Positions 1 through 64,000 of a stretch of DNA of 64,000 bases are shown piece after piece. The stretch is taken from positions 1 to 64,000 of the forward strand of contig JBBPEB010000014.1 of NCBI GenBank assembly GCA_039096225.1, given 5' to 3'. The notes below the pieces were generated by a model. The model worked only from the letters and a program-made list of their open reading frames with translations. It made no database searches and was not told where the DNA came from. This DNA comes from Blastocystis sp. Blastoise (taxonomy: Eukaryota; Protista; Bigyra: Opalinata). How positions within the stretch are numbered: position 1 is the stretch's first letter; the number at the start of each line of letters is the position of its first letter. Made by a program: the position numbers and the translations under genes.

Positions 1-1970
1 TATTCTTTTAATATATAATTATTATTCTATATATAGAATTGAACTATCTATCAGCTCAAAATAATCAAATATATTTTATTATTATATATATATATAGACA
101 TATTCAGTTAGTTTATCCTCAAGTATCTAATTGGTTTTTATAAAAATTGTAAACAAATATTCAAATAGTAATATAGTCTTCTAATTAATATTTATAATAT
201 TTTCTTTAGTTATTTTCAATTCTTATTACAAATATCATCTTGATATCTCAATATTTACACTTTTACTTTTGTAATTATAACATTTTTATATAAAATAAAC
301 TAATCTATTATCTTTTTTCAATTATAAATATTCACTATAACATTGTTAACTAATATAAGCATTCTAAATAACTATTTTGATACATAATTCATCCATTCTT
401 AAAAAATATTTTAGTCTATTTTTCAACTTTTAGTCATACTAGTGTATACTATAGACTATTATTCAATGAATAGTATCAATTTTAATTCAAAAGAATAATA
501 TATGTTATTTAAAAATAATAAAATAAGAATAAAAAGAAAAATTATAATAAGAACTTTATCTCTCATTTCAAACTTCTTCTTTTTATTTATTTATTATTTT
601 CATACTCTTAATATTCATTATTTATTATTTTTTATATCTATTAAGATCTCTAGTGATCATATATATATTTTATTTTATACTTTACTAAAACATTATCTTC
701 TCATTCTTATTAATTATTTTCTTAAAGTTATTATTATGTTAAATTCTTATTAATAATCACTTTATAAATTCATTTAACATGTTTTTATAAAATATTTAAA
801 ACAAATCATGTCAAAGTCTCTTTTTTAACTATCTTTAAACTGTTTATGACTCACTTGTTTAATGAATATAACATTCAATTATCAATACTCTGTCACAATT
901 ATTTTTAAAATATTCTTTTATACACACAATTCTTAACATTATTAAACTATTTTGTTTAGAAAACAAGTTATTATCATACACATATGTTTATTAGTCTATA
1001 ATAACTTCATAAAAGTCATTTTTGTTTATTCAAGTCAACATGAGTGAATTCATAGTTTTTTACAAAATGTCTTTAAACTAAACTTTTATTTATTTAAATA
1101 GTATCTATATGTTAATTTACATTGATTGTATTTATATTATGCTATAATTATCATTTAAACATATTAAAAAATTAATTTTTAAAACTAAAATATGAAAAAC
1201 ATATTCAATTATTTCTTCTTTTTTTATTATGATATTTTTACTTTAATTATACACAAAATACATATTAAACACACACACAACCTATATAATAATAATATAT
1301 AATAAAATAAATAATATCAACAATTATAATTCATCAAAGAGCCTCTAGTTGAAAACAAAGTAGAAAAATTTTGTAATTTTTAAATAATTTTCTTTTCTAT
1401 TTTGAATCGTTTCAACGATAATAATTGCTTAAATAATTAATATTTCATATTATATACATTCATAACCACCTTTAAAAATTCTTGAATGTCACTAACACCA
1501 CCTATTGAGCAGAAAACCATCACCAAACACCACTAGCAACGAAAACGACGAAAAGGAAGACCTAAAAAACGACACAATATACTGATGTCTGAACTTATCG
1601 TTCGAAGACATCAGCATCATCGATACAGCATCTTACCTATTATAACAGTATAATATAATATAAAAATAAAATATATACCATAATTAAAATCTTCCCATTC
1701 TTACCTTAAACCTTTTCAAACGTAGTAATTCAAACAGATCCATATATATCACCACATTTCAACAGACCACAAGTATCCTAACACTATAAATAGCTACACA
1801 TTCAAACCCAAGCCAAGAATGGCGTCTATTTATTATTTAATATAAATAATATTTCATTATAAAAATAAAAATAAATATATAGAATTCATTAAATAAATAA
1901 AAATAAAAGAATTACCATTATAACTTTAATAAAAAACAAAAAAAATAAAGTAAAATAAAAAAGCCTCTCA

Positions 1971-2590
1971 AAAAGGTCAACCACTTTTTTACCCTAATAA
2001 CATTTTGGTTGACTTTTTTATTTTAATTCATTCTATTGGCTTGTTTCATCCTACAATTCTACAATTCTAGATTCTGGAATTCTAGAATTGTAAACTACCA
2101 ATCATTTTCATTATCCTACAATTCTACAATTCCAGAATCTAGAATTCTAGAATCCTAGACTACCAATCAAATTCATTATCTTATATTTTATACTCTACAA
2201 TTCTACAATCCTAGATTCTAGAATTCTAGAATTCTAGACTACCAATTATATTTAATATATCTTTTATTATCCAATTATTTTATTTTTCTACAATTCTACA
2301 ATACCCAATCAATTTATTCTATTCATTTTAACCAATTAAATTAATTATTTTCACCCTAATAAAATTTTCAAAACACTTCTTTTAAAATATTACCACTTTT
2401 TTCAACCATTTTTTTACCCTAATAACATTTTGGTTCACTTTTTTACCCTAATACAATTTTATTTCACTTTTTTTTTAATTCATTTTATTGGCTTATTTCA
2501 TTCTACAATTCTACAATCCTAGATTCTAGAATTCTAGAATTCTAGACTACCAATTAAATCAATTATATCCTTTTTTATCCAATTATATTT
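1971..2590. repeat. Duplicated modules of TTCTACAA/TTCTAGAA palindromic octamers upstream of RepHel
   Basis: Four blocks (~2050, ~2115, ~2193, ~2501) of ttctacaa/ttctagaa ending in actaccaat; ~1985-2100 is duplicated at ~2410-2560. Confidence 0.8.
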
Positions 2591-2939
2591 ATAATATTAA
2601 AAAATATTATAACATTTTATAACATACTCTCAATATATATTTTTTTTTCCCTAACCCTAACCAATAAACACTACAAATAATAACGATATAGATATAGATA
2701 ATCAAAATGAAAATAATAATGACGAAAATAATAGCAATATTCCAATTGTTATAAGATTTGAAAACTGTGAAGCATGTATTAAATTAAGTATGCTTAATAT
2801 TATATCATTTTTATAATTCTTTCTTTATGATAATAAAACTATTATTATATTATGTATAGGAAATGAAGAACAAATAATAGAAGAGAATGAAAGAGATATT
2901 CATGGAAATAACAAATATGAATATTATAATATAGGTAAA

Positions 2940-5900
2940 ATGAATCATGTTTGCATTAATTGTGAAGCTCTTCATTTTGAAGCTGAAAGAACAAATTATA
3001 AAATACCAAAATATAGAAAAAATACTAATACGAATATTACATATTATAACAATGATAATAATTATATAATTCAAAATAATTGTTCATTTACAATGTGTTG
3101 TAATAATGGGAAAGTGAAAGTTGAATCACCTAAAACTCCTCCAAGAAATTTGGAACGACTAATTAAAAGTCAGACTCCAAATAATAAATTATTTAGAAAT
3201 GAGATAAGAAGATATAATAATGCTTTTGCTTTTGCTTCTATGTCATGTTCTAATGTAGTAACAAGAATGAATGGTCCAGGACCATATTTTTATAGAGTTC
3301 ATGGTAATGTATATCATTCTATGAGTGATTTATATCCTTCTGATAATTCTCCTCCTTCTTTTAATCAAATATATATTTATGATGAAGAAGAAGCTCTTCA
3401 TATTCGAAATGGAAATAGTATGTTTTCAGAATTATCTTCTGATTTATTATTAAGTATTGATTCTATGATAAGAAATAATAATAAAATATATGAATCTTTT
3501 AAAACATTACATGAACAAGTAACAGAATCAAGAAGAATAAATAATACTACTTATTCACAAGTAAATTTAAAATTACAATTTAAAATAAGTAATTATGATG
3601 ATAGAAGAAGATTTAATGCTCCTACTACAACAAATGAAATAGCTATGATTATACCAAAACAAAATGATGAAGGTTTACCAAATATTAATCTTTCATGTTA
3701 TCCAAGAAGAAGAAGAAATGAAAATAATAATGAAAATGAAAATGAAAATAATAATGAAAATATATCAGAACAACAAATAACAAATCTTAGTTATAATAAT
3801 CCTTTTTGTGATCCTTTAATATATCCATTAATGTTTCCTTATGGATTACCATTATGGAGTTTAGAATCTACTTCTAATATTATACGTAATTCTGAATTAC
3901 ATTTAAATCGTCAAAATAATAATAATAATAATAGAAATATTTCAAATTCAACTAATAATAATAATAATGAGAATGAAATAATAGAAGAAGTAGAAAATGA
4001 ATTAAATAATAGAAATAATTATAGAATAAATAATAATCATACAGAGAATAATGATAGTAATGGAGATGATTCAAAATCGATGAGAATTATTCCAATTTTT
4101 AGAAATAGATCAGAAAGAGGATTTCCATTAGATATTTTAGGAAATGAATTTTATACTATACCTACTATTTCATTAAGAGAATTTTATTCTTATTTATTAT
4201 ATACAAGACATCCTAATCATAAGAATTATTTATTATTATTTGAAAAATTATTATTACAATTTATGGTTGATGCAGCTACAAAAATAGAATATTCAAGATT
4301 ATTATTTATAGCAAATAATCAAACAAAATTAAGATCAGAGAAATATTCTGTATTTAGAGATACAGTGAATGAGATGATACGAAATGGATTTAGTGATGAA
4401 TATATAAGAAGTAGAATGGGAAAAGCAGTTATTATTCCATCAAGTTTTGTAGGTGGTCCTCGATATATGAAGAATTCTTACTTAGAAACAATGGCTATTG
4501 TAAGAGCTTATGGTAAACCAGATTTATTTATAACCATGACTTGCAATCCAAATTGGCCAGAAATCTTAGAATCATTAGAAGAAGGTCAACAACCTTGGAT
4601 GAGACCTGATATAGTAGATAGAGTATTTTATATAAAATTGAAAATCTTAACTCATTTGATAACAAATTTTAAAGTATTTGGAGAAGTAAAATGTATATGT
4701 TATTCTATAGAATATCAGAAGAGAGGAATGCCTCATGCACATATTTTAATTACTTTAGAGAATGAATATAAATTAAGAACTCCTGAAGATATAGATTCCT
4801 ATATATGTGCAGAAATTCCTGATCCTATAAAGAATCCAAGATTATATGAAATTATTACTTCAATGAATATGCATGGTCCTCATACAAGAACATCTCAATG
4901 TATGAAAGAAATAAATGGTCAACAATATTGTTCAAAGAAATTTCCAAAAGAATATAGAAATGAAACTACAATAAATGAAGATGGATATCCAAATTATAGA
5001 AGAAGAGATAATGGTAGAGTATATGTAATAGGTAGGCAATCAAATGTAAATAATACTTTAGATAATAGATGGGTAGTTCCATATAATCCATATTTATCAT
5101 TAAGAATAGGTTGTCATATTAATGTAGAAGTATGTTCTTCAGTAAGAAGTCCTAAATATATATTTAAATATGCTTTTAAAGGACATGATTCTATTAATGC
5201 AGAAATAGAAAGAGAAGATAATACTAATAATAATGCTAATAATAATAATCCAAATAATTCAAATAGAAATGAAATAGAAATACCAAATGAAATGAAATCT
5301 TATTTAAAAGGAAGATATTTATCAGCTCCTGAAGCTATGTGGAGAATATATGGATTTCCAATAAAGTATTGTAATGTGAGTGTAATTACTTTAGATATTC
5401 ATGATGAGAATGATAGAACTGTATATTATGTAGAAGGAGATGAAGAAAGAGCTTTAGATAGAATAATGAATCAAGATACAATGTTAACAGCATATTTTAA
5501 AATGAATGATTTATATATAAATGAAGAATCAAGAGGAACAATGGATGAACCCTCTATTTTAACTTATATAGAATTTCCTAAATATTATACATATGATTCA
5601 AAATTAAAGAAATGGAATCATAGAAGAAGAAATAATAAAGTAATAGGAAGACTTCCTTATATAGATCCTACAAATGATAATTTATTTTGTTTAAGAATAC
5701 TTTTATTACATGTAAGTCGTCCATTAAGTTTTGATGATTTAAAATGTTATGAAGGTCAAATATATAATACATATAGAGAATCCTGTATAGCAAGAGGATT
5801 ATTAGTAGATGATACAGAATATTATGATATTCTTGCAAATGAAGTAATAGATGCTACTCCTTGGCAATTAAGACAATTATTTGGTTTACTTTGTTCTTAT

Positions 5901-7685
5901 TATCCTATTACTGATCCATTATCTATTTGGAATACTTATAGGAATGATATGATAGATGATTTCTTTCATCAATATATAAATGAATATATAAGTATAGATA
6001 GACAAGATGCATATGTATTAGATTCAGAAGATAATGAAGTGAATAGAATAATAGAAGAATATTGTATACCTAGAGCATTAAATCATATAAGAAGTGTTAT
6101 AGATACAAATAAACATAATGGAGGATATCAAAGTACTAATTTACCACAATTTGATAATAATACTAATATGATAGATTATGAATCTGAAGGAATTAATTTT
6201 GAAGAAGATCATAGAATAGCAGAAAGAAATATAAGTTTATTGAATGAAGGACAAAGAAGAGTATATGAATCAATAATGGAATCAGTGAATAATAATGAAC
6301 CTCATAGAAATAATATGTTTTTTATAGATGGACCAGGAGGAACTGGAAAAACATTTCTTTATAATACAATAATTAAATCAATAAGAAATAATATGGATGA
6401 TGTGATAGCAGTTGCATGGACAGGTATTGCAGCTACTTTATTATGTGGAGGAAAAACATCTCATTCACAATTTGGATTACCTTTTGAATTAAATGAATCT
6501 TCTTCTTCTTCTATTTCAAGAGGATCTCCAAGAGCAGAACAAATTAAGAAATGTAAAATAATAATATGGGATGAAGCTCCTATGGCTTCTAAATATGCTT
6601 TAAAAGTAGTTGATCGATTATTAAGATTCTTATATAATGATGAGATAGATATTCCATTTGCAGGTAAAACAATAGTATTAGGTGGAGATTTTAGACAATG
6701 TTTACCAGTAGTAGCTCATGGAAAAGAAGCTGATATAGTTCCTTTATGTATTAAATATTTAGATATTTGGAATGAATTTAATCAATTTCAATTAACAGAA
6801 AATATGAGAGCAAATGCAAATGAAATAGAATTTAAAGAATTCTTATTGAAGATAGGAAATGGTGAGAGATGTAATAATGAATTAAGATTATTATCAAAAG
6901 ATAAAGTACATATTCCAAGAGAATGTATTTGTGATGAGAATATAGGTGAAGAGATATTTCATGAATTCATTAATGATTCAAATACAGATATATATAGACA
7001 GAAATTAGCTTCAAATTGTATATTATGTGCAACAAATGAACAAGCATTTTTAATTAATGAAAGAATTCAAAATATGATAAGATCAAGTTCTCATCATTAT
7101 TATAGTCATGATGAATTAGCAGAAGAAGTAGAAGATATAGATGAAAGAGATGCTTATAGTACAGAATATTTAAATAGTTTAATTCCTCAAGGATGTCCAC
7201 CTCATGATTTAGAATTGAAAAGAGGTTCAGTTATTATGTTATTAAGAAATTTAGACATAAAGAGAGGATTATGTAATGGAACGAGATTAGTAGTATTAGA
7301 TACAAAACCAAATGTAATAAGAAGTCAATTATTAGTAAGAACTGATAATATGTTAGAAGGACAAGATATAGTATTGATTCCAAGAATTAAATTTATAGTA
7401 GATGATAGTGATTTACCATGTAAGTTAAGTAGAAAACAATTTCCTGTCAGATTAGCTTTTGCTATGACTATTAATAAATCACAAGGTCAAACATTTCAAA
7501 ATGTAGGTATTTATTTAGAAAGACCAGTATTTAGTCATGGTCAATTATATGTTGCTTTAAGTAGAGTACGTTCTTTTCATGGTATAAAAATGTTTATAAA
7601 GAATGATAATATTAATCAAGGTCAATTAATCAGAAATAGTAATGAATGGTTTACGAAAAATTGTGTATTTAATGGAGTATTGTAA
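2940..7685 (+). CDS. Helitron Rep/helicase (RepHel) transposase: HUH-Y2 Rep plus PIF1-family helicase; probably extended upstream by splicing (intron 2788-2859)
   Basis: Rep motifs PDLFITMTCNPNWPEI, EYQKRGMPHAHIL (HUH) and KYIFKYAFKG (Y2). PIF1 motifs GPGGTGKT, IIIWDEAPM, GGDFRQ, AMTINKSQGQT and HGQLYVALSRV. N-terminal CxxC..CC. Uninterrupted 1581-aa ORF. Confidence 0.97.
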   Translation: MNHVCINCEALHFEAERTNYKIPKYRKNTNTNITYYNNDNNYIIQNNCSFTMCCNNGKVKVESPKTPPRNLERLIKSQTPNNKLFRNEIRRYNNAFAFASMSCSNVVTRMNGPGPYFYRVHGNVYHSMSDLYPSDNSPPSFNQIYIYDEEEALHIRNGNSMFSELSSDLLLSIDSMIRNNNKIYESFKTLHEQVTESRRINNTTYSQVNLKLQFKISNYDDRRRFNAPTTTNEIAMIIPKQNDEGLPNINLSCYPRRRRNENNNENENENNNENISEQQITNLSYNNPFCDPLIYPLMFPYGLPLWSLESTSNIIRNSELHLNRQNNNNNNRNISNSTNNNNNENEIIEEVENELNNRNNYRINNNHTENNDSNGDDSKSMRIIPIFRNRSERGFPLDILGNEFYTIPTISLREFYSYLLYTRHPNHKNYLLLFEKLLLQFMVDAATKIEYSRLLFIANNQTKLRSEKYSVFRDTVNEMIRNGFSDEYIRSRMGKAVIIPSSFVGGPRYMKNSYLETMAIVRAYGKPDLFITMTCNPNWPEILESLEEGQQPWMRPDIVDRVFYIKLKILTHLITNFKVFGEVKCICYSIEYQKRGMPHAHILITLENEYKLRTPEDIDSYICAEIPDPIKNPRLYEIITSMNMHGPHTRTSQCMKEINGQQYCSKKFPKEYRNETTINEDGYPNYRRRDNGRVYVIGRQSNVNNTLDNRWVVPYNPYLSLRIGCHINVEVCSSVRSPKYIFKYAFKGHDSINAEIEREDNTNNNANNNNPNNSNRNEIEIPNEMKSYLKGRYLSAPEAMWRIYGFPIKYCNVSVITLDIHDENDRTVYYVEGDEERALDRIMNQDTMLTAYFKMNDLYINEESRGTMDEPSILTYIEFPKYYTYDSKLKKWNHRRRNNKVIGRLPYIDPTNDNLFCLRILLLHVSRPLSFDDLKCYEGQIYNTYRESCIARGLLVDDTEYYDILANEVIDATPWQLRQLFGLLCSYYPITDPLSIWNTYRNDMIDDFFHQYINEYISIDRQDAYVLDSEDNEVNRIIEEYCIPRALNHIRSVIDTNKHNGGYQSTNLPQFDNNTNMIDYESEGINFEEDHRIAERNISLLNEGQRRVYESIMESVNNNEPHRNNMFFIDGPGGTGKTFLYNTIIKSIRNNMDDVIAVAWTGIAATLLCGGKTSHSQFGLPFELNESSSSSISRGSPRAEQIKKCKIIIWDEAPMASKYALKVVDRLLRFLYNDEIDIPFAGKTIVLGGDFRQCLPVVAHGKEADIVPLCIKYLDIWNEFNQFQLTENMRANANEIEFKEFLLKIGNGERCNNELRLLSKDKVHIPRECICDENIGEEIFHEFINDSNTDIYRQKLASNCILCATNEQAFLINERIQNMIRSSSHHYYSHDELAEEVEDIDERDAYSTEYLNSLIPQGCPPHDLELKRGSVIMLLRNLDIKRGLCNGTRLVVLDTKPNVIRSQLLVRTDNMLEGQDIVLIPRIKFIVDDSDLPCKLSRKQFPVRLAFAMTINKSQGQTFQNVGIYLERPVFSHGQLYVALSRVRSFHGIKMFIKNDNINQGQLIRNSNEWFTKNCVFNGVL

Positions 7686-7928
7686 TTTATTTTTTTATTT
7701 TCGTATTTTTGTTATGTTTTTCAATTTTCTTATTTTGTCTCATTTAAAAATAATATTTGTTATTACTTTTAAATTTTCAACAATTTATTTGTTTGTGTTT
7801 AATTTGTTAACAATTAAATCTAAAAATTTATATTGTTTAGTTTATAATTCTTTATCATTATCAAAAATAAATAAATAAATAACAAAGAACAAGAAATAAT
7901 TTACTGAAATAGACTTAATAGATACATA

Positions 7929-7957
7929 GCATCGGCGAAGCCGATGCCACCCGCTAG
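7929..7957 (+). other. Helitron 3' terminal hairpin and CTAG end
   Basis: Perfect 8-bp GC-rich stem with GAA loop, ending 10 nt before the CTAG|T junction; canonical Helitron terminus. Confidence 0.95.
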
Positions 7958-8152
7958 TTATTTATAATATAAATAATATGTTTACAAAAATTTAATAATA
8001 AAAAATAATATAAAAATTTTTTTATAATTTTTATAATAATAATAATAATAATAATAATATAAATAAAATGTTATATATAAATAATTAAAAATATTAATAA
8101 TAAAAAGAATAATAAATAAAAAAATAAATACAAATAAAGAAAAATAAAAAAA

Positions 8153-8271
8153 AAAGAACAGCACTAGGACTTCACGGCGAGTCCCCCACACCGCTACTAT
8201 CCTAGCTCGAAGTGGCTTAGCTTCCTAGATCAGACGGGTTAGGGCGTTGTCCACTTGATATGGCCGTTCTC
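8153..8271 (-). rRNA. 5S rRNA copy 1
   Basis: Minus strand reads GAGAACGGCCATATC...CCCGTCTGATCT...GAAGCTAAGC...TAGTA...TGGGGGAC...GTGCTGTTCTTT. Terminal helix, A-box-like AGCTAAGC and oligo-T Pol III terminator. Confidence 0.95.
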
Positions 8272-8931
8272 AAGATATATTTATTATTATTCTATTATTA
8301 TTCTATTCTATTATTATTCTATTCTATTTATTATTCTATTCTATTATTCTATTCTAATATTATTCTATTTATTATTATTATTCTATTTATTATTCTTTTT
8401 ATTATTCTTTTTATTCATTTATTCAAATTTTTTTTTATTTATTTATTTTATTTATTTATTTATTTTTATATTAAAAATCTAACCCTAACCTAAAAATTAT
8501 TTTATATTAACCCTAATCTATTATTTTAATATTCAATTTAACACTAATCTATTATTTTTTATATTAAATCTAAAACCATTATTTTATATTAAACCTAACC
8601 CTAACCCTCCTAAACCCTAAATTATTTTATATTCATTTTAAATCCTAACCCTAAACCACTAATATATATATATATAATTAAAATTATTTTATTTTATCAA
8701 ATATTATTTTATTATTATTATTATTTTATTATTATTATTTATAATATAAATAATATGTTTACAAAAATTTAATAATAAAAAATAATATAAAAATTTTTTT
8801 ATAATTTTTATAATAATAATAATAATAATAATAATATAAATAAAATGTTATATATAAATAATTAAAAATATTAATAATAAAAAGAATAATAAATAAAAAA
8901 ATAAATACAAATAAAGAAAAATAAAAAAAAA

Positions 8932-9050
8932 AAAGAACAGCACTAGGACTTCACGGCGAGTCCCCCACACCGCTACTATCCTAGCTCGAAGTGGCTTAGC
9001 TTCCTAGATCAGACGGGTTAGGGCGTTGTCCACTTGATATGGCCGTTCTC
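8932..9050 (-). rRNA. 5S rRNA copy 2
   Basis: Same sequence as copy 1. Confidence 0.95.
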
Positions 9051-9701
9051 AAGATATATTTATTATTATTCTATTATTATTCTATTCTATTATTATTCTA
9101 TTCTATTATTATTCTATTATTATTATATTCTATTATTCTATTTATTATTATTATTCTATTTATTATTCTTTTTATTATTCTTTTTATTCATTTATTCAAA
9201 TTTTTTTTTATTTATTTATTTTATTTATTTATTTATTTTTATATTAAAAATCTAACCCTAACCTAAAAATTATTTTATATTAACCCTAATCTATTATTTT
9301 AATATTCAATTTAACACTAATCTATTATTTTTTATATTAAATCTAAAACCATTATTTTATATTAAACCTAACCCTAACCCTCCTAAACCCTAAATTATTT
9401 TATATTCATTTTAAATCCTAACCCTAAACCACTAATATATATATATATAATTAAAATTATTTTATTTTATCAAATATTATTTTATTATTATTATTATTTT
9501 ATTATTATTATTTATAATATAAATAATATGTTTACAAAAATTTAATAATAAAAAATAATATAAAAATTTTTTTATAATTTTTATAATAATAATAATAATA
9601 ATAATAATATAAATAAAATGTTATATATAAATAATTAAAAATATTAATAATAAAAAGAATAATAAATAAAAAAATAAATACAAATAAAGAAAAAAAAAAA
9701 A

Positions 9702-9820
9702 AAAGAACAGCACTAGGACTTCACGGCGAGTCCCCCACACCGCTACTATCCTAGCTCGAAGTGGCTTAGCTTCCTAGATCAGACGGGTTAGGGCGTTGTC
9801 CACTTGATATGGCCGTTCTC
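9702..9820 (-). rRNA. 5S rRNA copy 3
   Basis: Same sequence as copy 1. Confidence 0.95.
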
Positions 9821-10472
9821 AAGATATATTTATTATTATTCTATTATTATTCTATTCTATTATTATTCTATTCTATTATTATTCTATTATTATTATATTC
9901 TATTATTCTATTTATTATTATTATTCTATTTATTATTCTTTTTATTATTCTTTTTATTCATTTATTCAAATTTTTTTTTATTTATTTATTTTATTTATTT
10001 ATTTATTTTTATATTAAAAATCTAACCCTAACCTAAAAATTATTTTATATTAACCCTAATCTATTATTTTAATATTCAATTTAACACTAATCTATTATTT
10101 TTTATATTAAATCTAAAACCATTATTTTATATTAAACCTAACCCTAACCCTCCTAAACCCTAAATTATTTTATATTCATTTTAAATCATAACCCTAAACC
10201 ACTAATATATATATATATAATTAAAATTATTTTATTTTATCAAATATTATTTTATTATTATTATTATTTTATTATTATTATTTATAATATAAATAATATG
10301 TTTACAAAAATTTAATAATAAAAAATAATATAAAAATTTTTTTATAATTTTTATAATAATAATAATAATAATAATAATATAAATAAAATGTTATATATAA
10401 ATAATTAAAAATATTAATAATAAAAAGAATAATAAATAAAAAAATAAATACAAATAAAGAAAAATAAAAAAA

Positions 10473-10591
10473 AAAGAACAGCACTAGGACTTCACGGCGA
10501 GTCCCCCACACCGCTACTATCCTAGCTCGAAGTGGCTTAGCTTCCTAGATCAGACGGGTTAGGGCGTTGTCCACTTGATATGGCCGTTCTC
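10473..10591 (-). rRNA. 5S rRNA copy 4
   Basis: Same sequence as copy 1. Confidence 0.95.
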
Positions 10592-11265
10592 AAGATATAT
10601 TTATTATTATTCTATTATTATTCTATTCTATTATTATTCTATTCTATTATTATTCTATTCTATTTATTATTCTATTCTATTATTCTATTCTAATATTATT
10701 CTATTTATTATTATTATTCTATTTATTATTCTTTTTATTATTCTTTTTATTCATTTATTCAAATTTTTTTTTATTTATTTATTTTATTTATTTATTTATT
10801 TTTATATTAAAAATCTAACCCTAACCTAAAAATTATTTTATATTAACCCTAATCTATTATTTTAATATTCAATTTAACACTAATCTATTATTTTTTATAT
10901 TAAATCTAAAACCATTATTTTATATTAAACCTAACCCTAACCCTCCTAAACCCTAAATTATTTTATATTCATTTTAAATCATAACCCTAAACCACTAATA
11001 TATATATATATAATTAAAATTATTTTATTTTATCAAATATTATTTTATTATTATTATTATTTTATTATTATTATTTATAATATAAATAATATGTTTACAA
11101 AAATTTAATAATAAAAAATAATATAAAAATTTTTTTATAATTTTTATAATAATAATAATAATAATAATAATATAAATAAAATGTTATATATAAATAATTA
11201 AAAATATTAATAATAAAAAGAATAATAAATAAAAAAATAAATACAAATAAAGAAAAATAAAAAAA

Positions 11266-11384
11266 AAAGAACAGCACTAGGACTTCACGGCGAGTCCCCC
11301 ACACCGCTACTATCCTAGCTCGAAGTGGCTTAGCTTCCTAGATCAGACGGGTTAGGGCGTTGTCCACTTGATATGGCCGTTCTC
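11266..11384 (-). rRNA. 5S rRNA copy 5
   Basis: Same sequence as copy 1. Confidence 0.95.
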
Positions 11385-12061
11385 AAGATATATTTATTAT
11401 TATTCTATTATTATTCTATTCTATTATTATTCTATTCTATTATTATTCTATTCTATTTATTATTCTATTCTATTATTCTATTCTAATATTATTCTATTTA
11501 TTATTATTATTCTATTTATTATTCTTTTTATTATTCTTTTTATTCATTTATTCAAATTTTTTTTTATTTATTTATTTTATTTATTTATTTATTTTTATAT
11601 TAAAAATCTAACCCTAACCTAAAAATTATTTTATATTAACCCTAATCTATTATTTTAATATTCAATTTAACACTAATCTATTATTTTTTATATTAAATCT
11701 AAAACCATTATTTTATATTAAACCTAACCCTAACCCTCCTAAACCCTAAATTATTTTATATTCATTTTAAATCATAACCCTAAACCACTAATATATATAT
11801 ATATAATTAAAATTATTTTATTTTATCAAATATTATTTTATTATTATTATTATTTTATTATTATTATTTATAATATAAATAATATGTTTACAAAAATTTA
11901 ATAATAAAAAATAATATAAAAATTTTTTTATAATTTTTATAATAATAATAATAATAATAATAATATAAATAAAATGTTATATATAAATAATTAAAAATAT
12001 TAATAATAAAAAGAATAATAAATAAAAAAATAAATACAAATAAAGAAAAAAAAAAAAAAAA

Positions 12062-12180
12062 AAAGAACAGCACTAGGACTTCACGGCGAGTCCCCCACAC
12101 CGCTACTATCCTAGCTCGAAGTGGCTTAGCTTCCTAGATCAGACGGGTTAGGGCGTTGTCCACTTGATATGGCCGTTCTC
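12062..12180 (-). rRNA. 5S rRNA copy 6
   Basis: Same sequence as copy 1. Confidence 0.95.
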
Positions 12181-12840
12181 AAGATATATTTATTATTATT
12201 CTATTATTATTCTATTCTATTATTATTCTATTCTATTTATTATTCTATTCTATTATTCTATTCTAATATTATTCTATTTATTATTATTATTCTATTTATT
12301 ATTCTTTTTATTATTCTTTTTATTCATTTATTCAAATTTTTTTTTATTTATTTATTTTATTTATTTATTTATTTTTATATTAAAAATCTAACCCTAACCT
12401 AAAAATTATTTTATATTAACCCTAATCTATTATTTTAATATTCAATTTAACACTAATCTATTATTTTTTATATTAAATCTAAAACCATTATTTTATATTA
12501 AACCTAACCCTAACCCTCCTAAACCCTAAATTATTTTATATTCATTTTAAATCATAACCCTAAACCACTAATATATATATATATAATTAAAATTATTTTA
12601 TTTTATCAAATATTATTTTATTATTATTATTATTTTATTATTATTATTTATAATATAAATAATATGTTTACAAAAATTTAATAATAAAAAATAATATAAA
12701 AATTTTTTTATAATTTTTATAATAATAATAATAATAATAATAATATAAATAAAATGTTATATATAAATAATTAAAAATATTAATAATAAAAAGAATAATA
12801 AATAAAAAAATAAATACAAATAAAGAAAAATAAAAAAAAA

Positions 12841-12959
12841 AAAGAACAGCACTAGGACTTCACGGCGAGTCCCCCACACCGCTACTATCCTAGCTCGAAG
12901 TGGCTTAGCTTCCTAGATCAGACGGGTTAGGGCGTTGTCCACTTGATATGGCCGTTCTC
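12841..12959 (-). rRNA. 5S rRNA copy 7
   Basis: Same sequence as copy 1. Confidence 0.95.
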
Positions 12960-13617
12960 AAGATATATTTATTATTATTCTATTATTATTCTATTCTATT
13001 ATTATTCTATTCTATTTATTATTCTATTCTATTATTCTATTCTAATATTATTCTATTTATTATTATTATTCTATTTATTATTCTTTTTATTATTCTTTTT
13101 ATTCATTTATTCAAATTTTTTTTTATTTATTTATTTTATTTATTTATTTATTTTTATATTAAAAATCTAACCCTAACCTAAAAATTATTTTATATTAACC
13201 CTAATCTATTATTTTAATATTCAATTTAACACTAATCTATTATTTTTTATATTAAATCTAAAACCATTATTTTATATTAAACCTAACCCTAACCCTCCTA
13301 AACCCTAAATTATTTTATATTCATTTTAAATCATAACCCTAAACCACTAATATATATATATATAATTAAAATTATTTTATTTTATCAAATATTATTTTAT
13401 TATTATTATTATTTTATTATTATTATTTATAATATAAATAATATGTTTACAAAAATTTAATAATAAAAAATAATATAAAAATTTTTTTATAATTTTTATA
13501 ATAATAATAATAATAATAATAATATAAATAAAATGTTATATATAAATAATTAAAAATATTAATAATAAAAAGAATAATAAATAAAAAAATAAATACAAAT
13601 AAAGAAAAATAAAAAAA

Positions 13618-13736
13618 AAAGAACAGCACTAGGACTTCACGGCGAGTCCCCCACACCGCTACTATCCTAGCTCGAAGTGGCTTAGCTTCCTAGATCAGAC
13701 GGGTTAGGGCGTTGTCCACTTGATATGGCCGTTCTC
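13618..13736 (-). rRNA. 5S rRNA copy 8
   Basis: Same sequence as copy 1. Confidence 0.95.
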
Positions 13737-14366
13737 AAGATATATTTATTATTATTCTATTATTATTCTATTCTATTATTATTCTATTCTATTATTATTC
13801 TATTATTATTATATTCTATTATTCTATTTATTATTATTATTCTATTTATTATTCTTTTTATTATTCTTTTTATTCATTTATTCAAATTTTTTTTTATTTA
13901 TTTATTTTATTTATTTATTTATTTTTATATTAAAAATCTAACCCTAACCTAAAAATTATTTTATATTAACCCTAATCTATTATTTTAATATTCAATTTAA
14001 CCCTAATCTATTATTTTTTTATATTAAATCTAAAACCATTATTTTATATTAAACCTAACCCTAACCCTAAACCCTAAATTATTTTATATTCATTTTAAAT
14101 CATAATCCTAAACCCCTAATATATATATATATAATTAAAATTATTTTATTTTATCAAATATTATTTTATTATTATTATTTATAATATAAATAATATGTTT
14201 ACAAAAATTTAATAATAAAAAATAATATAAATTTTTTTTTATAATTTTTATAATAATAATAATAATAATAATATAAATAAAATGTTATATATAAATAATT
14301 AAAAATATTAATAATAAAAAGAATAATAAATAAAAAAATAAATACAAATAAAGAAAAATAAAAAAA

Positions 14367-14485
14367 AAAGAACAGCACTAGGACTTCACGGCGAGTCCCC
14401 CACACCGCTACTATCCTAGCTCGAAGTGGCTTAGCTTCCTAGATCAGACGGGTTAGGGCGTTGTCCACTTGATATGGCCGTTCTC
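14367..14485 (-). rRNA. 5S rRNA copy 9
   Basis: Same sequence as copy 1. Confidence 0.95.
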
Positions 14486-14915
14486 AAGATATATTTATTA
14501 TTATTCTATTATTATTCTATTCTATTATTATTCTATTCTATTTATTATTCTATTCTATTATTCTATTCTAATATTATTCTATTTATTATTATTATTCTAT
14601 TTATTATTCTTTTTATTATTCTTTTTATTCATTTATTCAAATTTTTTTTTATTTATTTATTTTATTTATTTATTTATTTTTATATTAAAAATCTAACCCT
14701 AACCTAAAAATTATTTTATATTAACCCTAATCTATTATTTTAATATTCAATTTAACACTAATCTATTATTTTTTATATTAAATCTAAAACCATTATTTTA
14801 TATTAAACCTAACCCTAACCCTCCTAAACCCTAAATTATTTTATATTCATTTTAAATCATAACCCTAAACCACTAATATATATATATATAATTAAAATTA
14901 TTTTATTTTATCAAA

Positions 14916-17900
14916 TTAATATCCTTAATTTAGTTCATGTAGCGTACGGTGTCTCACACACTTTCACATTTATTGACTTTGTTATTAACTTTTATAAAAT
15001 AAAAATAACATCATAAAAACCGGAACACAATTCTGAAAATGACTGTTAAAGAAATTTTTCGAAAACTCTAAATTTCTGGCTAAAAAACGCAAAAAACCAT
15101 TTTCGCACAAAATTTTAACCAAAATTATTGGATTATTTCTATTTTATCCAATATTTTTCATTTTTATAAAAACACTTATTTTTCGTTTTTTATTTTTTAT
15201 TGTTTTCTTATTTTTTCTATATCTACTCACATTCTTTATATTTATTTTTATAAAATTGACTTTTATTGACGGGTTAGTCTAATAAATAGTTTTGACGGGT
15301 AAATTTGTTTATATTTAGAAGTTGACAACATATCAATACACACATCACTAACTATAAACTCTAAAACCATTTTATATGCAATGATACTGACCTCAACTAC
15401 TCTGAAACAACAATAATTCCTTTAAATAACAACAAAAGACAAACTGATATCCAACACATTCCTTCTTTATAAACTTATTTGAGTTTATTCAAGTGATTTT
15501 GAATCAATACATGTCAGAAATATGTCTTTTAGTTGTTTAAAAAGTTTTCATAAGAAAATATTTGATAATAGAAATTTTGATGTTTTGATAGTATAGTTTG
15601 TTATTCGTCTTTCTCCTTGAGTTTTGGGTATTTTTTAAAAATAAAAGTATAATTATAATTAAGATAAGCTATTGCAGATACATATTTTTTATTTTATCTA
15701 AATATTGAATATTGACTGAGAAACATTCATTTATATGAAAAACATAAAAATGAAAATTTTCAAAAAAGGGTATAGTTTGTTATTGTGATTTCTCAATCAA
15801 TTCTTAATAAAATAAAAAAGTTAAAACATATTTAGAAACTAGACATGTCATAGCAGATACATATTTTTCATTTTTTTAATTAATTGAAAACTCAGGTGAC
15901 AAGAGTCAATAGTTGAACTCAATAAAAAATGACTTTCAAAAAATTTTCTTAAAAAGTTTTCATTTGTTTTTTGTTTATATTTTCATCATTAACAATTTTA
16001 TTTGACATTTTACTTTATATTTAAAAACTACATACCAAAATAAACATATTTTACAATTTTATTTTGTTTTTAAAAGACTTTAACAACAGATCACCAGACA
16101 ATGTTAACTCAATAAACTCTTAAAACGTTTTAATATGTGTTTAGAACCACTCATGGATACTATATATCACTTATTTGAAAAAGTTAAGACAACATGTTGA
16201 ACTGATACAGACAATGTTTGTTTTAAAAAGTTAGTTATGAGTCTTTATGAGTTGTATATGTCATAAATAAGCTTAAAATAAATAAATAAGTTTTTAATTG
16301 TCTTTAATTAGTGAAATAAATCGTTTAAAAAAAGAAAACATTTTTGATACTATAGTTTATTTTGACAATTTCTCCATCAATATTAATTTTTAAAAAATAA
16401 ATAAAACTTATATATAAACTAGACAACCTATAGTTTATATATTGATAAAAATCTTATCAAAATATATAATAACTTTTGAGATAAAAAATTATATATGAAA
16501 AACATAAAAAAATTATTTTTTGAAAAAAGGGTATACTTTATAACATTAATTTCTCAGTCAATATTTTATTATTTTATATAATTTTAACAAATAAATACAT
16601 AGAATAAGATATATTAATTATATTATTTTTAATATTTGAAATTAATAAAAAAATGAGTTCAGTAGAGTCAATAGTATAACATGTTAAAAAACTGAAAATT
16701 GAAAAATCGTTTTTCTAAAAATTTTCTGAAAGTTGACAAATCAAATTCATATTTGACAATTAATTTTTACATATTTGAAAACTAGACATTATATGTATTG
16801 CATATCTCAAAAAAATGGTCAAAAGTGGAGTTGACGAGTGAATGATATATGCACATGTTGGCTCATAATTTTATAAAAAGTAGTTCAATATGTCCTAAAC
16901 CACATATTAGGACAATTCTATAAATATTATCACTTTATAATGAGTTTAAAGGGTAAAATAATTTTGAATTGTCTGTTTGACTGTCTTAAGTGAAGAGATT
17001 CAAGTCACTTTTTGTAAAAATGAGTATTAGAGTGTTTAATGTTTATAATAATAAAAGAATTGTTTGAAATAAAGGTGGTTGTGTGTTTGACCAAAATGTT
17101 AAAATGAGTCTATTTTAAAAAAATGGTTAGAATAAGAAAGTATTGAGTGTTTTTGGAGTATTTTATATTAAAATCTACAATAAATAAACATTTTAAGTTG
17201 TTTAAAAATTTGATTCTTTAGAATTACAATAGTTAAGTCAAGAGATTCAAGTCACTTTTTATAAAAATAATAAATAGACTTATTATAGAATATAAAATAT
17301 TAAAAATTAGTTTAATTAAATGTAGTTGACTGTTTGATAGGAATGTTAGAATGGGTAAAAAGATTTTAATTGTTTCTAAAACAGTATAATACGTTTTTTT
17401 GTCACTAAATACAAAAATATTATTGTTTAAAGAATGTTTTTTATCTTTCAAAAGAACTCATTTTTTTGTAATTGTGACTTTAAACAAATGAAATTCAAGT
17501 TACTTTTTATAAATTAAAATAATAAATTAAATATATATGTATATTAGCATAAAATTAGTTAAAATAAAAGTGGATATGTGTATTTCAAAACGTTAAAGTC
17601 TTTTAGAGTTTTTTTAAAATAACTCATTTGTTTTATAAACTATATTTTATGTATGATAGTTACAGTTTTTAAAGTACTAAATCTATTTATGATATAGAAT
17701 GTAATTTTTGGTTTATATTTAGTTTTTCGTTTCATTTAATGAAATGATTTTGAAAACATTATAAAAAATGAATAGATAATTTTTAAAAATAATTCTTTTT
17801 TTCTTTTATAAAAGAAATTCTATATATGATAAATATTTAGAAAGAACTCTATGAGTTATTATCGATTATATAGAATAATATATATATTTTAATTATTAAA

Positions 17901-19323
17901 AATATATATATATTTTTTTAAATCCAAATTGAAATAGGAGTAATAAAAAATAATAATATTATAAACATTTGAATCTGATAGTATTAAAATATAGTAACTA
18001 TTACATATAATTAAACATTTATTAATAAGAAAAGGGGTATAATAAAATATTAAATATATATATATAATAGTATATATAAAAAGAAATGATAGAATATAAA
18101 AAATCAAATAGAGATAAAAATGATAATAATTTAAAATGGAATAAAATAATATATGAGAAAATTTATAAAAGAATAAATAATATTTTTTAGACAAAAGAGT
18201 AAGTTCTTTCTCATAATAATAATTATATAGAATAATTAAAAATAAAAAATAAATTCTTAAAGATAAGAAATAACTGATAATAATAAGTTTTAAAAGAAAA
18301 AATATTTTATAATCATAATAATATTGTTTAAAGTATAAAATATTTATAAAACTAAATGAATTTATAATTACAAAAACAGTTATAAATAAATTAACAAAGA
18401 AAAGTGAATTAATATAGAAAACTAAAATATAAATTTAAATCTAAATAGAAATCTAAATAGAAATAGAAATAGAAATAGAAATAGAAATCTAAATAGAAAT
18501 CTAAATAGAAATAGAAATAGAAATAGAAATAGAAATAGAAATAGAAATAGAAATCTAAATAGAAATAGAAATAGAAATAGAAATAGAAATAGAAATAGAA
18601 ATAGAAATAGAAATAGAAATAGAAATAGAAATAGAAATAGAAATAGAAATAGAAATAGAAATAGAAATAGAAATAGAAATAGAAATAGAAATAGAAATAG
18701 AAATAGAAATAGAAATAGAAATAGAAATAGAAATAGAAATAGAAATAGAAATAGAAATAGAAATAGAAATAGAAATAGAAATAGAAATAGAAATAGAAAT
18801 AGAAATAGAAATAGAAATAGAAATAGAAATAGAAATAGAAATAGAAATAGAAATAGAAATAGAAATAGAAATTGAAATAGAAATTGAAATCTAAATTGAA
18901 ATAGAAATATGAATAAGATTAAAAATAAAATATAAGAGCTAATCAATTATTATTAATAAACAATAAATATATATAATCAATAATAAAAATAGCTAAAATG
19001 ATACTAAATAAAAAAGGAAATACTACTCAAAAAATGTAATATAAAATGTTAAATAGGAATTATGAATAAAGTGTGAATTAAATTATTTAGAATATACTAA
19101 ACTAATAACTAAACAATAGAAGATAACAACTAAAACAATTGAAATAATAATTTATAAAATATGAAATAGTCTTCATCCTAAAAATAAAAAAATAGAAATG
19201 AATAACAAAAACATAAAAATAAACATAATATTTAAAAAAAAACCAACATAAAATATAACAATTAAGAGATGACAACTATCAAAACTCAAGCGTAGGCTGG
19301 CGTAGCCAGTCGTGAAACGCTTG
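14916..19323 (+). mobile_element. Non-autonomous Helitron-like element (4.4 kb) inserted in the 5S spacer
   Basis: Removing it restores the spacer TCAAA|TATTATTTT exactly (A|T target, no TSD). 3' hairpin GGCTGGC-GTA-GCCAGTC at 19295-19311, then CGCTTG end. No credible ORF. Confidence 0.85.
18437..18908. repeat. (AAATAG)n hexanucleotide microsatellite inside the non-autonomous element
   Basis: ~470 bp of AAATAG with AAATCT/AAATTG variants at the edges. Confidence 0.97.
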
Positions 19324-19552
19324 TATTATTTTATTATTATTATTATTTTATTATTATTATTTATAATATAAATAATATGTTTACAAAAATTTAATAATAA
19401 AAAATAATATAAAAATTTTTTTATAATTTTTATAATAATAATAATAATAATAATAATATAAATAAAATGTTATATATAAATAATTAAAAATATTAATAAT
19501 AAAAAGAATAATAAATAAAAAAATAAATACAAATAAAGAAAAATAAAAAAAA

Positions 19553-19671
19553 AAAGAACAGCACTAGGACTTCACGGCGAGTCCCCCACACCGCTACTAT
19601 CCTAGCTCGAAGTGGCTTAGCTTCCTAGATCAGACGGGTTAGGGCGTTGTCCACTTGATATGGCCGTTCTC
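19553..19671 (-). rRNA. 5S rRNA copy 10
   Basis: Same sequence as copy 1. Confidence 0.95.
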
Positions 19672-20331
19672 AAGATATATTTATTATTATTCTATTATTA
19701 TTCTATTCTATTATTATTCTATTCTATTTATTATTCTATTCTATTATTCTATTCTAATATTATTCTATTTATTATTATTATTCTATTTATTATTCTTTTT
19801 ATTATTCTTTTTATTCATTTATTCAAATTTTTTTTTATTTATTTATTTTATTTATTTATTTATTTTTATATTAAAAATCTAACCCTAACCTAAAAATTAT
19901 TTTATATTAACCCTAATCTATTATTTTAATATTCAATTTAACACTAATCTATTATTTTTTATATTAAATCTAAAACCATTATTTTATATTAAACCTAACC
20001 CTAACCCTCCTAAACCCTAAATTATTTTATATTCATTTTAAATCATAACCCTAAACCACTAATATATATATATATAATTAAAATTATTTTATTTTATCAA
20101 ATATTATTTTATTATTATTATTATTTTATTATTATTATTTATAATATAAATAATATGTTTACAAAAATTTAATAATAAAAAATAATATAAAAATTTTTTT
20201 ATAATTTTTATAATAATAATAATAATAATAATAATATAAATAAAATGTTATATATAAATAATTAAAAATATTAATAATAAAAAGAATAATAAATAAAAAA
20301 ATAAATACAAATAAAGAAAAATAAAAAAAAA

Positions 20332-20450
20332 AAAGAACAGCACTAGGACTTCACGGCGAGTCCCCCACACCGCTACTATCCTAGCTCGAAGTGGCTTAGC
20401 TTCCTAGATCAGACGGGTTAGGGCGTTGTCCACTTGATATGGCCGTTCTC
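20332..20450 (-). rRNA. 5S rRNA copy 11
   Basis: Same sequence as copy 1. Confidence 0.95.
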
Positions 20451-21109
20451 AAGATATATTTATTATTATTCTATTATTATTCTATTCTATTATTATTCTA
20501 TTCTATTTATTATTCTATTCTATTATTCTATTCTAATATTATTCTATTTATTATTATTATTCTATTTATTATTCTTTTTATTATTCTTTTTATTCATTTA
20601 TTCAAATTTTTTTTTATTTATTTATTTTATTTATTTATTTATTTTTATATTAAAAATCTAACCCTAACCTAAAAATTATTTTATATTAACCCTAATCTAT
20701 TATTTTAATATTCAATTTAACACTAATCTATTATTTTTTATATTAAATCTAAAACCATTATTTTATATTAAACCTAACCCTAACCCTCCTAAACCCTAAA
20801 TTATTTTATATTCATTTTAAATCATAACCCTAAACCACTAATATATATATATATAATTAAAATTATTTTATTTTATCAAATATTATTTTATTATTATTAT
20901 TATTTTATTATTATTATTTATAATATAAATAATATGTTTACAAAAATTTAATAATAAAAAATAATATAAAAATTTTTTTATAATTTTTATAATAATAATA
21001 ATAATAATAATAATATAAATAAAATGTTATATATAAATAATTAAAAATATTAATAATAAAAAGAATAATAAATAAAAAAATAAATACAAATAAAGAAAAA
21101 TAAAAAAAA

Positions 21110-21228
21110 AAAGAACAGCACTAGGACTTCACGGCGAGTCCCCCACACCGCTACTATCCTAGCTCGAAGTGGCTTAGCTTCCTAGATCAGACGGGTTAGG
21201 GCGTTGTCCACTTGATATGGCCGTTCTC
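21110..21228 (-). rRNA. 5S rRNA copy 12 (upstream flank beyond -31 displaced by the MULE)
   Basis: Same sequence as copy 1. Confidence 0.95.
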
Positions 21229-21259
21229 AAGATATATTTATTATTATTCTATTATTATT

Positions 21260-21403
21260 GAGGCATTGTTAGAAATACCCAAAAAATACCATAATTATTT
21301 TAACCTACCCAAAAAAAAAACGAATTGTTAGAAATACCCAAAAATATTCAAAATTTTTGTTAAAATACCCAAAAATTTTACAAAATTGTTAGAAATACCC
21401 AAA
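21260..21403 (+). repeat. MULE left terminus with four TTGTTAGAAATACCCAAAA-type motifs
   Basis: Copies at ~21266, ~21325, ~21357 (variant) and ~21386. Confidence 0.88.
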
Positions 21404-21918
21404 ACTTTTTCAAGACTCTAAACGATTGGTACTTTGAAAACACAAATTTCTTAATAACCAATTAAAATTCTTTTTCTTTATTTTGTTAGAATTAGAAAAA
21501 AAACTCCAGAATATTTTTATATTTGATTTATTATATTTCACAAGTGAAGCTTATACTATGTAAGACATTAAAAAAATTTAATAAATTCTCATAATAATGA
21601 AGAAAAATAACTATCTAAGTTAAAACCAGCATTTCATTTTACATATTTTATATAATTGCTAGAATTTTTAAACTAAATATAATATAAATATTTCAGATAC
21701 TTTTATCAATTGACTGGAGTCATTTATAATGTAATAATATATAGTACTGCTCTCAAATAAAGCATTTAGAAAACAACAATGCTAATTTTCCTGATTTTTT
21801 GGTGATTTTCCTCTATAAAAATAATATTTGCAGTTATAAATCACCAAAAAATACATTTATTTATTTTTCACTATATCTACACGACTAAAAAGTTAATTAC
21901 TACAAATTGTCGGCAACT

Positions 21919-22943
21919 ATGTCTGTATATAGACGAAAAACACATTTTCATTATTATTTTTTAATAATTAGACAATTGATTCAAGTCAGCCACAAGAAGA
22001 TGTGGAAAATCGTTTTTGTATGAATAAGGTTGATTACAGTGACTTCAAAAATAGTGAAGAAATTAAGAAATTTGAAAATGAAGAAACATATGGAGTACAA
22101 ATTATGTACGAAAATAAGTCTAAACTCAAAAGTGATGTCTCAATTCAAATGCAAAAGCTAGGATATCCAATTAAGGTTCAAAAATCAGAAAAAGGAAGAA
22201 TTATTTACAAATGTTGTGTTTCCGATTGCCCGTTTATGCTTCATTTCCAAGGTGACGACGTTTCTGGATGGATAATGAAAAGATACTGTCATCATGACTC
22301 AACTGTATGTTATTTAATTAATTATTATAGTTTATACTTATTATTAATATAGAAATGCAATCGTTTTAATATGATTTACATTAAGCTTAACAAACAAAAT
22401 AAAATAGATTATCAAATTATTAAGACAAGTAACTAAATATAAATATAATATATAATGTATATAATATTCTATTATATACAGTGATAAAAAATCGAATTAA
22501 AAATCATCAATTTAATATAAGGTATATATATATATCAATATATAAATTGTGAGAGAGAAATCTATACATTGAATAAAGAAGGAAAAAGAGGAAAATAAAT
22601 ATATAGAGAGAAAAAAAATGAAATACAGTAGTATATGTATGTGAAAAGTGTTATATATTAATTCAATGTATGAGAGTAATAGAAGAAATATCCACCTATA
22701 TATATAGAGAAAGGAAGATTATATAATATATACAGAGAGAAAGAAAGAAAGAAAAATTCTATTATATATATAGTAAGAATGAAAGAAAGAAACATTTATG
22801 AATATATAAAGAGAGAACGACAGATATATATATATAGAGAGAGAGAGAGAAAGCGATAGAAAAAAATATCTAATATATATATATATATTGAGAGAGTAAG
22901 AGATGGAAGAGATAGAGAGAGATGCATAGAAAGAAGCAAAGAA

Positions 22944-23004
<61 letters not shown>

Positions 23005-25276
23005 TAAGTCTTAATCCAATGATTCTATCAAAAGATGCTAGTAATAGTAATGATCAAAATCATGAAGATGAAGCTGAGATACATGAAACTATCAATTTTA
23101 CACACAATTCTCGGAGCTCAGATGCTAATTCTAATCCTACAAATACCCAAACTCTTCCTATCTTAGAAGATCCATTCATATCTAGTAAAAATTCTGAAAT
23201 GGTCATAGAAGATATAAATAAATCAAAGGATAATAATCATGAAGATGAAGAAAGTAGAACAATTGATATAGAATTGAATATTGAAGATACATCAATAGAT
23301 AATGTGTTTTCTTATGAAGAACAAAATGAAGGAATTACAGAAGATAGATTTAATAATATATTTAAAGATATTTCTGATAAATGTATATTTATTCAATATA
23401 AGTCACATAAATACAATCAAGATATAAGCTCAAATGATGTTGTGAGTTATTTAAAGGAAAATAATCTAGCCAAGTATTTCAAATCAATATCTCAGTTAAA
23501 ACAATTCCTGGAGAAGAAGAATATCAGTGTTTCATATGAAATAGCAAGAAACGCCTTAAGAGAATTAGGTATTAAGTCAACTAATGACTATAGTAAAATA
23601 CCATGTATTATAAAAAGTATAATAAGCAAAGAAAATTATGCTATATATGGTTGCCTCCCTCCAGGATATACATATAAGAATATTAATGCTTATCCTTCTT
23701 CTTCTTATATTCAATCTAATATAGATGAGAATATAGTAGATAATCATTTAGAACAAGATGAAACTTTCAGAGTAAACTTGGAAGATAGTGTTCTGAATTA
23801 TTCTGAAAATGATTCAGTTTGTAGTGGAAATAATTCCAATATGAATATACATGAAGAAATAAACATGGATAGAGAATTAAACAAAGCAGTAGGGAATAAT
23901 AAAGTAATAAGTCATGAGTTTCTATATTCTTTTGTATCTATTAAATCAAATATAGCATTATATAAGAAGGGAAATAAAGCAGTAATCTTTATGGATGGAA
24001 CTCATATGTATATGAATGATCATATCATATTAACTGCTATATCCATTACTATTAATAGACAAATACTTCTTCTTGCTTATGGTATATATGCTGTAGAGTG
24101 TTTAGCTACCTGGAGTGATTTCCAAACTAATCTGAAAAAAGCACTTGAACTCATGTCATGTAAAACTACAAACATAACATTTTTCTCAGATATGGACAAA
24201 GGTCTCAAAGGAAGCCTAGGAGTAGTCTTTCCTGAATGCACATATATATCATGTGCATTTCATATTCTAAAGAAGATGACAAATGTGAATTCAAGAATAA
24301 TAGGACTAATATCACAACTCATTCTAATTGATGATGAAGAAGAATTCTATAAGCTTATTAATGATTCTTCAATAACAGAGAACCAGAAGAAGCAAATACT
24401 CTCACAAAGGGGAAAGAATATGTATAATATAGATCTACCACCTCATGTATCCAGATATGGATACATTGCCTCAAGTTTGGCCGAGTCATTTAATAATCTT
24501 ATTAGTGACATAAGAGGAATGTCTATACAGAAGGTATTGTTTGAAATCTATAATCATGCAATTAATTATCAACTGAAAATAAAAGAGGCACCTCATATAT
24601 CATTCTTTCTTCCTTACTTTCAAAAAGAGTTTGATATGGCTGATATATTTGTTTCTAATGTGATATCATATAAGAGTATAAATAAGGGTTTATATAGACT
24701 AGTAATGGAAGAAGAAAACCGTGAATACATAATTAATTTTGAACAGAATACATGTTCTTGTTCAATTTTTCAATACCAAGGTTATCCTTGTATACATGCT
24801 ATTCTTCTATATAAAAAGTATAATAGCAGTGTTTCGTATAATCAACAAGGAATTGACGATTTCAATACTATTGCCAAATACTTCATTCCATATAAGAACC
24901 ATATGAATACTTATTATAATTATTATGTAGATAGGTAATGATATATATAATACATATTATATAAATATTTTTTTTTGTTATATATAGAAGAATAGATGAT
25001 TCATGCTTGAAAGAAGAAAGTCACATAAATATTACAGGACCAAATAATCCAATTCGTAAATCAGGTCGACCATCTAAGTTTAACTATTCTCATATAACAT
25101 CTTATTATCTGAAAAATAAGTATTGGAAAATAAAGAACAGTATTCCAGCTTTGGAGTGTTTGAATGAGTGTGCAGTTGAAGCTGAAAAAGAGAAATATGA
25201 AGAAACTGATATTGCCTCAATTCCTACACTTGAAGATGTAGAATCATCAGAATATAGTTCGAAGAGAAGAAAGTAG
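21919..25276 (+). CDS. MULE (MuDR-like) transposase. Predicted exons 21919-21924, 21972-22304, 22353-22428, 22482-22521, 23000-24934, 24988-25276
   Basis: N-terminal WRKY/GCM1-like zinc finger (YKCCVSDCPF...HHDSTKC after splicing). DDE core FMDGTH / FSDMDKGL / CAFH / AESFN. SWIM finger CSC..FQYQGYPCIH. C-terminal GRP motif. All GT-AG introns join in phase. Confidence 0.9.
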
Positions 25277-25569
25277 TATTTTTTAAATGATAAGTCTATG
25301 TATATACTTATTATAATCTATAATACATATTAATTTTTTTACATTCCTAATAATATAAAATATTTTTAATTAATCATATTTAATATAAATGTCTTCTTAT
25401 TTATAAGATCATTGTTTTGTTATTGATTCAAATATAATATCATATATGTCGTTGATATTGCAGATATTCATATTAAAGAGACTAAGACTAATAAAAAAGA
25501 ATACTCATCAACGGATATAAATCCAAAATGAAACCAGCTAGAGTAATATGTATTACAAATTATTGCATA

Positions 25570-27218
25570 TGCAAATAAATGAAAGAGGACAAGAATAAGA
25601 AGGAGAAGGAGAAGGACAAGGACAAGGACAAGGAGCAGAAGAAGAAGGATAGGATAAAGATAAGAAGAAGGATAAGGATAAGGATAAGAAGAAGAAGTAG
25701 AAGGAGAAGGATAAAAAGGACAAAGATAAGGATAAGGATAGGAGAAAGAAATGACAAGAAGAACGATAAAAAAAGAGAATGGCAGAAATAAAAGAAAAAG
25801 AAGGAGAAGGAGAAGGAGAACAAGAAGGAAAATAAGAATAAACCAAGAATAAACATAATAAGGAAAACATCAATAGAAGGTAAGGATAAGTAGAATGAGA
25901 ATGATTAGAAGTAGAAGCATAAGAATAATAATACGAAGAAGACGGAGAAAGAGAAGCATATGTGGGAGTAGAAGAAAAAGCATGTGAATAAAAATGGAAA
26001 AAGAAGAAACTAAAAAGAGAATAGAAGGAGAGGATCAAAATATGAATAAGAAGGAGAAGGATAAGAAGGATAAGAATGACAAAGAGAAGGAGAATAAGAA
26101 AGAAAGAACGAGAAAGAGAAGAAGGAAAAAAATAAACAGAAGAAGAAAGAGAAGGAGGAGAAGAATGAGAAGAAAAAGAATAGGAAGGAGAATGACAAAA
26201 AAAAACAAGAATGACAAGAATGGCAAAAGGAAAAAGGAGAAGAAGACAAATTATAGAAGGAGGAGAAGAAGAAAAATTATAGAAGAAGGAGAAGAAGAAA
26301 GATTAAGAAGAAGGAGAAGAAGGAAAAGGAGGAATCAAAAGAAGGAGAAGGAGGAAGGAGAAGAAGATGAAAAAATAAAATTATAAGAAGAAAAAGTAGA
26401 AGAAGAAAGAGAAAGAGAAGAACCACAAAGAAAAGGGGGAGAAGAAAGAAATTATAGAAGTAGAAGAAGGAAAAGAAAAGAGAAAAAGGAGAAAGAGAAT
26501 AAGGACAAGAATAAGGTAAAAGTAAAAGTAAAAGAATCAATAGAAGAAAAAGTATGAGAAGAAGAATATTGAAAAGGAGATAGAGAAGTAGACGAATAAG
26601 TTGAGATAAAATGAGAAAGAAGAAGAAATAAAAGTATGGTAGTAGAAACAGAAGTAGAAATAGGTAGAAATAGATGGAAAAGGAAAATGAGAATCAGTAG
26701 AAGAAGAAGAAGAAGAAGAAGAAAATGAGAAAGAGAAGAAGAAGAATGAGAAATAGAATATAGAAATGAAATAGAAGAAACAAGAATGAAAGAAGTAGAA
26801 GAAGAAAAAATAATACTAATAATACGAATGTGAATGAGAATAAGAAGAAGAAATAGAAGAATAGCAATAATGGAATGAAAATGAAAAAAAAAAGAAGAAG
26901 AAAGAGAAATAGAAAAAGAAGAACAAGAAGTAGTTGTAATAGAAATGGATGTAGAAGCATAAAAAAGTAGTAGAAGCAAAAGTAGGAGTAAGAGTTGAAG
27001 TTGGAGTACAAGCGAAGTAGAATAGAAATATAAGTAGAAATATAAGTAGAAGAATGAGAAGTAGTATTAGTAATAGTGTAGAAGTCGAAATGGAAGAAAA
27101 AAATAACAGTAAGTAGTAGTAGTAGAAATATGAGTAGAAGAACAAGTATAAATAGAAGAATAAAGGAAAGAAGGAAAGAAGCTGAAGTAGAAGAAGTATA
27201 AGGAAAAGAAGGTAAATA

Positions 27219-27251
<33 letters not shown>

Positions 27252-30200
27252 TAAGGAAAAGAAGGTAAATATAAGAATAATAATAATAATAGTAAGGAGA
27301 AGTAGTAAAAAAGAAGAAACAGAAGAATAAGGAGGAAGAGGAAATGAGATGAATAAAGAAAAGTAAAAAGAAGTAAAATATTGAGAAATAGAACGAGAAG
27401 TAAAAGAATAATAAAAAACAAACTTTAATAAGTATGGATAGAAGAAAAAGAAAAAGAAAAATAATGAGAAATAGAATAAAGAGATTGAAAATGATAAGAA
27501 AAAGGAAAGCATGAAAGATAATAGGAATGAGAATAAGAAGAATAAGTAGAAGTATAAGGAGGAGTATAAAGAAAATGGAGATAAGGAGTAGAAGCAGAAG
27601 GAGAAGCTAAGGTTGAAGAAAAATAGAAAGGATGATAATAAGAAAGATAAAAGAAATAGAAGGAAAACGAGAGTGTGAAGTAAAATAAGAATAACAAAAA
27701 TAAAAAGAAGCAGAAGGAAAACAAGAAGAACTAAATGAAAATGAGGAGAGGAAGAATTTGAAAAAGAAGAAATATAATAAGAAGAATAAGAACAAGAAGA
27801 GGAATCACAAAAATAAAAAGAAAGATACTACAAATAAAAAGAATACTGAGGAAGACAAAATATAGAGTAAAAAATGATATAGAAGAAGCAGAAGATAGTG
27901 AATAAGGAGAAGAAGAAGATAAAGTAGAAGAAGAAGTAGATCGAGAAACAGAATAAAGGGAAATGAAAAGTAGAATGAAAATAAGTAAGAAAATAGGAAT
28001 ATATAAATAAGATGTAGAAGAAAAATTGAAGCAAAATGAGACGAATTTAGAATAAAACAGAATACGTTAAATTAGAAGAATATGAAGAATAAAAAATGAG
28101 AAGCATACAAGTAGAATAATGAGAAATAGACAAGCCTGTAGAAGAAAGGCAAAAAAAGAAGAATCTGGAAAAAACAAGAATAAGAATAGAATAAGAATAA
28201 GAATAAGAATAAGAATGGAATAAAAACTGACTGAGAAAGTACTAGAAGTAGTAGAAGTAGTAGTAGTGTAAATAGACTTAGACTTAGACTTAGAAGCAGA
28301 AGGAGAAGCACAATTATGTATGTATAAATAGAAGAAACAAAGTATAAGTAAAATAGGAAAAAGAAAAGGCGAATAGATGAAGTATAATTATAAATATAAA
28401 TAGAAGAATGAGAAAGAGAATATGAATAAGAATAGATGAAGTATAATTATAAGTACAAATAGAAGAAGAAATAGAAGAAATAGAAGAAAAATATAATAGG
28501 AATAAGGAGTAGAATTAAAAGAGTCTAATATAAATAATAATAAAAAGAAGTTATACTAGTATAAGTAGATGTAAAATGATGAATATAAGTTGATAAACAA
28601 GAAGTACTAGAAGTAGAAGAATAAGTAGAAGTAGAAGAAATCGAATTATAATAGAACTAAAATAAAAAGTAGACGAAAAAGAGTAGAAGTTCAAATTGAA
28701 GAATAAGAATTAATAGTAGTACGAGTACATGTAAAAGGAGAAGTGAACGTAGAAGGAGAAATAGTCATAAGTAGTGGTAGTAGAAGTAAAGAACAAGAAG
28801 AAGAAGAAGAAGGAAAACTAGAAAGTATAAGTAGAACTAGAAGTAGAAAAGAAAGTAGAAGTAGACGTGCATGTATAAATAAAAGTAAGAATAGAAGCAC
28901 GAGTACAATGATAAGTAGAATTAGAATAAGAATAAATACTAGTAGAAAGAAATAGGAATAAGAATAATAACAAGTAGTAATAGAACTAGTAGTAGTAGTA
29001 GAAATTGGAATAAGAATGAAAGTAAGTAATAATATAAGTACAAGTAAACAAAAAGTATAAGTACAAGTAGAAATAGAAGAATAAAGTAATGAATGAAAAA
29101 AAAACTGAAGAAGACGAAGTATAAGGAATAGAATAAGAACAGAATAAAAAAGGAATGAAAATAATAATAATGATGTAAAAACGTGAAAAGAAGGAGAAGA
29201 ATAAAGAAAAGGAAGAGAGACTATATAATTAGAAAGAGAATGAGAAGTAAAATAAGAAGAACAAGAACTAATATAAATAGAACGATAATAAGAAATAGAA
29301 GGAGAAGGAGAATATCAAAAAGAGAGTGAGAATGAGAAGAAAAAGGAAAATATGAAAGATAATAGGAATAAGAATAAAAAGGATAAGTAGAAGTACAACG
29401 AAGAGAAAGGAAAATGAAGAGAAGAAGTAGAAGCAAAAGGAGATGATGATGTTGAAGAAAAACATGTTGGAGAATAATAATAAACCACATAAGGAGAAAC
29501 AAAAGGAAAAGAAGAATTTGATGTAAAATAATAAGTATATGAAAAAAGGAGAAGCAGAAGGAAAATGAGTAGACTTAAACTGAGAATACATGACAGAGAA
29601 TTTGAAAAAGAAGAAATAGGATGAGAATAGTAGGAAAAAGAGAGGAATGAGAATAAGAAATAGAATGACGATACAAATAAGAAGAAGAAAAAGAAAATAT
29701 AGAGAAAAAAGATGATATAAAAGAATGAGAAGATAGGGAATAAGAAGAAGATAAAAAGTAGAAGAAGAAGAAGAAGAAGAAGAACCAAAGCTAGAACTAG
29801 AACAAAGAGAAGGAAAAGTAGAAGTTTAAAAAAGAAAGATAATAGGAGAAAAAGTAAGAATTAGAATAAGATATAGAAGGATAGTGAGAAGAATTTGGTG
29901 AAAATAGAATACGCAAAAGTAGAAGAATATATATAAATAAAAAGTGAGAAGTATACCAGCAGAGTAAGGAGAACTAGACAAGAAAGTAGATACAAGTAAA
30001 AGAAGAATTTGGAGAACAATAAGAATAAGAATATGACTAAGAGAGTAGTAGTAGAACCATAAGAGAAGTATGAATAGATGTAAAAGTATAAATGAAGTAG
30101 AAGGAGAACAATAAGTATGAGTAGAACCATATGTATAAGTATAATGAGAATAAGAATAAAATAAGAAAGATGACAATATGAAGTGTTAGTAGAAGGAAAA

Positions 30201-31925
30201 TGAGATAAATAGTAGAATAAAAAGAAGAATATTAAGGAGAGAAAGTTTAGAAGTGGAAGGAGTACAATAAAAATAAGAATGAAGTGAATAAGAATAGGAA
30301 TAAGAAGAATAAAAAGGAGAAATGAAAATAGAAGGAGAAGAAAGAAGATATAAAGGAGAATAATAATAAGTAGAAGGAGAAATAAAAAATAAGTTTAATA
30401 AGAATGAAAATAAGAATAATAGAATAAATTGAAGATAGAAAAGTATAAGAAAAGAAGGAAGAAGAAGGAAAGTGATAAGATGAAGAATTAGAATAAATAA
30501 TAAGAAAATGAAGAATACGAATAAGGAGTATGATAAGCAGAAGTGAATAAAAAGAATGAGAAATGGAAGGACAATACTAATAATAATAATAAGAAAAAGA
30601 AGATACAAAAGGAGGAGGAGAAGAATGAAAAAAAGTTAAGGCTAACTAGAAGCAGAATAGTATAAAGATAATGATAATAAGATTGTAGAACAAGAAATAG
30701 AAGTAGAATAAGAAGAGAAATGATTAGGAAGTATAAGTAAAGTAAGAAGAGAAAGATATCATGAATAAGAAGAGAAAGATATCATGAATAAGAAGAGAAA
30801 GATATCATGAATAAGAATAAGAATAAAAAATGAAGTAGAAATACAAGCAGAAATAGAAGTAGAATAAGAGTGTAAAAATAAGGTGAATAAGAATAAAATG
30901 TGGAAGATGAAGAAGTAGTAAAAGTTGAGTGAATAGTAAAGAGAAATGGAAAGTAGACACTAAGGCTTATGAAATGAAAACAAAGGAATAACACCAGAAA
31001 TAAGAAGTAGAATTAGAATAAGAAGGAAATTAAGAATGAAATGCTGAAGTAGAAGAAGAATTAACAGGAGACAAGAATAAGTAGAAGGCGAAGCAGAACG
31101 AGAATAAGCGTAAAAATAATAATAATTAAAGAATAATATCAATTAAAAGAAGGAAAATAGGAATGAGAAGTAAAATAGAAATTACAATAAAAAAAATAAG
31201 TAAAAGTAACTAGATAAGCAGAATGAAAATATGAATAGTATGATGAAGGGAAAGGAGAATGAGAAAGTCGCATATGAAGGAAAGCGAGAAGTAGCACGAG
31301 GATAGTAATAAAAATAAGAAAGAGAAATTAAAAAATAAGGAGACGTGGAATAAGAAGGAGAAAGTGAGATATATGGAAAAACTAAATAAGAAACAAAATA
31401 TTAAGTAAAATAAGAAGTAAAAAAAGAAGTAAAAAAAGAAGTAACAACAATATATGAAAAAGAAGAAGTTGAAGAAGTTGAAGAAGGAGAAGAAAAATAA
31501 GAATAAGAGAAATATATCTAAGAATAATAAAAAGAAGATGACAATAACAAGGAGAAGTAAATTTACAAGGAGAAAAAAAAAGAAAGGAAACATAAGTGAA
31601 GAAGGAGAATAAGGAGAAGTAGAATAAGATGTACAGGTGAAGAAGAATAAGTAGTAGACGTAAAGTAAGAAGAATAAGAATAAGAATGAAAGGATAAGAA
31701 GAAGGATAAGAAGAAGAAGAAGAAGAATGAAAAGGAAAGGATAATTAGAAGTATAATAATAAAATATAATAGTAGAATTCGTGAAGAGGTAATAGTTATG
31801 AAAACAAATAAAGAAAAATTAATATCTATACAAAAAAGAAGAAAAAGATGTAGTAAGAAGTGTATTAGAATGAAGAATGAAGAATGAAGAATGAAGAATG
31901 AAGAATGAAGAATGAAGAATGAAAT
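25570..31925. repeat. Purine (G/A)-skewed low-complexity tract, ~6.4 kb, inside the MULE
   Basis: Mosaic of GAA, GGAGAA, AATAAG and GTAGAA microsatellites with very few C; ends in (GAATGAA)n at ~31868-31924. Confidence 0.9.
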
Positions 31926-32169
31926 TTTGTAAACCAAAAAATTTAATAAATAAAAGAATAATAAATTGCAACTTTCCTAATAGACTAATAATATTTGTAA
32001 TCAATTTTTTGTTTTATAGAAGAAACAATAAAAATACCACTAGGTCTAAAGAATATATAATATTATAAAAATAGAATATTAATAATTATAATATAAAGAA
32101 AAAAATAACATATATATTATTAATAGTCAGTTAAAACAAACTAACTATATTATTAAATACATATATACC

Positions 32170-32925
32170 TTAATAAAGACTTGAATCATCGCAATCTGAT
32201 TCCCAAGTTGTGCTTAAATACGCTAAGATTCTATAAATAAATACGTAGAATAAATTAATAAAATTAATTAAAGTATAAACATATTAGAAAAACAACAAGA
32301 TAGAAAAATAGGAGCTAATTCAATTATAAAAAGTATAATATAAAATTAAAAAAAGATAGGGATGCTATTAGAATGATAGTGATGTATTAATAGCATAGAC
32401 AAGAAATAGATATAGCAAAAAATAAACAAAATGAGAAAATGAAAAATATCTATATACCTTAGATTCATCAGTATTGTTTACCAAGACCTTTTGAATTGAT
32501 CTGAAACCAGATGAAGTTTGTTTTGAGCATATAAACAAGAAATAACCCATTGATCAACTGATTACTATATAAAATTAAATATTTGAAGAGAGTAAACTAT
32601 ATAATATATATATTTATAACTAGAAAACATACATAGATTCATTTTATATGCTTATAATGAAAATATATGAAATAAATCAATATTTGATTTTCAAGAAATA
32701 ACCATTCTGAGGATGGAAACAGAGGAAAAACAGCCTAAATAGCGGAATTAATCTCTTCTATAGAAACTTTTTTGGGTTTCAGTGAACAAGTTTTAAAAAT
32801 AATTTCTAGAGATTCAAAGTATGGTATAAAAAGTCTTCTTTGATATGGTCCCTATTCTTGGAGTCTTTCAGAATCACTTAAATCTTTGGAAAACCGTATT
32901 CAGCTACGGCTTAAATGAACTCCTA
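32170..32925 (-). pseudogene. Degenerate spliced cargo gene fragment in the MULE, product unknown
   Basis: Exon-like blocks (~32170-32230, ~32458-32564, ~32700-32922) bounded by minus-strand AG/GT. Best frames read ...PYQRRLFIPYFESLEIIFKTCSLK...VFPLFPSSEW and SVDQWVISCLYAQNKLHLVSDQF, with in-frame stops. Confidence 0.4.
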
Positions 32926-33039
32926 AAAAAGAATATTTTTTAAATATTATTATATGGATTATTTGCTTATTTAGAAGGTTATTTTATTATTTATATTTAT
33001 ATTATATTTTATTAGGTAGATTATTATAGATTAGGCTTG

Positions 33040-33480
33040 AAATGAATCCAGATAATAAACCAATTAGTGATTCATTCTTTCACGTATATACTTATTTGAT
33101 TTACCATTATTTATATAGGTTTAGAAACATGATTTAGAGAGCCCGGTGGAGTTGGCTACAATATTGGAAGAAAACGCAATGATCGGAATTTCCTCTTTAA
33201 GAATATTCTTTGGTGTATGTTCTAGTGGTATATTATTTTGTTTTTTGTTTGTATATTTAATTATTTATTTAGGAAATTCAAAAGAAAAAAGTAATTGGTC
33301 TCCATCTACTAAGAAAATTGATGTCTAGGTCCTTCTTTTGATTTTTATTATTTTATTTTTTTATCAGAAGTATATATTTATGTTATTAATGCTATATTGT
33401 ATCTAATTATATAGAAATGGCAAGTGATTATTGTTTTGGAATTTTTGTAACTTTTCGATTTCAGCACAATTATCGAGTCC
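33040..33480 (+). pseudogene. Degenerate spliced cargo gene fragment in the MULE, product unknown
   Basis: GC-richer blocks separated by GTAT...TAG intron-like segments (33085-33118, ~33215-33272); no stop-free joined frame found. Confidence 0.35.
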
Positions 33481-34364
33481 TTAAAAGTATATAAATATAT
33501 TAAATAATTATTTTTTTCTATAGATATATGGAGTAAATTGATATGGTTATATATACAAAAAAAAATACTAGAAGAATATGGCTAAAAAGTATATATTTTT
33601 TTATTTTTATATTATTAAAATTATATATATTTGTTTAATTAAATTTGTATATTGTAGTTATTTATTTTTGTTATAACTGAGGCTCTAACATTGATATATG
33701 GTTCAAATATATATATATATATTTTTATTATTTATAAATTCTTAATATTTTATTAATTTATTATATTATTTTTCTATATAGGACTATTAATTATCATTCT
33801 TTTATTATAGTTTATATATATATATATGTATTATTTATTTTCGATATATTTTATTCTTATTCATATATATAGTATTATTAAGCTATGTACTCATTAGCTT
33901 CTCTACATCAATACTATTATGTGACTAGGTATATTATATATATATTTAATTATTAGCATATTATTTTCTATTACTTCTTAATATATATATATATATATTT
34001 ATATATTAACTAGTATTTTTATATAGAGAATGTGACGTTTCCCTTATGTTATAAACTTCATGGTCATCAATTTTTATATCTAAGGTATATAGTTTTTATA
34101 TGTAAGTAATTGTTTTATTGTAGTATATTGTTTCACATTATTTTTATATATTATTCTATTTTCCGTACAATAATTTTTTATTTTTTTTATATAATTTATA
34201 TTATGTACCTATAATTACTAATAATATCCTATTGTTTATATTTCTGTTATTCATGTCTCTATAGTTTTATTAGTTATATAAAAATATAACTAGTAAAACT
34301 GTAATTACATATATATATTATATAGGTGTTATATAAATATACGAATGTTGCTTTAGTTGAAGAA

Positions 34365-34449
<85 letters not shown>

Positions 34450-35337
34450 GTTATAGACTTTTATTGTATTCTTTTTATATTATTATTTTATACATTTTTC
34501 TCTCTATATAACATATTCACAGATATATTTACCAAATATATACTCTTTAGAAAATTGATATATGTTTTATTTTGGAAGTTGATAATATATACTAGAATCA
34601 GTTCATATCAATTGTTTATTCTTAAACTTTATATATATATATATATATTATTTATCAAAGTCAAAGTTATATATAAATAGAATAATGAAGAATTATCTAT
34701 ATATAGTGGTCTTTAGTTCTATTACTACATTATTTTTATGTATTTAAGGTATATATAAATATATTATATATATACTTTTATATATACTTATTATATAAAT
34801 ATAAACTTATAGACTTATATATAGTAATATATCAGTTATCCTTTTATTTTTCTCATGAGTTTTTAAGTATATAGTCTTTTTATCTTATTATATATATAAT
34901 ACATTTTTTATAATTGACACAAAAGGTAATATTATTTGTATATATAATTTTATCTCAACTATTCTTCTATTTTATTCTTTTATATCACTTTTTCTTTCTA
35001 TAACTATATTATGTATTATCATTTTATAATATAATTTGTTTATAGTTAATTATGTATATATATGTAGTAACAGTAATAACTCTTCTTTTTATCTCTTTTG
35101 TTCAATTATACTAGTATATTTTCTATGATAATATATATACTTTGTATTTATCTCCTTTTATATATATTATCTATTTATTTTGATACTAATTATATATACA
35201 CTTAGTGTTATGTATACTACATTTTCTTTTTGTTTATAATACTATACTAATATCATTTTTATTATATATAGGATTAAGGATATATATAATTGTTTTGAAT
35301 GATTTACTTTTGTATTATGTTAAACCTTATTTTCTTG

Positions 35338-35377
<40 letters not shown>

Positions 35378-36096
35378 TTTTCTTTATATTTTCCAGCTTT
35401 CTTTTCTATTATATACATTTATACTCACTATAGTGTACTATTATTAATATATATAGTTTGTGAAGATATTAAATAGATTCTACGTAAAGAGTATGTATTT
35501 TAATTGTTTTAATACATATACATAATATGTTCCTATGTTATATTTAAATATATATATTTTTTACTTTATATATATATTTTTCTCATAATTACATATATGT
35601 ATATATTCATATATATATATATATAGACTTGGTATTCCCTTAATTAATTCATGCCGTCTTATTCATTCATTTTATATATATAGTCTATAATCAGCTTTTA
35701 TGAATTATTACAAATAATGTATACAATCCTTTTGTATGTATTTTATTTATATTTATATAGCTTGCTATGTAGTATTTTCTATTATAACAATATAATGTGT
35801 TTATTTTATTTATATATATATTAATTTTTTTTTTAATCTATATATAGAACGTATCTTTAGCTTATCTTCTATGTTCGTATACAACTTAATATAGATAGTA
35901 TATATTGTATATATTTATTATATATATTGTTTGCTAATATTCTATTTTTAACTTTATTCTTAATTACATTATATTCTATTGTATATTGAAATAATCTTTT
36001 TATTCTACATGTTTTTATTATTTAGGTTAGTATTAATAGGTGTAATAGAGTATATATATATATAATTACAATATTTTTATAGTCTCTTTTCTTCAA

Positions 36097-36129
<33 letters not shown>

Positions 36130-36148
36130 TATTCATATAATTAATATT

Positions 36149-36217
36149 CCTTAGACTGAATATGGTCAGTAGCAATCATTAATAGATTGCTATCAGGTTC
36201 AATTCCTGATCTAAGGT
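36149..36217 (+). ncRNA. tRNA-like cloverleaf RNA, copy A (non-canonical; nominal anticodon UAA)
   Basis: CCTTAGA/TCTAAGG acceptor stem; CTGA-ATATGG-TCAG D-arm; TAGCAATC-ATTAATA-GATTGCTA arm; TCAGG-TTCAATT-CCTGA T-arm (B-box); T6 run at 36229-36234. Confidence 0.8.
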
Positions 36218-37220
36218 TGTATACTATATTTTTTATAAAAAAATTTAAATGTTTTTTCCCTATAGGTATTCTCATTCATTAGAACCAATATGAATAAATA
36301 CATTGAGTTTCATGCAATTGAATCAACTCTATACGTCGTTAGTCGCTCTTTTATAATAATTTTAGATACCTTTACTTAAAACCAAACACATTCACAATTA
36401 CAATCACCCAAAATTATCTAGTCATTATTTTGTTGAGTTATGTATCCTATTCATCAATTTTACACACAAATAAAAAATAAATATTCATCAATAATATCTT
36501 GAAGTCTATAAACACGCAATATATTATTTGTTTATACTCTTAAAAGGCATTTCTACTGTTTATATTAATATGATTGACACTAAGAATCATTTCTAACCAA
36601 CTTTAAAAACTTTTGAAGAACCTTAACAAATTTACATTACCTAAAAAACTATTATAATCAACTTTGGCTTATACGAGTCATGATTAAATTTAAATTATTA
36701 ATAGAAATTCATAATAAAGGCATTCTATCTCAACATATCACCAAGAGAAATCAATTATGTTTGTAACTTCCCTAAAATTAAATTAATTACTAAAAGACGT
36801 ATTTTAATTAATGTAGAATTCAAATTCAAACACACATAAACTCATCATTTCTGACAATTTTACACATTTAGACAATCTAGTGAGTATCACATAATCAACT
36901 AATTCTTGTTGTCTTCATCAAGTCTAACGATTTCCTTATGACAAGAAGCATCAATTTTATTTTATTCAACACTCTATAAATAATTAATCAATTAACTAAT
37001 TTTATTTACTTAAATACATACTCCAATAACAACAACAAGACATCAGGAGTGAGAATAACTGATTAAACTATTTAAATAAAATAATTAATAATAAAAAGTA
37101 GAAATATTAGGATTTTAATAATTTTTAATAAGTTAATTTATAGTGAAGTTTCAATAATCATATAAAAAATATGATTAATTTAGCTTTTGTATGTTCTAAG
37201 CATATATCTATCTATATATA

Positions 37221-37585
37221 GTCCCTAGGAGTATATTAGAGTACCTTCCAGTCTCCATTGGCAGATTGATCTAAACTGGTATGTTCTCTTTCTCTATTAT
37301 GAGCTAATCTAGGTGATGTAAAGTGGTTGTACTAGATGGTCAGCTATTGTGTCGTGGTTATAAATGGGATGATGTGACGTCACCATATAAAACTATTTCT
37401 TTAGGTTTTATCAATGAGTGGGAAATGCTTGGCTATGTTAACTGAGCGTTGCTTGAAACTTTCAAAAAATCAATTGGTCAAATGTCTAAACAGATTTGTC
37501 TTGAATCATACAGAATCATGATCTATTCACATAATCACTACATCTACAATTCAAATATTCATATTTGAAGTTACTTGGTTTAACT
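37221..37585 (+). pseudogene. Degenerate spliced cargo gene fragment in the MULE, product unknown
   Basis: Intron GTATGT...GCTAAT..CTAG (~37279-37312) joins P*EYIRVPSSLHWQIDLNW to *CKVVVLDGQLLCRGYKWDDVTSPYKTISLGFINEWEMLGYVN*ALLETF in one frame with isolated stops. Confidence 0.5.
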
Positions 37586-37738
37586 CATATTCTGATTCTG
37601 AGATGTATATATTTTCTACATTTTTTTTATATAAATATAATTATATAATTATATTAATGTTTATATAGGTTGTTATATAGCTATTAAATCTAGTTCTTGC
37701 TTTTCTTGTCACTAAATTCTTGGTTCTTCTCTTTTATG

Positions 37739-37769
<31 letters not shown>

Positions 37770-37924
37770 TATTATTAACTTCTTATGTTTTGATTTTATA
37801 ATATAAATTTCTTAATTTTTGAAAATTATTTCTATTTATACATATTATTAGTTTCTTCTATGTACTTATTTGAAGTTTTTATTAATATTAATTTATGCAC
37901 TTTTTTCTTTTTTTTTAATTATAT

Positions 37925-37961
<37 letters not shown>

Positions 37962-38129
37962 CTATTTCTATATATATTTGGTTTTCTTTTTGTCTATATT
38001 TGCCTTCTTTTCCATTTTATTCTTATTAATTTCTTTGTTATACTTTATATTTTTCTTATAGTCATCGTGTTGATTCGGGTAATTGTTACTACTATTAATA
38101 CTACTCAATATCACATTTCATTATATAAT

Positions 38130-39950
38130 ATACCTTTTTTCTTTAGTTCTTACTTATCATTCTCCTTACATTCTTCTTATCTTTCCTTTTTGTGTTCTCC
38201 TTCTATAATTACATCTTCTCTTCATTTCCACCTCTATATCTTAATCTTCTTGTTCTTCTTCATTTTCTTCTTATGTCATTACTTCCTTTTCATATCTTTC
38301 CACTTCTACTTTTCTATTCGCTATTCCTTTTAATTCTTCATCTAGACGTTCTTTCTATATTCCTTTTTCTTTTATATATCCTTATTCCCCTTCTCCTTTT
38401 CTGTCTCCAATATTCTTTTCCTACTCGTTCTTCTTCATCTATTTATCCTTATGCTTCTATATCTTGTATATACCATTCTTTTGCTTCTCAATCTCAATCT
38501 CCTTCTCTCAATCTCTTCTGTATCTCTTCTTCTTCCTCTTCTTCTATATATCCTTATTCCCCTTCTATATCTTATATATATCTTTATTCTTCTTCTATAT
38601 CTTATATATATCCTTCATCTTCTATATATCCTTCGTCTTTATATTCTTTTTCTCTCTATATATCCTTCGTATATATATTCTTTTTCTCTCTATATATCCT
38701 TCCTCTGCATTCCTTCTTCTATTTGCCATTATTCTTCTTATACATTTTATCTATATCATTCTCCTCCTATGTTTTCTATTTTTTCTATATATCCTTATTC
38801 TTATCTTTCCTCTTCTATATATCGTTTTTCTTCTATATATCTTATTTTTGCTTCTTCTTCTATATATCTTTCTTCTTCTTCTATTTATTGTTCTTATTCT
38901 TCTGTATCCTCTATTTATCATTATTTTCCATAGTATTCTTCTACTGTATCTTCTTCTTGTCTCTTTCTTCTTCTTAAATATCTCCTTCTTCTCCTTCTTT
39001 TCTTCTATATCTTCAATATACCTTTCTTTATCTATATATTTTGATGTTCATTATTTCTCTATATATCTTTATTCTCCATATTCTTCCGTATCTTCTTCTT
39101 CTTTTTATGCTTCTCTTTATTCTCCTTCTATATATCTTTCTTTTCCTTCTTTTCCTTCTCAGTCTCCTTCTCTTCATTTTATCATTCTCTTTCTCTCTAT
39201 CTCTATCTCTTTCTATTTCTATATCTTCTATATGTACTTTTTCTTCTTCTTCTTCTATATATCATTATTTTCCTCCTCCTCCTACTCTTCCTTCTTCTTT
39301 TATCATCATTCTTCTACTTCTTCTATCATTTCCTTCTTCGATTTCGATATCTCTATATATCATTTTTCTCCTTCGTCTTCTCCTTCTTTACTCTTTATAT
39401 TATTCTAATTTTATTCCTTTTCATCTATTTCCTCTTTATCTCAATATTCTCTCGATTTATTACACATAATATCAATTATATATATATATATATATAATCT
39501 TTTATACTCTTTTTCTTTCATCATATACTATCTTTTTTTCCTACATTTACACTTGTACTTCCTATGTGTACTCTACTTATATTTTTATTTCCTTCTTAAT
39601 TTATTCTCCCTTGTTCTTCTTCTAACTCTCTTCTCTATCTGTTTTCTCTTCTTCTCCTATACATGACTTTTTATTATCCATCTATCTTTCTTTTCTTCTT
39701 ACCTTCTTATCTTATTTTTTACTCGCTTCCTATTCTTATTCTTCTTCTTTATATATATGCTTTTTATTCTCTATCCTATTAACTAACTCCTCCTTCTTCT
39801 TCTTCTCATTTACTTAATATTTTTCTTTTTCCTAATTTATTTTCCTATATTCTTCATATTCATGTTTTCATTTTTTTATATTCAATTCCTATCTTTTATC
39901 ATCTTATATCTATATATATACTTCTCTCCATATTTAAACTATTTCTATCT
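38130..39950. repeat. Pyrimidine (C/T)-skewed low-complexity tract inside the MULE
   Basis: TTC/TCTATATATC-type mosaic, almost devoid of G. Confidence 0.88.
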
Positions 39951-40080
39951 ACTATACTAATTAATATAGTATTTATTTTTATTAATAAAAAGATTTTATC
40001 CTTTTTATTTCTTATTTATACTTATTATTTTATATGTTTCTTGTTTATATATTTAATTTATATATTAAAATAATTTTTTC

Positions 40081-40124
<44 letters not shown>

Positions 40125-40257
40125 GCAACAGTAATATGTATTCTATTTGATAAATATATATGAAAGAGATAAGTATATATTTATATATCTATATTATTGA
40201 TTCATCTTTTTTAGATATATATATTAAATATTGTATTTTATTATTATTTATTATTAC

Positions 40258-40326
40258 TCTTATGCTCTATAAGGTGAGAGGCTATCATAATTCGATAACA
40301 ATCAGGTTCAACTCCTGACATAAGTC
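40258..40326 (+). ncRNA. tRNA-like cloverleaf RNA, copy B (non-canonical; nominal anticodon AAU)
   Basis: CTTATG/CATAAG acceptor stem; CTCT-ATAAGGTG-AGAG D-arm; GCTATC-ATAATTC-GATAAC arm; TCAGG-TTCAACT-CCTGA T-arm; T9 run at 40347-40355. Paralogous to copy A with compensatory changes. Confidence 0.75.
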
Positions 40327-41543
40327 ATTCTATATATATATATATATTTTTTTTTATTTAATAAACGTTTTAATTATATGTTCTTTTTACACTTATTAAT
40401 GTATTTATTAAATTATTTATAGCTCTTCATCCTTCAAAACTTCATAGTTTCTGAAATGAGTTGTAATCTGTTTTATTCTCAAAAGTGTAGCTTATTCAAA
40501 ATATGTTTGAATTGAGTTAAATACAGTTTTAAAACTTAGATTCATTTTTTATTTTCAAAATATACTCAAATACAGAGTATATTCAGCAATCATTAATACT
40601 TTAACGACTGTAGTTTATTATTTTTAACTGAATTCTGGTCAGTATACTCAATACAAACAACTAAGTACAATACATACGTATTCATGATTTTTAAACAACA
40701 TTTTTCCATTTCGACATTTACTTGATCCATTATAAAACTATTTGTCCTTTTGATATAGTAAAGAAAAACGAATACCATATACCAAACAAAACGTTTTAAC
40801 TTGAATCTCGTCATCTATTAAATATTTTTCTTAATCAATTCACAGTTCATACTCTTAAAACAGTTATTTAAGATTAATATTTATGTATTTGTCCTTATAC
40901 AATATTTTCATGACACTGTAATAATATATATGAAAATTAAAAGAGTCAAGAAATCTGTTAATTATCAAAAAATAAGTTCTATTTACTAAAATCATATTTA
41001 TAAGATTTATAAACTTATACCATATAAAAACATAGCTCTTATATAAAGTATTGGCTGAATTAGTTTATTTGTAAGTAAATTAAAAGTATGTTATATAACG
41101 TAATTTTAGGTTACTCTTTTTAATCAGATTTATTTCATAGCTATTTATGGTTTATTTGTCTGTTAATCTTATTTTTTAAAACAATTACAGACAATTATAT
41201 TATGATCCTTGTCTATTAAGTTATTTTATTGAATTAATAGTATAAATAAAAGTTATATAACAAAATAAATGTATATATTGATTAAAATAAGGAATGAATA
41301 TAAATAAATAAAAATAGATAAAATTGCCAAAAAGCAAATTCTTAGAATTATATAGTACAATAGACGAACTTCTAATAGAAACTTAAAAATCGATTGATTG
41401 GATCAAATAGTCAAATCCTAACGTCATAATATGAATTATTCTTTTCATTTTTTATTAATTTAAATTCTTGAAATACATCTAATAAACACGGTTATTATAT
41501 AAATTAATACGATTGGACAACGAAATCAAAATGTTAACAGAAA

Positions 41544-41629
41544 TTTTTGGGTATTTCTAACAAATCATACAAAAAATTGGGTATGTATACAAATCAATAG
41601 GGAAATCTGGGTATTTCTAACATTTTTCC
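41544..41629 (-). repeat. MULE right terminus with inverted TGGGTATTTCTAACA motifs
   Basis: Copies at ~41548, ~41578 (degenerate) and ~41608; ends ...CATTTTTCC. Confidence 0.88.
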
Positions 41630-42265
41630 ATTATTATTCTATTCTATTATTATTCTATTCTATTTATTATTCTATTCTATTATTCTATTCTAATATTATT
41701 CTATTTATTATTATTATTCTATTTATTATTCTTTTTATTATTCTTTTTATTCATTTATTCAAATTTTTTTTTATTTATTTATTTTATTTATTTATTTATT
41801 TTTATATTAAAAATCTAACCCTAACCTAAAAATTATTTTATATTAACCCTAATCTATTATTTTAATATTCAATTTAACACTAATCTATTATTTTTTATAT
41901 TAAATCTAAAACCATTATTTTATATTAAACCTAACCCTAACCCTCCTAAACCCTAAATTATTTTATATTCATTTTAAATCATAACCCTAAACCACTAATA
42001 TATATATATATAATTAAAATTATTTTATTTTATCAAATATTATTTTATTATTATTATTATTTTATTATTATTATTTATAATATAAATAATATGTTTACAA
42101 AAATTTAATAATAAAAAATAATATAAAAATTTTTTTATAATTTTTATAATAATAATAATAATAATAATAATATAAATAAAATGTTATATATAAATAATTA
42201 AAAATATTAATAATAAAAAGAATAATAAATAAAAAAATAAATACAAATAAAGAAAAATAAAAAAA

Positions 42266-42384
42266 AAAGAACAGCACTAGGACTTCACGGCGAGTCCCCC
42301 ACACCGCTACTATCCTAGCTCGAAGTGGCTTAGCTTCCTAGATCAGACGGGTTAGGGCGTTGTCCACTTGATATGGCCGTTCTC
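42266..42384 (-). rRNA. 5S rRNA copy 13
   Basis: Same sequence as copy 1. Confidence 0.95.
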
Positions 42385-43042
42385 AAGATATATTTATTAT
42401 TATTCTATTATTATTCTATTCTATTATTATTCTATTCTATTTATTATTCTATTCTATTATTCTATTCTAATATTATTCTATTTATTATTATTATTCTATT
42501 TATTATTCTTTTTATTATTCTTTTTATTCATTTATTCAAATTTTTTTTTATTTATTTATTTTATTTATTTATTTATTTTTATATTAAAAATCTAACCCTA
42601 ACCTAAAAATTATTTTATATTAACCCTAATCTATTATTTTAATATTCAATTTAACACTAATCTATTATTTTTTATATTAAATCTAAAACCATTATTTTAT
42701 ATTAAACCTAACCCTAACCCTCCTAAACCCTAAATTATTTTATATTCATTTTAAATCATAACCCTAAACCACTAATATATATATATATAATTAAAATTAT
42801 TTTATTTTATCAAATATTATTTTATTATTATTATTATTTTATTATTATTATTTATAATATAAATAATATGTTTACAAAAATTTAATAATAAAAAATAATA
42901 TAAAAATTTTTTTATAATTTTTATAATAATAATAATAATAATAATAATATAAATAAAATGTTATATATAAATAATTAAAAATATTAATAATAAAAAGAAT
43001 AATAAATAAAAAAATAAATACAAATAAAGAAAAATAAAAAAA

Positions 43043-43161
43043 AAAGAACAGCACTAGGACTTCACGGCGAGTCCCCCACACCGCTACTATCCTAGCTCGA
43101 AGTGGCTTAGCTTCCTAGATCAGACGGGTTAGGGCGTTGTCCACTTGATATGGCCGTTCTC
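43043..43161 (-). rRNA. 5S rRNA copy 14
   Basis: Same sequence as copy 1. Confidence 0.95.
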
Positions 43162-43821
43162 AAGATATATTTATTATTATTCTATTATTATTCTATTCTA
43201 TTATTATTCTATTCTATTTATTATTCTATTCTATTATTCTATTCTAATATTATTCTATTTATTATTATTATTCTATTTATTATTCTTTTTATTATTCTTT
43301 TTATTCATTTATTCAAATTTTTTTTTATTTATTTATTTTATTTATTTATTTATTTTTATATTAAAAATCTAACCCTAACCTAAAAATTATTTTATATTAA
43401 CCCTAATCTATTATTTTAATATTCAATTTAACACTAATCTATTATTTTTTATATTAAATCTAAAACCATTATTTTATATTAAACCTAACCCTAACCCTCC
43501 TAAACCCTAAATTATTTTATATTCATTTTAAATCATAACCCTAAACCACTAATATATATATATATAATTAAAATTATTTTATTTTATCAAATATTATTTT
43601 ATTATTATTATTATTTTATTATTATTATTTATAATATAAATAATATGTTTACAAAAATTTAATAATAAAAAATAATATAAAAATTTTTTTATAATTTTTA
43701 TAATAATAATAATAATAATAATAATATAAATAAAATGTTATATATAAATAATTAAAAATATTAATAATAAAAAGAATAATAAATAAAAAAATAAATACAA
43801 ATAAAGAAAAATAAAAAAAAA

Positions 43822-43940
43822 AAAGAACAGCACTAGGACTTCACGGCGAGTCCCCCACACCGCTACTATCCTAGCTCGAAGTGGCTTAGCTTCCTAGATC
43901 AGACGGGTTAGGGCGTTGTCCACTTGATATGGCCGTTCTC
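43822..43940 (-). rRNA. 5S rRNA copy 15
   Basis: Same sequence as copy 1. Confidence 0.95.
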
Positions 43941-44601
43941 AAGATATATTTATTATTATTCTATTATTATTCTATTCTATTATTATTCTATTCTATTTAT
44001 TATTCTATTCTATTATTCTATTCTAATATTATTCTATTTATTATTATTATTCTATTTATTATTCTTTTTATTATTCTTTTTATTCATTTATTCAAATTTT
44101 TTTTTATTTATTTATTTTATTTATTTATTTATTTTTATATTAAAAATCTAACCCTAACCTAAAAATTATTTTATATTAACCCTAATCTATTATTTTAATA
44201 TTCAATTTAACACTAATCTATTATTTTTTATATTAAATCTAAAACCATTATTTTATATTAAACCTAACCCTAACCCTCCTAAACCCTAAATTATTTTATA
44301 TTCATTTTAAATCATAACCCTAAACCACTAATATATATATATATAATTAAAATTATTTTATTTTATCAAATATTATTTTATTATTATTATTATTTTATTA
44401 TTATTATTTATAATATAAATAATATGTTTACAAAAATTTAATAATAAAAAATAATATAAAAATTTTTTTGTAATTTTTATAATAATAATAATAATAATAA
44501 TAATATAAATAAAATGTTATATATAAATAATTAAAAATATTAATAATAAAAAGAATAATAAATAAAAAAATAAATACAAATAAAGAAAAATAAAAAAAAA
44601 A

Positions 44602-44720
44602 AAAGAACAGCACTAGGACTTCACGGCGAGTCCCCCACACCGCTACTATCCTAGCTCGAAGTGGCTTAGCTTCCTAGATCAGACGGGTTAGGGCGTTGTC
44701 CACTTGATATGGCCGTTCTC
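44602..44720 (-). rRNA. 5S rRNA copy 16
   Basis: Same sequence as copy 1. Confidence 0.95.
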
Positions 44721-45380
44721 AAGATATATTTATTATTATTCTATTATTATTCTATTCTATTATTATTCTATTCTATTTATTATTCTATTCTATTATTCTA
44801 TTCTAATATTATTCTATTTATTATTATTATTCTATTTATTATTCTTTTTATTATTCTTTTTATTCATTTATTCAAATTTTTTTTTATTTATTTATTTTAT
44901 TTATTTATTTATTTTTATATTAAAAATCTAACCCTAACCTAAAAATTATTTTATATTAACCCTAATCTATTATTTTAATATTCAATTTAACACTAATCTA
45001 TTATTTTTTATATTAAATCTAAAACCATTATTTTATATTAAACCTAACCCTAACCCTCCTAAACCCTAAATTATTTTATATTCATTTTAAATCATAACCC
45101 TAAACCACTAATATATATATATATAATTAAAATTATTTTATTTTATCAAATATTATTTTATTATTATTATTATTTTATTATTATTATTTATAATATAAAT
45201 AATATGTTTACAAAAATTTAATAATAAAAAATAATATAAAAATTTTTTTATAATTTTTATAATAATAATAATAATAATAATAATATAAATAAAATGTTAT
45301 ATATAAATAATTAAAAATATTAATAATAAAAAGAATAATAAATAAAAAAATAAATACAAATAAAGAAAAAAAAAAAAAAA

Positions 45381-45499
45381 AAAGAACAGCACTAGGACTT
45401 CACGGCGAGTCCCCCACACCGCTACTATCCTAGCTCGAAGTGGCTTAGCTTCCTAGATCAGACGGGTTAGGGCGTTGTCCACTTGATATGGCCGTTCTC
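45381..45499 (-). rRNA. 5S rRNA copy 17
   Basis: Same sequence as copy 1. Confidence 0.95.
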
Positions 45500-46162
45500 A
45501 AGATATATTTATTATTATTCTATTATTATTCTATTCTATTATTATTCTATTCTATTTATTATTCTATTCTATTATTCTATTCTAATATTATTCTATTTAT
45601 TATTATTATTCTATTTATTATTCTTTTTATTATTCTTTTTATTCATTTATTCAAATTTTTTTTTATTTATTTATTTTATTTATTTATTTATTTTTATATT
45701 AAAAATCTAACCCTAACCTAAAAATTATTTTATATTAACCCTAATCTATTATTTTAATATTCAATTTAACACTAATCTATTATTTTTTATATTAAATCTA
45801 AAACCATTATTTTATATTAAACCTAACCCTAACCCTCCTAAACCCTAAATTATTTTATATTCATTTTAAATCATAACCCTAAACCACTAATATATATATA
45901 TATATAATTAAAATTATTTTATTTTATCAAATATTATTTTATTATTATTATTATTTTATTATTATTATTTATAATATAAATAATATGTTTACAAAAATTT
46001 AATAATAAAAAATAATATAAAAATTTTTTTATAATTTTTATAATAATAATAATAATAATAATAATATAAATAAAATGTTATATATAAATAATTAAAAATA
46101 TTAATAATAAAAAGAATAATAAATAAAAAAATAAATACAAATAAAGAAAAAAAAAAAAAAAA

Positions 46163-46281
46163 AAAGAACAGCACTAGGACTTCACGGCGAGTCCCCCACA
46201 CCGCTACTATCCTAGCTCGAAGTGGCTTAGCTTCCTAGATCAGACGGGTTAGGGCGTTGTCCACTTGATATGGCCGTTCTC
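46163..46281 (-). rRNA. 5S rRNA copy 18 (array edge)
   Basis: Same sequence as copy 1; its spacer is the most divergent. Confidence 0.95.
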
Positions 46282-47178
46282 AAGATATATTTATTATTAT
46301 TCTATTATTATTCTATTCTATTATTATTCTATTCTATTTATTATTCTATTCTATTATTCTATTCTATTATTATTATTCTATTCTAATATTATTCTATTTA
46401 TTATTATTATTCTATTCTATTATTCTTTTTATTCATTTATTCAAATTTTTTTTTATTTATTTTTTTATTTATTTATTTATTTTTATATTAAAAATCTAAC
46501 CCTAACCTAAAAATTATTTTATATTAACCCTAATCTATTATTTTAATATTCAATTTAACCCTAATCTATTATTTTTTTATATTAAATCTAAAACCATTAT
46601 TTTATATTAAACCTAACCCTAACCCTAAACCCTAAATTATTTTATATTCATTTTAAATCATAACCCTAAACCACTAATATATATATATATAATTAAAATT
46701 ATTTTATTTTATCAAATATTATTTTATTATTATTATTTTATTATTATTTATAATATAAATAATATGTTTACAAAACAATAATAATAAGAATAATACTATA
46801 AATTCAACTAAACAACAATTATTCCTTATTATATACATATGTTTACAGAAATGAACAATTGATAATATAGAAAATAAATAATAAAATTTAATATTCACGA
46901 ATATAAAAAAAATCTAGAAAAAATATCAAAAATTTAAAACAAGAAAATAGATATATTCATAAGATATCCTTCGTATGAAATCAAAAAAATATTGAAAAAA
47001 AAATGAAATTTTTGCTTGAATATTATTGTAAACAGTACTCAAAGACTTTTATAATACAGTATATTAAAAAAATGAAACCAGATTACAAGCCAAATAAATA
47101 GATAAGATTTTAATATCTACAGAAAATTATAAAATATATACATTTGTAAAAAGAAATCTAGAAAAAAAGAAAAACCAT

Positions 47179-50100
47179 TTAATGAACAGACATCAATAAA
47201 CCTTGTTTGATATATATATCTTTATATACCTTACGATTATAATTATTATTCACTATATGATATTTACAATAATGATAAATAAAATATCCGACAATAATGA
47301 ATACTGTTATTCCTATTACACTACCGATAATAATATATATTAAAGAACCATTACTGGTATTTTCTATAATATGTATGTCATCATAATTACTAGTGATTGT
47401 ACAATCCGATAATAATACTTGAATATCATTATTTGCATCTTTATATTCATTAATAAAATAATGATATACTGTATCCTTCCATTTCTCAACTTCTCTTTTA
47501 ATATCCATAATACGAATAATCATACGAATCTTATTATTATTATTAAGATATATATCTTCTAATGACATAATCCATATATGAGAAGAAGGAATAGAATAAA
47601 CAGATAAATAACTATCTAATGTATTTAATAATATGTAAATTTGTTTTCCTTGAATCGATTCACTTCTTATTCCTGATATATATATTGTATACTCTATATA
47701 TACATAAGAAGAAGAAGGAGAAGAAGAAGGTAATAAACAACGTGTTCTATTTTCATTTGACCATAGAGCAGAAACTCCATTACGAACACATTCACGTGCT
47801 CTATAAGAAGTTCGAATAGAAGTACATAATAAATAAGCTGTTTGACCAATAGAAGTTTCTGGCCAATCATTTTCTTCTTTACATGTATGTTCTCGAATCA
47901 CTAGTTGAATATCTATACTCACTTGCTTATCAGGATTACTTGCAGTTATTTTATAAGGCTTTAAAGATGATAGTATAGTAGGTGTTCCTTCAATAACTCC
48001 ACTTTTCGTATTCAATGTGATTCCCGTGGGGAAATCAGGAGTTACAGTCCATGAATTAATATAATTCTGAATATTAGGAGATATTCCTATTAATGGATCT
48101 TGTATATAAGCTACAATATAAGTAATAGGATAAGTAACTACAGGTGTTTTATATATACATGTATCAGATATATTAGTCCACTTGGGTATATAATCATTAC
48201 TACATAATCTTGTAATAGAACCTTCTTTATATAGATCTCCACAATCTAAAGTAACTGTTTCTCCTTTATTTGTAGCAGGAAAACGACCTTCTGCAGGACA
48301 TTGAGGATTGATTACTGTTATGGATATAGGTATATATGAATAATTATCAGTATTTGAAGCAATAATCATATGAATAGATTCAGAATAAGGAGATTTAGGT
48401 ATACCTGTGATAGTACCTGTAGTTACATTCATAATAAGTCCTTCAGGAAGAGAAGGAATAATAGACCATGAAGTACATATACCTATACATAATGGAGTAA
48501 TAGGATATAATTCAGAATTAATCACTGCTTGTATATAAGAAGGAGTCATAGAAATAGAAGGAGATTTCAATTTACAATTATATTGTTCTTGATCCCATTT
48601 TATAGCAGTATATCCATCTTCAGTTACATAGAAATTCTTTGAAGATGTAGAATCCAAACATCTTCGTTTACGTATACCTATATATCCATCAGGACAAGAT
48701 AAATAATTATCTGTATTATATCTAGCTGGAGGCCATTCACCATCTTCAAAACATAAATAAGTATCAGTACTTATTATCAATAGAATAGTAACGTTATTAT
48801 ATTGACCTTCTGCTTTTATTGTATAATTATTCTTTTCTGTATATACTAAAGGTATTCCTGAAATAATTCCATTATTAAATAGAAGACCATTAGGAAGAGA
48901 AGAAGGAGTAATAGACCATTTCTCAATGATACCTGAAGTTATTATAGGTTCAACAGATACAGTTCGATTCAATACAAATACATAAGATGAATGTGGATAG
49001 GATAAAGATATATAATTAGAAGATAAAACACAATGATTCTCAATAGAAGACCAAGAAGGAATTCCATTCGGAGTTGAAGGAGGAATACAAGATCGTTGAT
49101 AATAACCACTAAAACCAGAAGGACAATCGATAGTCGTAGTATTTCCTTGATAGGTTCTTGACCATACATCATCTTCTTTACAGAAATCACGATTTATTTC
49201 AGTAGCAACAGATATACATAAAATTGTGGATATAGTAGTATTATAATGACTAGAAGAAGCAGTTATAGTATATTGTGTAAGAGGAATATAAGTAGAAGAA
49301 GGAACACTAGTAATAACACCAGTAGCTGTATTTAATGAGAAAGAAGAAGGAAGAGAAGGAGAACTAGTGAAATTCATATAGAGAGCATCTATGAAAGGAA
49401 CATTTATACGTATAGATTCAGAAGCATATAATAGATATATTGATTGTTCATAATTAAATATAGTTGGAGGAGATAAAATACAATTCTTATTATCTTCATC
49501 ATCCCAAATACCTTTATCTGAACAGAGTCGTTTCTTTTGACCTGTATAAAACAATCCACAAGATTTATATGAATATTCTCCATAATAAACAGAAGGATAT
49601 CCATCAATTGATGTACAATAATTATTAACAAGTCCTGTAAACAATGAGAATTCAGATACTTGAGCAGCTAAATCTGAAGTACATATAGATTTTTCATCAC
49701 TTTCAAGATAATTATTTTCACATTCATCAATAGTTAACTTATATATATTATAAGGAATATCACTTATAATAGAATAAACTTTTTCTTCATATTGATATGT
49801 AAAATATTGTTTACTTGTTTTATGTATAATAGTATAATTAATATCATCATTAGAACCTTCTAATGTCCATCCTGAAGGAGTATATATATTACACACATAA
49901 GAATTACTTATAGAATATCGATTAATATATTCTTTTATTTGATTATTATAAATATATGAAATAGAAACACCAACACATTGTGATCTATATCTATATACAG
50001 TATTCTTATTATTATCAAATGCATTAGCTAATCTATTTCCTTCATTTTCATCTAAAAAGCCAGTATATCCATAGCCATTCTTCTGATTACGTATATCTTT

Positions 50101-53100
50101 TAATATAGGTACCAAACTAGCACTAAATATAGTATCACTAAATATACGTTTACCTCGGTGTATTTCTACAGCTACAGTATTATTTCCTATATTTATAGAT
50201 ACAGGACTTAATTGTAAATGAATACTTCCACCTACTGTTTCAGGTAAATAAGGATCAAATATAGAGAATGTATTACGAGTTATAGATATATTTTCTAATC
50301 CATATCGAAATGCTTCTTTTCCATTTATATATAATATACAACCACCTCTTAATGTTATTGTATAGGAGAGAACAGCTATATTCTGTAATGTAGTAATATA
50401 ATAATTCATTCGATAATATTGTGTTATACCTTGAGGTGGGGACATATTCAATATAGTTCCTGTTTTCCATCCTATTGGTTGATAATCTGTATTCATCCAA
50501 TCAGATGGAAGAGGATTATGAGTTAAAGTATCATCATAATAAGTCCATTGTATTTCATTAGGTAATACTACATTATAAATAGAAAAATAATATTCATTTT
50601 TATATTCTGAAGGAGATAAAGTGCCTGTAAATACACTCGTACCATCTTTTAATAGAACAGTAACAGAAGAAGAAAGCCAACCATAATCACTTTGAGTAAT
50701 TAAAGTAATCGAATAATCAAATGTTTTTCGACAATAAGAAACTATATTATCGGCTATTTTAGTATAATGAGTATAATTACCAATAATTTCTTTTGTTTCT
50801 CTATCTTGAATATAATAAGAAAATGAATTATAAGTATCATCCCAAGATGGAGAAAACACAGATTTAAATAATATATTTGGAGATATACATGTGTATATTT
50901 GTATAATTAATGTAGTATTCTTATATTCATTTCGAATATCTCTTCCTTGTATAATAATAATAGTATTATCTGTAGTTTCTAAAGGTATACCTACAATAAT
51001 ACCTGTATAGGAATTAAAAGATAATCCTTTTGGTAATGTTCCTTCTATAATACTGAATGATAAATAATAATCATTAGGATAAGAAGTAGATATATCTATT
51101 CCTATATATCCAATAATAGGATTCAAAGAATATGTTAATTCAGAAATAGAAATAGTATTTTCATTATATATATAAAATTCTAATTGACTCATTTGTATTC
51201 TATAATAGTTATCTTCTTTTGGTTTATATATTGATAATAAATAAATAGGATAAGATTGTATATGTGGATATGTATAAAAGCATTTTCTATTTATAGAAGA
51301 ACTCCATTTCATATCTTCTTGAGTATCTAATAATATACAATGTAATCGCTCATAATCACAACCATAGAATGACCATGTTTGTGGACCTTGTTCAGGAAAA
51401 GCAGGACGAATAGAAATACAATACTTATTAATATATTCAAATCGATATTTAGATTCATAAAATAACGTTATTGTTCGTGGTTGTTCCCTATCGTTGTAAT
51501 ATCTCATAGTAAATGAAGTATAATAATTCAAATCAAATAGCATACCTACATAATTCTCAACTTCTGTAATATTAACAGAGCCAAATATATTCCATAGTCT
51601 AGGATATATAGCACTAGATTCTAAATAATGTATACTTAATTCTACATTATTTGTATAAGGTAATTTTGTTGTTCTACTATATAGTGTAGCAAAAGCAATA
51701 GTATTAATACCATTATGAAAATAATTCATCGATATAGAAATAGTTCTATGAGTAATACTAGTAGCATTATTAGAAGGCATAGTATTATCTGTAATAGGAA
51801 TAGAAGTATCATTAAGATCTGTTTTATAAGCTATTTGTTCATTTATATATAATAATACACCATTAGGACCTTTTAATATGATTTCTATACCTTGATATTT
51901 ATTAGTATCATCTATACTAATTGTAGTACGATAATAACGATTATAACTATTATATTTCAATCGAGAAGACGTATTTAAACAGGAAAACCATGTATTTGTT
52001 ATAGGAGAAGAAGACGAAGTAAAATAATCATTTGTATACCAAGTAGAATCTATGAATGTATCATTATCTAATTTACAGAGAACAGAAGAATCACGGTTAT
52101 TGATCAGATAATCCAATGCAATTGGAGATTCTTGTGAATATCCATTATGTAAAGTACCATAGAAAATAGTATTTGAGTAAATATCATCTCTTAAGGATAT
52201 TTTTAAATTGGAAGAAGCAGACCAAGAAAATGATCCTGATGATGATAAACGTAGTATATATATACCTTTTAATAAACATAAGGTTCTATAATAAGGAGAA
52301 GAAGAAATAGCATGATCTAAATATATAATAGTATTATTTATATTAATTAATTCTATATATTCATATTTATAAGAAGAAGCTGCTGAATTCTTTATTAAAT
52401 CAACAATTACATATTTATCATTACTACACACTAAAATATCTACATGAAATGTAATAGTAATAGTTTTCTCATATAAATAGCTATACGCTTCTATAATAAA
52501 ATCATCACTAAAAGTAACTGTAGGATATCCACTAATAGTTCCAGAAATAGAATCTAGTGTCAATCCTTTAGGAAGAGAAGAAGGAAATTTCATTCTATAA
52601 TCAGATACACCAGAATGAAGAGGAGATATACTCACTTTCTCTATACTAATAAACCAAGTAAATGAATCAGAACCATAAGAATATTCTTGTAGAATCTCTT
52701 TATTATTTGCATAGAAATTGATATTATATACAGAGACATAAGTAGATGTTTGATAGGTTTCTATAAATGTAATATTGATAATATTAAATAGATGTATATT
52801 AGATAAGAAATAAAATGTTTGTAAATCATTGATATTCGTAAACATTAAATTACTATAGAAAGCAATAGGTTCCCAAGTAGTGCCATTATCATTAGATCCA
52901 GAAATAAAGAAGGATTTAGGAAGAGATTTATAATCAGAAACATCACATGTCATGTCTATTGTATTAATCCATTCTTTACGTTGATTTGGGAATGTATATA
53001 ATAAGGAAGCACGTTCATTGATCATTAATCCTGACCATTTCGTTGTATATAAACCATCAAATGCATTGTCAGCTATCTGATCTTCTTTATATAGAGGAGT

Positions 53101-54387
53101 AGAAGTAGATGTGCCATTAATATTACGTTGTACTTGATCTCCAGATAGAAATAATAATGTAGCTTCAAATTCATCATTAGTAATAGGTACATTTTGTGCT
53201 TGATGAACTTCAATAGCTATAATAATATCTGTAGAATTACCAATATAATATTGATAACTACCTGAATACGATTTTAATGTATATGCTGGATCTGATTGAA
53301 TTGCATAATCATTGGGAGATAGATCCATATTTTGAACATAATGATAAGTTAATAATTTTGAATTTATATAGATAATAATACCTTCTTTTGATTTAATGGA
53401 TAATTCTAATAACGTAATGCCAGAAATATCTTTATTGATTTGAATAGTACGTCTATAGTAACGAGTAATAGAAGAAGGAGTAGGAAATCGACCACTATAA
53501 TAATAATTCCAATTCGAATCATCATAAGAATAATAAATCCATTCTTTATAAGGAATAGGAGTAGATGTATATCTCCAAGGACTACTAGTATCTAGTATGT
53601 AATAAGCTATATAAAGCAGATGTTAGTTTTTATAGTTAAGAAGAAATACTTTTATAATAGAATTATTAATAAAATGCAAATATAAATTAAACATATATTT
53701 ACGATAGAAAGAGAATTCACCATAAGAACCTTGACTCAAAGTATATTTACTTAATACGGATAAATGTATAGATAACATTATATAAGAGCCATAATGCCAA
53801 CCATTACCCCATCTAGAGATATAATCATAAAATATATATTAAAATATATATTAAACGAAGAAGAGAATACTTATTTTTATATAAATATTTTTTATTATTG
53901 AATAAAATAAAAAAGTAGGAAAAGACTAATAAATAACAAAAATTTATAGAAAGAGAGGAATAAAAAACATAAAATCATTTATATTTCATCGAAAAACGTA
54001 GAAATTAATATATAGTACAAAGATATAATAATTATACTTAAATGAAGATAAATTATTTTGTCATTCTACAATAAATACTTACGACGATATTGCAACAACT
54101 GTATGAATAGTTGGATTCAAACATAATTTGAATGTTTGAATTAAATTTTCTTGTCCATACTTTCCTGATAAGTCAAAAACAAGAACTCCAGTGAATCGAT
54201 TACCTCGATAAATAGAAACTCTCTCATAAGTCATATAAGTAGTATATTTTCGTGTTAGTATTGTCTCTATAGTATTCTCTGGACATGTAGCGAAACCTAT
54301 GTATATATATTATATAAAAAAACATCAGTTACTCTTATTTAATAACATCAGAAGAATAAGAACAATGAGGCATATATGGATCTTCAT
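47179..54387 (-). CDS. Large type-I membrane surface protein with galactose-binding-like/F5-8-type, putative Ig (He_PIG-like) and Cys-rich repeats. Exons approx. 54387-54333, 54296-54083, 53813-53703, 53606-47179
   Basis: Spliced N-terminus MKIHICLIVLILLMLLNK resembles a signal peptide. Repeated LP.GL.....G.I.G.P Ig-like motifs alternate with C..D..W..T..G....CP.G..G...R.C modules. NAFDG/NAFDN motifs. C-terminal TM LIYIIIGSVIGITVFIIVGYFIY. The 2049-aa ORF extends in frame upstream. Confidence 0.88.
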
Positions 54388-56275
54388 TGTCTTCGTACGA
54401 ACTGTTGTTAATAACCTAGAACAAACAACCAGTAATGAAAAAAAAAACATTTTATTTCACATACTTTATTTACGGTTATGTTAAGAATGAACAGCTAAAA
54501 AACAATATTCGTTTATCTTTTGAATATGTTTCTGAAATAAATTTTTAAAATTACTATTGATTAATATTTTGTCATTCAATCATTATATGGAAAGATAGCA
54601 TGTTATGTTAGATTAAAATTCTCTGATTCGTCAAAATAGAAGTATAAAAATTATATTTTCATATTATAGTTGTGACTGAATGTAATTCACTCAGCAGATA
54701 ATCACTAGTATATCATTTGCTAAGTATTTAATTCAAATCTATATAGGTCTTAACATCTTGAATAGAAAAACTAGTTTATTTAATATTAAATAAAGTTTCT
54801 ATTCTTCTTAATTTATTATTTAAATATGAGTAGTATTCTATAAGTGAGTGAATAACGAACATGATTTTATCTAGTGATATGAAATCACTTTTTCTTCATC
54901 CATTAAGTAATAAATTCTGAAATTACAGCTATTTAATAAAATCTATATTTCCTTTTACGTATAAAGTCTTTGAATATAAATAAATAATCATCATATTATG
55001 AATTATTTCTATTTTAAGCATACATTTCTGTTAATCATTGATATTCTTATTATGAAATTTCTTTATAATGTCTCATTAATATAATGATGTACTTAGTATC
55101 TTTATTGAATACTCTGTTTAATACAAATATCAATTATTCTATTATACAAACAAAATACAAAGTAACCACGAATATACTCATTTCTATCACTCATTTTTCC
55201 AATATTTAGAGAGTATATTCATTTATTATCATTATTATCGCAAAATGCAATTCATATCACAGATTTATAATCTTTTTCTCTCAATAAGTGAGAAAGGAAC
55301 GTAAAGTAATAGAAGAACAAAATGTCGATCTGTATTTAAAGAGAAATGAGCAATTAACGTTTTTTACTCTTATAATGCAATGAAATTAGTATTATCATGA
55401 TGAAAACTCATGTGTTTACCAAAAACATTCATCATTCTTCAACGTTGTTGCTTTCTCCAATGAAAAAGAAATGGCGGCATTTCTGATTGAGCTGTGATTG
55501 CGTTCGTGAGCATAATTTTGTCATTAATATAGCTCACAATTAATCTTTAGATACCAATTTTCTGTTCATACATAATAAAGAAACTTGTTATACATAATTA
55601 CTAATTATATTTTTTATTTACACCAATTTTCATAGTAAACAACATTTAGCTACTGAGATATACTTAAAATCACATTACACTTCAAGTTTTAGCTATACAA
55701 TACCTTATTCCTTAATTCTATATTAATAATAGTTAATTTTAAAAAAATCAAACATGAAGAACGTTTAGGTGTATCATGATACTGTTTGTTTTTCAAAATT
55801 GGCGGGTTTTACTTAATATTGTTCCATATTTTTTTTTATATACACAAATAATTTTCCAGATTTTTCTTCATAGAAAAATTCGTTTTATTCATCCACAAAA
55901 AGTGATGTTGCAAATTATTCTTTCTTTTTATATATGAATTCGTTTCAAGGATATCATTGGTTTTTATCTGACCATGGGGATAAACATGAGTCATTCTTTT
56001 TATACATATTTATGTATTTTTAAAGAAAATCAGGTATTATTTCGGAATTTCCTAAAAAAATGAATGACATTTATCATGTAAAGCATTTGAGATAGCAAAC
56101 TGAATTTATATAAATCCTCAACCAATTAAAAATATTTGAATAATTAAGGTATATATATTTTCGATGAACTCTTATCAACAAAAATATACCGTTACTTATG
56201 CATAATATAAATAAATTTTATTTAGAATTGTCCTAATTTATCATTTTTTTCAACACCATAAATGATAAAAATATC

Positions 56276-58435
56276 ATGTTGAACAATAACGCATCAATAA
56301 GAAAAAGTTTTATAACTATTCTTTTATTCATATTTAATTTAAAAGCGAAATTAATTGTTCATAATGATTTCATTAGATCTATTTATTATTTTTGCCACAG
56401 TCACTATTGATTCGTTTGGAATGTCGCTTGTCATGGCTGTAATTCCTTTTTTTCTGATCAAGTAGGCGGTACTGGATTCGAAATGGGAATGTTCTATACA
56501 GCTTATTCTGTAACACAAATGATAAGCATGTTATTTATTCATTTTTACCTAACGATCATTATCATAATTAGGTGTGTATTGTATGGGTTCTTGGTCAGAT
56601 AAGTATGGTAGAAAGTTATTTTTGATTCTGTCGTTATTTGGATCGTTCACAGGTATAATTAAATTATTATTTAAAAGACATTATTTTCCATTTAGGTCCA
56701 TTATTACAATCTTTTTCAAAGTCCATGCTTGTAATGAATATATTCAGAGCTTATACTGGGCTATTAGCTGGTAGTGTTACTATAGGTCAGGCTTCCATAG
56801 CTGATTTATTTCCTCCTGAAAAGAGAGGAAGTTACTTTAGTTACTTATTGGGAATATCTTCATCAGCTTATGTTATTGGTCCAGCTATTGGAGGAGCTTT
56901 AGGAGCTATCTCACTTCAGATGCCATTGTATATTTATATTTAATATTTATAGTATTGATACTAATTGTATATAGTTGGGTATCCGGTGTATGTGCAGGAA
57001 TTGTTTTCTTTATGTTGTCTGAAAGAAACTAATGCAGCTGTTATTAAGAAAGAAAAGTTGAAAGCTAGATATCATCAACTTCTCAAAAAGACTGGATTAT
57101 GTATTTATTTATTTAAATTATAAGTTGTATAGTATATAAATTTTATATTATAAATTGTGTATCAAATAAATTTTTATTATAAATTGAATATCATATAAAT
57201 TTTATATCACAAATTTTTATATCATATAAATATTTTATTCTATAACATATATATATAGCTGAAGAAGAAAGCCAAGAAATAGATTCTATTAAAGAACAAT
57301 TAGATGGAAATAATAAGAAAAGTATGATAGAATTACATATTCATACATAAATATATCTAGAAACAAAGAAAAAAAAAAGAATCAGCAAAGATCCATTGGA
57401 ATAAGTTTATGGTATGTTTTATTACACACAATATGTAATATATTATATTATATAGATATTTTGGTTAGTTATAAGATTTATGAATGAGTGTATATCCGTT
57501 ATTCTTGCTAGTTAGTATGTTTACAAATATATATATATATATATAATATGTATATATAGTTATGGTCTATTTATCATCAATGTTATTAAAGCAACTTCAA
57601 TACATTATACGTATATATATATTATCAATATTTCATATTAATTAAAAATATATATAGAGTTTTCTTGTGTTCTGTTGGAATTGCTGCTGCACTTATTCAA
57701 ATCATATTTTTACCTCTTTTTAAGGATAAACTTCATTTTAATGTTGGTATATGTTATCTATAAATATAAAATATATATTACTCTATATAGTGTATATCGC
57801 CATCATTGGATCCATTATTATGTGTATGTAATACTTATACTCAATTATTTTTATATATCATAAGCTTATCATAATAATTTCTTAGTAATAGGAACAGTTG
57901 TAGCTACTTTCCCTCCATCACCGTGGTATGCTGCTATTTCAGGATTCATTATATTTGCTGGATTCTCTTTCATTAATCCAATTTCAGTTATGGTTTTATC
58001 TGTATGTATTATTACTATTATGTTTATTATTATCATATAATTTTTTAGTATAAATAAATATACTTATTATTATTATTATAATCATTATAATTTCATTAAA
58101 TAAAGGTTCAATCGCCTCCTGAATGTCAAGGAAAAGCTCTTTCTGCAGGTATATATATATTTATTTATATACATTTATTTTAATCAAAAATATAGCTACA
58201 ATTGTTTCTCAATCGGTGTATATCATTATTCCATTAGTTTATGGATCTTTCTATGATAAGTCTCCTTTTTGGTCTATTTGTTCAACGAACATATTTGGTA
58301 TCTTATATTATCTTTCATTATCTTTCTATTACTTCTTGATGATACTTTTATTACATATATTTTTTCTTAGCAATTCTCATTGCACTGGTAGGCATTTTCA
58401 CGGATATCAAAAAAGCGACAAATGAGAAAAAGTAA
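56276..58435 (+). pseudogene. MFS transporter (TetA/DHA1-like), multi-exon, with apparent frameshifts (pseudogene or assembly errors)
   Basis: TM1 LFIIFATVTIDSFGMSLVMAVIP; motif A GSWSDKYGRK; ASIADLFPPEKRG; motif C-like GPAIGGAL. Frame breaks at T7 56447-56453 and near 57015. Confidence 0.8.
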
Positions 58436-58756
58436 ACAAAAAATTTTAAGACACTTTTCAGTCATAGCGAATAGAGTGGCCAAAAAATAGACTAATTTTG
58501 TCGGGTATGTTGTTTGTTTTCATTCGTTCAGAATTCTTTTAGAAACGTCATTTTCTATTTATTTATCGTTGTGTGAATGATAATAAAAATATATATAACA
58601 AAAGACAATAGATAATAATAAAATAATTATAACAATAAAAAGAAAAGAAAATAATAATTATTTATAATATTTTTGAGTAATTTGATATCATTTTGGATCA
58701 CTATATATACATAAATGATAGAAATGATAATAATATAGATAACATATAAATATATA

Positions 58757-59165
58757 CCTTTATATATCACTTGTAGAATACCCCTTGAAGAAAAACCACA
58801 ACTATAAAAATATAATTTATAAAAATAAATATATTATAATAATATACCTTCAACCACCAAACAGACTAGACCAAGAGAAACCTCATGAAGGACCTAGAAC
58901 CTATATAAAAATAAAAGTAGTTAATTTTAAAAAAATAAAATATAATAAAATACCTTCAAAACCAGGGAGTTGTTAACCAAGGAGACCGACAACAACACCT
59001 GAACCTATAGAAGATGATAATAATAATAACAAAGAGAATGCTAAAAATATATACCTTTAATAGCACAAGATTTCTAGTTACATAGACCCCACAACTCATT
59101 GTTTAACTTTAAAGAAGAAGACCAATTAGGACCTATTTGAATCTATTTGGATAGATCATGAAGAC
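58757..59165 (-). other. Spliced-looking locus (four GC-richer exon-like blocks) without a clean ORF
   Basis: Blocks ~59056-59164, ~58954-59004, ~58848-58900 and ~58758-58801, each flanked by minus-strand ATAG|...AAG|GTAT; stops in every joined frame tried. Confidence 0.45.
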
Positions 59166-60039
59166 TATAAAGTTTAAGGCAAATAAAAAATATTATATAC
59201 ATCTTATAATATATAAAAAATATCTGAAAAATAAATAAAAATAAAAATAAATATGTGAAAATATTAAATCTTAAAAATAAAGAGAAATTCCCCCTTATAA
59301 AATCTTTTTTTCTATAATAAAAGTTTGTGTAAATTCGTTGTTTCCAGGGGTTAAAACATTTTAAAAATTTCCCTTTTTCTCTTTTATAAAGTCTATTTGA
59401 ATTTTTAATTGATATATAAATGTTATATGTGTCTATTAAGCTTAATTATTTAATTATAACAGATTTCCGGACTTAATTAAACAAGAAAATTGTTATTTTA
59501 ATAAACTATAATTACAATTAAATATATTTGTTAGTTATTTTTATATAATACTATTCTATTTATAATAAGAATGCAATAGAGAATCAAAATATGTATTTAG
59601 TATAGCTATTTATGAAGATACAATTTACAATTGGCAACTTTTGTTTTATAATATGTTTTAGTTCAACGAATCATATATTATTATTAGTGAATAAATTAAC
59701 TGAGAATGTCTGAGAGGTTTTTAAGTTGTTTTAGACATTATAAAGAAAGCAATAAAATATAAATAGAAACTGTATTTATGTTAAACACCTTTTTATGCTA
59801 TTCTAATAGAATTCTTTTAAAATAATCTTATTCTTAATTATCTACAAAACAAAATGTATATAATAAATAAATATAACACAATAAAAACAGATAAAATAAA
59901 TATTAAATAATATATATAAATATAAGTAACATATCATTATAATATATATAATATGTATATGTAAGGAACTTCTTTCTATCCTATATATATATATGACTAT
60001 AAAACTATGTATAATATATATATATATATATATATATAC

Positions 60040-63422
<3,383 letters not shown>

Positions 63423-64000
63423 CTATATATAATATAATAAGATTAGCATAAAATATTATAATATCATTACTATTATAAAGCAAATAGGCAAAAAAATTCC
63501 CATTGGTCAGTTTTTGGAAAAACCATTTGATTGGCTAAGGTATACTATAGTTTGTACCCACAACTCCTCTAAACTTACGGGGAGTTAACTTTTGGTTGAA
63601 ACACAGTTCAATACGATATAAGCTGTAGTTTTGCACCGTATATTTGGTTAAGCGATATTGTTTATAATTAAAAAGTTATTAGTAAAAAAACAGAAAACAT
63701 GATTTTTGAGTCGTTTTTGATTGGCTCTTTGGGATCGTCCCGATAAAAATTGTTGACCAGACAATTGAAAAATAAACATGGGGTAAACTTGATTTTTTCT
63801 CAATCCCACAATATACGTTATCCGTGTTTATTCTTTATATTTATCTATTTTTTAATACTTTTTCATATTGAACACGTGAGGCCTTAACGGTCAAATTTAG
63901 ATTGTCAATTTGACATCATATTCTGATTCAGGAGGTCAAAAAACCTAGGTGTACCAATTTTCAGCTCCTGAGGACGATTTTTGAGTGATCGATATTTTCT

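Follow-up and report, generated by a model that had tools for sequence, protein, structure and literature searches.

Linker-less tRNA-like cloverleaves carried as a multi-copy family by DNA transposons of Blastocystis sp. Blastoise

Two 69 nt elements of a Mutator-like transposable element (MULE) of Blastocystis sp. Blastoise, designated A and B, are, as judged from sequence comparison, real and homologous cloverleaves that lack the linkers of tRNAs and are kept by purifying selection and compensatory substitution. The family to which they belong is genome-wide, with 160 or more copies distributed among several types of transposon, and is not MULE-specific. The explanation that we prefer, with a probability of roughly 0.45, is that A and B are selected, non-decoding tRNA mimics carried as DNA-transposon cargo, and that they are most likely small tRNA-type transcription units of RNA polymerase III (Pol III).

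The transposon and its two cloverleaves

The DNA analysed (the window) comprises positions 1-64,000 of the forward strand of contig JBBPEB010000014.1 in assembly GCA_039096225.1 of Blastocystis sp. Blastoise, a protist from the tortoise gut. Both cloverleaves lie inside a single element of 20,370 bp (21260-41629; Table 1) that is inserted in a 5S rDNA spacer and has seven identical copies in the genome; this 20.4 kb MULE is recently active. Its assignment to the MULEs follows from a PF10551 DDE transposase, a SWIM finger, 22 nt imperfect terminal inverted repeats (TIRs) and 9 bp target duplications, those of MULEs measuring 9-11 bp. ORF 23019-24938 matches Pfam PF10551 and PF04434, and the NCBI protein WA158_002995 (Blastocystis sp. 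Blastoise, 853 aa) maps to 21972-22427, 22998-24818 and 24986-25273; the protein collection searched contained no relatives of the transposase from outside this genome. The motif of the left TIR is repeated subterminally (repeat family D19). A first-pass annotation, made from the letters of the window, had described A and B as transposon-borne, and the TIRs and the target duplications in four copies bear this out: the duplications are unambiguous in the C20 and C14 copies and in that of the window, and the duplication of the C13 copy, which sits within a (TA)n run, resembles the TA repeat and has no exactly definable bounds. The two cloverleaves are not at the termini: the MULE end is 1.3 kb away from one and 5.4 kb from the other. 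The ORFs of the pyrimidine-rich tract upstream of B are low-complexity only, and those beside A and B are just 40-88 aa long with no gene signs. Pack-MULEs, which capture fragments of host genes (PMC4858842, PMC1947982), likewise carry non-transposase cargo, although here the cargo is a selected small structured RNA module common to other transposon classes and not a fragment of a coding gene.

Table 1. Positions in the window of the MULE, its cloverleaves and associated features
Feature	Position	Strand	Description
Left target-site duplication, 9 bp (ATTATTATT)	21251-21259	.	In 5S spacer; same 9 bases again at 41630-41638
Left TIR of MULE	21260-21281	+	17/22 match to reverse complement of 41608-41629; inner 15 perfect
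MULE transposase gene	21972-25273	+	MULE and SWIM domains, at least three coding blocks; Pfam and NCBI protein mapping
Purine-rich (GA) low-complexity tract inside MULE	25500-32000	+	GC skew +0.67 to +0.81, AT skew +0.5 to +0.64; repeat families D1-D4
Conserved 22 nt directly 5' of A, candidate start region or leader	36127-36148	+	Near-invariant among six diverged copies
Cloverleaf A, 69 nt	36149-36217	+	Stems 7, 4, 8 and 5 bp; no linkers; loop ATTAATA; discriminator T; 97.3 bits
T6 run, candidate Pol III terminator, 11 nt 3' of A	36229-36234	+	All A variants have T6-T8 at +11 to +12
Pyrimidine-rich (CT) low-complexity tract upstream of B	38000-39900	+	GC skew -0.78, AT skew -0.50; repeat family D6
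Cloverleaf B, 69 nt	40258-40326	+	Same family; D-stem 3' strand TGAG; 6 bp anticodon stem; loop ATAATTC; 83.9 bits
T9 run after variable (TA)n 3' of B	40347-40355	+	From sequence
Right TIR of MULE	41608-41629	-	Pairs with left TIR
Right target-site duplication, 9 bp	41630-41638	.	Copy of 21251-21259

A and B have the positions and letters first given for them, and they align without gaps over all 69 columns. The D-loop GG, T loop, 7+5 stack of acceptor and T stems, U33, U37, absent linker and variable loop, and downstream T runs were all correctly described at the outset. Of the five compensatory pairs counted between A and B in the first-pass annotation, four stand in a common register (acceptor pairs 6-63 and 7-62, D-stem pair 10-19 and anticodon-stem pair 26-40), whereas the fifth is found only in the shifted register used there for B; under the family register the fourth D-stem pair of B is a T-T mismatch. 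Each cloverleaf combines a 12 bp acceptor/T stack with the elbow-forming letters of tRNAs, namely GG in the D loop and those of the T loop. A folds much better than shuffled sequences do (z -4.8), which is not true of B alone (z -1.1). At pair 25-41 B of the window has C-A, a mismatch absent from its relatives, and because the youngest, seven-copy MULE carries this anticodon-stem mismatch, a perfect B is not required for recent transposition.

A covariance model of the family finds only A (97 bits) and B (84 bits) in the window, the next match on the plus strand scoring 12 bits, and on the minus strand beyond the purine-rich tract a scan with the model revealed no additional cloverleaf. A twice-repeated module of 4.1 kb was also considered and was rejected, since 32000-36148 and 36218-40257 have no similarity and neither do the stretches that follow A and B.

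Conservation and compensatory change

Diverged copies of the MULE were compared around A as far as A+1.5 kb and around B from B-1.5 kb. Only 6 of the 69 columns of A are variable, compared with 946 of 1663 flank columns (57%; Fisher p = 2e-16), and for B the figures are 15 of 69 and 1033 of 1879 (Fisher p = 5e-8). Expressed as identity, the cores are 91-97% conserved and the flanks 71-82%. Both A and B are local minima of variability, and the only 69 nt windows with fewer variable columns are ones that overlap them. This is so even though the G+C content of the cloverleaves (36-38%) differs from that of the flanks (about 20%). The conserved segment of A extends from -22 to the T6 run at +11, and the microsatellite that precedes the conserved 22 nt is not alignable among the same six diverged copies.

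The pattern of substitution is that of a maintained fold. Among 36 distinct members of the family 93.9% of the stem cells are paired, compared with 38-43% when the partners are slid, and 11 of the 24 pairs have changed on both sides; RNAalifold, unaided, recovers 22 pairs, all of them within the 24 that were modelled. Wobble intermediates are extant at pair 24-42, which passes from GC through GU to AU within one lineage of type A, and at pair 29-37, which passes from CG through UG to UA in a second A lineage. The T arm (17 nt, including the B box) has only four single-base changes across the 36 members and is the only helix without any covariation. The letters of the anticodon loop drift, with 14 different strings in the 36 sequences, some of them 5-6 nt long. 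With regard to strand, 18 G-U and 10 A-C cells are too weak a signal, and the minus strand folds with almost equal stability, but the covariance model gives 97 bits on the plus strand and 25 on the minus.

Relation to tRNAs and distribution in the genome

Although ARAGORN calls B a tRNA-Ile (aat), the family departs from tRNAs in several respects. An Rfam search at E<=10 returned no family, RF00005 included, for A, B or ten other subtypes, whereas RF00005, with a covariance-model threshold of 29 bits, gives scores of 60-75 bits for genuine tRNAs of the genome. Between their helices tRNAs have nucleotides 8-9, nucleotide 26 and a variable loop of at least 4 nt as hallmarks; the unpaired bases between the four helices number zero in types A and C and two (AA) in B. 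Position 37 is U and two variants among the 36 sequences are missing U33, so that the tRNA rule of a purine at 37 together with a fixed anticodon is not followed. The determinants of the elbow are present, with GG in 35 of 36 members, the T loop TTCAAYT in 33 of 36 and the 7+5 acceptor/T stack kept. The original view that these are neither ordinary nor simply decayed tRNAs is upheld by the lack of an Rfam tRNA match and by stems maintained through compensatory change, and on the sequence features seen here (14 anticodon-loop strings, U37 and no Rfam tRNA match) A and B are non-decoding. A short acceptor/D linker, a longer anticodon stem and a short variable region are known in tRNA-Pyl and in animal mitochondrial tRNA-Ser(UCN), and all three are shared with the family; however, these tRNAs decode with a fixed anticodon, whereas the family has its 14 loop variants and U37 and lacks both linkers.

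At least 150 matches of 70 bits or more were found in the genome with the covariance model, and an 18-mer of the T arm containing the B box occurs exactly 163 times, compared with 0 times for the reversed control. The expectation of a MULE-encoded family with matches confined to MULE copies did not hold: 97 of the 150 best matches are to other subtypes and sit in other repeats. Twenty-five of these 97 are within 10 kb of a Helitron RepHel match (expected, 3.6% or less) and four are near a MULE transposase match; carriers of subtypes C and D were inspected within 200 nt. The proposed link to residence in a Pol III array is likewise unsupported, the window's copy being the only one of the seven identical MULE copies in a 5S array. 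One further copy lies 13 kb from a lone 5S gene, and among the tRNA genes listed none is near the remaining identical copies. Two pattern scans of JGI metagenomes yielded no relatives outside this genome.

Candidate roles of the cloverleaves

The sequence around A favours a Pol III unit. The B box, GGTTCAAYTCC, is GGTTCGANNCC-like and exact in 33 of the 36 distinct members, and a run of at least six Ts is present within 15 nt in three of five unrelated flank contexts (A, type D and C-minor), compared with a background of 3.7%. In the 5S genes of this genome the terminal run is T10. Of an A box (TRGCNNAGTGG-like) there are only counterparts of A14, G18 and G19, its 8-11 part being replaced by the D stem abutting the acceptor stem. 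C-major, the most abundant subtype, has no T4 run within 50-60 nt, and in other copies of B growth of the (TA)n has moved the T run to 20-48 nt or more than 60 nt downstream. T runs and a TATA-like sequence upstream arise easily in DNA of 80% A+T. The partial A box, the lack of a near T run in C-major and the drifting T run in B were counted against a Pol III unit, as were the weak strand signal of the wobble pairs, the mismatch in the B of the youngest MULE and the fixed order of A then B, which is compatible also with a pair of cutting marks in a single long transcript.

If A and B are Pol III units, the almost unvarying B box of the T arm would be the binding site of TFIIIC, the conserved stretch of about 22 nt upstream would contain the start of transcription, and a T run would end it, the T6 at +11 for A and a run beyond the (TA)n for B. 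RNase P and RNase Z would next shorten the transcript to about 69 nt, a stable RNA unusable in translation that might occupy a tRNA-binding host factor, or the locus might be held open via Pol III and TFIIIC. A more far-reaching proposal, which we regard as speculative, is that members of at least two DNA-transposon superfamilies, and perhaps of three, share and exchange a dedicated tRNA-mimic RNA gene that they need, a Pol III RNA that would hijack the tRNA pathway, for example by shielding the transposons from silencing or by occupying a tRNA-binding defence factor.

The closest parallels in shape are mascRNA of MALAT1 and the MEN-beta 3' element of vertebrates (RF01684), in which a small non-decoding cloverleaf is recognised by RNase P and RNase Z (PMC8457004). 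The Blastocystis family shares with mascRNA the non-decoding cloverleaf, the acceptor/T stack and the elbow, but it has no match to the mascRNA-menRNA model RF01684 at E<=10, no linkers at all and an 8 bp anticodon stem, and it consists of at least 160 transposon-borne copies where mascRNA is released by RNase P and RNase Z from the 3' end of a single long nuclear non-coding RNA of the host; the nearby T run in three of its five lineages suggests that it may have Pol III transcription of its own. Plant mitochondrial t-elements and mitochondrial tRNA punctuation provide a second parallel, in which tRNA-like folds are cutting marks that set the ends of neighbouring RNAs (PMC1920247, PMC3790967). 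These systems are organellar, whereas the A/B family is nuclear and transposon-borne, and a cutting role for it is hypothetical. Such a role is nevertheless the alternative that survives best, and we consider it possible if somewhat unlikely: the cloverleaves would be cis-acting signals in long Pol II transcripts of the transposon, with RNase P cutting 5' and RNase Z 3' of each, such that flanking non-coding RNAs acquire defined ends (for example, a 4.04 kb RNA, 36218-40257). The best-kept parts, the 12 bp acceptor/T stack and the elbow, are what these two enzymes measure; A precedes B on a shared strand in 22 of 22 pairs, with a spacing that is mostly 4.0-4.5 kb (about 4.1 kb); B is downstream of the pyrimidine-rich tract; and neither C-major nor B has a nearby T run. 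The cutting enzymes, however, need neither the enriched runs of six or more Ts nor the conserved 22 nt 5' of A, and they need little of the D and anticodon arms, which are also kept by compensation. Furthermore, there is no ORF or known gene between A and B, and the long transcript is hypothetical.

The near-immutability of the T arm and its lack of covariation would also be accounted for by a site that acts as DNA, with the B box recruiting TFIIIC as an 'extra TFIIIC' site that serves as a chromatin boundary or an aid to transposon targeting and the RNA fold being irrelevant, and the position of the window's copy in a 5S array is in keeping with this. We think it improbable, as it leaves unexplained both the 94% pairing and the 11 pairs with compensatory changes in the remaining three helices; moreover, the whole 69 nt is conserved and not 11 nt alone, a single one of the seven identical MULE copies is in a 5S array and no listed tRNA gene is near the others.

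A neutral origin, in which captured or decaying tRNA genes, SINE heads or NUMT-like copies look conserved because the transposon copies are young, fits the ARAGORN call and the stem mismatch in the window's B, and the seven copies, being identical, are uninformative. It is quite improbable given that the cores exceed the flanks in identity among diverged copies, that the substitutions are compensatory and that the family scores nothing with the RF00005 model that detects the genuine tRNAs. An origin from SINE heads or organellar tRNAs was raised in the first-pass annotation as an objection, but there is no sign of the former in the copies compared or of the latter among the matches listed. The flanks of A and B align unbroken between diverged MULE copies, and all copies have continuous MULE flanks with no tail and no target duplication of their own. 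Two small tRNA-dense contigs, C9 and C12, are probably the organelle genome, as judged from tRNA density and size, and DNA and covariance-model searches of the whole assembly gave no listed match on either, with all 23 B candidates and 40 of the 143 A candidates scored. The family resembles tRNA-derived SINEs in being a multi-copy, genome-wide tRNA-related module with an internal B box, but it lacks a LINE-type tail, poly(A), its own target duplication and independent insertion, it is spread by DNA transposons, and it keeps by compensation a full cloverleaf that SINE heads do not need.

A cruciform or cloverleaf of single-stranded DNA used in transposition is very improbable, for although the minus-strand fold is nearly as stable and Helitrons do use DNA hairpins, the family occurs in cut-and-paste MULEs and near Helitrons, which have no common single-stranded intermediate, its elements are not terminal, and the tRNA-specific loop letters (GG and TTCAAYT) are strand-specific, as the plus- and minus-strand scores reflect.

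Mimicry of tRNAs is familiar in viral RNAs, in two long RNAs of vertebrates, in transcripts of organelles and in the heads of SINEs, but to our knowledge not among the conserved cargo of DNA transposons, whether cut-and-paste or rolling-circle. A literature search found no description of tRNA-like modules in MULEs, Helitrons or Blastocystis repeats, in keeping with the first-pass view of an undescribed family. The mimic, with at least 160 copies compared with at least 63 tRNA matches scored, appears to be more numerous than the tRNA genes of the genome itself. The family also has consequences for annotation: some members, such as B, are taken for tRNAs by tRNA finders, and repeat libraries will not mark them as a functional unit. 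If expressed, the family would be a tractable case of mobile DNA using Pol III and the tRNA-processing machinery, and would add many TFIIIC-type sites to a small genome. Should a tRNA-mimic gene indeed be shared among the transposons, it would provide the first example, in DNA transposons of eukaryotes, of a tRNA-mimic module that is selfish and horizontally shuffled.

Host transposon and genomic setting

The DNA examined is nuclear, very AT-rich and forms the start of contig C8 in the assembly of Blastocystis sp. Blastoise, a tortoise isolate (PMC12129017); the assembly searched comprises 33.3 Mb in 34 contigs. The window's tandem 5S rRNA gene array is split by an insert of about 20 kb, the ends of which were set by comparing the window copy with three other copies of the same Mutator-like element (MULE). 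The limits of similarity enclose 20,370 bp, ending in an imperfect 22-nt inverted repeat (17/22 matches, the inner 15 perfect) and flanked by a target duplication. In the window copy and in those on C20 and C14, 9-bp duplications stand out clearly and differ in sequence; the C13 copy lies within a (TA)n run, and the exact bounds of its duplication are not definable. Each of the four target duplications observed consists of A and T only. The landing of the C13 copy (L088/L089, G000:C13:1281300-1305300) in a (TA)n microsatellite recalls the TA-microsatellite preference of the Medicago MuTAnT MULEs (PMC4486113).

The transposase of the element is of the MULE type and carries a SWIM finger; since seven copies have identical transposase genes, the element has moved recently. 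Both 69-nt tRNA-shaped cloverleaves, A and B, had been described as transposon-borne, and they do lie inside this element with its inverted repeats and target duplication, 5.4 kb (A) and 1.3 kb (B) from its right end and on the same strand as the transposase. The window contains two diverged cloverleaf subtypes paired within one active, autonomous MULE. One of the seven identical MULEs is seemingly inserted in a Helitron RepHel gene (G000:C31:596826-618972), where the helicase match falls into two pieces on one strand, residues 3-249 (596826-597590) and 244-581 (617944-618972), separated by a gap of 20,354 bp, close to the MULE length. At G000:C10:100140-118200 a MULE transposase 39 % identical to that of the window is followed about 12 kb on by a copy of A (96 % identical) and 4 kb further by a copy of B (90 %); from this layout, either the cargo region may move between MULE lineages or two elements may lie side by side.

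Features of the window
Feature	Position	Strand	Details
Helitron Rep/Pif1-helicase ORF	2940-7685		1581 aa, intact; adjoins 5S array
5S rRNA gene array	8153-21228 and 42266-46281	minus	period ~780 bp
AAATAG hexamer array	18425-18909		81 copies; breaks 5S array between 14485 and 19553
Target duplication	21251-21259 and 41630-41638		ATTATTATT, 9 bp
MULE	21260-41629		
Annotated transposase	21972-25273	plus	853 aa
Purine-rich low-complexity tract	25500-32000		6.5 kb; GC skew +0.8
Cloverleaf A	36149-36217	plus	69 nt
Conserved block downstream of A	36364-36503		conservation 0.89-0.95 (both blocks)
Pyrimidine-rich low-complexity tract	38000-39900		2 kb; GC skew -0.78, same strand
Cloverleaf B	40258-40326	plus	69 nt
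Conserved block downstream of B	40448-40727		

Only the pyrimidine-rich member of the two skewed tracts inside the MULE precedes a cloverleaf. The Helitron ORF has at least 15 genome copies at 98-100 % identity, with two more families at about 56 % and 44 %; given its position, the 5S array holds both MULE and Helitron material.

The cloverleaf family

A and B read exactly as the first-pass annotation had quoted them, and align over all 69 columns without a gap. Four of the five compensatory pairs claimed between them hold in a shared register (two acceptor, one D-stem and one anticodon-stem); the fifth does not, since it needs the D stem of B to be drawn two bases further 3′, a register possible for B alone because the relatives of B carry A, not T, at column 18. 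Compared with shuffled controls, folding is far better for A (z −4.8) but not for B (z −1.1). ARAGORN calls a tRNA-Ile for B only, neither A nor B is matched by the Rfam tRNA model at E≤10, and their sole Rfam matches are weak antisense ones to a plastid leader.

At least 30 copies of A (90-100 % identity) and 23 of B are present in the genome. The two co-occur at 22 places, where A in every case precedes B on the strand they share, mostly at a distance of 4.0-4.5 kb (range 3.3-11.1 kb). A 4.1-kb module repeated twice was considered and rejected, the two stretches having no similarity apart from the cloverleaves. A covariance model trained on 18 variants matches only A and B within the window, searched with filters off, and gives at least 150 matches at ≥70 bits in the whole assembly; the 18-nt string of the T arm is present 163 times and its reversed control not at all. 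The representatives fall into four subtypes, none of which matches any Rfam family: A, with the 5′ start CCTTAGA; B, that of the B cloverleaf itself; C, the most frequent, whose stems of 7, 4, 8 and 5 bp are perfect; and D, with an anticodon loop of 6 nt. At G000:C4:1506833-1542674 type C cloverleaves are spaced 3.16-3.18 kb apart (two, then three consecutive), which suggests tandem units of a host repeat.

Contrary to what had been expected, the family is not confined to MULE copies. Among the high-scoring matches, 97 are neither A nor B; a Helitron RepHel match lies no more than 10 kb from 25 of these (at most 3.6 % expected), and a MULE transposase match no more than 10 kb from only 4. Nor did the proposed link to Pol III arrays emerge clearly: only the window's MULE copy sits within a 5S array, the 5S genes among the 47 matches scored of 239 candidates being those of the window array, one C20 array and a lone C13 gene, 13 kb from the C13 MULE copy.

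Conservation and covariation

In diverged A-B regions the flanks are 71-82 % identical to the window copy and the cores 91-97 % (window positions 35534-35582 were left out of later searches and alignments). Among six aligned copies of A, 6 of 69 core columns vary, compared with 946 of 1663 ungapped flank columns (Fisher p 2e-16); for B, in seven copies, the figures are 15 of 69 and 1033 of 1879 (p 5e-8). The only less variable 69-nt windows in either alignment are those overlapping the cloverleaf. These islands are notable because the cores have a G+C content of 36-38 % amid DNA of about 20 %. The conserved block of A runs from 22 nt upstream to a T6 run 11 nt downstream. The two short blocks of high conservation further downstream stand amid diverging non-coding cargo, and neither contains an ORF or an Rfam match.

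Among 36 distinct sequences, standard pairs occupy 93.9 % of stem cells, falling to 38-43 % once the partners are shifted by 1-3 columns; the loss of pairing in homologues, named beforehand as evidence against the family, is not seen. Changes on both sides occur in 11 of the 24 pairs, and RNAalifold unaided recovers 22 pairs, all within the 24. Compensation is seen inside single transposon lineages with the wobble intermediates extant, pair 24-42 of type A passing through GC, GU and AU and pair 29-37 of a second A-bearing lineage through CG, UG and UA; in type B, pair 24-42 has changed from GC to AU. The T arm has no covariation, with four single-base changes in the 36 sequences, and the anticodon loop, with 14 different strings, is the least constrained part.

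Possible modes of action

For how the cloverleaf would be produced and used, we favour by inference a small unit transcribed by Pol III. The family has a perfect B box with hardly any variation, and a stretch of about 22 nt just upstream of A is kept. In three of the five unrelated flank contexts (A, D and C-minor, a context of type C) a run of at least six T begins no more than 15 nt downstream, against a background of 3.7 %, so that this terminator test leans towards Pol III units; the 5S genes of the genome end directly in T10. However, only part of the A box is present, no T run lies close to the commonest subtype, and in B a (TA)n whose length varies comes before the T run; in DNA of 80 % A+T, signals of this kind carry little weight.

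On the main rival reading, the cloverleaves would mark RNase P/Z cuts within long transposon transcripts. The fixed order and spacing of A and B and the pyrimidine tract ahead of B speak for it, although processing enzymes have no need of the conserved stretch upstream of A. A purely DNA-level TFIIIC site leaves the compensation in three helices unexplained, and a neutral relic does not account for the conservation islands. An origin as SINE heads is not supported, as MULE sequence is continuous on both flanks in all copies and the cloverleaves have no tails or duplications of their own. An organellar origin is not supported: A and B have no listed match (for A, among the 40 of 143 candidates scored) on C9 and C12, two small, tRNA-gene-rich contigs that are probably the organelle genome; genuine tRNAs elsewhere in the genome score 60-75 bits.

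The nearest functional analogues are mascRNA (at the MALAT1 and MEN-beta ends), the t-elements of plant mitochondria and SINE heads, none of which takes in this family by sequence or defining features. Full-text literature searches yielded no account of a tRNA-like module in any MULE, Helitron or Blastocystis repeat; the Blastocystis genome paper treats repeats in summary only, and tRNA is unmentioned (PMC12129017). The first-pass observation is confirmed, and its interpretation as an undescribed MULE-encoded ncRNA family is partly supported. Carried by active transposons, the cloverleaf is under selection and strand-specific, has the look of an RNA-level structure, retains the tRNA elbow and 12-bp stack, and is non-decoding.
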